Of a stretch of 64,000 nucleotides of DNA, positions 1 to 64,000 are shown piece by piece. Origin of the DNA: Okamejei kenojei (lineage: Eukaryota); NCBI GenBank assembly GCA_035221665.1, contig CM069142.1:48856001-48920000 (forward strand). Reading direction: 5' to 3'. Every line of letters begins with the position of its first letter. Position 1 is the first letter of the stretch. The position numbers and the translations under genes are program-made. The notes below the pieces were generated by a model. It worked only from the letters and a program-made list of their open reading frames with translations. It was not told the origin of the DNA and searched no databases.

Positions 1-409
1 GTAGATGCAACATAGGAAGCATCCTATCTAAATGCATCACATTTTTGTTTGCAATTACTCTCCCAAACCGTAGGAAATTGTAGAGTGGTGGATGTAGCCC
101 CTACCCCATCACACAAATCAACCTCTGCCCCATTGACTCCACCTACACTTCACTCTGCCTGGGGAAAGAATCCAACATATTTATTCAAGGAGGTCAACAC
201 TCATCCCACTCACTCCCTCTTCTCTCCTTTCCCATCAGCAAAGATGCCAGAGCATGAAAGATTCAGATTCAGAAAGAGCTTTTTCCCCACTGTTGTCAGA
301 CCAGAAAGGAACTCTGTTAACCAGGAGATGTTTCAGGTCGAGACCTTCTTCAGACTGTTGTCAATGTTCTCCTGAGATCTTGCCTGACCTTCTGAGGTAA
401 TCAATAACT

Positions 410-1164
410 TCAGAAGATTGTAAAGGGTGACTCTCGCCTGTCACAGGGTGAACCAACAAGTTGCTACATTTGGGGATAGTCATGAACGGCTGTGTCATCA
501 GTCTCAGGACCAATGGGAACCATGGCTGTGTGTGCCAGTCGGGAACTACCAAAACGCCTAATGCGGAGTCGTGCTCTATTTTGGTGAGACATGACACATA
601 GAGCAGAATGGGGGAAAAGCATAAAAGAACGTACATCCCCAATGTAGCGAGAATGCATCCATCGCTACTGCTCCCTGATCCGGTTCCCATAAGACGTATT
701 TAGGTAACTGGTGATTTAACCTGGATGCAACAGAGCTATGTCTAGCGATCCATACCAGCTGACAATCATTTTGAAAACCTTTAGATTTAGCATCCATTCT
801 GTGTTGTCATTGAATTATGTTGTCATGAATTTTAATGTGACATGGTGTCCTGCCACTTTCACGTTTATCTCTACCTGTTTGGGATGTGCATTGGAGCGTC
901 CCAATGTTTTGGTCCCCCAGTTAAGGGACGTATCAGATATTAAACTGATAAGAACAGATACTACACTTGATCTTAGCCAAAAGGCCAGAGAAGCGATTCG
1001 TGTAGATGGAGTCGCGCGGCTTGGTCCGTCTGAAAGGGTATGGTTTTCGAGGCTGCATTCTGCTCCAGGGATGAGTTTTAATGAGGCCGATTGTTTTTGC
1101 CTCATCATCCAGGTCTTTTTCTGGATATTAGAGGATCTGCACAAGGCTGTGAACCATGGGTTGA
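410..1164 (-). mobile_element. Duplicated fragment of the U2-bearing DIRS
   Basis: Near-identical to 12850-13601, with the same breakpoint after CCATGGGTTGA. Confidence 0.88.
910..997 (-). pseudogene. RNU2: U2 snRNA 5' fragment (nt 1 to ~86), 3'-truncated
   Basis: Minus strand ATCGCTTCTC(T)GGCCTTTTGGCTAAGATCAAGTGTAGTATCTGTTCTTATCAGTTTAATATCTGATACGTCC; no Sm site or 3' stem-loops. Confidence 0.93.
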
Positions 1165-2235
1165 TGCAGATATCCGACTCCAATGCTTGCAAAATGAAAC
1201 TACTTTTTTCACAAAACCCGATAGTTTACAGCCGTATGGCAATCTGCTGCAGTACATCGTGTCAGAGCTACACAGTGCAAATGCTGCTGCATGGGTAATT
1301 GGGGATAGCAGTCATAGAGTCATAGAGTGATACAGTGTGAAAACAGACCCTTCGGCCCAACTTTCCCACACCGGCCAACATGTCCCAGCTACACTAGTCT
1401 TTTTTTGGGGGGCAAATGCAACAGGTGGGACTAATGTAGAAGTATCAGAAATATTTTTGAAGACTAGTCAATATGACAAAGTAAGAATTGCATCAACCAA
1501 TCTGTACACTGCAGGTTCTCATAAACAACAACCTTTCAAATGACCAGATATGCAGTTTTAATCTTGTTGGCTGAGGACCAAATTTTGGTTAGAACATTGA
1601 AGGGAGTTCCACTGCTTGTTCAGATTTTGTACCCAAATGGCCGATGCTGGGATTTCAAAGTTACTTGCCCAAAGGTAGTTGGATTGATTAGTAAAGTTTG
1701 TTTGAGATGGTAATTGCAAAAATATTTTGTTTCACTGAGTGTTTCACATCAGCAATCATCTCCATATGAAATCATGCCCATCTCAAAATTTGTTTGGGCA
1801 TTTCCATACATAATCCACATCTTTGTGTCCAACATTTCTCCGAAGTTCGATGCACACATTATTGCATTACATAGGCCCATTTCCAGGCTTCCTAGCATAA
1901 ATGATAACTCACGACATTCGACCTATAACTGCTGCGGAAATTACTCTTACACGGCTATTTCATTAGGCACGGAATGCGCTGCCATAAAGGATAGTGGAAA
2001 CTATTTCAACTGAATCTTTCAAAAAGGAAATTAGATATATTTTGAAGAGGAAATATTTACAGGAATTTTTGGTAAGAACAGGATACTGGAACTAATTAGA
2101 ATAATGCAGCAAAGACATTTTCATGACATGCTCCTTTATAGTCCGATGAAAAATCACTTTAGCAATTCCCAGTAATCATTAATTATCCATATTATTACAT
2201 ATAAGTACATATTATTTTCAGGTTTTTTTCAATAC

Positions 2236-2280
2236 CTGTGATGCTCTTTGACGATAATATCACATTAAAAGTGCTGTTGC
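2236..2280 (-). other. Possible or degraded stalk micro-exon (G)NSTFNVILSSKSIT (copies at 11191-11235 and 14675-14719)
   Basis: Good donor CAG|GTATTG and open phase-1 frame with NST sequon, but the acceptor side abuts a CR1 fragment and lacks a polypyrimidine tract. Confidence 0.3.
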
Positions 2281-2500
2281 CTCTACTACCTACCCCGGCA
2301 GTTCATTACATATACCCACCACCCCTTGTGTGAAAATGTTCCCCTCTTGTTCCTATTAAATCTTTCCCTCCTCACCTTCAACCTGTCCTCTGTTTCTCGA
2401 TTCCCCTACTCTGGGCAAGAGACTGTGCGTCCACCCGATCTTTTCCTCTCATGATTTTGTAAATCTCTATAAGATTGCAGCTCATCATCCTGTGCTCCAA

Positions 2501-2813
2501 GGGCGGAATGGTGGCGCAGCGGTAGAGTTGCTGCCTTACAGCGCCAGAGACCCGAGTTCGATCCTGACTATGGGTGCTTGTCTGTACGGAGTGTGTACAT
2601 TCTCCCCGTGACCGACGTGGGTTTTCTCCGAGATCTTTGGTTTCCTCCCACACTCCAAAGATGTACAGGTTTGTAGGTTAATTGGCTTGGTGTCAATGGA
2701 AAATTGTCCCTGTAAAACGTGTCTTTAGGGTAGTGTTAATGTGAGAGGATCGCTGGACAGTGTGGACTCGGTGGACCGAAGGGCCTGTTTCCACGCTAAG
2801 AACTCTAAACTAA
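2501..2813 (+). mobile_element. HE1-type tRNA-derived SINE inserted in a CR1 fragment
   Basis: A-box TGGCGCAGCGG, B-box GTTCGATCC, CTAAA tail. Confidence 0.85.
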
Positions 2814-3911
2814 AAATAAGTTAAAAATACAGTCCTAGCCCTCTCCATATAGCTCAGGTCCTCGGGTCCTGGCAACATCCTCGTAAATCTTATAACATGG
2901 TGTCCAGAACGGAACACAATACTCTAAATGCGGTCTCGCCGACATCTTGAATAACTACAACATGACCTCGAAACACTCAGACTGATGAAGGCCAATGTGC
3001 CAAAAGTCTTTATGACCACCCAATGTAACTGTGGTGCCACTTTCAACGAACCTGTGCAGGGCAGGATGCCGGAACAGATTTATGGTGTCATGGAAGAGAA
3101 CATTTGTTGCAGGATAGCCAGCCATTGACTTTCCCTGTCAACCTTGATATTTAAGCTTTTTCTGCTAATGTTACAAGTTAATTGTAAACCGGAGGATGCT
3201 GATGATAGAGGGGTAAGCAGCCGGGTGACTGTGGTGGTGGGAGAAAAAGCAGGGGAATGTTATGCAAATTGGGGTGGGGGGTTGGGGGTTTGGGGGGTAA
3301 GAGGGATGCAGAGGAAAGGGAGGGACGGGGTGGGGGATATTACTTGAAATTGGAGAATTCAATGTGCATCCAATTGCTGGAAATCCTGCCTGAATTTCAA
3401 CTGAGTTGGAATTGCAAGTTGAATGCAAAGTGCAGTACTTCCAGTTTGTGTGTGGCCTTCCTCTGGCAATGGAGGAGGCTCAGGACAGAAGGTATGCCTG
3501 CCAAGGCCTACTGGACTCTCAGATGCTGACCACTTTAACACTTCCCATTCCCATGTCCCCCATCCTGGGGAGTGACGCACATTTCTCCCACCATCTCCTA
3601 GCATGCTGTTTACTCGGCACCATTCCGATCCTCTGTATGTTCATCTTACATTCCCAAATCCATATTTCCCTTTACCCTTCCTTGTTCCCCTCCCCTTGTC
3701 CCATTTCATCTATATCCCTCTCCTCATTTAACACCTCCTCTTGTTTTCCTTATCTGAACCCTTTTGACACTGTTTTCACCTATACCCTTTGTCACCTACT
3801 CTGCTCATCTGCAAATCAACTCTCCTCACCTATACCCACCTGTTTCTTAAGGACACAAAGTGCAGGAGTAACTTAGCAGGTCAGGTATGATCTCTGGAGA
3901 ACATGGACAAA

Positions 3912-4680
3912 GAGATGTTTCAGGTCGAGACCTTCTTCAGACTGTTCACAATGTTCTCCCAGAGATGCTTCCGCGACCTTCTGAGGTAATTCAAGAACTT
4001 TATTTCCTTTTGTGTATTAACCAGCATTGACAGTTCTTTGTTTCCATCTATCATTTCCCAGATATTATCCCATCCCCACCTCTCTTTTCTAACTTTCACC
4101 CCTAGACTCCATAGGCCAAAGAAGAATCCAGACCCAAAACATAATTTGACCATTCCCTCCACAGAAGCCTTCCCAAGACTGTAAGAAATTGTAGTGGTGG
4201 ATGTAGCCCCCACCCCATTACACAAATCAGCCTCTGCCCCATTGACTCCGCCTACACTTCACTCTACCTGGGGAAAGAATCCAACATATTTATTCAAGGT
4301 GGACAACACTCACTCCCTCTTCTCTCCTTTCCCATCGGCAAAGATGCCAAAGCACGAAAGATTCAGTTTCAGAAATAGCTTTTTCCCCACTGTTGTCAGA
4401 TCAGAAAGGAACTCTGTTAACCAGGAAATGTTTCAGGTCAAGACGTTCTTCAGACTGTTCTCAATGTTCTCCAGAGATCCTACCTGACCTTCTGAGGTAA
4501 TCAAGAACTTTATTTCCTTTTGGTTATTAACCAGCATTGGCAGTTCTTTGTTTCCATCTATCATTTCCCAGATATTATCCCATCCCCACCTCTCTTTTCT
4601 AGCGTTCTCCCCTCGACTCCATAGGCCAAAGAAGGATCCAGACCTAAAACATAATTTGACAATTCCCTCCACAAAAGCCA
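3912..4680 (+). repeat. Local direct duplication (~3912-4170 vs ~4425-4680) of Penelope-derived sequence flanking a LINE piece
   Basis: Two near-identical ~255-bp blocks about 515 bp apart. Confidence 0.75.
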
Positions 4681-5002
4681 CCTGACCTGTTGACTTCCTC
4701 CTGGACTTAGTATTTGTGCTCAAGATTCCAGCATCTGCAATTCTAGCATCTCTTAATTTGCACAAAGTCCTCATACACAAACAGTAAACCTGCTCCAGAA
4801 GTACAGATAATACCATTCTTCTCCTATGTTCATTTCCACTAATTTCATGTGAAAATATGCTAGCAACGATTGTCCTTGTGAATACAGAAATAACTCTGTA
4901 CTGAGGTTTGGATGTGTGATGTAATTATAGCTTGCTGTCTTGTTAGATTAGTCTGTGGTCAGTAATATTGATGTCAAATCCAAGATCCCAGTAGTCACTT
5001 AC

Positions 5003-5053
5003 CTGTATTAGCTTCTGCACCATTCCCGCTGAGAGTGGTATTATACTCTGTAG
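5003..5053 (-). CDS. Stalk micro-exon (A)TEYNTTLSGNGAEANT
   Basis: 51 nt; TCTGTTTGCAG| ... CAG|GTAAGT; phase 1-1. Confidence 0.7.
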
Positions 5054-5413
5054 CTGCAAACAGATTGAAGATTTTGGCATTAGTTTCTGATGCAAAAACT
5101 CCATTGTTACCAAGTTTTTAATGAAAGGAAGAACTCAATTAATATCACATCCATTACATTCCTTGCAGAACATCTCAAATAGTAGGTTAACTATAAGTTT
5201 ATAAAGAAGGTGACTGCAGCACTGAGGGAAAAGGATAGGGTGGAATTAAATGTTTCCTTCATACTATTAGCCAGAATAAGAATACATGCTTATTCTGGCC
5301 GATACCATTTTTCCAATAAACGATGTAAACAATTTCCAAAGGATCTGAAATACTTAATTCTGCTACTGGGTGTTCAATACTTCTCAATATTTTTATGATC
5401 ACATTTTCAGTAC

Positions 5414-5458
5414 CTGTTGTATTTGGTGGAGCTGTCGTCATGCTCAGAGTTCGGTTAT
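5414..5458 (-). CDS. Stalk micro-exon (D)NRTLSMTTAPPNTT
   Basis: 45-nt duplicate of 15399-15443 with intact AG/GT. Confidence 0.65.
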
Positions 5459-5744
5459 CTGTAAAGATAGTGGGAGATAGGAGATTAATGTTGCTATGCT
5501 TGGTTTCAGAAATGTCTTTGTAAAGTCAGGTTGTGTCACAAGTCAACAAGGGTCGTATTGCAAATGGGTTGAATGGAAACAGGCCACACTCCATCCAAAA
5601 AACACAATGATGCCTTGGTCAAGAAAGCACACCACTTCCTCAGAAGACTAAAGAAATGTGGCTTGTCCCCAACACCTCTTTGCAATTTCTGTAGATGCAA
5701 CAGAGGAAGCATCCTATCTGAATGCATCACAGTTTTGTTTGGCA

Positions 5745-8700
5745 ATTTTACTTCGGAGTCACGTGAGTGACTACGTGAAGAGCCCGCCTCACGCTGGTAA
5801 CGGCATGACGTCAACGCTGACGGCGGAAGGAGGAGCTGCGGTAAGGAGCAGCTCCTCGCAGCGGTCGGAACGGCCCGCAGGTAAGTGAACTTACATCGGG
5901 GCGGTTTTCAAGTTACGCTGGGTGGCTCCAGCATCGAAAGTAAAAGTAAAAAATTAAACGTTAGCGTGCTGATTGAGCACAGATAATTTAACAAAAAATG
6001 GAGAAATCGGGAAAGAAGGTTTCGCGGGTGAAGAGAGCCTCCCGGGGTGAAAGTAAATATACGGGACGCGAACCTAGAGTGGACCCGGTTTCCGATAAAC
6101 CGCTGGCCACTGGATTTACCCGGTATAGAATTTCCAGATTCTCCAGAAATTATAACCACGGAGGAAAATGCTCCTAAGAAAAGCAAAAAGAAAGCTGTGA
6201 GGCCGTGGTTTCTGATGATTCTGATTCTGAAAGACCTCCAGACAATAAAAACTATGTGGCTAAAAATGGAGCATATGGAGAAAGTTCTCCCAAAAATATT
6301 ATGAGACAAGGGTCAAAGTACCCACATGAATCCCAAAAAATCCCTGAGGGGTTTGAATATGATTAGAATTATGGCTGTGGGCCAAGTTGGAATATGATAC
6401 TCCCAGACCCACGATTTGGGCTGGAAGAAGTCTCATGGGATGATATCCCGATGGAATTAGGGCTGCAGAAGGCAGACCCTGCTGAAGTTGAAATGGCTTT
6501 TGAAAGCACGCCACAAAGTAAAAAGAAAAGGCTTGATGTGCCTGGGATAGCACAAGATTTTGCTATACCCGAAGGAAGTGGTGAGGCTATGGAAGAAAAC
6601 CTAGCTGCCAATATAAATTATATGGTATCTCACCAGCTTCACAATACTGTGATGAATGCATTATCAGAATCATATAAAGCACCAGGCAATTGTGCCTCAT
6701 TGGAAGTGCCTACGGTGAATCCGATGGTATGGGCGTCTATGACTCCAAGTATGAGAGCCCAAGAAGTGAAATTTCAAAAGGTGCTAAAATTATTTTCTGC
6801 TGCCATTACGGCATATGGCAGGCAAATGGAGAATCCTGGAAATGGAAAAGATTCAAAAAGATACTTTGGGCTTATTGTGCAATTCATTTTATGAGATCAA
6901 TTGCATGAGGAAAATGGCGATTCGGCCCATATTTCACCCTAGATTTGCAAGCCTGTGTCAAGAAAGGGAGTTCAAGCTCCTGGGTATTTTTTTGGAGAAA
7001 ATCTGCCGAAACAGCTGAAACAGTTTGGATGAAGAAGCTAAATATTTTAGCACTATTAAGCCTTTTTTTGTCTTTGGACAAAGAAGAGCGTTTTCGGCCC
7101 GAAGGGGTTTTTGATTTTCGTTACAGAGCCAGAAATTTGTCACGAAAATATTATCGTGCAGCGCAGGCCAGTACTTCCCTGCATTCGGGAAAGAGGAACC
7201 ATCACGCTCTTATGGAGAGGTATTAAAGACTTCTATCCTTAAAGAAACTGTGGATGAATCTCCAGTTGGAGGGAGATTGCAAAAGTTTTATAATGCCTGG
7301 CTTAATATTACTTCTGATCGATTTAATATTACAAGCAGTTTCGGGAGCTATTATTATTTTTAAAGAAGGGGTCAATCCTCCTGTACCAGAATAAACCTGC
7401 TTATGCTTATGTGTTTTCTGCAGAAGAAAGAATGGAGATTAATGTGGAAATTGACAAATTATCCGGAAAAGGGTAATTGAAACAAAACTTGTGAACATAA
7501 CATCAATTTGTCTCTAATATATTTCGTAGAGATAAGAAAAGATGGGTGTTTGTAGAATTATTCTAGACCTTACAGATCTAAATAAGTTTGTAGAATACAA
7601 ACATTTTAAGATGGAGACATTCATACTGCAAAAATACTGATTTCAGCAGGTTGTTATATGGCTAAGATTGATTTGAAGACGCCTAATTATTCTGTAGCAA
7701 TCATTATCTATTTTTTTCAGAGATACTTAAAGTTTTATTGGCAGGGCAATTATGGCAGTTCCAAAGCTTTACCAAATGAAATTGAGTTCGGCTCCTAGAC
7801 TCTTTTACAAAACTGTTGAAACCAGTTTTAGCCCAATTAAGAGCACAGAAACACATTGTAATGGCTTATCTGGATGATATTCTGATTATTATAACGATAG
7901 TCAAGAGTCAGCTGAGCACTCAATTTCAGTTACTAAAGCTTTGTTTGAAGAGCTTTGGATTCTTAATTCATCCAATATAAGTCCCAGCTCTGCAGCCAGT
8001 TCAATCAATTAATTTTCTGGTTTGTAATTAACTCAGTGACTATGTTAGTTTACTTTGCCAGCAAAGAAGGCAAATGATATTTTGCAAATCTGTAATTAAC
8101 CTCATTCACAAACCTTATCCCTCCATCCGAGAAGAAGTGGCAAAAGTCGTTGGTACACTGGTGGCAGCATTTCCGGCAGTGGAAATTTGGGCCATTACAT
8201 TATCAAAATCTTCAAAGGGACAAAGTAAGGGCTCTTAAAGATAAGGCAGGTCACTTTGACAGGCCTAATGCAAATTAACAAGGAAAGCAGTATTGGAATT
8301 GCAATGGTGGGTTGAAAATGTCCCACAAGCTGCTAAGAATATCATGATTAAACAGCCTGGAAATGGTTTTACAAACAGATGCTAAGTGCTCTCGGATGGG
8401 GAGGGCTACAGATTTTATCCCTCCAGTTGTGGAGGTAGATGGAAAGCTAAAGAACAAGTGTTTTCTTCAAGAGTATGGTATTAAACTATTTGGAATTATT
8501 GGGGGCCTTTTATGGCTTAAAGCATAATTGTTGTGCTAAACAAGGTCTGCATGTGTTAATACAGTTAGACAATAAAACGGCTGTGGCTTACATTAATCAC
8601 ATGGGGGGAGTTAGATCAGTAATCATGTGATTGTCTGGTCAATGAGATATGGGCAATGGGTGTATTGGCCGGCAGATATGGATTTCAGCAAGCTATATTC

Positions 8701-10749
8701 CCAGGTAAGGACAATGTGGTAGCAAATGAAAGGTCCAGGATTTTAAAGATAATACGGAATGGATGCTTAAGCCAGCAATATTTAAGAATATTGTTAGCCG
8801 ATTTGGGTTTGCCAGAAATTGATTTGTTTGCATCCAGGCTTAATCATCAATTGCCTCATTATGTGTCTTGGGAACACGATCCGGACGCAGTCGCAGTAGA
8901 TGCTTTTTCATTACACTGGGGAAAGATGTTCTTTTATGCGTTTTTCCACCATTTGCTCTGATTCAGAGATGCTTGAAGAAAATAGAGCAAGATTCAGCTT
9001 CCGGATTGTTGGTAGTGCCAAATTGGCCAACTCAACCTTGGTTTCCCAGTTATGCTGAATATGATTAAAGAATGGTATATGCAGATTCCTAACTGTAGTG
9101 ATATCTTGACTAATCCAGTAACAAATGAAGGTTACCCATTGTATGCATATATGAATTTATTAATCTGCAGGTTTTGACCAGACCCACTACAGGAACTGGG
9201 ATTGTCGGACAAAACTATGGAAGTTATTTGGCGCATCATGGCGAGATAGCACACAAAAACAATATATGACACATATAAGAAATGGGAAGAATTTTGCACA
9301 CAGTTAAATATTTTCTGATGATTCTGTGAATGTTACTCATGTTTTTGGAATTCCTTGCCAATTTGCACTTTGAGCAACATTTAAGTTACAGTGCCATTAA
9401 CACTGCACGCAGTGCCTTGTCGTCCTATTTAGGACTTATGACTGATGAGAAATCAATTGGTCGCATCCATTGATATCAACGATTCATGAAGAGAATTTTT
9501 CACATGAATCCGCCAAAACCTAGATATACAAGAAATTTGGGATGTGAGCATTGTACTTGCTCTAACTTAGAGAATGGACTCCAATTGAAGGGTTGCCATT
9601 GATAGGTTAACATTGAAATTGGTCATGTTAATGTCACAGGTCTCAAGCTCAAAGAGTGCAAACTTTACAAATGTTGCGTTTAGACTGTATGCATGTGACT
9701 ACAGATAACGTTGTGTTCTATGTTTACGATCTGATCAAACAAAGTAGACCAGGGAGATCTGGAACAAAGGTAACCTTTCAAGCTTTTCATATTGAGCCTG
9801 CTTTTGTGTGTGGTTAGACATTTGAACCAATATATTAAAGTTACGGACACTTTTCGAGGAAACGAAAAGACATTACTGCTTACGCACAAAAAGCCACACA
9901 CAAAAGCTTCAGTTCAAACTATCTCAAAATGGTTGAAAACAGGTGTTGGTTTTAGCGGGAGTAGACACTGATGTCTTCAAATCTCACTCCACCAGGCGGC
10001 AGCTACGTCCGCGTCGAAGGGGCGGGACGTACCTCTCGAGCATATTTTAAAAATCGCAGGTGGAGTAAAGAAGAAACTTTTTACAAAGTTCTACAACAAA
10101 CCTGATTCACACTATGAACAAGCTTTGGACACGCGTGTTAGGGAGCACTATAAATCACCTTGCTTTGTTTGCTATTAATTGCTATTAAATTGCTATAATC
10201 AGTTGTGTAGTCACTGATATCTTTTGTCACTTTGTAATCATTTTCCCTCAAATATAAGAGGGTATTATTAGATGGTCTCTCAACCATTTAAAAAAGTTAA
10301 TTGTGAAAAGATCTAACATTTGTCTGGTTTTCTCATGTATGTGTTTACTTAGCCGACTGTCGTACGATTACAAATTCTACGACATAAAAAAACACAGAAA
10401 GCTTTAAAAATCTTCACGTAGTCACTCACGTGACTCCGAAGTAAATAGTAAGATTGAACGAGAACTACCTGTTCGAAGTTTGATCGTTATTTTACGAGGA
10501 GTTACGATGAGGGATTTACGTCCCTCCACCTCCCACCCTCGTAAAATAAATGATCAAATGGTAGTTCTAAGTCTTTTTATGAGCCTTACTATGTTACTCC
10601 GGCTTTGGTGTTCTGTGTTTTTCATGCCGCTGCTTTGAAGTATGCCGTTACCAGCGTGAGGCGGGCTCTTCACGTAATCCCTCATCGTAACTCCTCGTAA
10701 AATAACGATCAAACTTCGAACAGGTAAGTTCTCGTTTAATCTTACTATT
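5745..10749 (+). mobile_element. Full-length DIRS1-like tyrosine-recombinase retrotransposon (gag, RT, RNase H, MTase-like domain, YR), frameshifted as assembled
   Basis: 35-bp ITRs 5772-5806/10642-10676; ICR 10412-10520; PVGGRL (~7262), YLDD (7867-7878), LQTDA (~8369), DNKTAVAYINHMGG (~8568), IDLFASRLN..FPPF..LVVPNWPTQPWF (8818-9050), HSTR (~9985). Empty site GGCAATTACTC at 15726-15736. Confidence 0.95.
10412..10520 (+). repeat. DIRS internal complementary region (ICR)
   Basis: 10412-10445 is the reverse complement of the left terminus (TTTACTTCGGAGTCACGTGAGTGACTACGTGAAG); 10446-10520 is a near-exact reverse complement of the right-terminal extension (~10673-10747). Confidence 0.92.
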
Positions 10750-10934
10750 ACTCTTCCCAAGACCGTAAGAAATTGTAGAGTGGTGGATGTAGCCCCCGCC
10801 CCATCACACAAATCAACCTCTGCCCCATTGACTCCACCTGGGGAGTCACTCTGCCTGGGGAAAGAATCCAACATATTTATTCAAGGAGGTCAACACTCAT
10901 CCCACTCACTCCCTCTTCTCTCCTTTCCCATCAG

Positions 10935-11950
10935 CAATTTGTTTGGGCATTTCCATACATAATCCACATCTTTGTGTCCAACATTTCTCCGAAGTTCGAT
11001 GCACACATTATTGCATTACAGAGGCCCATTTCCAGGCTTCCTAGCATAAATGATAACTCAGAAGTTCGACCTATAACTGCTGCGGAAATTACTCTTACAC
11101 GGCTATTTCATTAGGCACGGAATGCGCTGCCATAAAGGAAACAGGCCACATTATTAAAAGTACATATTATTTTCAGGTTTTTTTCAATACCTGTGATGCT
11201 CTTTGACGATAATATCACATTAAAAGTGCTGTTGCCTTTACTACCTACCCCGGCAGTTCATTCCATATACCCACCACCCCTTGTGTGAAAATGTTCCCCT
11301 CAGGTTCCTATTAAATCTTTCCCTCCTCACCTTCAACCTATGTCCTCTGTTTCTCGATTCGCCTACTCTATGCAAGAGACTGTGCGTCCACCCGATCTTT
11401 TCCTCTCATGATTTTGTAAATCTCTATAAGATTGCCCCTCATCATCCTGTGCTCCAAGTGCGGAATGGTGGCGCAGCGGTAGAGTTGCTGCCTTACAGCG
11501 CCAGAGACCCGGGTTCGATCCTGACTATGGGTGCTTGTCTGTACGGAGTTTGTACATTCTTCCCGTGATCTACGTGGGTTTTCTCCGAGATCTTTGGTTT
11601 CCTCCCACACTCCAAAGATGTACAGGTTTGTAGGTTAATTCTCTTGGTGTCAATGTAAAATTGTCCTTGTAAAACCTGTCTGTAGGGTAGTGTTAATGTG
11701 CGAGGATCGCTGGACAGTGTGGACTCGGTGGACCGAAGGGCCCGTTTCCGCGCTAAGAACTCTAAACTAAAAATAAGTTAAAAATACAGTCCTAGCCCTC
11801 TCCATATAGCTCAGGTCCTCGGGTCCTGGCAACATCCTCGTAAATCTTATAACATGGTGTACAGAACGGAACACAATACTCTAAATGCGGTCTCACCGAC
11901 ATCTTGAATAACTGCAACATGACCTCTCAACACACGGACGGATGAAGGCC
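10935..11950 (+). repeat. Deleted duplicate of ~1788-2993
   Basis: Near-identical segments, including the SINE-in-CR1 block. Confidence 0.85.
11461..11771 (+). mobile_element. HE1-type SINE (duplicate of 2501-2813)
   Basis: Same A/B boxes and flanks. Confidence 0.85.
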
Positions 11951-12157
11951 AAGGTGACTGCAGCACTGAGGGAAAAGGATAGGGTGGAATTAAATGTTTC
12001 CTTCATACTATTAGCCAGAATAAGAATACATGCTTATTCTGGCCGATACCATTTTTCCAATAAACCATGTAAACAATTTCCAAAGGATCTGAAATACTTA
12101 ATTTTGCTACTGGGTGTTCAATACTTCTCAATATTTTTATGATCACATTTTCAGTAC

Positions 12158-12202
12158 CTGTTGTATTTGGTGGAGCTGTCATCATGCTCAGAGTTTGGTT
12201 AT
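12158..12202 (-). CDS. Stalk micro-exon (D)NQTLSMMTAPPNTT
   Basis: 45-nt duplicate of 15399-15443 with intact splice sites and two amino-acid changes. Confidence 0.65.
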
Positions 12203-12849
12203 CTGTAAAGATAGTGGGAGATAGGAGATTAATGTTGCTATGCTTGGTTTCAGAAATTTCGTTGTAAAGTCAGGTTGTGTCACAAGTCAACAAGGGTCGT
12301 ATTGCAAATGGGTTGAATGGAAACAGGCCACACTCCATCCAAAAAACACAATGATGCCTTGGCAAGAAAGCATACTACTTCCTCAGAAGACCAAAGAAAT
12401 GTGGCTTGTCCCCAACACCTCTTTGCAATTTCTGTAGATGCAACATAGGAAGCATCCTATCTAAATGCATCACAGTTTTGTTTGCCAATTACTCTTCCCA
12501 AGACCGTAGGAAATTGTAGAATGGTGGATGTAGCCCCTACCCCATCACACAAATCAACCTCTGCCCCATTGACTCCACCTACACTTCACTCTGCCTGGGG
12601 AAAGAATCCAACATATTTATTCAAGGAGGTCAACACTCATCCCACTCACTCCCTCTTCTCTCCTTTCCCATCAGCAAAGATGCCAGAGCATGAAAGATTC
12701 AGATTTAGAAAGAGCTTTTTCCCCACTGTTGTCAGACCAGAAAGGAACTCTGTTAACCAGGAGATGTTTCAGTCGAGACCTTTCTTCAGACTGTTTGTAC
12801 AATGTTCCCTCCTGAGATCTTGCCTGACCTTCTGAGGTAATCAATAACT

Positions 12850-13601
12850 TCAGAAGATTGTAAAGGGTGACTCTCGCCTGTCACAGGGTGAACCAACAAG
12901 TTGCTGCATTTGGGGATAGTCATGAACGGCTGTGTCATCAGTCTCAGGAACAATGGGAACCATGGCTGTGTGTGCCAGTCGGGAACTACCAAAACGCCTA
13001 ATGCGGAGTCGTGCTCTATTTTGGTGAGACATTGACACATGAGGCAGAATGGGGGAAAAGCATAAAAGAACGTACGTCCCCAATGTAGCGAGAATGCATC
13101 CACCGCTACTGCTCCCTGATCCGGTTCCCATAAGACGTATTTAGGTAACTGGTGATTTAACCTGGATGCAACAGAGCTATGTCTAGCGATCCATACCAGC
13201 TGACAATCATTTTGAAAACCTTTAGATTTAGCATCCATTCTGTGTTGTCATTGAATTCATGTTGTCATTGAATTTATGTGACATGGTGTCTGCCACTTTC
13301 ACGTTATCTCTACCTGTTTGGGGTGTGCATTGGAGCGTCCCAATGTTTTGGTCCCCAGTTAAGGGACGTATCAGATATTAAACTGATAAGAACAGATACT
13401 ACACTTGATCTTAGCCAAAAGGCCGAGAAGCGATTCGTGTAGCTGGAGTCGCGCAGCTTGGTCCGTCTGAAAGGGTATGATTTTCGAGGCTGCATTCTGC
13501 TCCAGGGATGAGTTTTAATGAGGCCGATTGTTTTTGCCTCATCGTCCAGGTCTTGTTCTGGATATTAGAGGATCTGCACAAGGCTGTGAACCATGGGTTG
13601 A
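12850..13601 (-). mobile_element. Duplicated fragment of the U2-bearing DIRS
   Basis: Near-identical to 16090-16838. Confidence 0.88.
13349..13434 (-). pseudogene. RNU2: U2 snRNA 5' fragment (nt 1 to ~86), 3'-truncated
   Basis: Matches vertebrate U2 from +1, including the branch-point recognition GTAGTA and stems I/IIa/IIb; ends before the Sm site. Confidence 0.95.
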
Positions 13602-14989
13602 TGCAGATATCCGACTCCAATGCTTGCAAAATGAAACTACTTTTTTCACAAAACCCGATAGTTTCCAGCCGTATGGCAATCTGCTGCAGTACATCGTGTC
13701 AGAGCTACACAGTGCAAATGCAGCTGAATGGATAATTGGGGATAGCAGTCATAGAGTCATAGAGTGATACAGTGTGAAAACAGACCCTTCGGCCCAACTT
13801 TCCCACACCGGCCAACATGTCCCAGCTACACTAGTCTTTTTTTGGGGGGGCAAATGCAACAGGTGGGACTAATGTAGAAGTATCAGAAATATTTTTGAAG
13901 ACTAGTCAATATGACAAAGTAAGAATTGCATCAACCAATCTGTACACTGCAGGTTCTCATAAACAACAACCTTTCAAATTACCAGATATGCAGTTTTAAT
14001 CTTGTTGGCTGAGAACCAAATTTTGGTTAGAACATTGAAGGGAGTTCCACTGCTTGGTCAGATTTTGTACCCAAATGGCCGATGCTGGGATTTCAAAGTT
14101 ACTTGCCCAAAGGTAGTTGGATTGATTAGTAAAGTTTGTTTGAGATGGTAATTGCAAAAATATTTTGTTTCACTGAGTGTTTCACATCAGCAATCATCTC
14201 CATATGAAATCATGCCCATCTCAAAATTTGTTTGGGCATTTCCATACATAATCCACATCTTTGTGTCCAACATTTCTCCGAAGTTCGATGCACACATTAT
14301 TGCATTACATAGGCCCATTTCCAGGCTTCCTAGCATAAATGATAACTCACGACATTCGACCTATAACTGCTGCGGAAATTACTCTTACACGGCTATTTCA
14401 TTAGGCACGGAATAACGCTGGCCATAAAGGATATGGAAACTATTTCAACTGAATCTTTCAAAAAGGAAATTAGATATATTTTGAAGAGGAAATATTTACA
14501 GGAATTTTTGGTAAGAACAGGATACTGGAACTAATTAGAATAATGCAGCAAAGACATTTTCATGACATGCTCCTGTATAGTCCGATGAAAAATCACTTTA
14601 GCAATTCCCAGTAATCATTAATTATCCATATTATTACATATAAGTACATATTATTTTCAGGTTTTTTTCAATACCTGTGATGCTCTTTGACGATAATATC
14701 ACATTAAAAGTGCTGTTGCCTCTACTACCTACCCCGGCAGTTCATTCCATATACCCACCACCCCTTGTGTGAAAATGTTCCCCTTGTGTTCCTATTAAAT
14801 CTTTCCCTCCTCACCTTCAACCTATGTCCTCTGTTTCTCGATTCCCCTACTCTGGGCAAGAGACTGTGCGTCCACCCGATCTTTTCCTCTCATGATTTTG
14901 TAAATCTCTATAAGATTGCCCCTCATCATCCTGTGCTCCAAGGGCGGAATGGTGGCTCAGTCAAATCCAAGACCCCAGTAGTCACTTAC

Positions 14990-15040
14990 CTGGATTAGCT
15001 TTTGCACCATTCCCGCTGAGAGTGGTATTAGGCTCTGTGG
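14990..15040 (-). CDS. Stalk micro-exon (A)TEPNTTLSGNGAKANP
   Basis: 51 nt; TTTGCAG| ... CAG|GTAAGT; phase 1-1; NTT sequon. Confidence 0.7.
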
Positions 15041-15398
15041 CTGCAAACATTGAAGATTTTGGCATTAGTTTCTGATGCAAAAACTCCATTGTTACCAAGT
15101 TTTTAATGAAAGGAAGAACTCAATTAATATCACATCCATTACATTCCTTGCAGAACATCTCAAATAGTAGGTTAACTATAAGTTTATAAAGAAGGTGACT
15201 GCAGCACTGAGGGAAAAGGATAGGGTGGAATTAAATGTTTCCTTCATACTATTAGCCAGAATAAGAATACATGCTTATTCTGGCCGATACCATTTTTCCA
15301 ATAAACCATGTAAACAATTTCCAAAGGATCTGAAATACTTAATTTTGCTACTGGGTGTTCAATACTTCTCAATATTTTTATGATCACATTTTCAGTAC

Positions 15399-15443
15399 CT
15401 GTTGTATTTGGTGGAGCTGTCGTCATGCTCAGAGTTCGGTTAT
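15399..15443 (-). CDS. Stalk micro-exon (D)NRTLSMTTAPPNTT
   Basis: 45 nt; TCTCCCACTATCTTTACAG| ... CAG|GTACTG; two sequons (NRT, NTT). Confidence 0.7.
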
Positions 15444-15559
15444 CTGTAAAGATAGTGGGAGATAGGAGATTAATGTTGCTATGCTTGGTTTCAGAAATGT
15501 CTTTGTAAAGTCAGGTTGTGTCACAAGTCAACAAGGGTCGTATTGCAAATGGGTTGAAT

Positions 15560-15985
15560 GGAAACAGGCCACACTCCATCCAAAAAACACAATGATGCCT
15601 TGGTCAAGAAAGCACACCACTTCCTCAGAAGACTAAAGAAATGTGGCTTGTCCCCAACACCTCTTTGCAATTTCTGTAGATGCAACAGAGGAAGCATCCT
15701 ATCTGAATGCATCACAGTTTTGTTTGGCAATTACTCTTCCCAAGACCGTAAGAAATTGTAGAGTGGTGGATGTAGCCCCCGCCCCATCACACAAATCAAC
15801 CTCTGCCCCATTGACTCCACCTGGGGAGTCACTCTGCCTGGGGAAAGAATCCAACATATTTATTCAAGGAGGTCAACACTCATCCCACTCACTCCCTCTT
15901 CTCTCCTTTCCCATCAGCAAAGATGCCAAAGCATGAAAGATTCAGATTCAGAAAGAGCTTTTTCCCCACTGTTGTCAGACCAGAA
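15560..15985 (+). mobile_element. Rex1/Babar-like LINE 3' fragment (copies at 1-300, 4170-4400, 5575-5745 plus 10748-10935, 12320-12740)
   Basis: Translates LVKKAHHFLRRLKKCGL..NFCRC..SILSECITVLFGNYSSQDRKKL, typical of the Rex1-clade RT C-terminus. Confidence 0.65.
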
Positions 15986-16089
15986 AGGAACTGTTAACCA
16001 GGAGATGTTTCAGGTCGAGACCTTCTTCAGACTGTTGTCAATGTTCTCCTGAGATCTTGCCTGACCTTCTGAGGTAATCAATAACTTCA

Positions 16090-18010
16090 GAAGATTGTAA
16101 AGGGTGACTCTCGCCTGTCACAGGGTGAACCAACAAGTTGCTGCATTTGGGGATAGTTATGAACGGCTGTGTCATCAGTCTCAGGACCAATGGGAACCAT
16201 GGCTGTGTGGGCCAGTCAGGAACTACCAAAACGCCTAAAGCAGAGTCGTGCTCTATTTTGGTGAGACATTGACACATGAGGCAGAATGGGGGAAAAGCGT
16301 AAAAGAACGTACGTCCCCAATGTAGTGAGAATGCATCCACCGCTACTGCCCCTGGATCCGGTTCCCATAAGACGTATTTAGGTAACTGGTGATTTAACCT
16401 GGATGCAACAGAGCTATGTCTGGCGATCCATGCCGGCTGACAATCATTTTGAAAACCTTTGGATTCAGCATCCATTCTGTGTTGTCATTGAATTTGTGTT
16501 GTCATTGAATTTATGTGACCTGGTGTCTGCCACTTTCACGTTATCTCTACCTGTTTGGGGTGTGCATTGGAGCGTCCCAATGTTTTGGTCCCCAGATAAG
16601 GGATATATCTGATATTAAACTGATAAGAACAGATACTACACTTGATCTTAGCCAAAAGGCCGAGAAGCGATTCGTGTGGCTGGAGTCGCGCGGCTTGGTC
16701 CGTCTGAAAGGGTATGGTTTTCGAGGCTGCATTCTGCTCCAGGGATGAGTTTTAATGAGGCCGATTGTTTTTGCCTCATCGTCCAGGTCTTTTTCTGGAT
16801 ATTAAAGGATCTGCACAAGGCTGTGAACCATGGGTTGAGCGTAGGCTTGATGGCTATTTCGTGAATAATTAATTTTCAAAAATGGGCATTACACTGCAGG
16901 GCCAACATATCCTACTGTGTTTTTTGATAGTGGTGCCCTTGTACCATTTGCCGAAATGCCGTTATTCCTGCTCCAGCCAGTTTCAGGACTTTCTGCAGCC
17001 TCTACTCATGCGCCCTCATGATGCACCCATTTGCCCGCAGATAGCCTGGTTCACTGTGGGCACTTTGAGCGATGCACAGTTAACAGGTGTCTGATATCTC
17101 TGCGAAGTTTCCTCCATTATGCAGTCCTGGAGCTGGTGAGAGGCCATATGGCTAACATTTCCGGCCAGGTTTTCATCCATCTGTCCACCAGTTCCAGCCG
17201 GTAAGGGAAATTTGCTTGCCACATCCGGCACACTTAGAGCATAGCTCATGTGCTTTGGTGCATGCTCTTCTGCAGTATCACCAAATTCAGGGTCAGGCCC
17301 TGGCTCTCCCGGCTCATGCTCAAGGGAGGTATCATGCAGCCCTTAAAAAGGCGCTGCTGTTATGGGTCCCCATGCAGACTCCTAGGCATATTGTTCTTCC
17401 TGCCTGTACAGCTCTTTGCTATACGGACCTCTGCTAGAAGTTACTGCCGAGAGCTGCTGGGGAACCCTGGGGTATAAAACCCCAGCTGGAACACCTCCTG
17501 GTTGATCATTTTATCTATGCGGTGTTCCATCTTGTCCAGACGTCCCAAACCTTTTTATTGGAAGTAGGGGAGTCTTCCTGGCCTGACTCCACAGAGTCGA
17601 CAGGCCTGACAGGAGTGGCCACAGTGCTCTGAAGCACCGGAGTTGCTGCCGCTGGCTGAACTGCAGGCGGCTCTGAAGTTGGCGTCTCTGGAGCCGGCTT
17701 CTCTGAACCCGGCGTACACCCTCTGACTGCGGCACCGCGGGTAAGTTTTTACTTTTATAGGTGACACCCTCGCCTTACTTTCTGTCATTTTTTCCCTTTT
17801 TGGAAGTGTCCCTGATGGTTCCTGCAACCAGCCTTACGGGACCTAGCAAACCGCAGCAAGTTTAAACACTTACCTGCGGGTGTTTTACTTACTGCTGGTG
17901 GAGCTGCGCTCTCCAGCATGTCGGTGCGCCAAACTTGTCTGATGTAATGACGCGCAGGCGCACTGGCGGGGCTTCTTCACGGAATCAGTCACGTGACTCC
18001 GAAGTAAAAT
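16090..18010 (-). mobile_element. Second DIRS family, internally deleted and 3'-truncated (5' terminus, gag, U2 insert, MTase-like domain)
   Basis: Terminus ATTTTACTTCGGAGTCACGTGA shared with the first DIRS; gag peptide MDENLAGNVSHMASHQL..NCASLKVPTVN matches MEENLAANINYMVSHQL..NCASLEVPTVN; ASRLNHQLPKYVLWEPDPGAVAVDAFSLHW..FPPF present; no RT. 5' end abuts a CR1 fragment. Confidence 0.9.
16586..16671 (-). pseudogene. RNU2: U2 snRNA 5' fragment (nt 1 to ~86), 3'-truncated
   Basis: Same as above with a few substitutions around stem II; embedded in the longest DIRS copy. Confidence 0.93.
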
Positions 18011-18376
18011 TCCACAGATTGACCACTCTCTGTGAGAAAAAGTGTTTCCTCATCTCCGTTCTAAATGGTCTCCATTTTAATTTTGACAGGAATAGATCAG
18101 GTAGATGCACAGAGTCACTTGCCCAGAGTAGGTGAATTAAGGGACCAGAGGACATAGGTTTAAAGTGAAGGGGAAAATATTTAATAGGGGTAATTTTTCA
18201 ATACAACCACCCAACAACTCCTGAACAAATGGCAAATACTGCTTTTAATTTCACAGTAGTTTTAGCTCATCTAGTTTTTAAACAAAAATTATGTTTCAAC
18301 TGTAATTTTCAACTTTAACACTAGAAGACTGTTACATAATTGATACCACGCATTAAATAATATGGAAACTTGAAAC

Positions 18377-18409
18377 CTGTAGCATTCATAGAGTCAGTAG
18401 AGCCAGCCG
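18377..18409 (-). CDS. Stalk micro-exon (A)AGSTDSMNAT, copy 2
   Basis: 33 nt; CTGTCTGTTTGCAG| ... CAG|GTTTCA (weak donor); differences from 21173-21205 are synonymous. Confidence 0.55.
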
Positions 18410-20025
18410 CTGCAAACAGACAGGGAGAGATTTTCACACAAATGGTGGTTGGAGTATGGAACAAGTTGCCAGAGGAGGTAGTTGAGGCAGGGTCTATCCC
18501 TACATTTAAGAAAGTTAGACAGGTACATGAATAGGACAGGATTGGAGGGATATGGTCCAAATGTGTGCAGGTGGGACTAGTGTAGCAGGCACTGTTGCAA
18601 TGGAGAAAAAGCTCCAACTATTTGAGCAGAGTGACGGCAATGTGATCTTAAATCAGACAATCCATTTTAATTGAGAGGAGGTAAATATATTTATTTAATT
18701 CTTTTTTTCTTCATATTATGATTGCCGATGTTGCATATTATTAAGGCCGCATGTACTGACCATCCCCAGTTGCTTATGGATCACCTTCCTTGCAATGAAG
18801 AGGCTCTCATGTTGCTATTAAGCACAGAGCTCAGGAATGTAGTATTCAGTGAAGGAATTGCAATATATTTCCAAATGTGTGACCTGCAGGGAAATCCACA
18901 TGTGGTGGTATTTCCAAGCATCTGCTGCTTTCCTGGATGGTAGAGATCGTGAGACCTGGAAGTGTCCTTGATGAAAATGTTGTTTCAATCCATTTTGGAA
19001 TACTCTCTAAGGAAGTCAAAGTTCCAACTGGTGGGTGGCATATCAGTCGAGGCTGCTTTATCCTGGATGGTTGAGCTTCTTGAAGGTTGTTCAAGTTGTT
19101 CCACTCCCAGGAAGAAGGGAGTATTCCAACACTTCCTTGACTTGTGCAGTGAGATGATGGAAACACTTTGTGGTGTGAGGAAGAACCATTTGCAGAAAGC
19201 CATTGACCTTGACTTGCAACCTTGATATTCAAACTTGTTCTGCTAACATTACCTGTCACTTCTAAACCCTAGGATATTGATGATGGGGGAATCCAGTGAG
19301 AGGAATGCCAGTAAATGTCAAATGATAGTTTAACATTCACCGTTGCTGATGCTGACTTTTATTGTGAGCCTTACATTTTCCAGTTGGCATGGTGGTATTT
19401 AAATTCACGTTCCTTGCTTAATGTTCCAATAAAATTAAATTATGTCACCATCCTCTGCAGTCTGAATGCTGCGGATAACTCCTTTAGCCTTCATTCTGCC
19501 TTCTACAGTACATGCAGTTGGGAGACGATAGAGACTCTCTCAAAAATCTTATCCGAGCTCATAACTGGTGCAACCAAACTGACAGAAGATGCCCCAGCAT
19601 ATTGATTGCACTGTTGTACCTGCCATGGTACATATAACCCTAAGTGTAGATGGTAACAATACGAAAAGGAATGAAAGAGATATTTAGGACTCGGAAATTA
19701 GGAGATGAGAGTACTCCAGCACTTTGTATTTCGTGTTTAAGATTCCAGCATTTCAATTTTCTTGTATCTCCTAATTTTTGTACATAGTCTACGTATACCA
19801 AGAGAAAATTTCTGCTCAAGAAATAACATGTAGTTTCAATCTTTTCTGACATTAATTTACGCTACTTTCATGTGAATGTTAAATAGCAATGATCCTCCCA
19901 AGGAATAGAGCAATAACACCACACCGAGGCCTGTATGTGTGATGTAATTACAGCTTGCTATATTGTTAGAACAGAATGTGCCCATGTATGTTCATGTCAA
20001 GTACTAAATCACAGTCGTCACTTAC

Positions 20026-20076
20026 CTATATTGTTCCCTGTAATATTCTCACTGGGAGTGGTGGTAGACTCTGCAG
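20026..20076 (-). CDS. Stalk micro-exon (A)AESTTTPSENITGNNI
   Basis: 51 nt; TCTTCAATCTGTTTGCAG| ... TAG|GTAAGT; NIT sequon; diverged paralog of 14990-15040 and 5003-5053. Confidence 0.75.
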   Translation of the reverse strand: MQSLPPLPVRILQGTI

Positions 20077-20542
20077 CTGCAAACAGATTGAAGATTTTAG
20101 TATTAGCTCCTAATGTGTGAACTCCATTGTTGCCATTTTTTTAATTATAGGGAAAAACTCTATTTATATCATATTATGTGCAGGCAGAAGGCAGTTGTTT
20201 AATTTGACATCATGTTCGATACAGACATTGTGAGCCGAAGGGCCTGTTTCTGTGCTGTACTGTTTTATGCCCTGCGTCAATCCCTTTCTGTTTGGGAGGA
20301 ATAATTTAATTATATAAATCATATTCTCAAGAACCTGATTGAGATAAGGAATAAAAAGTGTGAAGAATTATATTTAAGTGTATATGTTTCACTTTCTCCA
20401 GAGAGCCATCCTATTTACCTACAAATTTTGTGCACAGTTTCGCTACTGTTAAAATTTTGAAGCAGTGTTCATTTCCATTTACTCTTCCTTCTGTCTCTTT
20501 TCAAATAATTCTACGTGTTAAAATAGCAAAGAAATCTTGTAC

Positions 20543-20596
20543 CTGAAATGGTGATGGGAGCATGTGAGCCAACAGGGGTGTGGGAAAGAACGCCAG
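20543..20596 (-). CDS. Stalk micro-exon (A)GVLSHTPVGSHAPITIS
   Basis: 54 nt; TTGTCTATTTATAG| ... CAG|GTACAA; open, phase 1-1. Confidence 0.6.
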
Positions 20597-20906
20597 CTAT
20601 AAATAGACAATAGATTAGTTCAGGTATACAGTAACACATATATGATGCATGCATGCGTAACATTAGGGTAACACAAATCATGCCGGACTAATAGACTTAA
20701 AATCATCACGCTATTATTCCAACTATGTTAATCCATAATTATGGCATTTAAATAATTATTTTCATAATATAAATAAAATTCACTTATTTTGAAGTTAAAC
20801 TGCTACGTTTTATATGAATTATCTATCAGTTATCTTCTGAAACTTAGCAGGATATATTTGATGTGAAATCTCTCTGCGACCACTATAAGAAAGAAGTTTC
20901 TGGTAC

Positions 20907-20939
20907 CTGTTGTGAACGATGTAGTGGCGTTGGGAGTAA
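20907..20939 (-). CDS. Stalk micro-exon (V)TPNATTSFTT
   Basis: 33 nt; CTTTCTTTCAG| ... CAG|GTACCA; phase 1-1; T-rich with NAT sequon. Confidence 0.7.
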
Positions 20940-21172
20940 CTGAAAGAAAGTAACTGGGATTAGATCAGACATAGGATAAAACCAATGTCGCAATGCCAAT
21001 ACAACCAGCCAACAACTCCCGAACAAATGGCAAACATTGCTTTTAATTTCACAGTAGTTTCAGCTCATCGAGTTGTTAAAACAAAAATTATGTTTCAACT
21101 GTAATTTTCAACTTTTGCACTATACTGTTACATAATTGATACCATGCATGAAACAATAATGAAACTTGATAC

Positions 21173-21205
21173 CTGTTGCGTTCATAGAGTCTGTAGAGCC
21201 AGCCG
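21173..21205 (-). CDS. Stalk micro-exon (A)AGSTDSMNAT
   Basis: 33 nt; TCTATTTTCAG| ... CAG|GTATCA; phase 1-1; NAT sequon; paralog at 18377-18409 encodes the same peptide. Confidence 0.7.
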
Positions 21206-21900
21206 CTGAAAATAGACGGGGAGAGATTGTTACTGTGTGCAGTGTCGGTAAATAATAGGATTGGAGCGAGTGAGAAATGCTCTCCAGCTCAAACAATTTG
21301 CCCTTTATAGGGACCAAACAAGCACCAAATTGTGTTATTCGTTGCTGAATCTGCAATCTGTCCCATTCTACTTTAATCAAGTCAACATTTCACAGTCTCG
21401 ATTCCCAAATAGTCCTTGAGATCTGTAAAAAGTGCAAATGAGTTGCAAGTTAGAAACATAGAAATTAGGTGCAGGAGCAGGCCATTCGGCCCTTCGAGCC
21501 TGCACCACCATTCAATATGATCATGGCTGATCATCCAACTCAGTATCCTGTACCTGCCTTCTCTCCATACCCCCTGATCCCTTCAGCCACAAGGGCCACA
21601 TCCAACTCCCTCTTAAATATGGCCAACGAACTGGCCTCAATTACCTTCTGTGGCAGAGAATTCCACAGATTCACCACTCTCTGTGTGAAAAACGATTTTC
21701 TCATCTCGGTCCTAAAAAACTTCCCCCTTATCCTTAAACTGTGACCCCTTGTCCTGGACTTCCCCAACATCGGGAACAATCTTCCTGCATCTAGCCTGTC
21801 CAACCCCTTAAGAATTTTGTAAGTCTCTATGAGATCACCCCTCAATCTTCTAAATTCCAGTGAGTACAAGCCGAGCCTATCCAGTCTTTCTTCATATGGA

Positions 21901-22967
21901 TTTTTTTTAATTTTTAAAGAAGGAACTGCAGATGCTGGAGAATCGAGGGTACACAAAAAGCTGGAGAAACTCAGCGGGTGCAGCAGCATCTAAGGAGCGA
22001 AGGAGATAGGCGACGTTTCGGGCCGAGACCCTTCTTCAGACTAGTCAGGGATCAGGGAAACGAGAGATATAGACGGTGATGTGGAGAGATAAGGAACAAT
22101 GAGTGAAAGATATGCAAAAAAGTATCGGTGATAAAGGGAACAAGCCATTGTAAGCTGTTTGTGGTGTGAAAATGAGAAGCTGGTGCGACTAGGGTGGGGG
22201 AGAGATAGAGATAGAGGAATGCCAGGGCCCCAGGGCTGAGGGAGAGGTGGGAAGGGGAGGAGACAGCAAGGGTTAACAGAAATTGAGAAAATTCAATATT
22301 CAAGCCCAAAGGATGCAGACTCCCCAAGGGAATATGAGGTGCTGTTCCTCCAGCTTGCGGTGTTGCTCACTCTGGCCGTGGAGGAGGCCCAGGACCGAGA
22401 GGTCGGATGTGGAATGGAGGGGGAGTTGAAGTGCTGAGCCACCGGGAGGTCGGGTTGGTTATTGCGGACCGAGCGGGAGGTGTTCGGCGAAGCGATCGCC
22501 AAGCCTCCGCTTGGTCTCACCGATATAGATCATCTGGCATCTGGAGCAGCGGATGCAGTAGATGAGGTTGGAGGAGGTGCAGGTGAACCTCTGTCGGACC
22601 TGGAAGGACTGCTTGGGTCCCTGAAAGGAGTGGAGGGGGGAGGTGAAGGGACAAGTGTTGCATTTCTTGCGGTTGCAAGGGAAAGTGCCCGGGGAAGGGG
22701 TAGAGTGGGAGGGGAGGGAAGAATGGACAAGGGAGTTGCGGAGGGAGCGGTCTTTGCGGAAGGCAGACAGGGGGGGGAGATGGGAAGATGTGGCGGGTGG
22801 AGGGGTCACGTTGGAGGTGGCGAAACTGGCGGAGGACTATATGTTGTATTTGCCGGCTGGTGGGGTGAAAGGTGAGGACCAGGGGGACTCTGCCCTGTTT
22901 GCGAGTGGGGGAATGGGGAGCGAGGGCAGTGTTGCGGGGTATGGAGGAGACCCTGGTGCGAGCCTCA
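21901..22967 (-). mobile_element. Penelope-like element, 5'-truncated, with GIY-YIG endonuclease and 3' pLTR; 12-bp TSD
   Basis: NLIYCIRCSRCQMIYIGETKRRLGDRFAEH; TCTTCATATGGA duplicated at 21889-21900 and 22968-22979. Confidence 0.92.
22006..22044 (-). ncRNA. Putative minimal hammerhead ribozyme in Penelope pLTR
   Basis: UAGU-CUGAAGA-A-GGGUC-UC-GGCCC-GAAAC-GUC-GCCUA: CUGANGA box, stem II, GAAA, and GUC cleavage triplet with minimal helix III. Confidence 0.6.
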
Positions 22968-24544
22968 TCTTCATATGGAAGTGGTGCCATCCCAGGAATC
23001 AGTCTGGTGAACCTTCTCTGTACTCCCTCTATGGCACGAATGTCTTTCCTCAGATTAGGAGACCAAAATTGTATGCAATACTCCAGGTGTGGCCTCACCA
23101 AGACCCTGTACAACTGCAGTAGAACCTCCCTGCTCTTGTACTCAAATCCTTTTGCTATAAATGCCAACATGCCATTCGCTTTCTTCACAGCCTGCTGCAC
23201 CTGCATGCCTACTTTCAATGACTGGTGTACCATGACACCCAGGTCTCGCTGCATCTCCCCTTTTCCTAATCAGTCACCATTCAAATAATAGTCTACCTTC
23301 CTGTTTTTGCCACCAAAGTGGATAACCTCACATTTATCCACATTAAAAGTTAAAAGCAGAAGGGAAGCAAGTTCAGGGACAATAATTCTTGAATGCATGA
23401 AGCCAACAAGAACAGAACCCACATTTCTGACAGATGCTGCTACAGACTGAGTGCATTCTAGTGGAGGGACAACTTAGGGAACTGCTACCTCGATAATGCA
23501 GAGGTGAGACTGTTGGTGCTTTAAGACCATTTCACAGCAGCACTAAAACAACGGTAAAGTGTGCCCATTCCATTACAATGTTTCACAAGAGCAGGAACTG
23601 TGACCAGGTGTCCAGTATTAAAAGTGCTTCTAAAGAAACTGCAGATGCTGGTTTACACCGAAGATAGACACAAAATGCTGGAATAACTCAGCAGGACAGC
23701 AGCATCTCTGGAGAGAAGGAATAGGTGATGTTTTGGCTCGAGACCCTTCTTCATCTGATAGTTCTTTGCTGGGCATTGTGGTTGGTTCAAATAGAGAGAT
23801 GATAGTGTATTTGACATTACTGAAGCTTTACTCCCTCCTCACCTTCAGAAGCCTACGGTGAAAATAAGCCGAAAAAGCAGTTGTATCAGGATACTGTCCT
23901 GTGTTTGGTAACAAATGATTCAATGGCAAGATAAGGTTTGCCAGACCTTATCCCTTAACATGTTGAGTGCCTCCTACAGCTTAGGCCCAGAAATTCCATA
24001 TGTGATACTTTGCACCATGCAACAAGGCATAGACATAGAGAACATGTAATGTGCAGATATCTGGCACAAGAAATTCAATTGTTGTTCATTTCCAAGGAGG
24101 CACAGGAAAGCAGTGGAGGGAAGAACAGAATTAACTGCAAAATGAGTGAGGACATGACCCAGTTGAATGTAGTGTAGAATGTGTGAATTTCCAAGAAGTT
24201 CATCATGAAATATTGTTGCGGTGTTGTCGTGTTTGAAAGCGAATGTAACTTCAGCAGCAGTTACCTTGGCAAACTATCCGATGCTTGCAACTATCTTCTG
24301 GCTTGATTCCCTGGGTTTGTGCAGTTGGTCTTGCGATGCTTCTGTCCATGCACTTCCACCTTGCACCCTGCACTGCAGAGTGACCTTCTGTCACATTAAA
24401 GGTCACTTGTGCTTCATAATACTGGAAAAGCGTTGAGCAATAAACCTTTCTCTCTCTCTTTCTCACACTCTCTCACACATACACCTCCATGGAGTTTCTT
24501 TAATTTTCTTATGACAGATTTGCATAAAGTACAGTAAACCTTTG

Positions 24545-24860
24545 CAATAGTAAAACCTTTTGCAATCCTCCTGTGGTGTTCTGTACTGCATCTTGGTGGA
24601 ATCAGACTGTTGCTGAATGTACTCCTCAGGTTGTCCAGTGTGTCATGGGGGGGGGGGGGGGGGGGTGAGATGTATTGTCCAGGATGCTCTGCAGTTTGAG
24701 GAGCATCCTCCCCTCCAAGACCACCTCCCATGAATCCAACTCCGCCCCAGGACGGAGCCAGCATTCATCAGGAGCACGTTAATCCTGTGGTGTTCAGAGC
24801 CTTCACCCTGCTGCCCCAGCACACAACAGTGAAGAAGATGGCACTGGCTACTACCGATTG
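24545..24860 (-). mobile_element. Rex1-like LINE remnant with poly-G tract
   Basis: HDTLDNLRSTFSNSLIPPRCSTEHHRR peptide; G run at 24646-24665. Confidence 0.5.
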
Positions 24861-25144
24861 GAAGAATATCTGGCAATTGGGTAACTAGCCAAACTGCCAT
24901 TGGGTAATTAGCGGAACTAATGAGATCCTCGGTCCACTATAACCCAAATCCACTATTTAGAGGTTTGTTATTGTGAGGGTTTACTGTACCTGTAAACTGA
25001 CCTCAAGATTCCAGCAAAGAAAAAAGACACAGCGTTCTGGAGCAACTCAGCGGGGCAGGCAGCATCACTGGAGAAGATTGATAGGTGACGACTCGGATTG
25101 GGACCCTTCTTCAGCACTTTCTGCCTTTTTTTTGGTAAACCAGA

Positions 25145-26207
25145 AGCCCTAAGAGCTATATCTAACAGTTCTCCTTGTAACCGTGTCCTATTTGCCCTAG
25201 TTGCTCCTGTTTCCTCGCACATCCAAAAAGCACTATAGATGTGGGTACCAGAAGAACTCGAGGGGGTGGGTGACAGGGAAATTAATGGCCATGTTATACA
25301 GAACAAGTCACAGAAAGATAAGTGGGAGAATGGGGTTGATGGGAGCACTCCCACTGACATTAAAGTGGGCATTGACGAGATGAATGAACTTCTTCAGCAT
25401 TAGGAGGAAATTTGAGAAAACATTGTGAACAAGATTTGAGAGAAGTTTACTCGCTGGACCTCTACAACCACTGTGAGGCAGAAGAGAATTGGACAGGCAT
25501 CTTTTATATCATGCAGCACCAGAAGCAAGGTACATGATATCATGAGATATACAACATGGACCAACAGCCGCACACGTGAAACTATTCTTGATAGATCGGA
25601 GAATTAATTTACAATTAAGTAATCAAGAAACAGTGTCATGTAGTGTCCTGACCCAAAATGTCACCAACATATACCTGCAGTTCAGTTGCCCTTGAAATTG
25701 ACAGAGCAAAGCTGTATCAGGAATCCTCAAGTTACTGTAAACCAATGCCAAGACCCCTGGCAAATACAATAGCATTTTAAGGTTTCAACTGATCTGCATC
25801 AAATCTTCCTTTCATTTGTCTACAATAACGAGACTATGATTCCCTCACTGAAACAGTGCTTAACTATAAACGTCAGGCAAATATTGCACGAACCAGAATG
25901 TGTTAATATCAAATGTCTTTCATAATTTAATCCGTAATCTGCAAGCCGTTTGAAGAATAGTTTCAGTCTCTTTTTTTCCCACAAAAAAACAGCTGCTTTC
26001 ATCATGAATCTGTTAGTCTTTCCAGGTCACCAAAAGGTGATATCATGCAGAATGTTTGAGCACAAAGAGTAAAAGATCAAATGGATTAGGATTCAATACG
26101 TTTTACCTCCACAAAAGCCCACTTAACTTTTAAAGCAAGTTAGTAAGTTTTTAATGCTGCAGAATGCAAATGATAATAAATGCCATGAACATACACGTAC
26201 ATCCTAA
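25145..26207 (+). repeat. ~1.1-kb direct duplicate of 30125-31243
   Basis: Collinear high-identity blocks, both starting AGCCCTAAGAGCTATATCTAACAG. Confidence 0.9.
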
Positions 26208-26489
26208 AAGGCCCGTCCCACTTACGCAACTTTTTCGGCGACTGCCAGCACCCGTCAGAGGTTGTTACAGTTCGTCAAAATTTTTTAACATGTTGAAAAT
26301 CCAGCGGCGACCAGAACAAGAAACGACATTTTGGGCGACTACTTACAACCATACAAGCTTCACCCCGCTACATGTCACCAAGGTGTCGCCTGATTGGTCG
26401 TGAGTAGTTCTCCTGGTCACCCAAAGAGTCATAGCGTCTTTCTGGTCGCCGCTGAATTTTCAACAAGTCGCGTAAGTGGAACAGGCCCT
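26208..26489. mobile_element. PIF/Harbinger-type MITE
   Basis: TIRs AAGGCCCGTCCCACTTACGC / GCGTAAGTGGAACAGGCCCT; TAA TSD; empty site ATCC-TAA-CGCCCC at 31237-31249 in the sister duplicate. Confidence 0.88.
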
Positions 26490-27398
26490 TAATGCCCCCA
26501 CAGATTCTTGAGTTTTTTTACAGCATCTACAGTTGCTTGTTTCAACATCAAGATTCCAGCATCTGAAATTTCTGGTCTCCATCCCTCTAATATTATTTGG
26601 CCTTATTCACAGTACCCATGCATTTTATGACCAGCAGAGGGAGACAACAGCACAGTGCATGGCACATCGTTTCCAGTGATATCTGACAGAACAAACTATG
26701 AAACAAGACATCAAAGTGCCGTAGCAACTCTGCGAGTCTTGCAGCATCTCTGGAGAAAATAGATAGGCGATGTTTTGAATCAGAACCCTTCTTCAGACTG
26801 ATAGCAGGGGAGCGGGAAGAAGGGTTTTTACAATATGAAACACAGTCATTAATCCCCTGGTCAAACAGACTGACTCATTTTTATATTATTATAGATTTAT
26901 CACCGACTTTTTTAAAAAAGGGCAAGCACCAAATTTCAGATTAATGGTTCTGATGAAATGACCACACCTGTTTTTCTCTTAAATCAGATACTGACATTTG
27001 TACAAATTGTGCACTTGATACTTTTTTAGTGTATTTCTAACATTTGCAACGCCTGTTTGTTTTCTTCGTAGCACTGGTAATATTTATTTAGTGACAGAAA
27101 CGCTTCATCGCTGAGATTCTTTGCCACACCCTCCCTCGCGGACAGTTCAGATACACCAGCTCTAGAGTGTGACAACACACGGCAGCGTGTGCCATGCCAG
27201 AAGTAAAAAAGTCTGCCTCACACTTGCATTGATTTGTGCAAGAATATGTCCCTCCATTATCTTACTGATCTAATGTAGTGATCCAGACCATTTTATAGTG
27301 CATCTACAATACACTTACAACACACTATGCTGCATTCATGAGTGAAAACTGGAAATTTGGTCTACGGAAGAAAACAAGTCCCCCCCACCCACCTACCT

Positions 27399-27668
27399 GG
27401 GCGGCATGGCGGTAGAATTGCTGCTTTACTGCGGCAGGTTCAATCCTGACCTCGGATACTGTCTGTATGGAGTTTGTACATGCTCCCTGTGCCCGCGTGG
27501 GTTTTCTCCGGATACTCCTGTTTCCTCCCACATTCCAAAGACATGCAGGTTTGTAGGTTAATTGTCTTTAGTGTGTTGGATAGAACTAGTTGACGGGCGA
27601 TTGTTGGTCAGAGCAGGTGGGCTGAAGGGCTGATCTCCACACTATCTTGAAAATAAACTAAACTAAAC
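27399..27668 (+). mobile_element. HE1-type SINE
   Basis: GGTAGAATTGCTGC..GGTTCAATCC..CTAAA tail. Confidence 0.75.
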
Positions 27669-29614
27669 CTCTCAACTTATCTCAGGGGCAATATTGAGGT
27701 CTTGCTCCATAACATCTAAGGTATTCATGCTTAGTGAAAACACACTGCGTACCTTCATTGGTAGATCTAGAAAATAATGTTATTAATTCTGGAAAGTGCC
27801 AGTCACACTTTACTCTTTACACACTCTACAAAGCAGCTCATAATCAGCAATGTTTTTCCAGGACAGGTATTTCAGGTTTCACCAGGAAGAAGCTGGTAAC
27901 ATTACTAAATGGCTTTGTGGTGATGTATTCAGCAACCTTCTCTTTGATGTCAGGTTGGAATCTGCTGCCTAACCTTGGCGTGCACATTGGAATGCAGTTT
28001 GCATCATACTTTGGGCGGGGGAGTTGAGGAGAGCACAGTAATCGCTGTTGTGTGCTGAAGAATTATTGATAGTTTCACCATTATAATAATGGGGTCCTTC
28101 ATTTGGTTGTAGAAACAAGGTACCGTTGATGCTGGTTTACCAAGGAAAGACACAAAATGCTGGAGTAACTTAGCCGGTCAGGCAGTATCTCTGGAGAACA
28201 TGGATAGGTGATGTTTCCGATCAGGATTGATCAGTCTGTAGTTGTCCCAACCCGAATTGTCGCCTACCCGCTGACATACCTCAGCACTTTGTGTCTTTCC
28301 TTCATTCTGCTGTTGGGTGTTTTTGTCTTTACATAACATGAAAATGATCCCATTCATTGAAGAAAGCCGATTGCACTATATTATTTTCCTCTTGTACCAG
28401 TTACAGCAGGAGGCACTCAAGTGATTCTTGAGGGTAGCAAAACACAAAGTGCTGGAGAACTCACTAGGTCAGGCAACATCTGGGGAGGGAATGGACAGAT
28501 GACGTTTTGGGTTGGGGCCCATTTTAAATGATTATCTGTTTATTCCCTCCACAGATGCTGCCTAACTCAAGATTCCTGCAACTGCAGTTGCTTGTGGCTC
28601 CAGGTGATCCCCTTCTATGGAGATCAAATGCTAGCACCAACACCCATGGATGAATAAAAATTAATTACATTGCTCAACCAGTTCAACCTACCCTGTCCTC
28701 AACAACATCACTGCAAAACCATGCAGGTGTGTAAAAATTGACATGGAGTGGGAAAAAACCCAAAATAGGCATAATGTGGATGGATATTTGCCAGTCACCA
28801 TATCCTCAGTGGACTCTAGGGGTACATTTTAACTCTCTGGCTGAGGGGAAACCAGATAAAGTTTATGTTCAGAGGGAACTTGGTGTACTGGATCTGTAAA
28901 GACAGAGTGTAAAGCGCTAGTAGCTCAGAAGAAAAGTGGCATGTTGGCCTTTACTGCAAAACAGGAAGAGTACCAAACTAAGGGAGTCAAGCCAAGGTGG
29001 TGCAGAGTTTTGATAGTTCTGAGCACAGCTTGGATCTCCACACAATCAAAGATTTACTAACCTCGGAAGTTGGTGTAGAAACAATTCCAAGATGGATTCT
29101 TGGCTTGTGGGATCTGTCCTGTACAGAGTGATAGTGACAGGGGTATTGCTAAACTATACTATACTATACTCATTGCAGCTCAGAAGTATGTGAAGCAATC
29201 TAACACTCTGAGACAGATTAAATACCAGAAGGCTGTCCCTATCAGGCAAAAGGCCAATGCTAGAAGGTATTCTCAAGTCAAAGTATCATCTGTTTGAGAC
29301 TGAAATAAAGTTTTTCTCAAGAGAGAGTTAAAAATCTTGGGAAATCTATTAAAGTCTGAGATTGTTTCTAGACACAGAGTAGATAAGAGAACGTCATGAA
29401 CAGGACAGGCCAAGAATACCGAGTAAAGGGGCAGACCCAAGGGGCCACTGAGACTGAAGCTGTGCCTATTTCATAAATGTGCCTATCTTATTCTTACTCT
29501 TTTGAGAGTTTTGTGATTCTGGAGTTATGAGGCTTGTGCCTCATAACCTCAGTGACCCACATTTCACCCTGACCTTGGGTGCTGTGGAGTTCAGACATAA
29601 AAACATAGAAAGAA

Positions 29615-30145
29615 CATGTTCCCAATGTTGGGTGAATGTTCCCAATGTTGGGTGAATGTTCCCAATGCTGGGTGAGTCCAGAACCAGGTGCCACAGTCTT
29701 AGAATAAAGGGGAGGTCATTTAAGACTGAGCTGAGAAAAAACTTTTTTACCCAGAGAGTTGTGAATTTATGGAATTCCCTGCCACAGAGGGCAGTGGAGG
29801 CCAAATCACTGGATGGATTTAAGAGAGAGTTGGATAGAGCTCTCGGGGCTAGTGGAGTCAAGGGATATGGGGAGAAGGCAGGCACAGGTTATTGATAGTG
29901 GACGATCAGCCATGATCATATTGAATGGTGGTTCTGGCTCGAAAGGCCGAATGGCCTCCTCATGCACCTATTTTCTATGTTTCTATGTTTCTATGTTTCT
30001 AAAATAGGTGCAGGAGTAGGCCATTCGATCCTTTGAGCCAGCACCGCCATTCAATATGATCATGGCTGATCATCCAAAATCAGTACCCCGTTCCTGCTTT
30101 CTCCCCATATTCCTTGATTCCATTAGCCCTAAGAGCTATATCTAA
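29615..30145. mobile_element. CR1 3' end (+, 29615-30000) joined tail-to-tail to an inverted CR1 tail (30001-30145)
   Basis: MFPMLGESRTR..FFTQRVVNLWNSLP; (TTCTATGT)n tail; triplicated 20-mer at the 5' junction. Confidence 0.88.
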
Positions 30146-32249
30146 CAGTTCTCCTTGTAACCGTGTCGTATATGCCCCAGTTGCTCCGGTTTCCTCGCAC
30201 ATCCAAAATGCACCATAGAGGTGGGTATCAGAAGAGCTGGAGGGAGTGGGGTACAGGGAAATTGATGGCCATGTTATACAGAAAGATGTGGGAGAATGGG
30301 ATTGATAGGAGCACTCCCACTGACATTAAAGAGGGCATTGAAGAGATGAATTAACTTCTTCAGCATTAGGAGGAAATTTGAGAAAACATTGTGAGCAAGG
30401 AGATTTGGAGAGAAGTTTACTCGCTGGACCTCTACAACCACTGTGAGGCAGAAGAGAATTGGACAGGCATCTTTTATATCATGCAGCACCAGAAGCAAGG
30501 TACATGATATCACGAGATAGTAACCGCAACATGAAGCTATTCTTGATAGATCGGAGAATTAATTTACAATGAAGTAATCAAGAAACAGTATAATTTCTTA
30601 CAATGGTCAAGCAGCATCTCTGGAGAAAATCGCTAGGTGATGTTTCAGGTCGGGATGCTTCTTCAGTCAGACGGTAGGGTCCCGACCCAAAATCTCACCA
30701 ACGTATACCTGCAGTTTAGTTGCCCTTAAAATTGACAGAGCAAAGCTGTATCAGGAATCCTCAAGTTACTGTAAACCAATGCCAAGACCCCTGGCAAATA
30801 CAATAGCATTTTAAGGTTTCAACTGATCTGCATCAAATCTTCCTTTCATTTGTCTACAATAACGAGACTATGATTCCCTCACTGAAACAGTGCTTAACTA
30901 TAAACGTCAGGCAAATATTGCACAAGGGCCAGAATGTGTTAATATCAAATGTCTTTCAAAATGTAATCCTTAATCTGCAAGCCGTTTGAAGAATAGTCCC
31001 TTTTTTTTTACAAACAACGAACAGCTGCTTTCATCATTAATCTGTTAGTCTTTCCAGATCACCAAACGGTGATATCATGCAGAATCTTTGAGCACAAAGA
31101 GTAAAAGATTAAATGGATTAGGATTCAACTATAAGTTTTACCTGCACAAAAGCCAACTTATCTTTTAAACAATTCAGTGAGTTATTGACTTGCTGCAGAA
31201 TGCAAATGATAATAAATGCCACGAACATACACGTAAATCCTAACGCCCCCATAGACACTTGAGTTCAGGTGTTAGTGGGCAATGGCCCAACATTGCATCT
31301 TGGATAAGTTGGGAGGTGGGTGAGGGAGTGAGAGGGTGCTTGTTGGTTTCTGCAGTAGAGCTAGTTACCAGTTTCCATAACGTGGTGTGAGTGAACTTGT
31401 AGATGCATTTCAAAATGGCCAGGGTCATGACATTAGATTAGTAAGATAATAGGGGGGCAGTTTTTTGCGTGATTCAATGCGACTATGAGGAAGACAGTGA
31501 TATTGAGTAGTTTTGACAGGGCACACTCAGACATGTGCTATTGTCACACTGGTGTGCCACATTTTTCTGGACTGTCTGTGAAGGAGGGAGTGATACCAGC
31601 GATGAAGCGTTTCCGTCACAAAATAAAGATTACCAGAGCTGCAAAGAAAACAAATAGACATTGCAAATGTTAGATATACATCAAGAAAAATATCAGGAAC
31701 ACAATTAGAATGAATGTCAGCATCTGATACAAGGAAGAAACAGATTTTTTTCAATTCAGCAGAGTTGTTAATCTGAAAGTTGAATTTTGCTCTAGCTCCA
31801 TAGTGTGATCGGTTCTCAAGAATTCTAAGCAATCAATCCAATTAGATATAAGAACATAGTAGCCATCTAATATTGGGATTTTTAATTTTTCGCAGCATTC
31901 CCTGATCACTCTCCCTAATATTTTGTTCAATGCAACCGGAATATTTTCAGACCCTTGCAGAGATAAATGATCATTCTGGATGGGGTCAGTCCAGATGCAT
32001 ATTTCTGACATTAAAATGAAGACCCTTCTTGTGTAGCACCCTCACATGGCTTTGTGTGTAAGGACTGAAGTTTATCTCATGAATGAGCTCCGTCATTCGA
32101 TATTTTGCACTACTGAGAGGACCAAGGGAGTAATATGAAGGATCAATATGATTGGAACTTAAATGATGAAAATGAACTTGTTTCACTAGTATGAATGTAT
32201 TGTGTACTTTTAAAATTGTTGGTCAGGAATGAAAGGGGAATTCTGAACT

Positions 32250-32905
32250 CCAACCAGACAACCAAGTAGTCGCCGCTATGGACGGCCGGATGTACAGGCC
32301 CTCTCTTGTCGGGATGATTGAAACTTCGACGTCGGGACGGTTGAACACAATCTGAGGCTTGGAGTGCCCAAATCGGCCACTTTCCTGCCGGAGACCGCGG
32401 TTTCAGGATGTTATAGGCCGCAGGCCGGCAGTCAGAGCTCTTCTCCGGCGATCCCCAGCAAGGGATCCCAGACTATGGATGGTAAGTCCACGCCACGCCC
32501 ACGGCTAAAAGCTCCGCAAACCACAGCCCCATGATGTCAAAGTCACCAGGCCAGCGATCGGAGCACTCCTCTCTGGTGACCCCCGGCAAGGGTTCGCCCC
32601 CGCTCCACGATGGAAAAGTCCACACTGCACCCACTGCTGAAGCTCTGGGCCCAACTCCAGGAAAGGCCGCTTCAATCCAAGCTGTTAGGCCGCGAGAAGG
32701 GAGGAGGAAAAGCGACATGGAAAAAGTCGCCTCTCCGTCGAGGAAGTGATTGAAAAACGGTTTCCCCCTTATCCCCCCCAACACCCTCCACATAATACAC
32801 CCCGAGAGACACTAAAACAAGCACTCGGACATACCAAAAAAACACAAACATGTCAAAATAACGAACATGCTGCTGGCAGGGCAGCCAACTCACAGCGCTC
32901 CCAAC
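32250..32905. repeat. Unclassified GC/CpG-rich interspersed repeat (probable retroelement UTR or non-autonomous element)
   Basis: Abrupt CpG-rich block with internal duplication (CTCTTCTCCGGCGATCCCCAGCAAGGG vs CTCCTCTCTGGTGACCCCCGGCAAGGG); no recognisable protein. Confidence 0.45.
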
Positions 32906-35099
32906 CAACCAAGCTCTTTTGAAGATGTATCATGTTACTTCTTCAAAAGAGAACAATGGCATCTGGAAGAAATAAATTATTGCTGCATGTTAACGCTCTG
33001 TGCCCCATAATTACTGCAGTATACGTGTCCTATTGCAATGGGCTTCTTGAGTTGAGCTTGTTGCTAATCATTTCAGTTTCAGTTTGAAGGTCAAACAAGA
33101 TAGCTCAGAGTGGGGTAACGTATTAAGTATCAAAATCAATGAGAGTCTTATATTTTTGGCCAATCCTCTCACAAGCTGACAATAGATACGATCAAATGGA
33201 TTTTCATTCCATACCACTGAATTAATTACAATAATAGTGGCAATGAAATAAATAATTAAAGGATTGAGGCAAAGCTTGTTAATCGCCTTGCATCAGCTGT
33301 GCGCACAAGGGAGCTATTGATCTGTGCTTGATAGTGCTCACATCGCCATGGAAGTTTAAGTGAAAGCTGCAGAATTTGCTATTAAAGTGGCACTAAACTG
33401 TTGCTACAACTAAACCTAATGTAATTATTACAAATACAGTTAAAATTATGTGCTTTTCGTGGGCCATAGAAAGTAATTGCTCTGACTGTAAAGGGTTCTG
33501 ACCCGTCAGCACCTGAGGGGCTGAGTTTAGCTCTGGCTATTTAGGTTAACAAACAGATTCAAGTATTGGAGCAATGCAAACTAAACTCCATGATGTTAAC
33601 TAAGATTAAGGAATCAGAGGGATACAGCATGGGAACAGCTCCTACATCCACTAAGTCCATGCCAACCATCTAGTGCCTGTTTCTGTACACTTCTTATCCT
33701 AAACCATTTTATTTTCCCTACATTTTCATCAATTCCCTCCCAGATCCTACAAATTATTTACACATTCGGGCCAATTAACCTATGAACCTGCACAGGGTCA
33801 GTGGGGAACATTTTCTCGAAAATAACTCACGTTTCCTTTGGCTTAGGTGGTGAAGACTATCAGGGAAAACTGAGAACAAATCATCCTGCTGCCAGTTCCT
33901 TTAAAGGTACATGTGAAGGGGTATGTAGAGCGAGGGGGATATGGTATTGATATAAAGGCTCAGCATTGATTCTACTAGATAGTAGGGCATACTGAAAGGG
34001 CTGAATTGCCTTTAGCTAATCTATTTTGCTATATTTCTAATCCCTTTATTAATATGTTTGTGGTATTAACTGCTTTAGGCAAACACACAGAAAGGTTCAA
34101 AGAAAATTGGCCTGACAAATTTAGCGATGGACATGGGCTAAATTCATCATAACTGTCCCCATTTCACACGATGAACAGGAACAACCCAGGCAACCTTCCA
34201 TGGATGAACAATAAATACTAGTCTTGCCAGCATTAGCCAGACCCGTAAATGAATAAAATAAGCCATCTAGTTCTCAAGCACAGAATAGGTCCCCCCCCCC
34301 CCAGTTTACGAACACTCGACTTATGTACAGCCCTTCTATATAAAGGAGTGTTTAGGAGACTGGTGGGATGGACTTGCTGGTTGTTGTGGGGCTGGCAACA
34401 TCTTCCGCCATGTGGGAACTCAAGTTCCCCGCTGCATTTCCGACTTGCAAACAGTTCTCAGGAAATGAAACCTGCCGTAACCTGGGACGCTTCTGTAATT
34501 TTCCGTTGAATTAAAATATTTCAGAAAAGTAACAGGAAATAAAACAAACAATTGAGGTAAGTACAAGATTTTGCTGCCACTATAATTTCCCTTTTGATTG
34601 TAACCCACAGCTCCAGAGCCAAGTGTGGTGGAGGTCACACCTCTGGGTGTTTAGTTCATTCTCCAATAGCCTGTCAACATTGGGCAAAGGGGTTGGTTGG
34701 CACAGAAGAATGAGCAGCAAGGCCCTCCAAACTTAAATTTCATCAGAAATCTATTAATTTCTTTAAAATATTCAGACTTGGCCTTCAATGCTTTCTTTAA
34801 CTTGCAGAGATTTACTTGGGTTCTCCACCCTCAAGAGTGAATAACTTTCTCCTCACCTCATCAAGATGCCTTAACCCTAACCCTGAGAGCTAAATCTCTT
34901 ATTCTACACCTATAGGCTGACAGAAACATCCTCCTTGCAGCCAAACAGTAGAACCCTGTCAGAGTTTGGTTCATTTCCTCCCACTTCTTCTAAACCAGAG
35001 TGAATACAGGACAAGTTGACCCAAACTCTTCCCAAATTACAGCCCCATCATCCCAGGAATCATTCTGGTGAATCTTTACTAGACTCCCTCTATGGTAAA

Positions 35100-35410
35100 T
35101 CTGATGCTCCAGCGAAAACAATCCAAGTTTGTCCAACCTCTCCTGCTAGTTAAACCACTGCAATCCAGGCAACGTATTGGTGAACCTCTTCTGCATCCTT
35201 TCCAAAGCCTCCACATCCTTCCTGTAATGTGTTGACCAGAACTGCATACAATACTCCAAATGTGGCCTAGCCAAATGTGTATACACCCACAACATGACCT
35301 CCCAATGTTTATACTCAGTGCTCTTTCTGATGAACATTAGCAAGCCCAATGCCTTCTTTACCATCCTATCCACTTGTATTGTCACTTTCAATGGGTTCTG
35401 GACTTCTGCA
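35100..35410 (-). mobile_element. Older CR1 LINE fragment
   Basis: ARPHLEYCMQFWS..RKDVEALERMQKRFT peptide. Confidence 0.8.
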
Positions 35411-37229
35411 TCGTACAATCACTTTGTACAAGAATGCTCCTGTGGATCCTGCCATTTAATGTATACCTCTCTTCATGTGCATCAGTTTCTTCCTCCATTC
35501 AAAAAGGCAAAAATGTGGGTATGTTAACTGACTGCAAATTGCCTTGAGCATATAGGTAAATGGAAGGATCTGAGGGGGACTTGGGAATATCAGGATGAAA
35601 GGGTGGAATTTGATGGGAATATTGGGAGGATGAAAGGATGGGATTGGTGGAGAATTAGTAGAGATGGGTACTTAATAGTTAGTGTGGACAAAGGGACTGT
35701 TTCATGTTGCATTATTTTAGAAGTCATCCTATTGCACTCTTTGCATGGGGATGGTGTTCCTTTAACTGATAAAAAATGAACAGAATAGCAAAATGAATGA
35801 TGTTGCTGATGATACGACTGAAATGTAAAGCTATTCATCAGTCGGTATATACACACCAAGCCTCATCATTTCAAATCCCTATGTAATTACATACTAATCT
35901 GCAGCCTGGAAACAAAACTTGTTAATGTGTCCCAGCAACCATAAAATAAACATCTTCCACTGCTTGAGGTATTTATATCTTGCCATGGTAGACTCAACAA
36001 ATTGATTTACTCTTTTAAAGCCAATTACTCATTTTCTTAATGGGAATATGAGATGGTATGGCTTCCCATTTTGTATCAAGCCCCATTTCCCTTTCCACTG
36101 GAGTCAACAAAAAGGTAAATTTAGTCAGGGCAGATTAAACACACTATTCAATCTTGTCTATTTACAACAGATCCTTGAGCGATATAGCATTTGAATAATG
36201 TTGTTGACCTAAAAGGATAAGACAAGAAGCAAGGGCACAGGTGTTTCCATGTCTGCTCATGACATTGCATTGATTAAGTATTATCAGACCTGGACTCCCA
36301 TCAGACAGTTACCACCAACTCTGCTGATAAAAGCAATTAGTTAGAAAGTAAGTTTGATGAGTGGATAATCTTTCTTTCTTTCACATATAGTATTATGTAG
36401 ATCTACCATCCCCACATGTGGTAGCTTGGTCAGTTTATGGAGTTATTTCAGCGGTTCTGGTGCTTATGTGGAACTTTTAAAAACATTTACATGTGTTTAA
36501 TATAAGTGAAGATTCATGTTATAATTCAATCGGCTTAATCTTTAAACAATGAATGTAGGAGAATCTGTGTTTGGTTGAACAAGTGGGCGGCATGATGGTG
36601 CAGCAGTAGACTTGTTGCCTTACAGCACCAGAGACTAGAGTTCGATCTGGACTCCAGGGGCTGGCCAAATGGAGTTTGTACATTCTCCTCGTGATCTGTG
36701 TACCAATTCCCTTCCTGTTAACAGGGATCCTGCTGCCCATCAGCTGAAATGACGTTGACTGAATGGGAGTAGATCCAGTAAAATTCCCAGACACACTATA
36801 ATCTCCTTCATTTATGTGACTGATCTGAGCGCTACATGTGAAACAATGAAAGCAGAAGAGCAAATAAAAGCTTTCCACCAGAGAACTGGTGTCACAAGAA
36901 TTTACAGCATTGAATTTGGCCTTTTAGCCCTAAGAGGAATATCATGGTTTCTTAACGTTTTCTCCTAACTTATCACAGTTGGCCCCAGCAATATAAATTC
37001 CTCTCATCAGTGTTTCTAACTTTCTTGCCGGAACATCCATGCTAATCATCTCAATTGCTCTACATGGTAAACATTTCACATTCTCACTACTATGAGAGTA
37101 TTGCACAGTTGTACAGTGGTGGCCCCTTGTTCAGGACTCACACATGTTAGGTTGGGTTGTTGCCATTGATTGTTGTCCAGCACTTTCTACTGGCATTCAA
37201 ATTTGTCCCACTGACATTACTTGCGATAG

Positions 37230-37720
37230 GCATGAAATGCTGCAGTATTTCAGTTGGTCAGGCAGAATCTCTGGAGAAAAGGAATAGGTAACATTTGAGG
37301 TCAAGACCCTTCATCAGATTGAGAGTCAGGGTGAGGGAAACTAGATGGATGAGAAGGTACAGAGGAAAGCAGAGTCTACATCGATGACTCAGGAAAGGTG
37401 GAGCCTACAATGGTGTATTGTTGACTGGGTATGTGGTGATAACGAAGGAATACAAATGATTAAATTAGCAAGAGGAGTAGGGTGGGGGAGGGATGAAGAG
37501 AGAGGGAATGCAAGGGTTACTTGAAGTTAGAGAAATCAATATTCACGCCGCTCGATTATAAACTGCCCAAGTGAAATATGAGGAGCTGTTCCTCAAATTT
37601 GCATGTGGCCTCACTCTGACATTGCAGGAGGCCCAGGACAGAAATCTCAGTATGGGAGTGGAAAGGGGAGTTAAAATGTTTGGTAACTGGGAGATCACGT
37701 AGGCCAAGGTGGACTGAGCA
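37230..37720 (-). mobile_element. Penelope 3' fragment
   Basis: DLPVTKHFNSPFHS..EEQLLIFHLGSL plus pLTR. Confidence 0.75.
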
Positions 37721-40085
37721 AAGGTAATCATTACTTGGGGTTTGATTTCCCAGGTGAAAAATAATGTGCTGCTTTGCCAATCAATTCTCAACTGACTAAC
37801 CTACCTTGTCCTTCCCACAGTGTTACCTTTTTTGACCTTTGCAGTAAAAGGAATGAAAAGAAACACAGTTATAAAAATGCATTATGTGAGAGTTATTGAC
37901 AAGCAGCACTCATGAATTCAGCTCACGGTATTTAATTTGGTGTGGGAGGATTTTGTATGCCGCAAATTACATTCAAAATCAGGCTGAGGGTTTCATAGAT
38001 TTAAGATAAGGTGCAATAATGTTGCCTAATTGACAAAAGATTTGGGGTTAGTTCCAAATAACTACTTTGTTTTCTAGGGTTAGAGATATATTAGGAAGTT
38101 CTGTCCCGGCATATGGATTTTCAACATGGATATTTCATGTCAAATTTGAAATAGTTCTATTCCAGAATTGTATCAAATAAATGGACGTTCCGAGACTGAG
38201 GTGAAAGATGTCGCAATTTCTGCATGCCATTTTTAGGTAATAAAACAGTGTTGCAGTTATCTCAGAAAGCTGTTAGTAAAACTCAGTAAAGGACTAAAAA
38301 TTTTAATTGCAGCTTGGTGAACAACATTGTAGGGTTTCACCGTGCATTAAACTGACACCGCTGATGTGTTGCTACTTAATGAGCAAGATGGTTTTTGCAG
38401 GCAGTTTTTAAAAGGACTGAACACTTACAAGTGACAATGAATGTATAGATGCTGCCATGATTGAGGTGGGGGGCGGGGGGGGGGGGGGGGGGGGGGGAGG
38501 GGGGTGTTTGGTGGACTGAGGACCAGGCAAGATGAAAAATAGGAAGCATGTTTGTGGTGCAGGGAGCCAAGGAAAACGTTGCAAGTTACACACACACCAC
38601 TGGCCGCGGCGAAGATTACTGAAGAGGTCTCCACAAGGACATGAATGCAGTCTGGGAACGTCTGCAAACTTAAATGCAAGAATATCTCTGTGTTGCTCCT
38701 GTGTGATAAATGAAAGGTGGATAAAGTCTCCTCTTGTTGAGTTTGGAGTTTAGACGAACTCCCTCACGTAGCAATGAGCACAAACTGCATGGAGCAGAAG
38801 CAACAACCCAGAATTATCCTGTATCTGGGGAACTGAGGCAAACATGACCCTGATCTCCATGGGCAAAACAGACCAGGAGCATCGATGAGATTACATCTGA
38901 TGTTCTGAAAAGTCACAGATCTCCATCAGGACAAATAAATCAGTTTTAGTATTAGTTCCTTAAATCACATGGTTTCAGCAGAAACTGGATTTGTAAATGC
39001 TGACGTGCATTTTGCCACGTGAACAGATACAAAATGTTGTTTTGGAGATCAATGGCATCGAAACTTTCACTACAGATCAATTTTGCTTGTTGCTGCTTAT
39101 ATTATTTGTACGAGCTTGATACCGGCAAAAGATGATAAGGAAAATGGAAATGATGCCAGAAAGGTGGATGACTTTCTCAATGGATGCTAACTCAGAAATG
39201 TGTGCAAAATTGCTTCATTCTGGATTAATCTGATTTTCAATGTCACACCATTAATTTTTTTTAAGAGTTGCACGAGTGAATCTCTAGCCCACAGTATTCC
39301 ATCTGCAACCCCACATATCTTCCTTTTAAATGTACAGTTGAATGTAGACATCTCAAAAACAGTGCCTCAAGTATGCTCCCTTGATTGACAATAGCATTCC
39401 ACTGGGGACAGGCAATATGTTTTGTAGCATTGCAGTCAGAGTAACACAATGCAGTATATTGTTAACTCGAGAAATTAACTTACCGGGTATACTTCAATTC
39501 ACCTCGTACCTCACTTGAGCTAGTGGCCTAGTACAATATTTGTGCAATGGAGTGATTAATATAAGCTATCACGAAAAATACGCTTGCCACACAATCCAAT
39601 TGTTGTTTCGAAACTCAATCCATTAATACATTAACTGAAAATAAAATGAATCAGCACTGCACAAGCAAAGAGAACAAGTGGAATCACTGTGGAATCAGAT
39701 GCACATCCTATTAGCACACAAGCAAACAATTTTCAATGGCAATTACCAAATCAACTGAGAATATACCAACACAGAGAGTTAAAGCCTAGACATTAAATGA
39801 AACATTTTTTTTAAATGGAGAGCTGATTTCTAGAAGGTAAATGTGAAGACTACACTGAAAGAGCTCATGAGGGAACAAACGTAATGCATGGTATATCTGA
39901 TACAATTGTAGATGGACATGCAAAGTACCATTTCTCTGAGGGAGGTAGACATATATGTTTCACATGTTCCCACTTTACTTCAAAAGAACATTATTTTATT
40001 GGTCAGAAAGGCTAAAAAATATTTGATGTTTGTAGCCTTTATAGTTTATTAAAGAACAGCTCTGGCAGCTAAAGATACATTTTAA

Positions 40086-40875
40086 TAGAAACATAGAAAC
40101 ATAGAAATTAGGTGCAGGAGTAGGCCATACGGCCCTTCGAGCATGCACCGCCATTCAATGTGATCATGGCTGATCATCCAACTCAGTATCCCGTACCTGC
40201 CTTTTCTCCATACCCTCCGATCCCCTTAGCCACAAGGGCCACATCTAACTCCCTCTTAAATATAGCCAATGAACTGGCCTCAACTACCCTCTGTGGCAGA
40301 GAGTTCCAGAGACTCACCACTCTCTGTGTGAAAAAAGTCTTTCTCATCTCGGTCTTAAAGGATTTCCCCCTTATCCTTAAGCTGTGACCCCTTGTCCTGG
40401 CCTTCCCCAACATCGGGAACAATCTTCCTGCATCTAGCCTATCCAACCCCTTAAGAATTTTGTAAGTTTCTATAAGATCCCCTCTCAATCTCCTAAATTC
40501 TAGAGAGTATAAACCGAGTCTATCCAGTCTTTCTTCATAAGACAGTCCTGACATCCCAGGAATCAGTCTGGTGAACCTTCTCTGCACTCCCTCTATGGCA
40601 ATAATGTCCTTCCTCAGATTTGGAGACCAAAACTGTACGCAATACTCCAGGTGTGGTCTCACCAAGACCCTGTACAACGGAAGTAGAACCTCCCTGCTCC
40701 TATACTCAAATCCTTTTGCTATGAAAGCTAACATACCATTCGCTTTTTTCACTGCCTGCTGCACCTGCATGCCTACTTTCAATGACTGGTGTACCATGAC
40801 ACCCAGGTCTCGCTGCATCTCCCCTTTTCCTAATTGGCCACCATTTAGATAATATCGGCCACCATTTAGATAATA
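40086..40875 (-). mobile_element. CR1/HER1 LINE 3' fragment with open RT C-terminus
   Basis: 211-aa ORF 40183-40818; TAGAAACA tail; 19-bp duplication GGCCACCATTTAGATAATA at the 5' junction. Confidence 0.93.
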
Positions 40876-42026
40876 ATGTTGAAGTTTGCGGCCTTAAGAG
40901 TCTAAAACAATGGATTGGACTGAATCTTTGCTTGATGGTGTATCATTTAATTAAGTCGCCATACTTACAGTCTGTTAAAATATGATTTGGACAGGTGCCA
41001 GTCCTTATTTATTATCAGAGAATTTTTGGACTGTTTTAGGAAGATATACTGAACATGAATAATTATACTTAGAATAGAATAAGCAATAAGCTTTTCAATA
41101 TATTGAATTGTGTGAGGAATGCATTTCTTGACTTTTTTGCAAAGTGCTCAAATAAAGAAATAATTGTAATAAAATTGCTGTAAATTGCCACGAGTAATTA
41201 GCATTTAATGTGGGACAAGAGTAACAGAGCTAGAAATCTCTATTAGTTATGGATGAGAAAGATGACCCCTGGAGCACTTGAGACAGGAAGCATTACTAAT
41301 AGGATGCAAGCTTAGAATGAGCAACTGCACGGATTTCTATGAATATACTAACAGGATTCGACAATTGCTGTATGATCAAGTTTTAACTGAAGTTTTAACT
41401 TTAACATATATCTTTGATGTAGTCACACCACAATGGCTTTTCATTGTGGAATACTTTTAACGTGGTATAACCTTCTAAGATCCTTCACAAAAATGTTATC
41501 ATACAAACATTTAGAGTGAACTGTCAAGTTGATCTTTAAAGAGTGATTTGAAAGGGAAAAGAGATAACAAGGTGCAGGGAAAGAATTCCAGAGCACATTC
41601 TTTGATAGCTAAAGACAAAGCCACCAGTGGTGGAGAGAATAATTAATGAACTTTGAAGAAGTCAGAATCAGAATGAAAATATCTTGAGAGGTGCAGTGCC
41701 TGGGGAGAGAAGGGAGGGGTGAAACAATGGAGGGATTTGGAAATGATGATGAAAGTTTTTTAATTGTTTAACCATTAGCAAGCAAGGGTCAGTAAGCATG
41801 GAGCTGTTGGGTGGACAGGAATTGGAGCAAGTTAAAACTAAGGAAGCTCAGACATGGATGATTTCAAGTTCACAGAACACAACAAATGAGTAAATTGGAA
41901 TTGTCAAATCTGAAGGGAACAATTTGGTGTATAAAGGAGAAACTGTTAGATTTCTCTCTGATCTGCCTTGGTTATCTGTACTATGCAGCAATAAAGTATG
42001 TTCCATACACTTAAGTGTGTAATGAC

Positions 42027-44155
42027 TCAGTTGAACAAAGGGGACTATGAAGGCATGATGGAGGAGCTGACTAAGGTAGACTGGAAAGAGATCCTAGCAG
42101 GAATGACGGTGGAACAGCAATGGCAGGAATTTCTGGGCATAATCCGGAAGACGCAGGATCATTTCATTCCAAAAAGGAAGAAAGATTCTAAGGGGAGTAG
42201 GAGGCAACTGTGGCTGACAAGAGAAGTTAGGGATAGAATAAACTAAAAGAAAAGATGTATAACACAGCAAAGAGTAGCCAGAAGCCAGAGGATTGGGAAA
42301 CTTTCATAGGGCAACAGAAGGAAACCAAATGGGCAATACGGGCTGAAAAGATGAAGTACGAGGGTAAGCTGGCCAGGAATATAAAGAAGGACAGTAAGAG
42401 CTTCTTTAGATATAGTAAGGGAAAAAGAATAGCAAAGTTAAATGTGGGTCCCTTGAAGGCAGAAATTATTATGGGGAACAAGGATATGGCAGAATAGTTG
42501 AACAGGTACTTCAGATCTGTCGTCACTAAGGTAGACACAAACAATATCCCAGATGTACTGGAGGACAGAGGATCTAAGGGGGTAGAGGAACTGAAAGAAA
42601 TTTTCATTTGGGTAGGCTAATGGGACTGAAGGATGATAAATGCCCTGGGCCTGATGGTCTGCATCCCAGGGTCCTCAGGGAGGTGCCTCAAGGACGCATT
42701 GGTGATAATTTTCCAATGTTCAATAGATTCAGGATCAGTTCCTGTGGATTGGAGGATAGCTAATGTTATCCCACTTTTCAAGAAAGGAGCGAGAGAGAAA
42801 ACGGGGAATTACAGACCAGTTAGCCTGACTTCGATGGTGGGAAAGATGCTGGAGTCAATTATTAAAGAGGTAATAATGGGGCATTTGGATAGCAGTAAAA
42901 GTATAAGTCCAAGTCAGCATGGATTTAGGAAAAGAAAATCATGCTTGACTAATCTTCTTGAATATTTTGAGGATGTGACAAGTAAAATAGATGAAGGATT
43001 GAATGCAAATGGATTTAGTGTATCTAGACTTTCAGAAAGCCTTTGATAAGGTCCCGCACGGGAGACTGGTGACTAAAATTAGAGTACATGGTATTGGGGG
43101 TAGGGTGTTGACGAGGATAGAAAATTGTTTGGCAGACCGGAAGCAAGGAGTAGGAATGAACGGGTCCTTTTCAGAATGGCAGGCAGTGGCGAGTTGAGTG
43201 CCGCAAGGCTCGGTGTTGGGGCCGCAACTATTTACCATATATATTAATGATTTGGAAGAGGGAATTAGGAGCAACGCAAGCAAGTTTGCAGATGACACAA
43301 AGCTGGATGGCAGTGTGAACTGTGAAGAGGATGTTAGGTGGTTGCAGGGTGACCTGGAAAGGTTGAGTGAGTGGGCAGATGCGTGGCAGATGCATTATAA
43401 TAAAGATAAAAGTGAGATTATCCACTTTAGCGGCAAAAACAGGAGAGCAGATTATGATCTCAATGGGGTTAGGTTAGGTAAGGGGGAGATACAGTGAGAC
43501 CTGGGTGTCCTTGTACACCAGTCATTGAAAGTTGGCGTGCAGGTACAGCAGGCAGTGAAGAAAGCGAATGGAATGTTGGCGTTCGGAACAAGAGAATTTC
43601 AGTATAGGAGTAAAAAGGTTCTTCTTAATTTGAGGAAGGACATCCTTGTGATTGAGGCAGTGCTGCATAGGTTCACGAGATTGATCCCTGGGATGGCAGG
43701 ACTGGCATATGAAAAGATTGAAAAGACTAGGCTTGTATTCACTGGAGTTTAGAAGGATAAGGGGGGATCTTATAGAAACATATAAAATTATAAAATAACT
43801 GAACAAGCTAGATGCAGGAAAATGTTTCCCAATGTTGGGCGAGTCCAGAATCAGGGGCCAGTCTTAGAATAAAGGGGAGGCCATTTAAGACTGAGGTGAG
43901 ATAAAACTTTTTCACCCAGAGAGTAGTGAATTTGTGGAATTCCCTGCCACAGAGGGAAGTGGAGGCCAAATCACTGGATAGATATAAAAGAGAGTTAGAT
44001 AGAGCTCTAGGGGCTAGTGGAATCAAGGGATATGGGGAGAAGGCAGGCACGGGTTATTGATTGGGACGATCAGCCATGATCACAATGGCGGTGCTGGCTC
44101 GAAGGGCCAAATGGCATCCTCCTGCACCTATTTTCTATGTTTCTATGTTTCTATG
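42027..44155 (+). mobile_element. CR1/HER1 LINE, 5'-truncated, ~2.1 kb, disrupted ORF2
   Basis: GNYRPVSLTS, VYLDFQKAFDKVPH, PQGSVLGPQLF, KFADDTK; (TTCTATGT)n tail. Confidence 0.95.
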
Positions 44156-45211
44156 CTTACCCAAACGTATTGCATTGCACAACAGAAGGGTGGCGAATAA
44201 ATGCTAACAAGATTCTTCTGTGAATAATTTGGGGTCACACGATTTTATTTACTTGTAACTAAATTAGATCTGTGTGCTGCATAATTAAACAATGAATTGT
44301 TTCATCAAGTCCATGATAGTTATATTTTCAGTGCAAAAAAACCCCAATTGAATTATTGGGTAATCAATTCATTAAATATCCAGGTTTCCGTTTCATTTTA
44401 TTCATTGGCAGAAAGTGTTATTAATTAAGCGTATAATTTGACGCATAACCTTGCGTTTCTTTTAAAAATCAAAGAGGATAAGGTAAAGTTTCTGATCATT
44501 CAATCAACACTCTAGTCAGGACCATAGATTATTTATAGGCCAGTTTATAGGCCAGTTCATGGTCTGACACCCCAATATTACAGGTTCATCAGGTGAGTAG
44601 GACCTTTATTTTTGGTTAATTTATTTGATCATTAAAGAATTGAGCATGTAAATTAAGTGGATTAACCACAAGGCAATTAAACTTTTGAAATATATGATAT
44701 CAACCAATTAATTTTTAGGATTGTTTGATAACCTTTAATTACTCACCAAGCAATCTCCGCGAGATCCTTGCACCGTGGTGTTCATATTCTGCTATGCGAC
44801 ATTAACGAACATTAGATGGACTTGTGGTTGATGGTAATAAATATCATTCATGTTTCACATATAATTTGCCACTTAAGCTATTGTCAAAACCTGGATTGGA
44901 AGAACAGTCTAATTCTAACCCTATCCCATTGAAGATGGTGTTTTGAGATACTCCAATGCTTACGTATGGATTAACTGGGAGCGCCTGGGTGGGAAATCAC
45001 CTCTAGCAGGTATGATGGGAATGAGATGTGCGAACCAGGGGAGGTCAGCTGTGATCTCTAATGTTGTTGCTAACTGCAAATGGGAGGAGTCAATAAACCT
45101 GAATCCCACTCTGAGGTACAAGTAGACCCAGGCCCCTCATCGTTAAGCCGTCACCCTTGCTGAAAGTGAGTTTTGCAAGAACAGTCAATGACCCATCTCA
45201 ATTGAAAAGTC

Positions 45212-45823
45212 AATAGACAATAGACAGTAGGTGCAGGAGTAGGCCATTCGGCCCTTTGAGTCAGCACCGCCATTCAATGTGATCATGGCTGATCATCCCC
45301 AATCAGTACCCTGTTCCTGCCTTCTCCCCATATCTGCTGACTCCACTATCTTTAAGAGCACTATCTTGCTCTCTCTTGACAGTATCCAGAGAACTGGCCT
45401 CCACCACCCTCTGAGGCAGAGAATTCCATAGACTCACAACTCTCTGTGTGAAAAAAGTGTTTCCTCATCCCCGTTCTAAATGGCTTTCCCCGTATTCTTA
45501 AACTGTGGCCCCTGGTTCTGGACTCCCCCAACATCGGGAACATGTTTCCTGCCTCTAGCGTGTCCAAACCCTTAATATTCTTAAATGTTTCAATAAGATC
45601 CCCTCTCATTCTTCTAAGCTCCAGAGTATACAAGCCCAGCTGCTCCATTCTCTCAACATATGACAGTCCCGCCATCCGGGAATTAACTTGTAAACCTACG
45701 CTGCACTCCCTCAACAGCAAGAATGTCCTTCCTCAAATTAGGGGACCAAACCTGTACACAATACACCAGGTGTGCTCTCACTAGGGCCTTATACAACTGC
45801 AGAAGGACCTCTTTGCTCCTACG
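45212..45823 (-). mobile_element. CR1 LINE 3' fragment
   Basis: GLYTLELRRMRGDLIE..GESRTRGHSL; CAATAGA-repeat tail. Confidence 0.88.
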
Positions 45824-48731
45824 AGTCAATGACATTCACCAGGAAGGCTTACATTTTGGCACTATGTCAGAGGGTGGAACCACTTGTGAATAAACTGCTG
45901 TCTTTGACCATGGTGGGTGGATGGAGAGAATTCAATTTGGTGCTCAGGAAGCTACAATATATATGGGCTTTCCTTCTGAGCTCTGTTCCTTTCTCCAGAG
46001 GTGGGGCAGCATTGTATTTTTGTTCCTTCTTTGTACTGGTTTTGCAGTTAGCAACAACAATTTACTCTTACAGGCATTTTTCGGAACAAATGCACCTGTG
46101 GATGCTTGGATTTTTCTAAAACTAACTTCAGGTGTTTGTTACTCAGTTTCACTTTGAGCTGAAAGTTATTCTTGTTTGAAGTGGATGTAATAATTTTTTT
46201 CCAAACATAACTCAATTTCAGTTGAAAAAAAACTAAATTATAAACTTTATTTGCAGTATCACAGCACAATGAATTAGTGTATGAGCAAGACTGATTATTC
46301 ACTTTGAAGTGCCCAGAATGATTAGAATGAAAAAGGGTTTATGAAAAAGGGCGAATGAAAAAGCCCACAGACCACGTATTCGATTCACAATCCCTTGTCC
46401 ACCTAATGCCCAATTATCTTCCTCAGTAAGATCTATTGGCACAATTTAAACCTCAATCTATAATTTTTATTCCAATCTTACTATCACGCAAATCTAACAT
46501 AATCCATTCCCAAAGGTAGCCACTAACAAAATAAGTTATTCAGGGCTACTGTTATTAAGATAATATATATAATGTGCAATAATTTCAATCAGAGAAGTAT
46601 TTTGCATCGATCTGCTGATAAATCTACTTTTATCGACCACACATACAAAACAAATCAGAAAACATAATATATTTTATCAGAACAATAATTAAGTGAATAA
46701 GATTTATCAGCACATCAGCACACAAATTCAAAAGCCACCACCACAATTTAAGAATTTGAATTCATTTTTTGAAATGATGACTGATATCGAAAAGTGTGAA
46801 ATTAAAGCTGTTTAATTATTCAACTGTTTATTTACCCCCCCCCGAGAGGAAGGAAACAACCTTCTCCATTCAGTTTGACCTCGGTGTAATCCCACAACAA
46901 TTTGTTTGAAGACATCTAATAAGCTATTCTGTTGCATCAAACCGGTACAAAGAATATCACACCAACAATAGACCCACCACCAACTCTTCAGGAACAATTG
47001 GGATGGGTGATGAATGCCAGTATTGCCAGCAATGCCCACATCTTGAGAATTAATTACAAAAGTGTTTCTGTTTTTAAAGCCAATGGTAAAGGATTCATCA
47101 ACAACATCAAAATGAAATGTCATTGTGGCCCCAAGAGTTGGCAGGCAGCAGTAACTGGGGTCCTTCTTCCTAATATGTTGCTCCAAACCCAGGTACAAGC
47201 ACTCCACACATGACGTGAATTCCAAGTGGGATTTTGACAGCATTCCTAGATGTTTCTGAAATGAAGACACAAATCAATGATGCACCTGGACTTGGAGCTA
47301 CTATTATTCTCCCCCAGTACACTGGTGGAAATCAAGACCCTTTAAAGATTTTCTGCAAAGCTTGACTTGTTTGAGAATCTTATCATATGCTGTACTGCAC
47401 TAGGAGATGAGAGGCTAAAATCTGTGTTCTTAATCTTTGGTTGAGTCTCAGTCGAAAGGGATGACTGAATTTTTGGATTGAAATACATGGGAATGATGGG
47501 GTAAGCTGGAGATGGTGGGAAAGAAACGCATTGATGGGTAACTCCAGTACAGGCCAGGAAAACAAACCATCAATGACACAGTGAGTCTCTCACTACAGAT
47601 GAAACTGGTGAAAATTACTTTATTAAATTAACTTCCTTTCGCGCACTGCTATTATATCTTTCTAATTGTTTTTACAGTTTTCTCCTATCTCTCTTTGACA
47701 GTCTTCTTCTTGTGTATGGCATGCACAGCCTAAAGTTGTAGATCAAGGGTAGACATCCAGGCCAGCATCAGTTACTGGGTGATGCCCCCAGGGAAAAGCC
47801 TCAGAGGGCAGTCATTCACGATGTGTGGGATGGTCTGGTCTGGATGTCCACAGTCACAAACAGGGCTTTGACAGTGAAGAAGCTAGTCATGACATTTTAG
47901 ATGGTGACAATGGCAGAAGAAGACATCCTGTTACAGTTGGAATATACTCGTGACTGGCAATCAGTGACAATAAGGGAGAGCAGTCGAGAAGGAACATTTG
48001 ATTTATTCCGGCTAATAATCATTGCCTTTGAAGGTTATCACTAGTATGAGGAAATTGTATCATCACATTGTTTCAAAATGAGTTGTTTGAACAAAGGAAC
48101 TAAATGTGCAGATGTGCAAGATTTTGAACATTTATAGATGTGCGTTCAACTTTCAATCCTCCAGAATGTATAGTTGAGGACAAGGGTATGGTGTGGAAAG
48201 AGAAGGGTAATTAATAAAAAGAAAGACTGAGCTTTAATTTTAATTATTTATTTTTGAACTGAGATCTTGTTGATGCAAGAGATGAAAAGCAAGTGCATCA
48301 AATGGCCATTTGATGTCTATTTCAAGATATTGTCGGGAATATTAGAAGCAGGTTCCAGGAGAAAGAAGTGGGGACAAAATGACGTGTTCTCAGACACTGA
48401 ACACCGTTTGAGCTGTGTGGATATTTTAACAAAATCTTACCTAATGCGCAGATACTGACTTAATACATTAAACATTGAAAACTATGGTATAATATTTTCA
48501 CATAATCTGATTCTCACAGTTGGTCTTAGTTGAGGGCTGGGCTGGGAATTCTTCACTTTCTTCTGATCTCTCTAGTTAACAATGTAAAGGAAACTTTCAA
48601 AGTTATTAATTGTTTCATTGCTGTTCTTACTGGACTGGCCCCTAACATATCTTTGCACAAGACCTTTATGGGTGATTGAGAAAAGTTAAAGCTAGAAGGC
48701 TCCCACAGTAGATGTAATCATTCCTCCTTAC

Positions 48732-48767
48732 CTGAACGTTTGAAACGCGATTTGAAACAATTTGCAC
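48732..48767 (-). CDS. 36-nt phase-1 exon (G)ANCFKSRFKRS with furin-like RxKR motif
   Basis: Acceptor TCTGATCTTTTAG|, donor CAG|GTAAGG; open in the frame leaving the PTX exon. Confidence 0.6.
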
Positions 48768-49787
48768 CTAAAAGATCAGAATTTCATCAATATTCAGTTT
48801 CACCTAAATAAGCAAACACTGGGAAACGTTCAAAAGAAGAACTGCACTTACGTATATTAACCACTTGGACATAGGTTGCAATTCTGAACCATCAAAATCA
48901 GTGAAAGTTTATTTTACAAAGACATTTTGAAAAGTTGATGCATTCCAAATGAGAACCAGGCATACAGGCAGGTATGTATATCGCACAGTAAGAATTCAAA
49001 TCTAGAAAGGTATACTGATAAAGCAAAGCAGCTTTTTTGAAGCAAGGGGCCAACATTGGAGAATAATGCATTTTTAAACACTATTACCTTAAGTATAAAT
49101 GAATGGCACCTGGACATATGTAAAAAGAAAACTGATAGCGAAATAAAGTGGAAACAGATATGAGAAAGATTCATCCATATACCATGGAGAGCTTTATGAA
49201 GAACTTAGTAATCAATTACATTTTCTCACCCTTGCTTCTTCTCCATTGATTTCCTTCCCAATAAAAATCTTTAATTCTCATATTAATCGGCACACAGTCT
49301 CCACACAGGAGATTTCCAAACACTTTTTACTGGCTACTTCAAGATGTGCACCATACATAATGTCTGAACCACAGAAAGGTATCCTTGGTGCAAATCATAA
49401 ATATACAACCAGACCATAAAAATATGCTTAAATAACCACTGAGCACCTACCTGCCAGGCAAGGCACACTATCTGTCTACCTCTGGACCATTTGAACAAGC
49501 TGGTATTGTCTGGTTTACAAGCCCAGTCATGAATGAGTGTAATTTCATATTTTAAAAGGTTGCAGTTGTTTATTGTCAAAGATTACTGTAAGGAATAAAT
49601 ATGGCATCTAAATGAAATGAGGGTTAAGACTTAGACTCAACAGAGATAAGTGTAATAAAATTTCACTCACCTCCTCTTAGTTACTATTTTTGCACTGGAA
49701 GTTACAGATTGTCTTTTGTTCAGCCTATTGATAGGTTACAAGGATTACCCCTTAATCTGCCCATTTAATGGATGCAGTGATACTTAC

Positions 49788-50438
49788 CGCAGGCCAATGT
49801 GGTGTCGTATTCCAAGATTCTTCCGATGAAGTCCCACTGCCGGCTGTCCCAGGTGATGATGGTCCCGTCTTCACAGTTCAGTTTAGCTATGGACTGACTA
49901 GATTTTTCATGGTCCCATAATCTGAACAAGTACAATTCTCCAACAAATGCCATCTCGAGGTCCACCTGCAGCCGATCTGCCAATCGTCTGTGCCTCCTCC
50001 CAAGCACCAGGCTCCCGTTTTGGCCAAGTATTTTTTTACCCAGGTGTCTATCCTCCTCCAATGTTCCGTTCACGTAGATCTGAGCTCTATGACTTTGGGA
50101 ATTCCACGTTAAACATAAAGAATGCCATGTGTGTAAGGGAAGGATTTTATTCACGCTGAATCTTTTACGGAACAACCAAATTTCTAGTTCTTTTCTTCCC
50201 ACCATGATGCTAAGTTCGTGCTTGAGTGCGGAAGATTCACTCTGTCTGTCTGTGTTGTAGGTGAACACTGCCACTCCATTGTCACTATTCTCTTTTAGCC
50301 TGATGTCAACGCATAGTGTAAAGTCCTGAAGAGAAGGGATCTTCGTTCCTGGTGACAAGGTCCCATATTCATTGGTTATGTTGGAATGTCGGAAAACTGC
50401 CTTTTGACCTTTAAGGCTAGTGGACGTAGCTGAAGGAA
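49788..50438 (-). CDS. ADGRG2: Pentraxin/LamG-domain exon of the adhesion GPCR (ADGRG2/ADGRG4 clade)
   Basis: Inside ORF 49765-50517. Motifs SLKG, IPSLQDFTLCVDI, WHSLCLTWNS, GSLVLG, FVGELYLFRLWD and GTIITWD resemble the ADGRG4/G6 PTX domain. Acceptor TTTATCTTCCAG (alternative in-frame AG 9 nt downstream), donor TGCG|GTAAGT; 651 nt, phase 1-1. Confidence 0.85.
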
Positions 50439-50631
50439 CTGGAAGATAAAAATGCAATTTAAAATGGAGATCAAAGAAGTATGTCAGAATGTTCAGCAGT
50501 AAAAATCTTAACAACATTTCATACTTTTTTATGTAGCTTTCAAGCGCTAATTGTTGATGCTGTTACCTCTGATAATAAGAAGCATTGCCTTAGTTTGGGA
50601 ATAACTATAGATATCAATGAATAATACCACT

Positions 50632-51020
50632 GATAGAAACAAAATGCTGGAGTAACTCAGCGGGTCAAGCAGCATTTCTGGAGAGAGGGAATGGCTGATG
50701 TTTCGGGTCGAGACCATTCTTCACACTGATGTCAGGGGAGTGGGAGGTACAGAGATAAAATGTAGTTAGCGACAGTAAGACTGGTAGGAGAATTGGGAAA
50801 GGGGTGGGGATTTAGAGAGAAGGAAAGCAAGGGCTACTTGCAGTTAATTAAGTCAATGTTCATACCACTGGGGTGCAAGTTACCCAAGTGAAATATGAGG
50901 AGCTGTTCCTCCAATTTACGCTGGGCCTCACTCTGACAATGGAGGAGGCCCAGACAGAAAGGTCAGTGTGGGAATGGGATCGGGAGTTAAAGTGTTGAGC
51001 AACCAGGAGATCAGGTAGGT
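50632..51020 (-). mobile_element. Penelope 3' fragment
   Basis: pLTR plus EEQLLIF-encoding region like 21901-22450. Confidence 0.75.
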
Positions 51021-52770
51021 ATATGTGATACCTACTGTCCAGTAAAATACCTCTGTCCAGAAGGTATGTCCAGAACCTTGCTGGGCTGGGAAGTTATTAA
51101 TCCCAGTTGAGCTACAGTAGGTGTTACAACAGCAACAGGAATTAGGGGAGGGATAGCAAAGATTTCCCAATCCTACTCTACCTCTCACAAACATTTTCAA
51201 CGTTGCAGGAAGGATTTAAAATGTGTGAAAATAAATTTTTGAGCTCTCTTGCTGGAATGTTAGTGGCAAATCCCATACAAAATACCACTTCCTGGTTATT
51301 AACTCCAAAGGCATTGCCGTAAGTTAGGAGTTCTCCGTTAATTGCTTTAGCCCAAATTGGCGTCTTCTGCATGTAGCTCACATGGATGAAACTATCGGTC
51401 TACGCCCCCCACTCTCCACCGTACTCTCCCCGTCCACCATGTTCCCTCAGTTCCTCAGCAGGTCCACTGATACTGGTTAAAAAGGTTACATGGTCAAGTT
51501 TAGGAAAAGTAGTAACTCATTAAATAAAGAGACTACAACGCAGAGACTGGCCCTTCATCTAATGGTTCACTCTTCTCTCTCTCTCCATTGATGCTACCTG
51601 ACTCACTGGTTTTGGAAATTTCAATTTTTAACATTTCTGATTTACCTCATCAATCATTTTTTTTCACATTCCGATTACAGCATCTTCCTATTCTATTCTG
51701 TTTGTTACACTTGCTCTGTGACTATGACAACTAGCTTCAGGCAATTTGACTCAAACAATAGCAATGATAGATTGTTTATGGTCTGCCCAAAGGGTGTGGA
51801 TGAAAATGCTGAAATACTCCCTAATTGTACCATTCGATTGCTTGGTATGCCATTGCTCATATTGCATCGGGTCAAAATTAACCGGGAGGAAGTGAAACAT
51901 CACGCATGCTGTTCAGTGCTATGCTCTAAATATTTTGAAGTATTTTACATCGAAAACATATGATGTCACAAATTACAATGGGGCACTCCCAACTATGTGA
52001 AACAAGTGGGGTCGTGAGACACTTAGATCAGGAAAACCCAATGGTTGCTTTTCCCTCCAACAACCCTCAAAGGGCTATCGGCAGTGACACTGTGCTTTTG
52101 CTCCATTTCTCTGAGATAGGGAGGACCCATTCTCCGCCTCACTGACGTATATCCTCCAACCCTTTGATCAAAATGTTTGTGGTGGGCACAGTGTGAGGTG
52201 AAGACCACTGAAGACCATTGAAACCACTGTAACATAGAGCCTGGCCTCGTGTGCGAGTAACATTCACTTGTTCTGGAGGAATTGCGATGTACGAGGAATA
52301 GTTGTTCCAAAATAGGGGAGCAAATTCTCAGGGTAAAAATATTAAGTTTCCTAATAGCGATAATTTTAATGTGGTTCGATGAGGACCATGGTATAATAGG
52401 TATGGTGCAACGTTGTTCCAGATTGTGCAAGTATTCTAGAGATACCTCTGTGGTGGATACCCTTCCTATCACCAATTCACGTCTTGCCCACCTACAAGAA
52501 ACTGCAAAGTCACTGCCACACCCTCAACCAAAGGCACCTGAACTCTGCCTCCATTGTCACCACGCAGAAGTTAAGTTCTCAGTTAATGAACAGAACCAGC
52601 GAAACTACTTCCACCCCCACCGAAGGAAGGGAGATTCCTGCTCCAGCTACATCAGGAAGCTGCAGGTTATAGCTGTCACACCCCCCACACCACAAGGAAA
52701 AATGCTCCCTGCTTCACTCCCACAATGCATCTTGCAGCAAAATAATTCCGCGCAAGAGGTTATTTTTGTC

Positions 52771-53141
52771 CCTGCTCCACCTTCCACCGCAGACAGTAGG
52801 ATTTCTATTCTAAATTCACTGCCAGATGGTAGGATTCCTGCTGCATTTCCCAACAGCAGAGAGGGGAATTCCTGTGCCATCCCTGCTCTACTACCAGCAG
52901 AAGACAATGGGATTTCTGCTCCATTCCCTCCACCTGACAGTGGGATTCCTGCTACACTTTCCACAGCAGACAGTATGATTCCTGCTCCACTCCCACTGCC
53001 AGACACAGGGATTCCCGCTCAACTTCCCAACAGCAGATAGGCTCCACTCCCACCAGCAGACACACTCCTGTTCCATTCCCACCACCAGACCGTGGGATTC
53101 CCACTCCACTTCCCACCTGCATGCAGTGGGATTCCTGCTCC
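52771..53141 (+). repeat. Degenerate 33-bp minisatellite (~11 copies)
   Basis: Unit approximately GGGATTCCTGCTCCACTCCCACCAGCAGACAGT. Confidence 0.8.
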
Positions 53142-53419
53142 TTTATCCGGCTATACTAACCAAAATTGATCTATTTAATTTGATTTAATTTGAGGTAATT
53201 TTTCCAATGTTGACGTTAATCCTAGCTTCAAACTTTTAACATTTACACTCAAATTTTGAGAATTTGGAAGGAAAGCAATAAAAATGTGACATTTGGAAGT
53301 GGTTGTATCTCATTGCTGAATGTAACAAAACAGTTCTGAAGCTGGCATTTGAGCTGCTTTGACAGAAACTGGATGACCAAGGATGACAACTGCTATGGTT
53401 CACCAACTTTGATTCTTAC

Positions 53420-53528
53420 CTTGGAGTAAAGAGAAAAGGATAAATAAGATTGCAGGGAAGAACGGAATACGAGCTTTAGGAAGCATCCAAATGATTGAAA
53501 TGCAACACTGCCATCTATGGAGAGCCAT
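53420..53528 (-). CDS. ADGRG2: First coding exon (signal peptide) of an ADGRG2/GPR64-like adhesion GPCR: MALHRWQCCISIIWMLPKARIPFFPAILFILFSLLQ
   Basis: Acceptor TTTTGCTTTCTTTCAG|A-ATG and donor CAAG|GTAAGA; 36 codons plus 1 nt; hydrophobic core; splices in frame to the pentraxin exon (LLQ-V-PSATSTSLKG). ADGRG2 is preferred over ADGRG4 because the stalk is built from many short exons (recalled gene structure, not searched). Confidence 0.7.
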
Positions 53529-53782
53529 TCTGAAAGAAAGCAAAATTAATATAAATAATCAAAGACCTATAGCAAGCTGATATTTATATCAATGCACATA
53601 GCCACTGACATTTTATAATACCTATATCTGGGCAAATGAATGAAAAGATTTCACAGGTAGAAACTCTGCACTACTGTCCGAAGAATTTCTAAGGAAGACA
53701 TATATGGAATAGGAGGTAATGATGGGGAAGGAGAGCAGGGTAGTAGTGCCAGGGTGAAGAGTGGAGGGTGATATTAAGACAG

Positions 53783-54115
53783 GTTTAGTTTAGTTTAGTT
53801 TAGTTTAGTTTAGAGATACAGCATGGAAACAGGCCCTTTCGCCCACCGAGTCCATGCTGACCATCGATCACCGCACACGAACACTAATGTACACACACTA
53901 GGGACAATTTATATTTTTATACCAAGCCAATTAACCTACAAACCTGTACGTCTTTAGAGTGTGGGAGGAAACCAAAGTTCTCGGAGAAAACCCACGCGGT
54001 CACGGGGAAAACGTATAAACTACAGACAGGCAAGCACCCGTAGCCAGGATTGAACTCCGGTCTCTGGTGTTGTAAGCGCTCTAAGGCAGCAACTCCATTG
54101 CTCTGCCACCATACC
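53783..54115 (-). mobile_element. HE1-type SINE
   Basis: (GTTTA)n tail on the plus strand; tRNA-like head. Confidence 0.85.
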
Positions 54116-55546
54116 ATTTATGGAGGGAATTCCATGCCATAGTTCCCTTTGAAACTGCAGCACAAATGATTGAGCTAAGGGGATTGGATGCAAAGAGATT
54201 CGTTTTGGAAACACACAGGAATGGAAAAATATTCTAATTTTTTACATTTCAAATGTATTTGTAAACTTTATAAATGTTTCATGTGTATGTCTCACAGTGC
54301 ACATATATTGCATTTATATTGAGGGAACCATGCCCTGGAGAACAATACATTTCAAACACTGCCATGCAGTGTACAATACAAATATTATTCTCGTTAACGT
54401 TTAAAGTAAAATTATAGACGTAGGGGGGCAGATGGCAGTGGCATTGAGAGTATCTACTCAGTCACATTATGGCGTTAGTATATTTGTTGAATGAGAAACC
54501 ATGGGAAAAAATAACCTGAAATTAATATAAAGTGGAGGTGTCAGTTTACCGGGCAATAAGTAAATCAATTGTTCATATGACATTGTAACCCGAGATAATA
54601 AAGTGACTGAGACAGAATGACTGCTTGTAATACTCAGCTACCCTTCTATTTTTTCCTGTATTGTGGTTGGATCTTCTCGTGCAGATATTTTTTTTGATGA
54701 GTAATGTAAGGTGACAGCAGCAAAATGATGAAATGTATTCGAGAAATGTATTTTAACTTCTGGTGCAAATTATTATTGGTCAGTTATGCAAAAATACAAG
54801 AGTTACAAGAAGCGATGACTTTGTCATGCAGAAAGGCATGGAGAACTGAGTCTTTTAGGTGAACAAATTGCATGTTATTCTCCTCATTTGATAAGATAGG
54901 AATATACTCCTTCCTTTATTGCTGCAGTGACTACACTTTAAAGGTACTTTCCTGCCCTGAAGGAACTTTGAGATGCAAAATAATTGTATATTGTACCTTC
55001 TTTCTTTCCACACCTCAGACTTGATCGAAGCAGTAGCCCAATGACTACCAATAGTCATTGCTGCCATTTCGGGATTAATCCACCCAAACAAAATCTCGCC
55101 ATGTGATTGTGATTAAATTATTGGAGCATAATGGTCACATCCCTGCAGACCTATACCAAAGGATTGGTCAGGTGGGCTTGGGTTCAAGTGTATACGTGGA
55201 GGAGTATGGAGGATTGAAGAGCATACTTAAGGAGGAAGCCAGGAGGGCAAAAAGGAGGCATGAGATAGCTCTGACAGATAAAATTAAGGAGAATTCAAAG
55301 AGATTTGTAGCTATATTAAGGGGAAAAGGATAATAAAAGAGAGGGAGATAATAGGGCCGCTATAGAAATTAAAGTGGTCATCTATATGTGAAGCCACAGG
55401 CGATGGGCAAGGTCCTCAATTAATATTTGAGCTATATGAAAGCAAAATGTACTTTTCGTTTCTAAATATGATTAAAAATACCACAATATAAGACCAAAAG
55501 ACCATAAGATATAGGAAAAAATTAGGCCATTCTGCTCCTCAATGCA

Positions 55547-55845
55547 GCACAGTGATGCATCAGTAGAATTGCATCTTTACGGAGCCAGAGACTCGGGTTC
55601 GATCATTAATACGTGTGCTTGTCTGTACGGAATTTGTAAGTTCTCCCTGTGACTGCGTGGGCTTTCTCCTGGTGCTCCGGTTACCTCCCACATTCCAAAG
55701 ACATACAGGTTTGTAGGTTAATTCGTTTCGGTAAAAATTGAAAGTTGTCCCTTGTGTGTAGGATAGTGCTAGTGTATGGGGATCGCTGGTTGGTGTGGTG
55801 GGCCGAAATGCCTGTTTCCACACTGTATCTCTAAACTAAACTAAA
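55547..55845 (+). mobile_element. HE1-type SINE
   Basis: GGTTCGATC B-box; CTAAACTAAACTAAAC tail. Confidence 0.8.
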
Positions 55846-56424
55846 CAATAAGCAGCAAATCATCACTGACAACATAATAGAAGCCCTTGAAAGGATGGAC
55901 CACAAACCAGATATTCAGAAGGCAAAAGTTTTCACCGACATAACAATCCCTTTCCCATCCACCCTCCACAATCTGACTGTAAAAGTTCAAAGCAAAATCC
56001 TGAGAAATGTACATCATTCTTCATATCTTAGCAGAAGAGACATTGATGATGAAATTCACCATCTCTCCCTTTAGAAATGAAATGCTACCTTTATTGTCAA
56101 TCAGACCTTTCGGTCTGAACGGAATTTTGTGCCTGCAGTAATACATACAATAAAAATAACAAAAACACACAATAAACACAAATTTAACATCCACCACAGT
56201 GAGTTCACCAGGCACCTCCTCACTGTGATGGAAGGCAAAAGTCTTAGTCTTTGTCCCGTGGATTAGTACTGCTTTTAGCTGATGAAGGAAAAGAGTGTCA
56301 AAGACCCAGGCTTTAAACCTAGCACCAAGCTCTTGATCAACTGAGTAGCATCATCCCTGCTCTCCTGTATGCTTTGGGATCAATGACATTTCACAGTAAA
56401 AACCTAAAGCTGTCTCCACAACTG

Positions 56425-56720
56425 GTGGAGCCATTACCTCACAGTATCAGAGACCCAGGTTCAATCCTGACCTTGGATGCTGCCTGGGTGAAGTTTGCAC
56501 GTTCTTCCTGTGACTGAGTGGGTTTCTTCCCAGTGTTTTGGTCTCCTCCCACACCCCAAAGACTTGCTGGACTGTACCTTAAATAGCCTCTGCAAAATTG
56601 CCTTTAATGTGTAAGGAATGGATGAGAAAGAGGGATAACAGAACTAATGTGAATGGGTGACTGATGGTTGTTGCAAACTTGGTGGGTAGAAGAGGCTGTT
56701 TCCAAGCTGTATGTCTAAAA
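56425..56720 (+). mobile_element. Older HE1-type SINE
   Basis: CAGAGACCCAGGTTCAATCCTGACC and a body similar to the other copies. Confidence 0.65.
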
Positions 56721-58005
56721 AACAAACAAATCGAAAGATCTTACAAATCGAAATGCGTTCTTTGCCAGACCAACATGCCCAGCTCACACTCAGCCAGCTC
56801 TGGTGGTGGGTCAGATCTTCCACATGCCTGACACTAAGCACTTAACTTCCAGCTCTATCACTGCAAACATGTTTCCAGGAGGATGGATGAACCATACAAT
56901 CTCCTTGCAAATTTATGTCATAAGCTAAATAATTTCTAGACATTTGTTGACTACAACTGCTCCACTTGGAAAGGAGCAAATCTCCTCCAGTCTATAACAG
57001 GAGTAGAGGCTATGAGCAAACAGCAGAGGAAGCTCACAATGCTTCAACTCATCCGTTCTGTCAAGCACCACCTGCCCCACATGAAGCACAGTCTGTGGAT
57101 CCCATGCACACTCCATCAGCTATCTAAAATACTACAGAATTAGAGAAGGTGCAAACCACTGCTCAGAAAGAAAATTAATACAATTTCTAACCCAGGGCAT
57201 CTTCTGTATGATTTCAGTGATGAGCCAATGGAACTATTAGAAGTTTGTCTGCTCTCCAGGGCACTATTCAACACCAGTAGGAATGGTATGAACAGCTCAT
57301 TCTTCACAATTTTTTGTGACATATTCCTATTAGGTTGCTGTGTTTATTTAGAGTCATAGAATCATACAGTGTAGAAGCAAGCCCTTCAGCCCAACTTGCC
57401 CACACCGACCAACATGTCACAGCTACACTCATCCCACCTGCTTGCATTTGGCCCATATCCCTCTAAACCTGTCCTATCCATGTACCTGTCTAACTGCTTA
57501 TTAAAAATTGTGATAGTCTCTGCCTCAACTCCCTCAAATTTAATTAATTGTTACTACAATAATTGTTTCAGTTGAAATGTTTCTCCCTCTCAATGATTCT
57601 ACAGAAAAGGTAGTCGAGCCTTTTTTCAGATTTATCTTAGTACACTGAATTATCAACCAGCAGCAGTGTATTTGTGAGGTGGTCGTGGTATACGAGGGTG
57701 TGTGCCAGGAGGAAATCATCTTCCCATTGAGAAATAACAAAAATGTTGTCTTTGTTGTCGGATTAGAGAATTGACTGAGACACAACAGTAAAAAGTCACT
57801 GAATGACAGTAATAATATGCATAACACTGACATCACTCAGCTTTAAAATCAGTAAGAGATATTATAAAACAGTCTATTATCCACCTCTGTATCACTATTC
57901 CAGGAAGCCTTAACGATTTTTTGATTGAATTACCATTTTTTTTTTCAACACAAGAGCCCAGTCTCCACATTTCTCAAGGACTTTTGAATTATTAATATGA
58001 GCTAA

Positions 58006-58185
58006 ACATAAAGTGCTGGAGGAATTCAGCCGATTAGGTAGCATCACTGCAGGCAATGGACACACAATATTTCAGGTCGGGACCCTTCTTCAGTCTGAAG
58101 AAGTGACCCAATTCAAAACATCGGCTGTCCATTTCCTCATCAGATGCTGCCTGACCCACTGAGTTCCTCCAGTACTTTGTGTTTA
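58006..58185. mobile_element. Palindromic Penelope-pLTR-derived short element
   Basis: AAAGTGCTGGAGGAA ... TTCCTCCAGTACTTT arms around the centre CTTCTTCAGTCTGAAGAAG. Confidence 0.7.
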
Positions 58186-58949
58186 GCTCAAGGCCCCAGC
58201 ATCTATAGACTCTGCTGTCTCCAATTAATATGTGCTCATCCAAGAGCTATCCAGCTTGAGAGCGCCCTGGAAACACAACTCCAGCAAAGTGACCATTGAA
58301 AATGCTGCAGGAAGAACTCAGCGATCCTGACAGCATCTATGGAAGTAAAGGGATGGTGGACAATTCAGGTCGAGATGCTATATCATATAGCAGCATCATA
58401 TAGCAGACTGTTGAAGAGGATGTTCAACGTGAGAGATGATGAGATAAAGGGGGAGGATGTGCTTGTGGAAAATATAAATTCCCTTTAACAGAACGATTTA
58501 TTTTCCACCCAGAAATTGGCGTCGAAGCATTCTGTCATCAAATTGGTCATGGTGTTGATGGCAGACTTTCTCGATCAGCACTGGCCATCCCATACCATCA
58601 TACAGTCATAGAGTGATACAGCATGGAAACATGTCCATCAGCCCAACTTGCCCACACCAGCTAACATGTGTCAGCTGCACTAGTCCCACCTGTCAGCGTT
58701 TAGTCCATATTCCTCCAAACCTGATCTATCCATGTACCAGTCTAACTTTTTCTTAAATTTTGGGCGAGTCCCTGCCTCAACTACCTCCTCTCACAGCTTG
58801 TTCTACACACCCACCACCCTTTGTGTGAAAAGTTACCCCTCAGATTCCTATTAAATTGTTTCCCTTCACCTAAACCCTGTCCTCTGGTCCATGATTGACC
58901 TACTCTGGGCAAGAGACTCTACCCAATCTATTCCTCTCATGATTTTATC

Positions 58950-59660
58950 ACTCCCAACTCTAGCATCCAACTCCCCATTTACATCTTCTGGCCCTGAACA
59001 ACATTCACAGCTCCAACCACCAACCCCAGACCTCCACCCTCAACCCAACCATGACCCCAACCACCCGTCACCAACCCTCAACCAACCATCAGCCTCAGTC
59101 CCAACCATCACCTCAAACAGAACCATCCTCAGTCACCATCCTCAGCCCAACTACTCCACCCCCAGTCCCCAACTTCCATCCAACCCCAACCTGCAGCTCA
59201 ACACCCATGCCCTAACCCTCAGACCACCACTGCCTCAGTAAAACTATCACCCCCAATCCAATTATTAATCCCAGCTCTACTCCAACTGTAACCCAAAGTG
59301 TTTGATAACTCTTCCTAACCCTCAACCAACCATCATAATTCTAATTGCCAGCCCACCACCATTTGAGGATCTTCCTCAAACCTAACCTCCAGACCATTTC
59401 CTTAACGCGATCTCCACCACAAACTCCAGCCAACCCCAACCAGCCTCCGACACCACCACCATTCCCGACAATACCACCACCCCTAAAAGTAACTACAATT
59501 CCCTCACACGTCCACCATCTCAGACACAACCACTATCCCAGACGCAGCCGCCCGCCACAAACCCAACCAGCATCTTAAATGCAACCATCTTTCCCAAAAC
59601 CCAACCAGCATCCCAAACTCTACCATCTATCCAGTCCCAGCCATCAACTCCCAACCCTAC
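58950..59660. repeat. C/A-rich low-complexity degenerate tandem repeat
   Basis: Strong C over G skew; repeated AACC/ACCAT/CCCCAA motifs. Confidence 0.75.
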
Positions 59661-59985
59661 CTGTCGGGGGTGGCTGCACTAGGATCTGAGCAGTGTAATG
59701 TTCATTCTAGGGTAGGTGGCCGGTCAGCGATCATACCTTTGGGATCTGCTTCAACCTGTCAGAGCGCGAACTTTGTTGATACACCGCGCTGGCGCGGTGA
59801 CACTGTCTATCCGGTGCTGAAAGCAGCCAGGCTTGCTTGTCCGAGCCGATCTGTTCACAGTCAACGCTTTATTGTTGGATGTTATCCGGGGAATGCCCCG
59901 TCAGCTTCAGAAGGTGACAGCTCCTACTCGCTGGACGCTCCCAATCAGCAGCCTGGGAATCTCTAAATTCAGGGGGCGGACTGAG
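59661..59985 (-). promoter_or_regulatory. Candidate promoter / non-coding first exon of the adhesion GPCR
   Basis: Local CpG enrichment, CCAAT (59941-59945), GC-box GGGGCGG (~59972-59979), and minus-strand donor-like sites AAAG|GTATGA (exon end 59737) and CAG|GTAGGG (exon end 59661), about 6 kb upstream of the ATG exon. Confidence 0.4.
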
Positions 59986-59995
59986 ATTCACCTAG

Positions 59996-59996
59996 T

Positions 59997-60022
<26 letters not shown>
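59996..60022. repeat. (CT)n microsatellite
   Basis: Read directly from the sequence. Confidence 0.9.
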
Positions 60023-60027
<5 letters not shown>

Positions 60028-60467
60028 CACCCTCTGACTGTGTCAGGATCGGCAGTTTGACAACGCCTCAGTATTACGTGCTACTACTGCCCCCAGCGAA
60101 TCTAGCCTTGGCAAGGATTGTAGCCGACCAGGGCCGGGAGCAGGTTGAAGTTCCAGGTTCTGCAAAGGGATCTATCGCTTTAAATAGCATTAACGCAGTC
60201 TTTATACAGTACACACTGATTGCAATAGTTTCCCAAACAACAAAGTAATACATCAGGTGGAGGTGGAGCAATCGGGACCCGCTGATCAGGTTACATTCCT
60301 TGCCAATGACAGGGATGCATAACTGAGGCTGGTATCAGACTTGCTCTAGGATCTGCATGGTGTGAAGGTTAGAACCGAAGAACTACAGAGTTTACTAAAA
60401 AAGGCACATAGTCTTGGAATTATTCAGCAGATCAGTTAACATCTCTGGAGAAACTGGATAGGTGACA

Positions 60468-61943
60468 GGTAGACAAAAATGATGGAGAAACTCAGCGGGT
60501 GAGGCAGCATCTATGGAGTGAAGGAAATAAGGGATGTTCCGGTCGAGACCCTTCTTCAAACTGATGTGGGGGGGGGGGGGTGGGAAGAAGACAGGAAGAG
60601 GCGGAGAAAGTAGGCTGTGGGAGAGCTGGGAAGGGGAGGGGAAAGAAGGAGAAAGCAGAGACTACCTGAAATTGGAGAGGTCAATGCTCATACCGCTGGG
60701 GTGTAAACTACCCAAGCGAAATATGAGGTGCTCACTCTGGCCATGGAGGAGGCTCAGGACAGAAAGTTCAGATTCGGAATGGGAGGGGGAGTTGAAGTGC
60801 TGTGCCACCGGGAGCTCAGGTTGGTTATTGCGAACCGAGGGGAGGTGATGAGCGAAGCGATCGTCAAGCCTACGTTTGGTCTTACTGATGTAGTGCAGCT
60901 GACACCTAGTGCAGCAGATGCAATAGATGAGGTTGGAGGAGGTGCACGTGAACCTCTGCCGCACTTGGAACGACAGCTTGGGTCCTTGGATGGAGTCAAG
61001 GGGGGAGGGAAAGTGACAAGTGTAGCATTTCCTGCGGTTGCAAGGGAAAGTGCCAGGAGAGGGGGTGGTTTGGGTGGGAAGGGACGAATTGACCAGGGAG
61101 TTACGGAGGGTGCAGTCTCTGCGGAAAGCCGAAAGGTGAGGAGATGGGAAGATGTGGCCAGTGTGGTATCCCGTTGGAGGTGGCAAAAATGTTGGAGGAT
61201 TATTTGTTGTATGTGACGGCTGGTAGGGTAGAAGGTGAGGACAAGGGGGACTCTACCCTTGTTATGAGTGAGGGGATGGGGAGTGAGAGCAGAGTTACGG
61301 GGTATTGAAGAGACCCTGGTGAGAGCCTCATCCAGAGGGGAACCGATGTTCCCTAAGGAATGAGGACATCTCCGATGCCCAGGTTTGGAACACCGCATCT
61401 TGGTTGCAGATGCGGCATAGACAGAGGAATTGGGAGTAGGGGATGGCCTGTTCGTGCCCCACGGAACTTATTTCCACATACCTCGACTCCATCCTATCCC
61501 CCCTGATTAAATCCCTCCCTACCTATTTTCAAGACACCTCACACGCTCTTCATCTCCTCCATGACATCTGTTTTCTAGGCCCTCATTCCCTCATCTTCAC
61601 CATGGATGTCCAGGCACTCTACACCTCCATCCCCCACCAGGAGGGTCTTAAAACCCTCCGTTTCTTTTCGACCACAGAACCAACCAATCCCCTCTACTGA
61701 TACTCTCCTCTGCCTAGCGGAGCTGGTCCTTACCCTTGACAACTTTTTGTTTGATTCCTCCCATTTCCTCCAAATCCAAGGCATAGCTATGGGCACGCGC
61801 ATGGGCCAAGCTATGCCTGCCTCTTTGTAGGGTACGTCGAACAATCCTTGTTCAAGGCGTACCATGGCCTTATCCCCGAATTTTACCTCCGCTACATCGA
61901 CGACTGCATTGGTGTTACCTCCCTGGGGGGAAGTGGGGGGGGT

Positions 61944-61994
<51 letters not shown>

Positions 61995-63720
61995 GAAGAA
62001 AGGAAAAAGGAAGAGGAGGAGCCCGAGTGCTGAGGGAGATCTGAGAAGGGGAGGAGTCAGCAAGGGCTACCGGAAATTGGTAAATTAAATGTTTATGCAG
62101 CTAGGGTGCAGACTGCCCAAGCAGAATATGAGGTGCTGCTCCTCCAATTTCCGGTGGTGCTCACTCTGGTCATGGAGGAGGCCCAGGACAGAGAGTTCGG
62201 ATTCGGAATGGGAGGCGGAGTTGAAGTGATGAGCCACCGGGTGATCAGGTGTGTTAATGCAGACTGAGCGGAGGTATTCGGCGAAACAATCGCCAAGCCT
62301 ACGCTGACATCTAGAGCAGCGGATGCAATAGTTGAGGTTGAAGGAGATGCAGGCAAACCTCTGTCACACCTGGAATGACTGCTTGGTCCTTGAATGGAGT
62401 CGAGGGCGGGAGATAAAGCGACAGGTGTAACACCTTTTGCGGTTGCAAGGGAAAGTCCTATCGTTTCTAGACCTCACTATCTCCATTGAAGGGGACAGAC
62501 TACTGACCGACATCTACTATAAACCCAATGACTCCCATGGCTACCTGGACTACATTCTTCCCAGCCTGCTTCCTGTAAGGACTCCATCCCCTACTACCAA
62601 TTCCTCTGTCTACGCCGCATCTGCACCCAGGATGATGTGTTCCAAACCAGGGTATCGGAGATGTCCTCATTCTTTTGGGAACGGGGGTTCCCCTCTTCTA
62701 CTATACACCAGGCTCTCACCAGGATCTCTTCTATGCCTCGTAAATCTGCTCTCACACCCCATCCCCCCACTCGTAATGGGCCTGTCCCACTGTACGAGCT
62801 AATTGAAGAGTCCTCCCGGGTTTCCCCTGATTCGAACTTGGAGAATTATGGTAATGGCCGCTTGTAGATACTCATGGCTCTCGTGGACATTTTTCAATCT
62901 TCACAAGATTTTCAAAATCTTCACATGATTTCCCGAGCTTACCGTGTTTCCCGAGTACCTGCCGTTAGTGTTAAGAGCCACTAAGAGATGTCCCGAGCTC
63001 CGATGTACTCGCTACGTACATTCTACGTGTTACCATGAGTTTGATTTTTTTTTAAACTCGAGAGAACTCTTGGGTGAACTCGTACAGTGGAACAGGCCCA
63101 TAACAAGGGCAGAGTCCCCCTTGTCCTCATCTTCCACCTTACCATCCACGACATGCAACAAATAATCCTCCGACATTTTCGCCCCCTGCACCTCCTCCAA
63201 CCTCATCTATTGCATCCGCTGCTCTAGGTGTCAGCTAGCTGCTCTACATCGGTGAGACCAAGTGTAAGCTTGGTGATTGCTTTGCTCAACACCTCCACTC
63301 GGTTTGCAATAACCAACCTGATCTCCCGGTGGCTCTGCACTTCAGCTCCCCCTCCCATTCTGAATCCACCCTTTCAGTCCTGGGCCTCCTCCATGGCCAG
63401 AGTGAGGCCCACCGTAAATCGGAGGAGCAGCACCTCATATTTCACATGGGTAGTTTACACCCCAGTGGTATGAACATTGCCTTCTCCAATTTCAGGTAGT
63501 CCCTGCTTTCTCCTTTTCCCCTCCCCTTCCCAGCTCTCCCACAGACCACTGTCACCGCCTCTTCCTTTCTTCTTCCCGCTCCCCCCCCACCCCCATATCA
63601 ATCTGAAGATGGGTCTCGACCCCGAAACATCACCTATTTCCTTCGCTCCATAGATGCTGCCTCACCCGCTGAGTTTTTAGTCTACCTTTGATTTTCCGGC
63701 ATCTGCAGTTTCTTCTTAAA
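60468..63720. mobile_element. Rearranged Penelope cluster: minus 60468-61443, plus RT 61444-61924, G-tract, minus 61994-62455, plus 62456-63720
   Basis: TMDVQALYTSIPH, GIAMGTRMG, YLRYIDDCIG, DIYYKP and three GIY-YIG segments in alternating orientation. Confidence 0.88.
62777..63100. mobile_element. PIF/Harbinger-type MITE inserted in Penelope
   Basis: TIRs TGGGCCTGTCCCACTGTACGAG / CTCGTACAGTGGAACAGGCCCA; TAA TSD at 62774-62776 and 63101-63103. Confidence 0.88.
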
Positions 63721-64000
63721 CACTATGGGTAGGTGACACATTGGTGTTATCAGGCAACTGAGCCATCCTACCAACAACTAGAGAGCAATCCTGAACTACC
63801 ATCTACCCTCTTGGAGACCCTTGGACTATCTTTAATTGGACTTTACTGGACATTACCTTGCACTAAATGTTATTCACGTTCTTCCCTTTACAATGTATCT
63901 GTACATTGTGGATGGCTCACTTGTAATCATGTATTATCTTTCCGCTGACTGGTTAGCACACAACCCTAACCCTCAGTGCACATGACAATAAACTAAACTA

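Follow-up and report, generated by a model that had tools for sequence, protein, structure and literature searches.

The ADGRG2 stalk of the skate Okamejei kenojei as a chain of symmetric mini-exons, probably grown by tandem duplication

Results

An Adhesion GPCR Stalk Probably Built from Cassettes

The minus strand of the window studied here, i.e., a 64-kb stretch of Okamejei kenojei DNA, carries, as judged from orthologous proteins, a skate ADGRG2 (GPR64) gene. In our reading, to which we give a probability of about 0.7, the ADGRG2 stalk is a chain of symmetric exon cassettes that has grown by tandem duplication, with most cassettes included, few skipped and a stalk of graded length. The stalk would be encoded by exons of 11–18 codons, phase 1-1 and rich in S/T and sequons, located after the pentraxin exon and before the GAIN domain. 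Owing to the symmetry of each exon, copying or losing exons, singly or in groups, keeps the frame, so that the chain can grow or shrink over evolution.

Gene Identity

The first coding exon (53420..53528, minus strand), which encodes the signal peptide, ends in phase 1 with a donor seen in the sequence, and matches residues 1–36 of the Leucoraja and Amblyraja proteins at 94% (tblastn). It joins directly the pentraxin-domain exon (49788..50438, minus strand; 651 nt, phase 1-1; Pfam PF00354, E = 7.6e-15), so that the pentraxin is not preceded by the CUB domain that marks ADGRG6/GPR126. The pentraxin exon is 85% identical to a Leucoraja ADGRG2-like protein, and the nearest rows in the pentraxin tree are Leucoraja and Amblyraja (85% identity), in a tree devoid of G4 or G6 rows and in which 10 of the 12 inner branches are open, with little support.

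The part coding for the GAIN domain and the 7TM lies outside the window. In the Leucoraja ortholog (P0027), whose first exons and stalk exons find their counterparts in the window in the same order, a pentraxin (58–244) is followed by a stalk of 300 of the 1134 residues, a GPS (744–787, PF01825) and a 7tm_2 domain (804–1051, PF00002). A layout of pentraxin, stalk, GAIN and 7TM, as in an adhesion GPCR, is thus supported, its GAIN/GPS and 7TM being read from this ortholog, which agrees with the stalk position proposed by the first-pass annotation. Among ADGRG2, ADGRG4 and ADGRG6, the GAIN-7TM part of the ortholog is nearest to ADGRG2: it scores 728 bits against the ADGRG2 structure in the PDB vs. 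568 for ADGRG6, while among constructs limited to the 7TM, ADGRG2 reaches 525 bits vs. 389 for ADGRG4. Moreover, the non-chondrichthyan matches listed for the ortholog are, where named, tetrapod ADGRG2/GPR64, and an N-terminal pentraxin also occurs in gecko and turtle ADGRG2.

Anatomy of the Stalk Exons

Between positions 2236 and 21205, ten exons of 33–54 nt, all on the minus strand, have AG/GT ends, a length multiple of three, phase 1-1 and a peptide counterpart in skate RefSeq models, which they match in conserved order. In the direction of transcription, the first is E5 (21173..21205; 33 nt), with the peptide AAGSTDSMNAT (9/11 residues to Leucoraja and Amblyraja, 0/200 shuffles as good). 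E6 (20907..20939; 33 nt; VTPNATTSFTT) matches Amblyraja at 8/11 residues (7/200 shuffles) and holds the same rank in the exon order as in the skate models. E7 (20543..20596; 54 nt; AGVLSHTPVGSHAPITIS) matches Amblyraja isoform X1 at 15/18 residues and is absent from two of the three Amblyraja isoforms and from all seven Leucoraja isoforms seen. E8 (20026..20076; 51 nt; AAESTTTPSENITGNNI; 14/17 to both skates) is an old paralog of the A exons described below, its flanks being 23.5% diverged from the A2 block, and E9 (18377..18409; 33 nt) is a duplicate of E5 with an identical peptide. The remaining five belong to repeat units: D1 (15399..15443; 45 nt; DNRTLSMTTAPPNTT; 12/15 to Leucoraja) and A1 (14990..15040; 51 nt; ATEPNTTLSGNGAKANP; 10/17 to Leucoraja, 0/200 shuffles) in unit 1, D2 (12158..12202; 45 nt; DNQTLSMMTAPPNTT; 14/15 to Leucoraja) in unit 2, and D3 (5414..5458; 45 nt; identical to D1) and A2 (5003..5053; 51 nt; ATEYNTTLSGNGAEANT; 10/17 to Leucoraja) in unit 3.

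S and T make up 29–45% of residues, and an N-x-S/T sequon is present in nine of the ten exons, the exception being 20543-20596. The first-pass annotation, made from the sequence alone, had announced at least ten such exons, most of them with sequons, and three paralog families; the three families hold exactly. With 33–54 nt, these exons sit at the upper edge of the usual microexon definitions, and "mini-exon" fits them better than its term "micro-exon".

Exons were called by homology, since a frequency-based splice-site score was too strict for GTAC/GTAT donors. As a chance control, we applied a filter, chosen after the exons had been seen, to the same interval: the minus strand returned 13 matches at 10 distinct donors, corresponding to nine real exons (duplicated copies among them not being independent) and one stray, while the real exon 5003-5053 was missed. 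The plus strand returned none, the upstream 23.4-kb intron gave 2 and 2 matches, and 200 dinucleotide shuffles gave a mean of 0.74 with a maximum of 4.

Several further candidates did not stand. The candidate with which the first-pass annotation began its array, at 2236 (G3, 2236..2280 or 2289), and its copies G2 (11191..11235, identical to G1 and G3) and G1 (14675..14719; GNSTFNVILSSKSIT), all 45 nt and on the minus strand, are unsupported as stalk exons, for their acceptor falls within a LINE fragment: a LINE-like fragment starts at 2278-2279, precisely at the acceptor of G3, and only 6 of 17 positions are pyrimidines. The best match of the G peptide to the stalks of relatives was equalled by 12/200 shuffles, and at the nucleotide level G does not resemble the D exon. 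A candidate at 19208-19261 was dropped as well (76/200 shuffles as good, poor donor). Finally, none of six pairs of exon families (D/G, E5/E6, E6/D, E5/D, E7/D, E8/D) showed nucleotide homology above shuffles, so that a common ancestral module for all families would be no more than a possibility.

A Young Tandem Array

Self-BLAST reveals a young tandem array (1..16838, minus strand) with a unit of ~5.7 kb (spacer-D-A-G), comprising units 1 to 3 followed by the beginning of unit 4, cut off by the window edge. Growth by tandem duplication, and duplications of different ages, had been claimed beforehand and are borne out by this array and by intron divergence: 0.4–4.5% among the copies in 1–17 kb, vs. 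9.6% (18.2/21.0 kb) and 23.5% (4.7/19.7 kb) for the copies that reach into 18–21 kb. Units 1 and 3 differ by 0.37% and units 2 and 4 by 0.83%, the other pairs by 1.9–3.4%, a pattern expected if the unit was duplicated and the pair then duplicated again; single copies would later have acquired deletions and a retroelement insertion. Unit 2 has lost its A exon by a deletion with a junction near 11951-11956. The retroelement is DIRS-like (5748..10740, plus strand; ~5 kb, many frameshifts, inverted ends) and is present in one repeat unit only, another copy having the empty site. Its frames contain putative RT-, RNase H- and recombinase-like words; Pfam returned no family in six ORFs and in three frames of the retroelement.

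The same pairing of units 1 with 3 and 2 with 4 would also be seen if two haplotypes had been assembled in tandem, units 3 and 4 being alleles of units 1 and 2. The 0.37% difference lies within the allelic range, which weighs against our reading, as does the copy at 1–1000, where ~13 private one-base indels are a sign of weak consensus. Furthermore, in five species (P0031+P0123, P0016+P0103, P0017+P0126, P0124, P0125) the database entries for the gene are broken in two at the stalk or lack the 5′ part, which indicates a region hard to assemble. However, unit 2 meets unit 3 near 10936 at an abrupt junction, with 2–3 nt shared and no long overlap, and units 1 and 2 differ by 1.9–3.1%, which would leave two units or more in any case. 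Four non-homologous junctions sharing no more than 5 nt, together with the copy-specific insertion and its empty site, point to real DNA, and we attach only a slight probability to the artefact.

Alternatively, the duplications may be real and several copies (G1–G3, E9, perhaps D2) be carried along, unspliced, in an unstable intron rich in transposons, with little length gained. The G acceptor, LINE-derived and purine-rich, fits this view, as does E9, which has a weaker donor (GTTTCA), a LINE fragment ~22 nt upstream of its acceptor and no branch-point-like word, the upstream branch region having been lost; the D donors are the non-consensus GTACTG, and unit 2 is without an A exon. Yet models of Amblyraja, Rhincodon and S. 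torazame have GTACTG behind stalk exons too, as seen from GTEN read-through tails; the D and A copies have intact acceptors; and many near-identical copies are included in the models of relatives. The comparison of exon copies with introns, one of the checks proposed at the outset, is divided: E5 and E9 differ by three synonymous and no replacement changes (P = 0.02 if neutral) within introns 9.6% diverged, while D1/D2 (both changes replace a residue) and A1/A2 (four of five) lack a purifying signal, which weighs against our reading. Altogether, we find passenger copies decidedly unlikely, and the young copies would mostly be spliced into the stalk.

Stalk Isoforms in Other Elasmobranchs

At all stalk exon junctions, the split codons begin with G, which, combined with symmetric phase 1, means that any subset of exons would be in frame and stop-free. 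Among relatives, some annotated isoforms skip single cassettes, alternative inclusion being found in the predicted RefSeq models of 11 of them. In these 11 elasmobranchs, 111 of 113 isoforms differ in the stalk only, all those of a species having the same N-part and the same C-part (counts cover at most 15 members per cluster, e.g., 15 of 42 for Chiloscyllium plagiosum, and leave out P0094, P0100, P0103 and P0104, which are short or partial and come from other species, as well as P0107 and P0121, with different N-termini and no parsable pentraxin end). Differences confined to a single block mostly span 10–21 residues or several such blocks added together. At 16 of 16 informative junctions, at which the pentraxin exon is followed by a stalk block, a swap of the first base of the split codon changes the residue, and the swap is constant within each species (G>T in six species, G>A in three carpet sharks). 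All these RefSeq isoforms come from gene prediction, and in near-identical repeats short reads can produce false exon skips in annotation pipelines.

The claim that any subset can be spliced in frame stands with respect to phase, split codons and annotated skipping; free combination would be a possibility, every annotated isoform retaining at least 70% of the longest stalk (range 70–100%, species medians 0.84–0.99). This bears on a regulated combinatorial ruler, in which tissues would select very different subsets and selection would favour new copies and sequence diversity. Isoform numbers up to X44 in C. plagiosum speak for it, as does the excess of differences in A1/A2 (5/51 exon bases vs. 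3/677 intron bases, Fisher P = 7e-5), and one S/T-rich exon is described in PMC6954182 as altering the ectodomain shape and basal activity of ADGRG6. Nevertheless, annotated isoforms never fall below 70%, and the A1/A2 excess adjoins the deletion junction, where near flanks are likewise more diverged (P = 0.03), with a replacement ratio (4:1) in agreement with the neutral site ratio (37:13); positive selection on A1/A2 is accordingly not accepted. We regard such a ruler as unlikely. Under the preferred reading of a mostly included chain, most cassettes would be default-included and few skipped per transcript, giving a graded stalk length and glycan load. At 2.5 Å per residue (PMC10687090), each cassette would add ~3–4.5 nm, and the 58 residues of the window over Leucoraja ~15 nm.

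Ortholog comparison returned the same architecture with recent repeats of its own: all 12 elasmobranch stalks tested contain internal near-identical 12-mers (14–69% of positions). In 7 of the 12, a 12-mer more often has its best match in the stalk of its own species; in 5 (four carpet sharks and Carcharodon) the best match more often lies outside it, which weighs against our reading. The stalk layout would also account for the split or wrongly named entries of the gene in several annotations of sharks and rays ("mucosal pentraxin-like", "G6-like", "G4-like").

Two further phase-1 cassettes lie upstream of 2236-21205. E3 (48732..48767, minus strand; 36 nt; GANCFKSRFKRS; 8/12 to Leucoraja, 0/200 shuffles) carries an R-X-K-R furin-like motif and is skipped in isoforms of relatives. 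E4 (44747..44791, minus strand; 45 nt; AEYEHHGARISRRLL; 15/15 to Leucoraja and Amblyraja) has a tandem acceptor 3 nt apart and occurs in relatives in 14- and 15-residue forms, besides being skipped. An R-X-K-R or R-X-X-R-R-L-L motif is found in 8 of 11 species, each of which has annotated isoforms without it. These convertase-like motifs, borne by both upstream cassettes, could make pentraxin shedding splice-dependent.

Discussion

A wider reading, which we hold to be doubtful, is an exon accordion: the 11–18-codon phase-1 module would have been re-amplified independently in many shark and ray lineages and be expanding here, with splicing setting both the reach of the pentraxin tip and its shedding by a convertase. 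If true, nature would have supplied a graded set of receptors on which to test the effect of stalk length and shedding on the force sensing of adhesion GPCRs.

No literature on the elasmobranch ADGRG2 stalk or its lineage-specific expansion was found in a search mostly limited to papers outside subscription and to main texts: the text of PMC8584163 does not mention shark, cartilaginous or exon, nor does the accessible part of PMC13197933 mention cartilaginous or mini-exon. Material relevant to novelty could be contained in the supplements of PMC8584163, PMC6667449 and PMC11039983.

Comparison with Known Systems

In CD44, in-frame variant exons vary a glycosylated stem between the binding domain and the membrane, as the skate cassettes would, and its one-phase symmetric exons have their counterpart in the anatomy of the window and in the 16/16 split-codon swaps of relatives. 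The RA/RB/RC exons of CD45 and the STP exons of CD46 are also in-frame cassettes varying a glycosylated stem. These three are not GPCRs, and their exon sets are fixed, old and larger; we know of no ongoing tandem growth in any of them. Schistosome micro-exon genes use short symmetric exons to vary proteins by splicing, several being predicted to be O-glycosylated (PMC5825161), but their exons of 6–36 bp make up ~80% of small secreted proteins, whereas those of skate ADGRG2 have 33–54 nt and encode from roughly one quarter to somewhat less than half of a 7TM receptor.

Among adhesion GPCRs, ADGRG4/GPR112 also has a pentraxin at the tip of a long mucin-like stalk, for which a role as spacer and force sensor has been put forward (PMC10687090). 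It provides the best solved structural match of the pentraxin (PTX 8b55), yet its 7TM scores below that of the comparable ADGRG2 construct (see above), and its stalk has ~2000 residues. In ADGRG6/Gpr126, exon 6 is an S/T-rich glycosylated cassette (23–28 residues) after the pentraxin, the inclusion of which opens the ectodomain and changes basal activity, and the mammalian protein has a furin site in the same region (PMC6954182). It is, however, a single cassette in a compact CUB-PTX-SEA-HormR-GAIN ectodomain, vs. dozens of duplicated ones in elasmobranch ADGRG2.

A precedent also exists in the same gene in human, which has an alternatively spliced mini-exon region: according to PMC8834492, exons 5–13 fit within a 355 bp amplicon, and isoforms lack 3–24 residues inside residues 38–101. 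In elasmobranchs, unlike in this human variable region, the entire stalk of 250–700 residues is built of cassettes. Gorilla ADGRG2 (P0154) further differs from elasmobranchs by having no pentraxin match and no obvious repeat run by eye. Tetrapod ADGRG2 also carries PF26152 before the GAIN domain, in nearly all matches listed, whereas it is missing from the precomputed domains of the 22 named elasmobranch matches; PF26152 did not come up in our own Pfam scan.

The mini-exons of human ADGRG2, exon 6 of ADGRG6 and CD44 thus already exemplify the stalk-length mechanism, which limits the surprise, and the special status of the locus was overstated by the first-pass annotation, given a clade-wide layout and the known human region: it is a real but clade-wide variant. 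Nonetheless, the effect of stalk length on adhesion GPCR signalling has so far been probed with one ADGRG6 cassette, while elasmobranch ADGRG2 would offer a natural ladder of 3–4.5 nm steps on one receptor, of which the skate locus appears to show the construction under way.

Gene Identity

On its minus strand, the window contains the 5′ portion of an adhesion GPCR gene. A pentraxin domain (PF00354, E = 7.6e-15) is encoded by a 651-nt exon (49788-50438, −), and the GAIN and 7TM exons sit past position 1, off the window. A longer-protein search returned 24 matches among 780 candidates, 22 of them named proteins from sharks and rays, for the most part “ADGRG2-like” (top: Leucoraja erinacea, 85%), the remaining two being one unnamed protein and a gecko ADGRG2. 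The Leucoraja protein bears pentraxin, GPS and 7tm_2 domains; its GAIN-7TM part scores 728 bits against the solved structure of ADGRG2 vs. 568 for ADGRG6, and 7TM-only constructs give 525 bits for G2 vs. 389 for G4. The non-chondrichthyan matches listed are, where named, all tetrapod ADGRG2/GPR64. We infer that the gene is skate ADGRG2. In precomputed domain annotation, PF26152 is absent from elasmobranch ADGRG2 (P0001-P0022) and present in nearly all tetrapod ADGRG2 matches (P0128-P0222). In the unnamed protein (P0023), a non-repetitive segment beyond the stalk may be its counterpart.

Exon Structure of the Stalk

Exon order was established by mapping the models of Leucoraja and Amblyraja onto the window and by scanning for AG...GT pairs. 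The signal and pentraxin exons are followed by two cassettes, E3 (36 nt) and E4 (45 nt), then, within 2236-21205, by the stalk exons E5 (33), E6 (33), E7 (54), E8 (51), E9 (33), D1 (45), A1 (51), D2 (45), D3 (45) and A2 (51 nt). All have a length multiple of three and a G as last base before GT, as read directly from the sequence, so that G is the first base of each split codon and a stop is impossible at any junction. When compared to the stalks of relatives, eight of the nine distinct coordinates in this range (D3, identical to D1, was left out) beat 200/200 shuffles, the other one, E6, being equalled by 7/200. Moreover, a scan for the exon pattern, with a filter chosen after the fact, yielded 13 matches on the coding strand, none on the opposite strand and at most four in any of 200 shuffles.

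A fourth exon-like family, GNSTFNVILSSKSIT, has three identical copies (2236, 11191 and 14675), but we count it as doubtful: a LINE-like fragment, presumably CR1, begins at their first bases and provides the purine-rich acceptor, the peptide is found in no relative's model, and its match to relatives' stalks was equalled by 12/200 shuffles. The first-pass annotation had described at least 10 exons, a count that holds even without this family; its inventory stands, minus this one family and plus two cassettes (E3 and E4).

Duplication History

According to self-alignment, positions 1-16.8 kb consist of tandem copies of a ~5.7 kb unit (spacer, D, A, G), the sequence between A and G being partly deleted in unit 1. 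The A exon has been lost from unit 2, a 5 kb retroelement splits unit 3, and unit 4 extends off the window. By substitution, the closest pairs are units 1 and 3 (2/541) and units 2 and 4 (7/848), the other pairs differing by 1.9-3.4%, as would be expected if one unit duplicated and the resulting pair was then copied. Part of the array could instead be two haplotypes placed in tandem, because the closest pair is no more divergent than alleles can be and ~13 one-base indels are private to the copy at 1-1000; however, the parents share at most 5 nt at four junctions and the empty site of the retroelement is present in another copy, which favours real rearrangements. These indels, which set the copy apart from two others, suggest a locally unpolished long-read consensus.

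The retroelement (5748-10740, +), which we take to be DIRS-like from its motifs and inverted ends, has no Pfam match and occurs in one unit only, hence was inserted after duplication; it is full of frameshifts, due either to decay before insertion or to consensus error. A second, truncated element of this kind (16840-18008) lies at the edge of the array, and each unit's spacer contains a fragment in reverse orientation, ~69-71% identical to the long element (~515-814, with copies at ~12955-13261 and ~16192-16492). A further ~70 nt (~925-1000), repeated with the unit and, we assume, resembling the reverse complement of the U2 snRNA 5′ end, were probably retroposed. Finally, a 33/66-bp minisatellite (52894-53135) is intronic, between the signal and pentraxin exons; the plus-strand 259-codon open frame enclosing it has no Pfam match.

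Older duplications are also visible, the introns of E5 and E9 being 9.6% apart, and E8 and A 23.5% apart. Growth by tandem duplications of different ages, as initially proposed, is upheld. E5 and E9 differ by three synonymous and no replacement changes (P = 0.02 if neutral), a kind of constraint not seen in the D1/D2 and A1/A2 copies. A1 and A2 differ at 5/51 exon bases vs. 3/677 intron bases, but we do not claim positive selection, because the excess adjoins a breakpoint and the replacement ratio is neutral.

Predicted Splicing in Relatives

We collected at least 113 RefSeq/UniRef sequences from 11 elasmobranch species. Among the listed isoforms, 111/113 could be parsed, with one N-terminal and one C-terminal part in common per species and differences confined to the stalk. 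In these relatives, the pentraxin exon ends in T or A, not G, which offers a direct test of phase, as the block that follows should swap the first base of its first residue. This swap was seen in 16/16 cases, with one base per species (T: A>S, V>F, D>Y, G>W; A: E>K, G>S, D>N); these isoforms are predicted models, and repeats can lead such models astray, but the sequence is unique for most of the 16 blocks. No parsed isoform among those listed falls below 70% of the longest stalk of its species, so that the predicted isoforms point to one or a few cassettes being skipped rather than to free combination. Part of the earlier interpretation is borne out, namely in-frame modularity and expansion through duplication; regulated combinatorial tuning and polymorphism in copy number would be possibilities.

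The cassettes E3 and E4, directly after the pentraxin exon, are skippable and bear convertase-like motifs. E4 (44747-44791, −), whose tandem acceptor sites are separated by 3 nt, encodes R-I-S-R-R-L-L, with RRLL as a candidate site-1-protease motif; three skates agree in 15/15 of its residues, whereas stalk exons drift. The R-F-K-R of E3 (48732-48767, −) agrees with the furin consensus (R/K)-X-K-R cited in PMC6954182. One of the two motifs occurs in 8/11 species, with motif-free isoforms among those listed for 8/8 of these, and we hypothesize that pentraxin shedding might be controlled by splicing.

Stalk Repeats across Species

The longest stalk per species ranges from 300 residues (Leucoraja) to 707 (Scyliorhinus canicula), with 33-45% S+T and 18-59 sequons in ten complete sets. 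Near-identical internal repeats were found in 12/12 stalks tested, the closest match being more often inside the species in 7/12 and outside it in four carpet sharks and Carcharodon. Leucoraja has a single D and a single A exon, yet carries its own repeats further down the stalk; judging from these protein comparisons, the window exemplifies, in one lineage, a habit common to the clade. Compared to Leucoraja, it has E9, two D and one A exons in addition, i.e., 58 residues or ~15 nm at the 2.5 Å pitch given in PMC10687090.

The incomplete models of Amblyraja (P0031), Rhincodon (P0016) and S. torazame (P0017) end in C-terminal GTEN(V/G) tails, a read-through of donor sequence also found after D exons here (5390-5413), which suggests that the exon-plus-donor module is old and shared. 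The turtle Chelonia mydas ADGRG2 (P0159) combines a pentraxin domain with a tandemly repeated stalk segment of ~50 residues (at ~270-380), so stalk duplication may extend beyond elasmobranchs.

Comparison with Known Systems

Our literature search, which covered mainly open-access main texts, found no paper on the ADGRG2 stalk in elasmobranchs. In human GPR64, residues 38-101 form a variable region, and exons 5-13 fall within a 355 bp product (PMC8834492); catalogues list 56 ADGRG2 transcript variants in mouse and 30 in human (PMC6667449, PMC11039983; column meaning read from context). A single S/T-rich exon after the pentraxin domain of Gpr126 causes the ectodomain to open and changes basal signalling (PMC6954182), and a mucin stalk carries the pentraxin of ADGRG4 (PMC10687090; PMC13197933). 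Finally, the skate ADGRG2 stalk has a logic in common with CD44 and with schistosome MEGs (PMC5825161); ADGRG2 falls outside the MEG definition.
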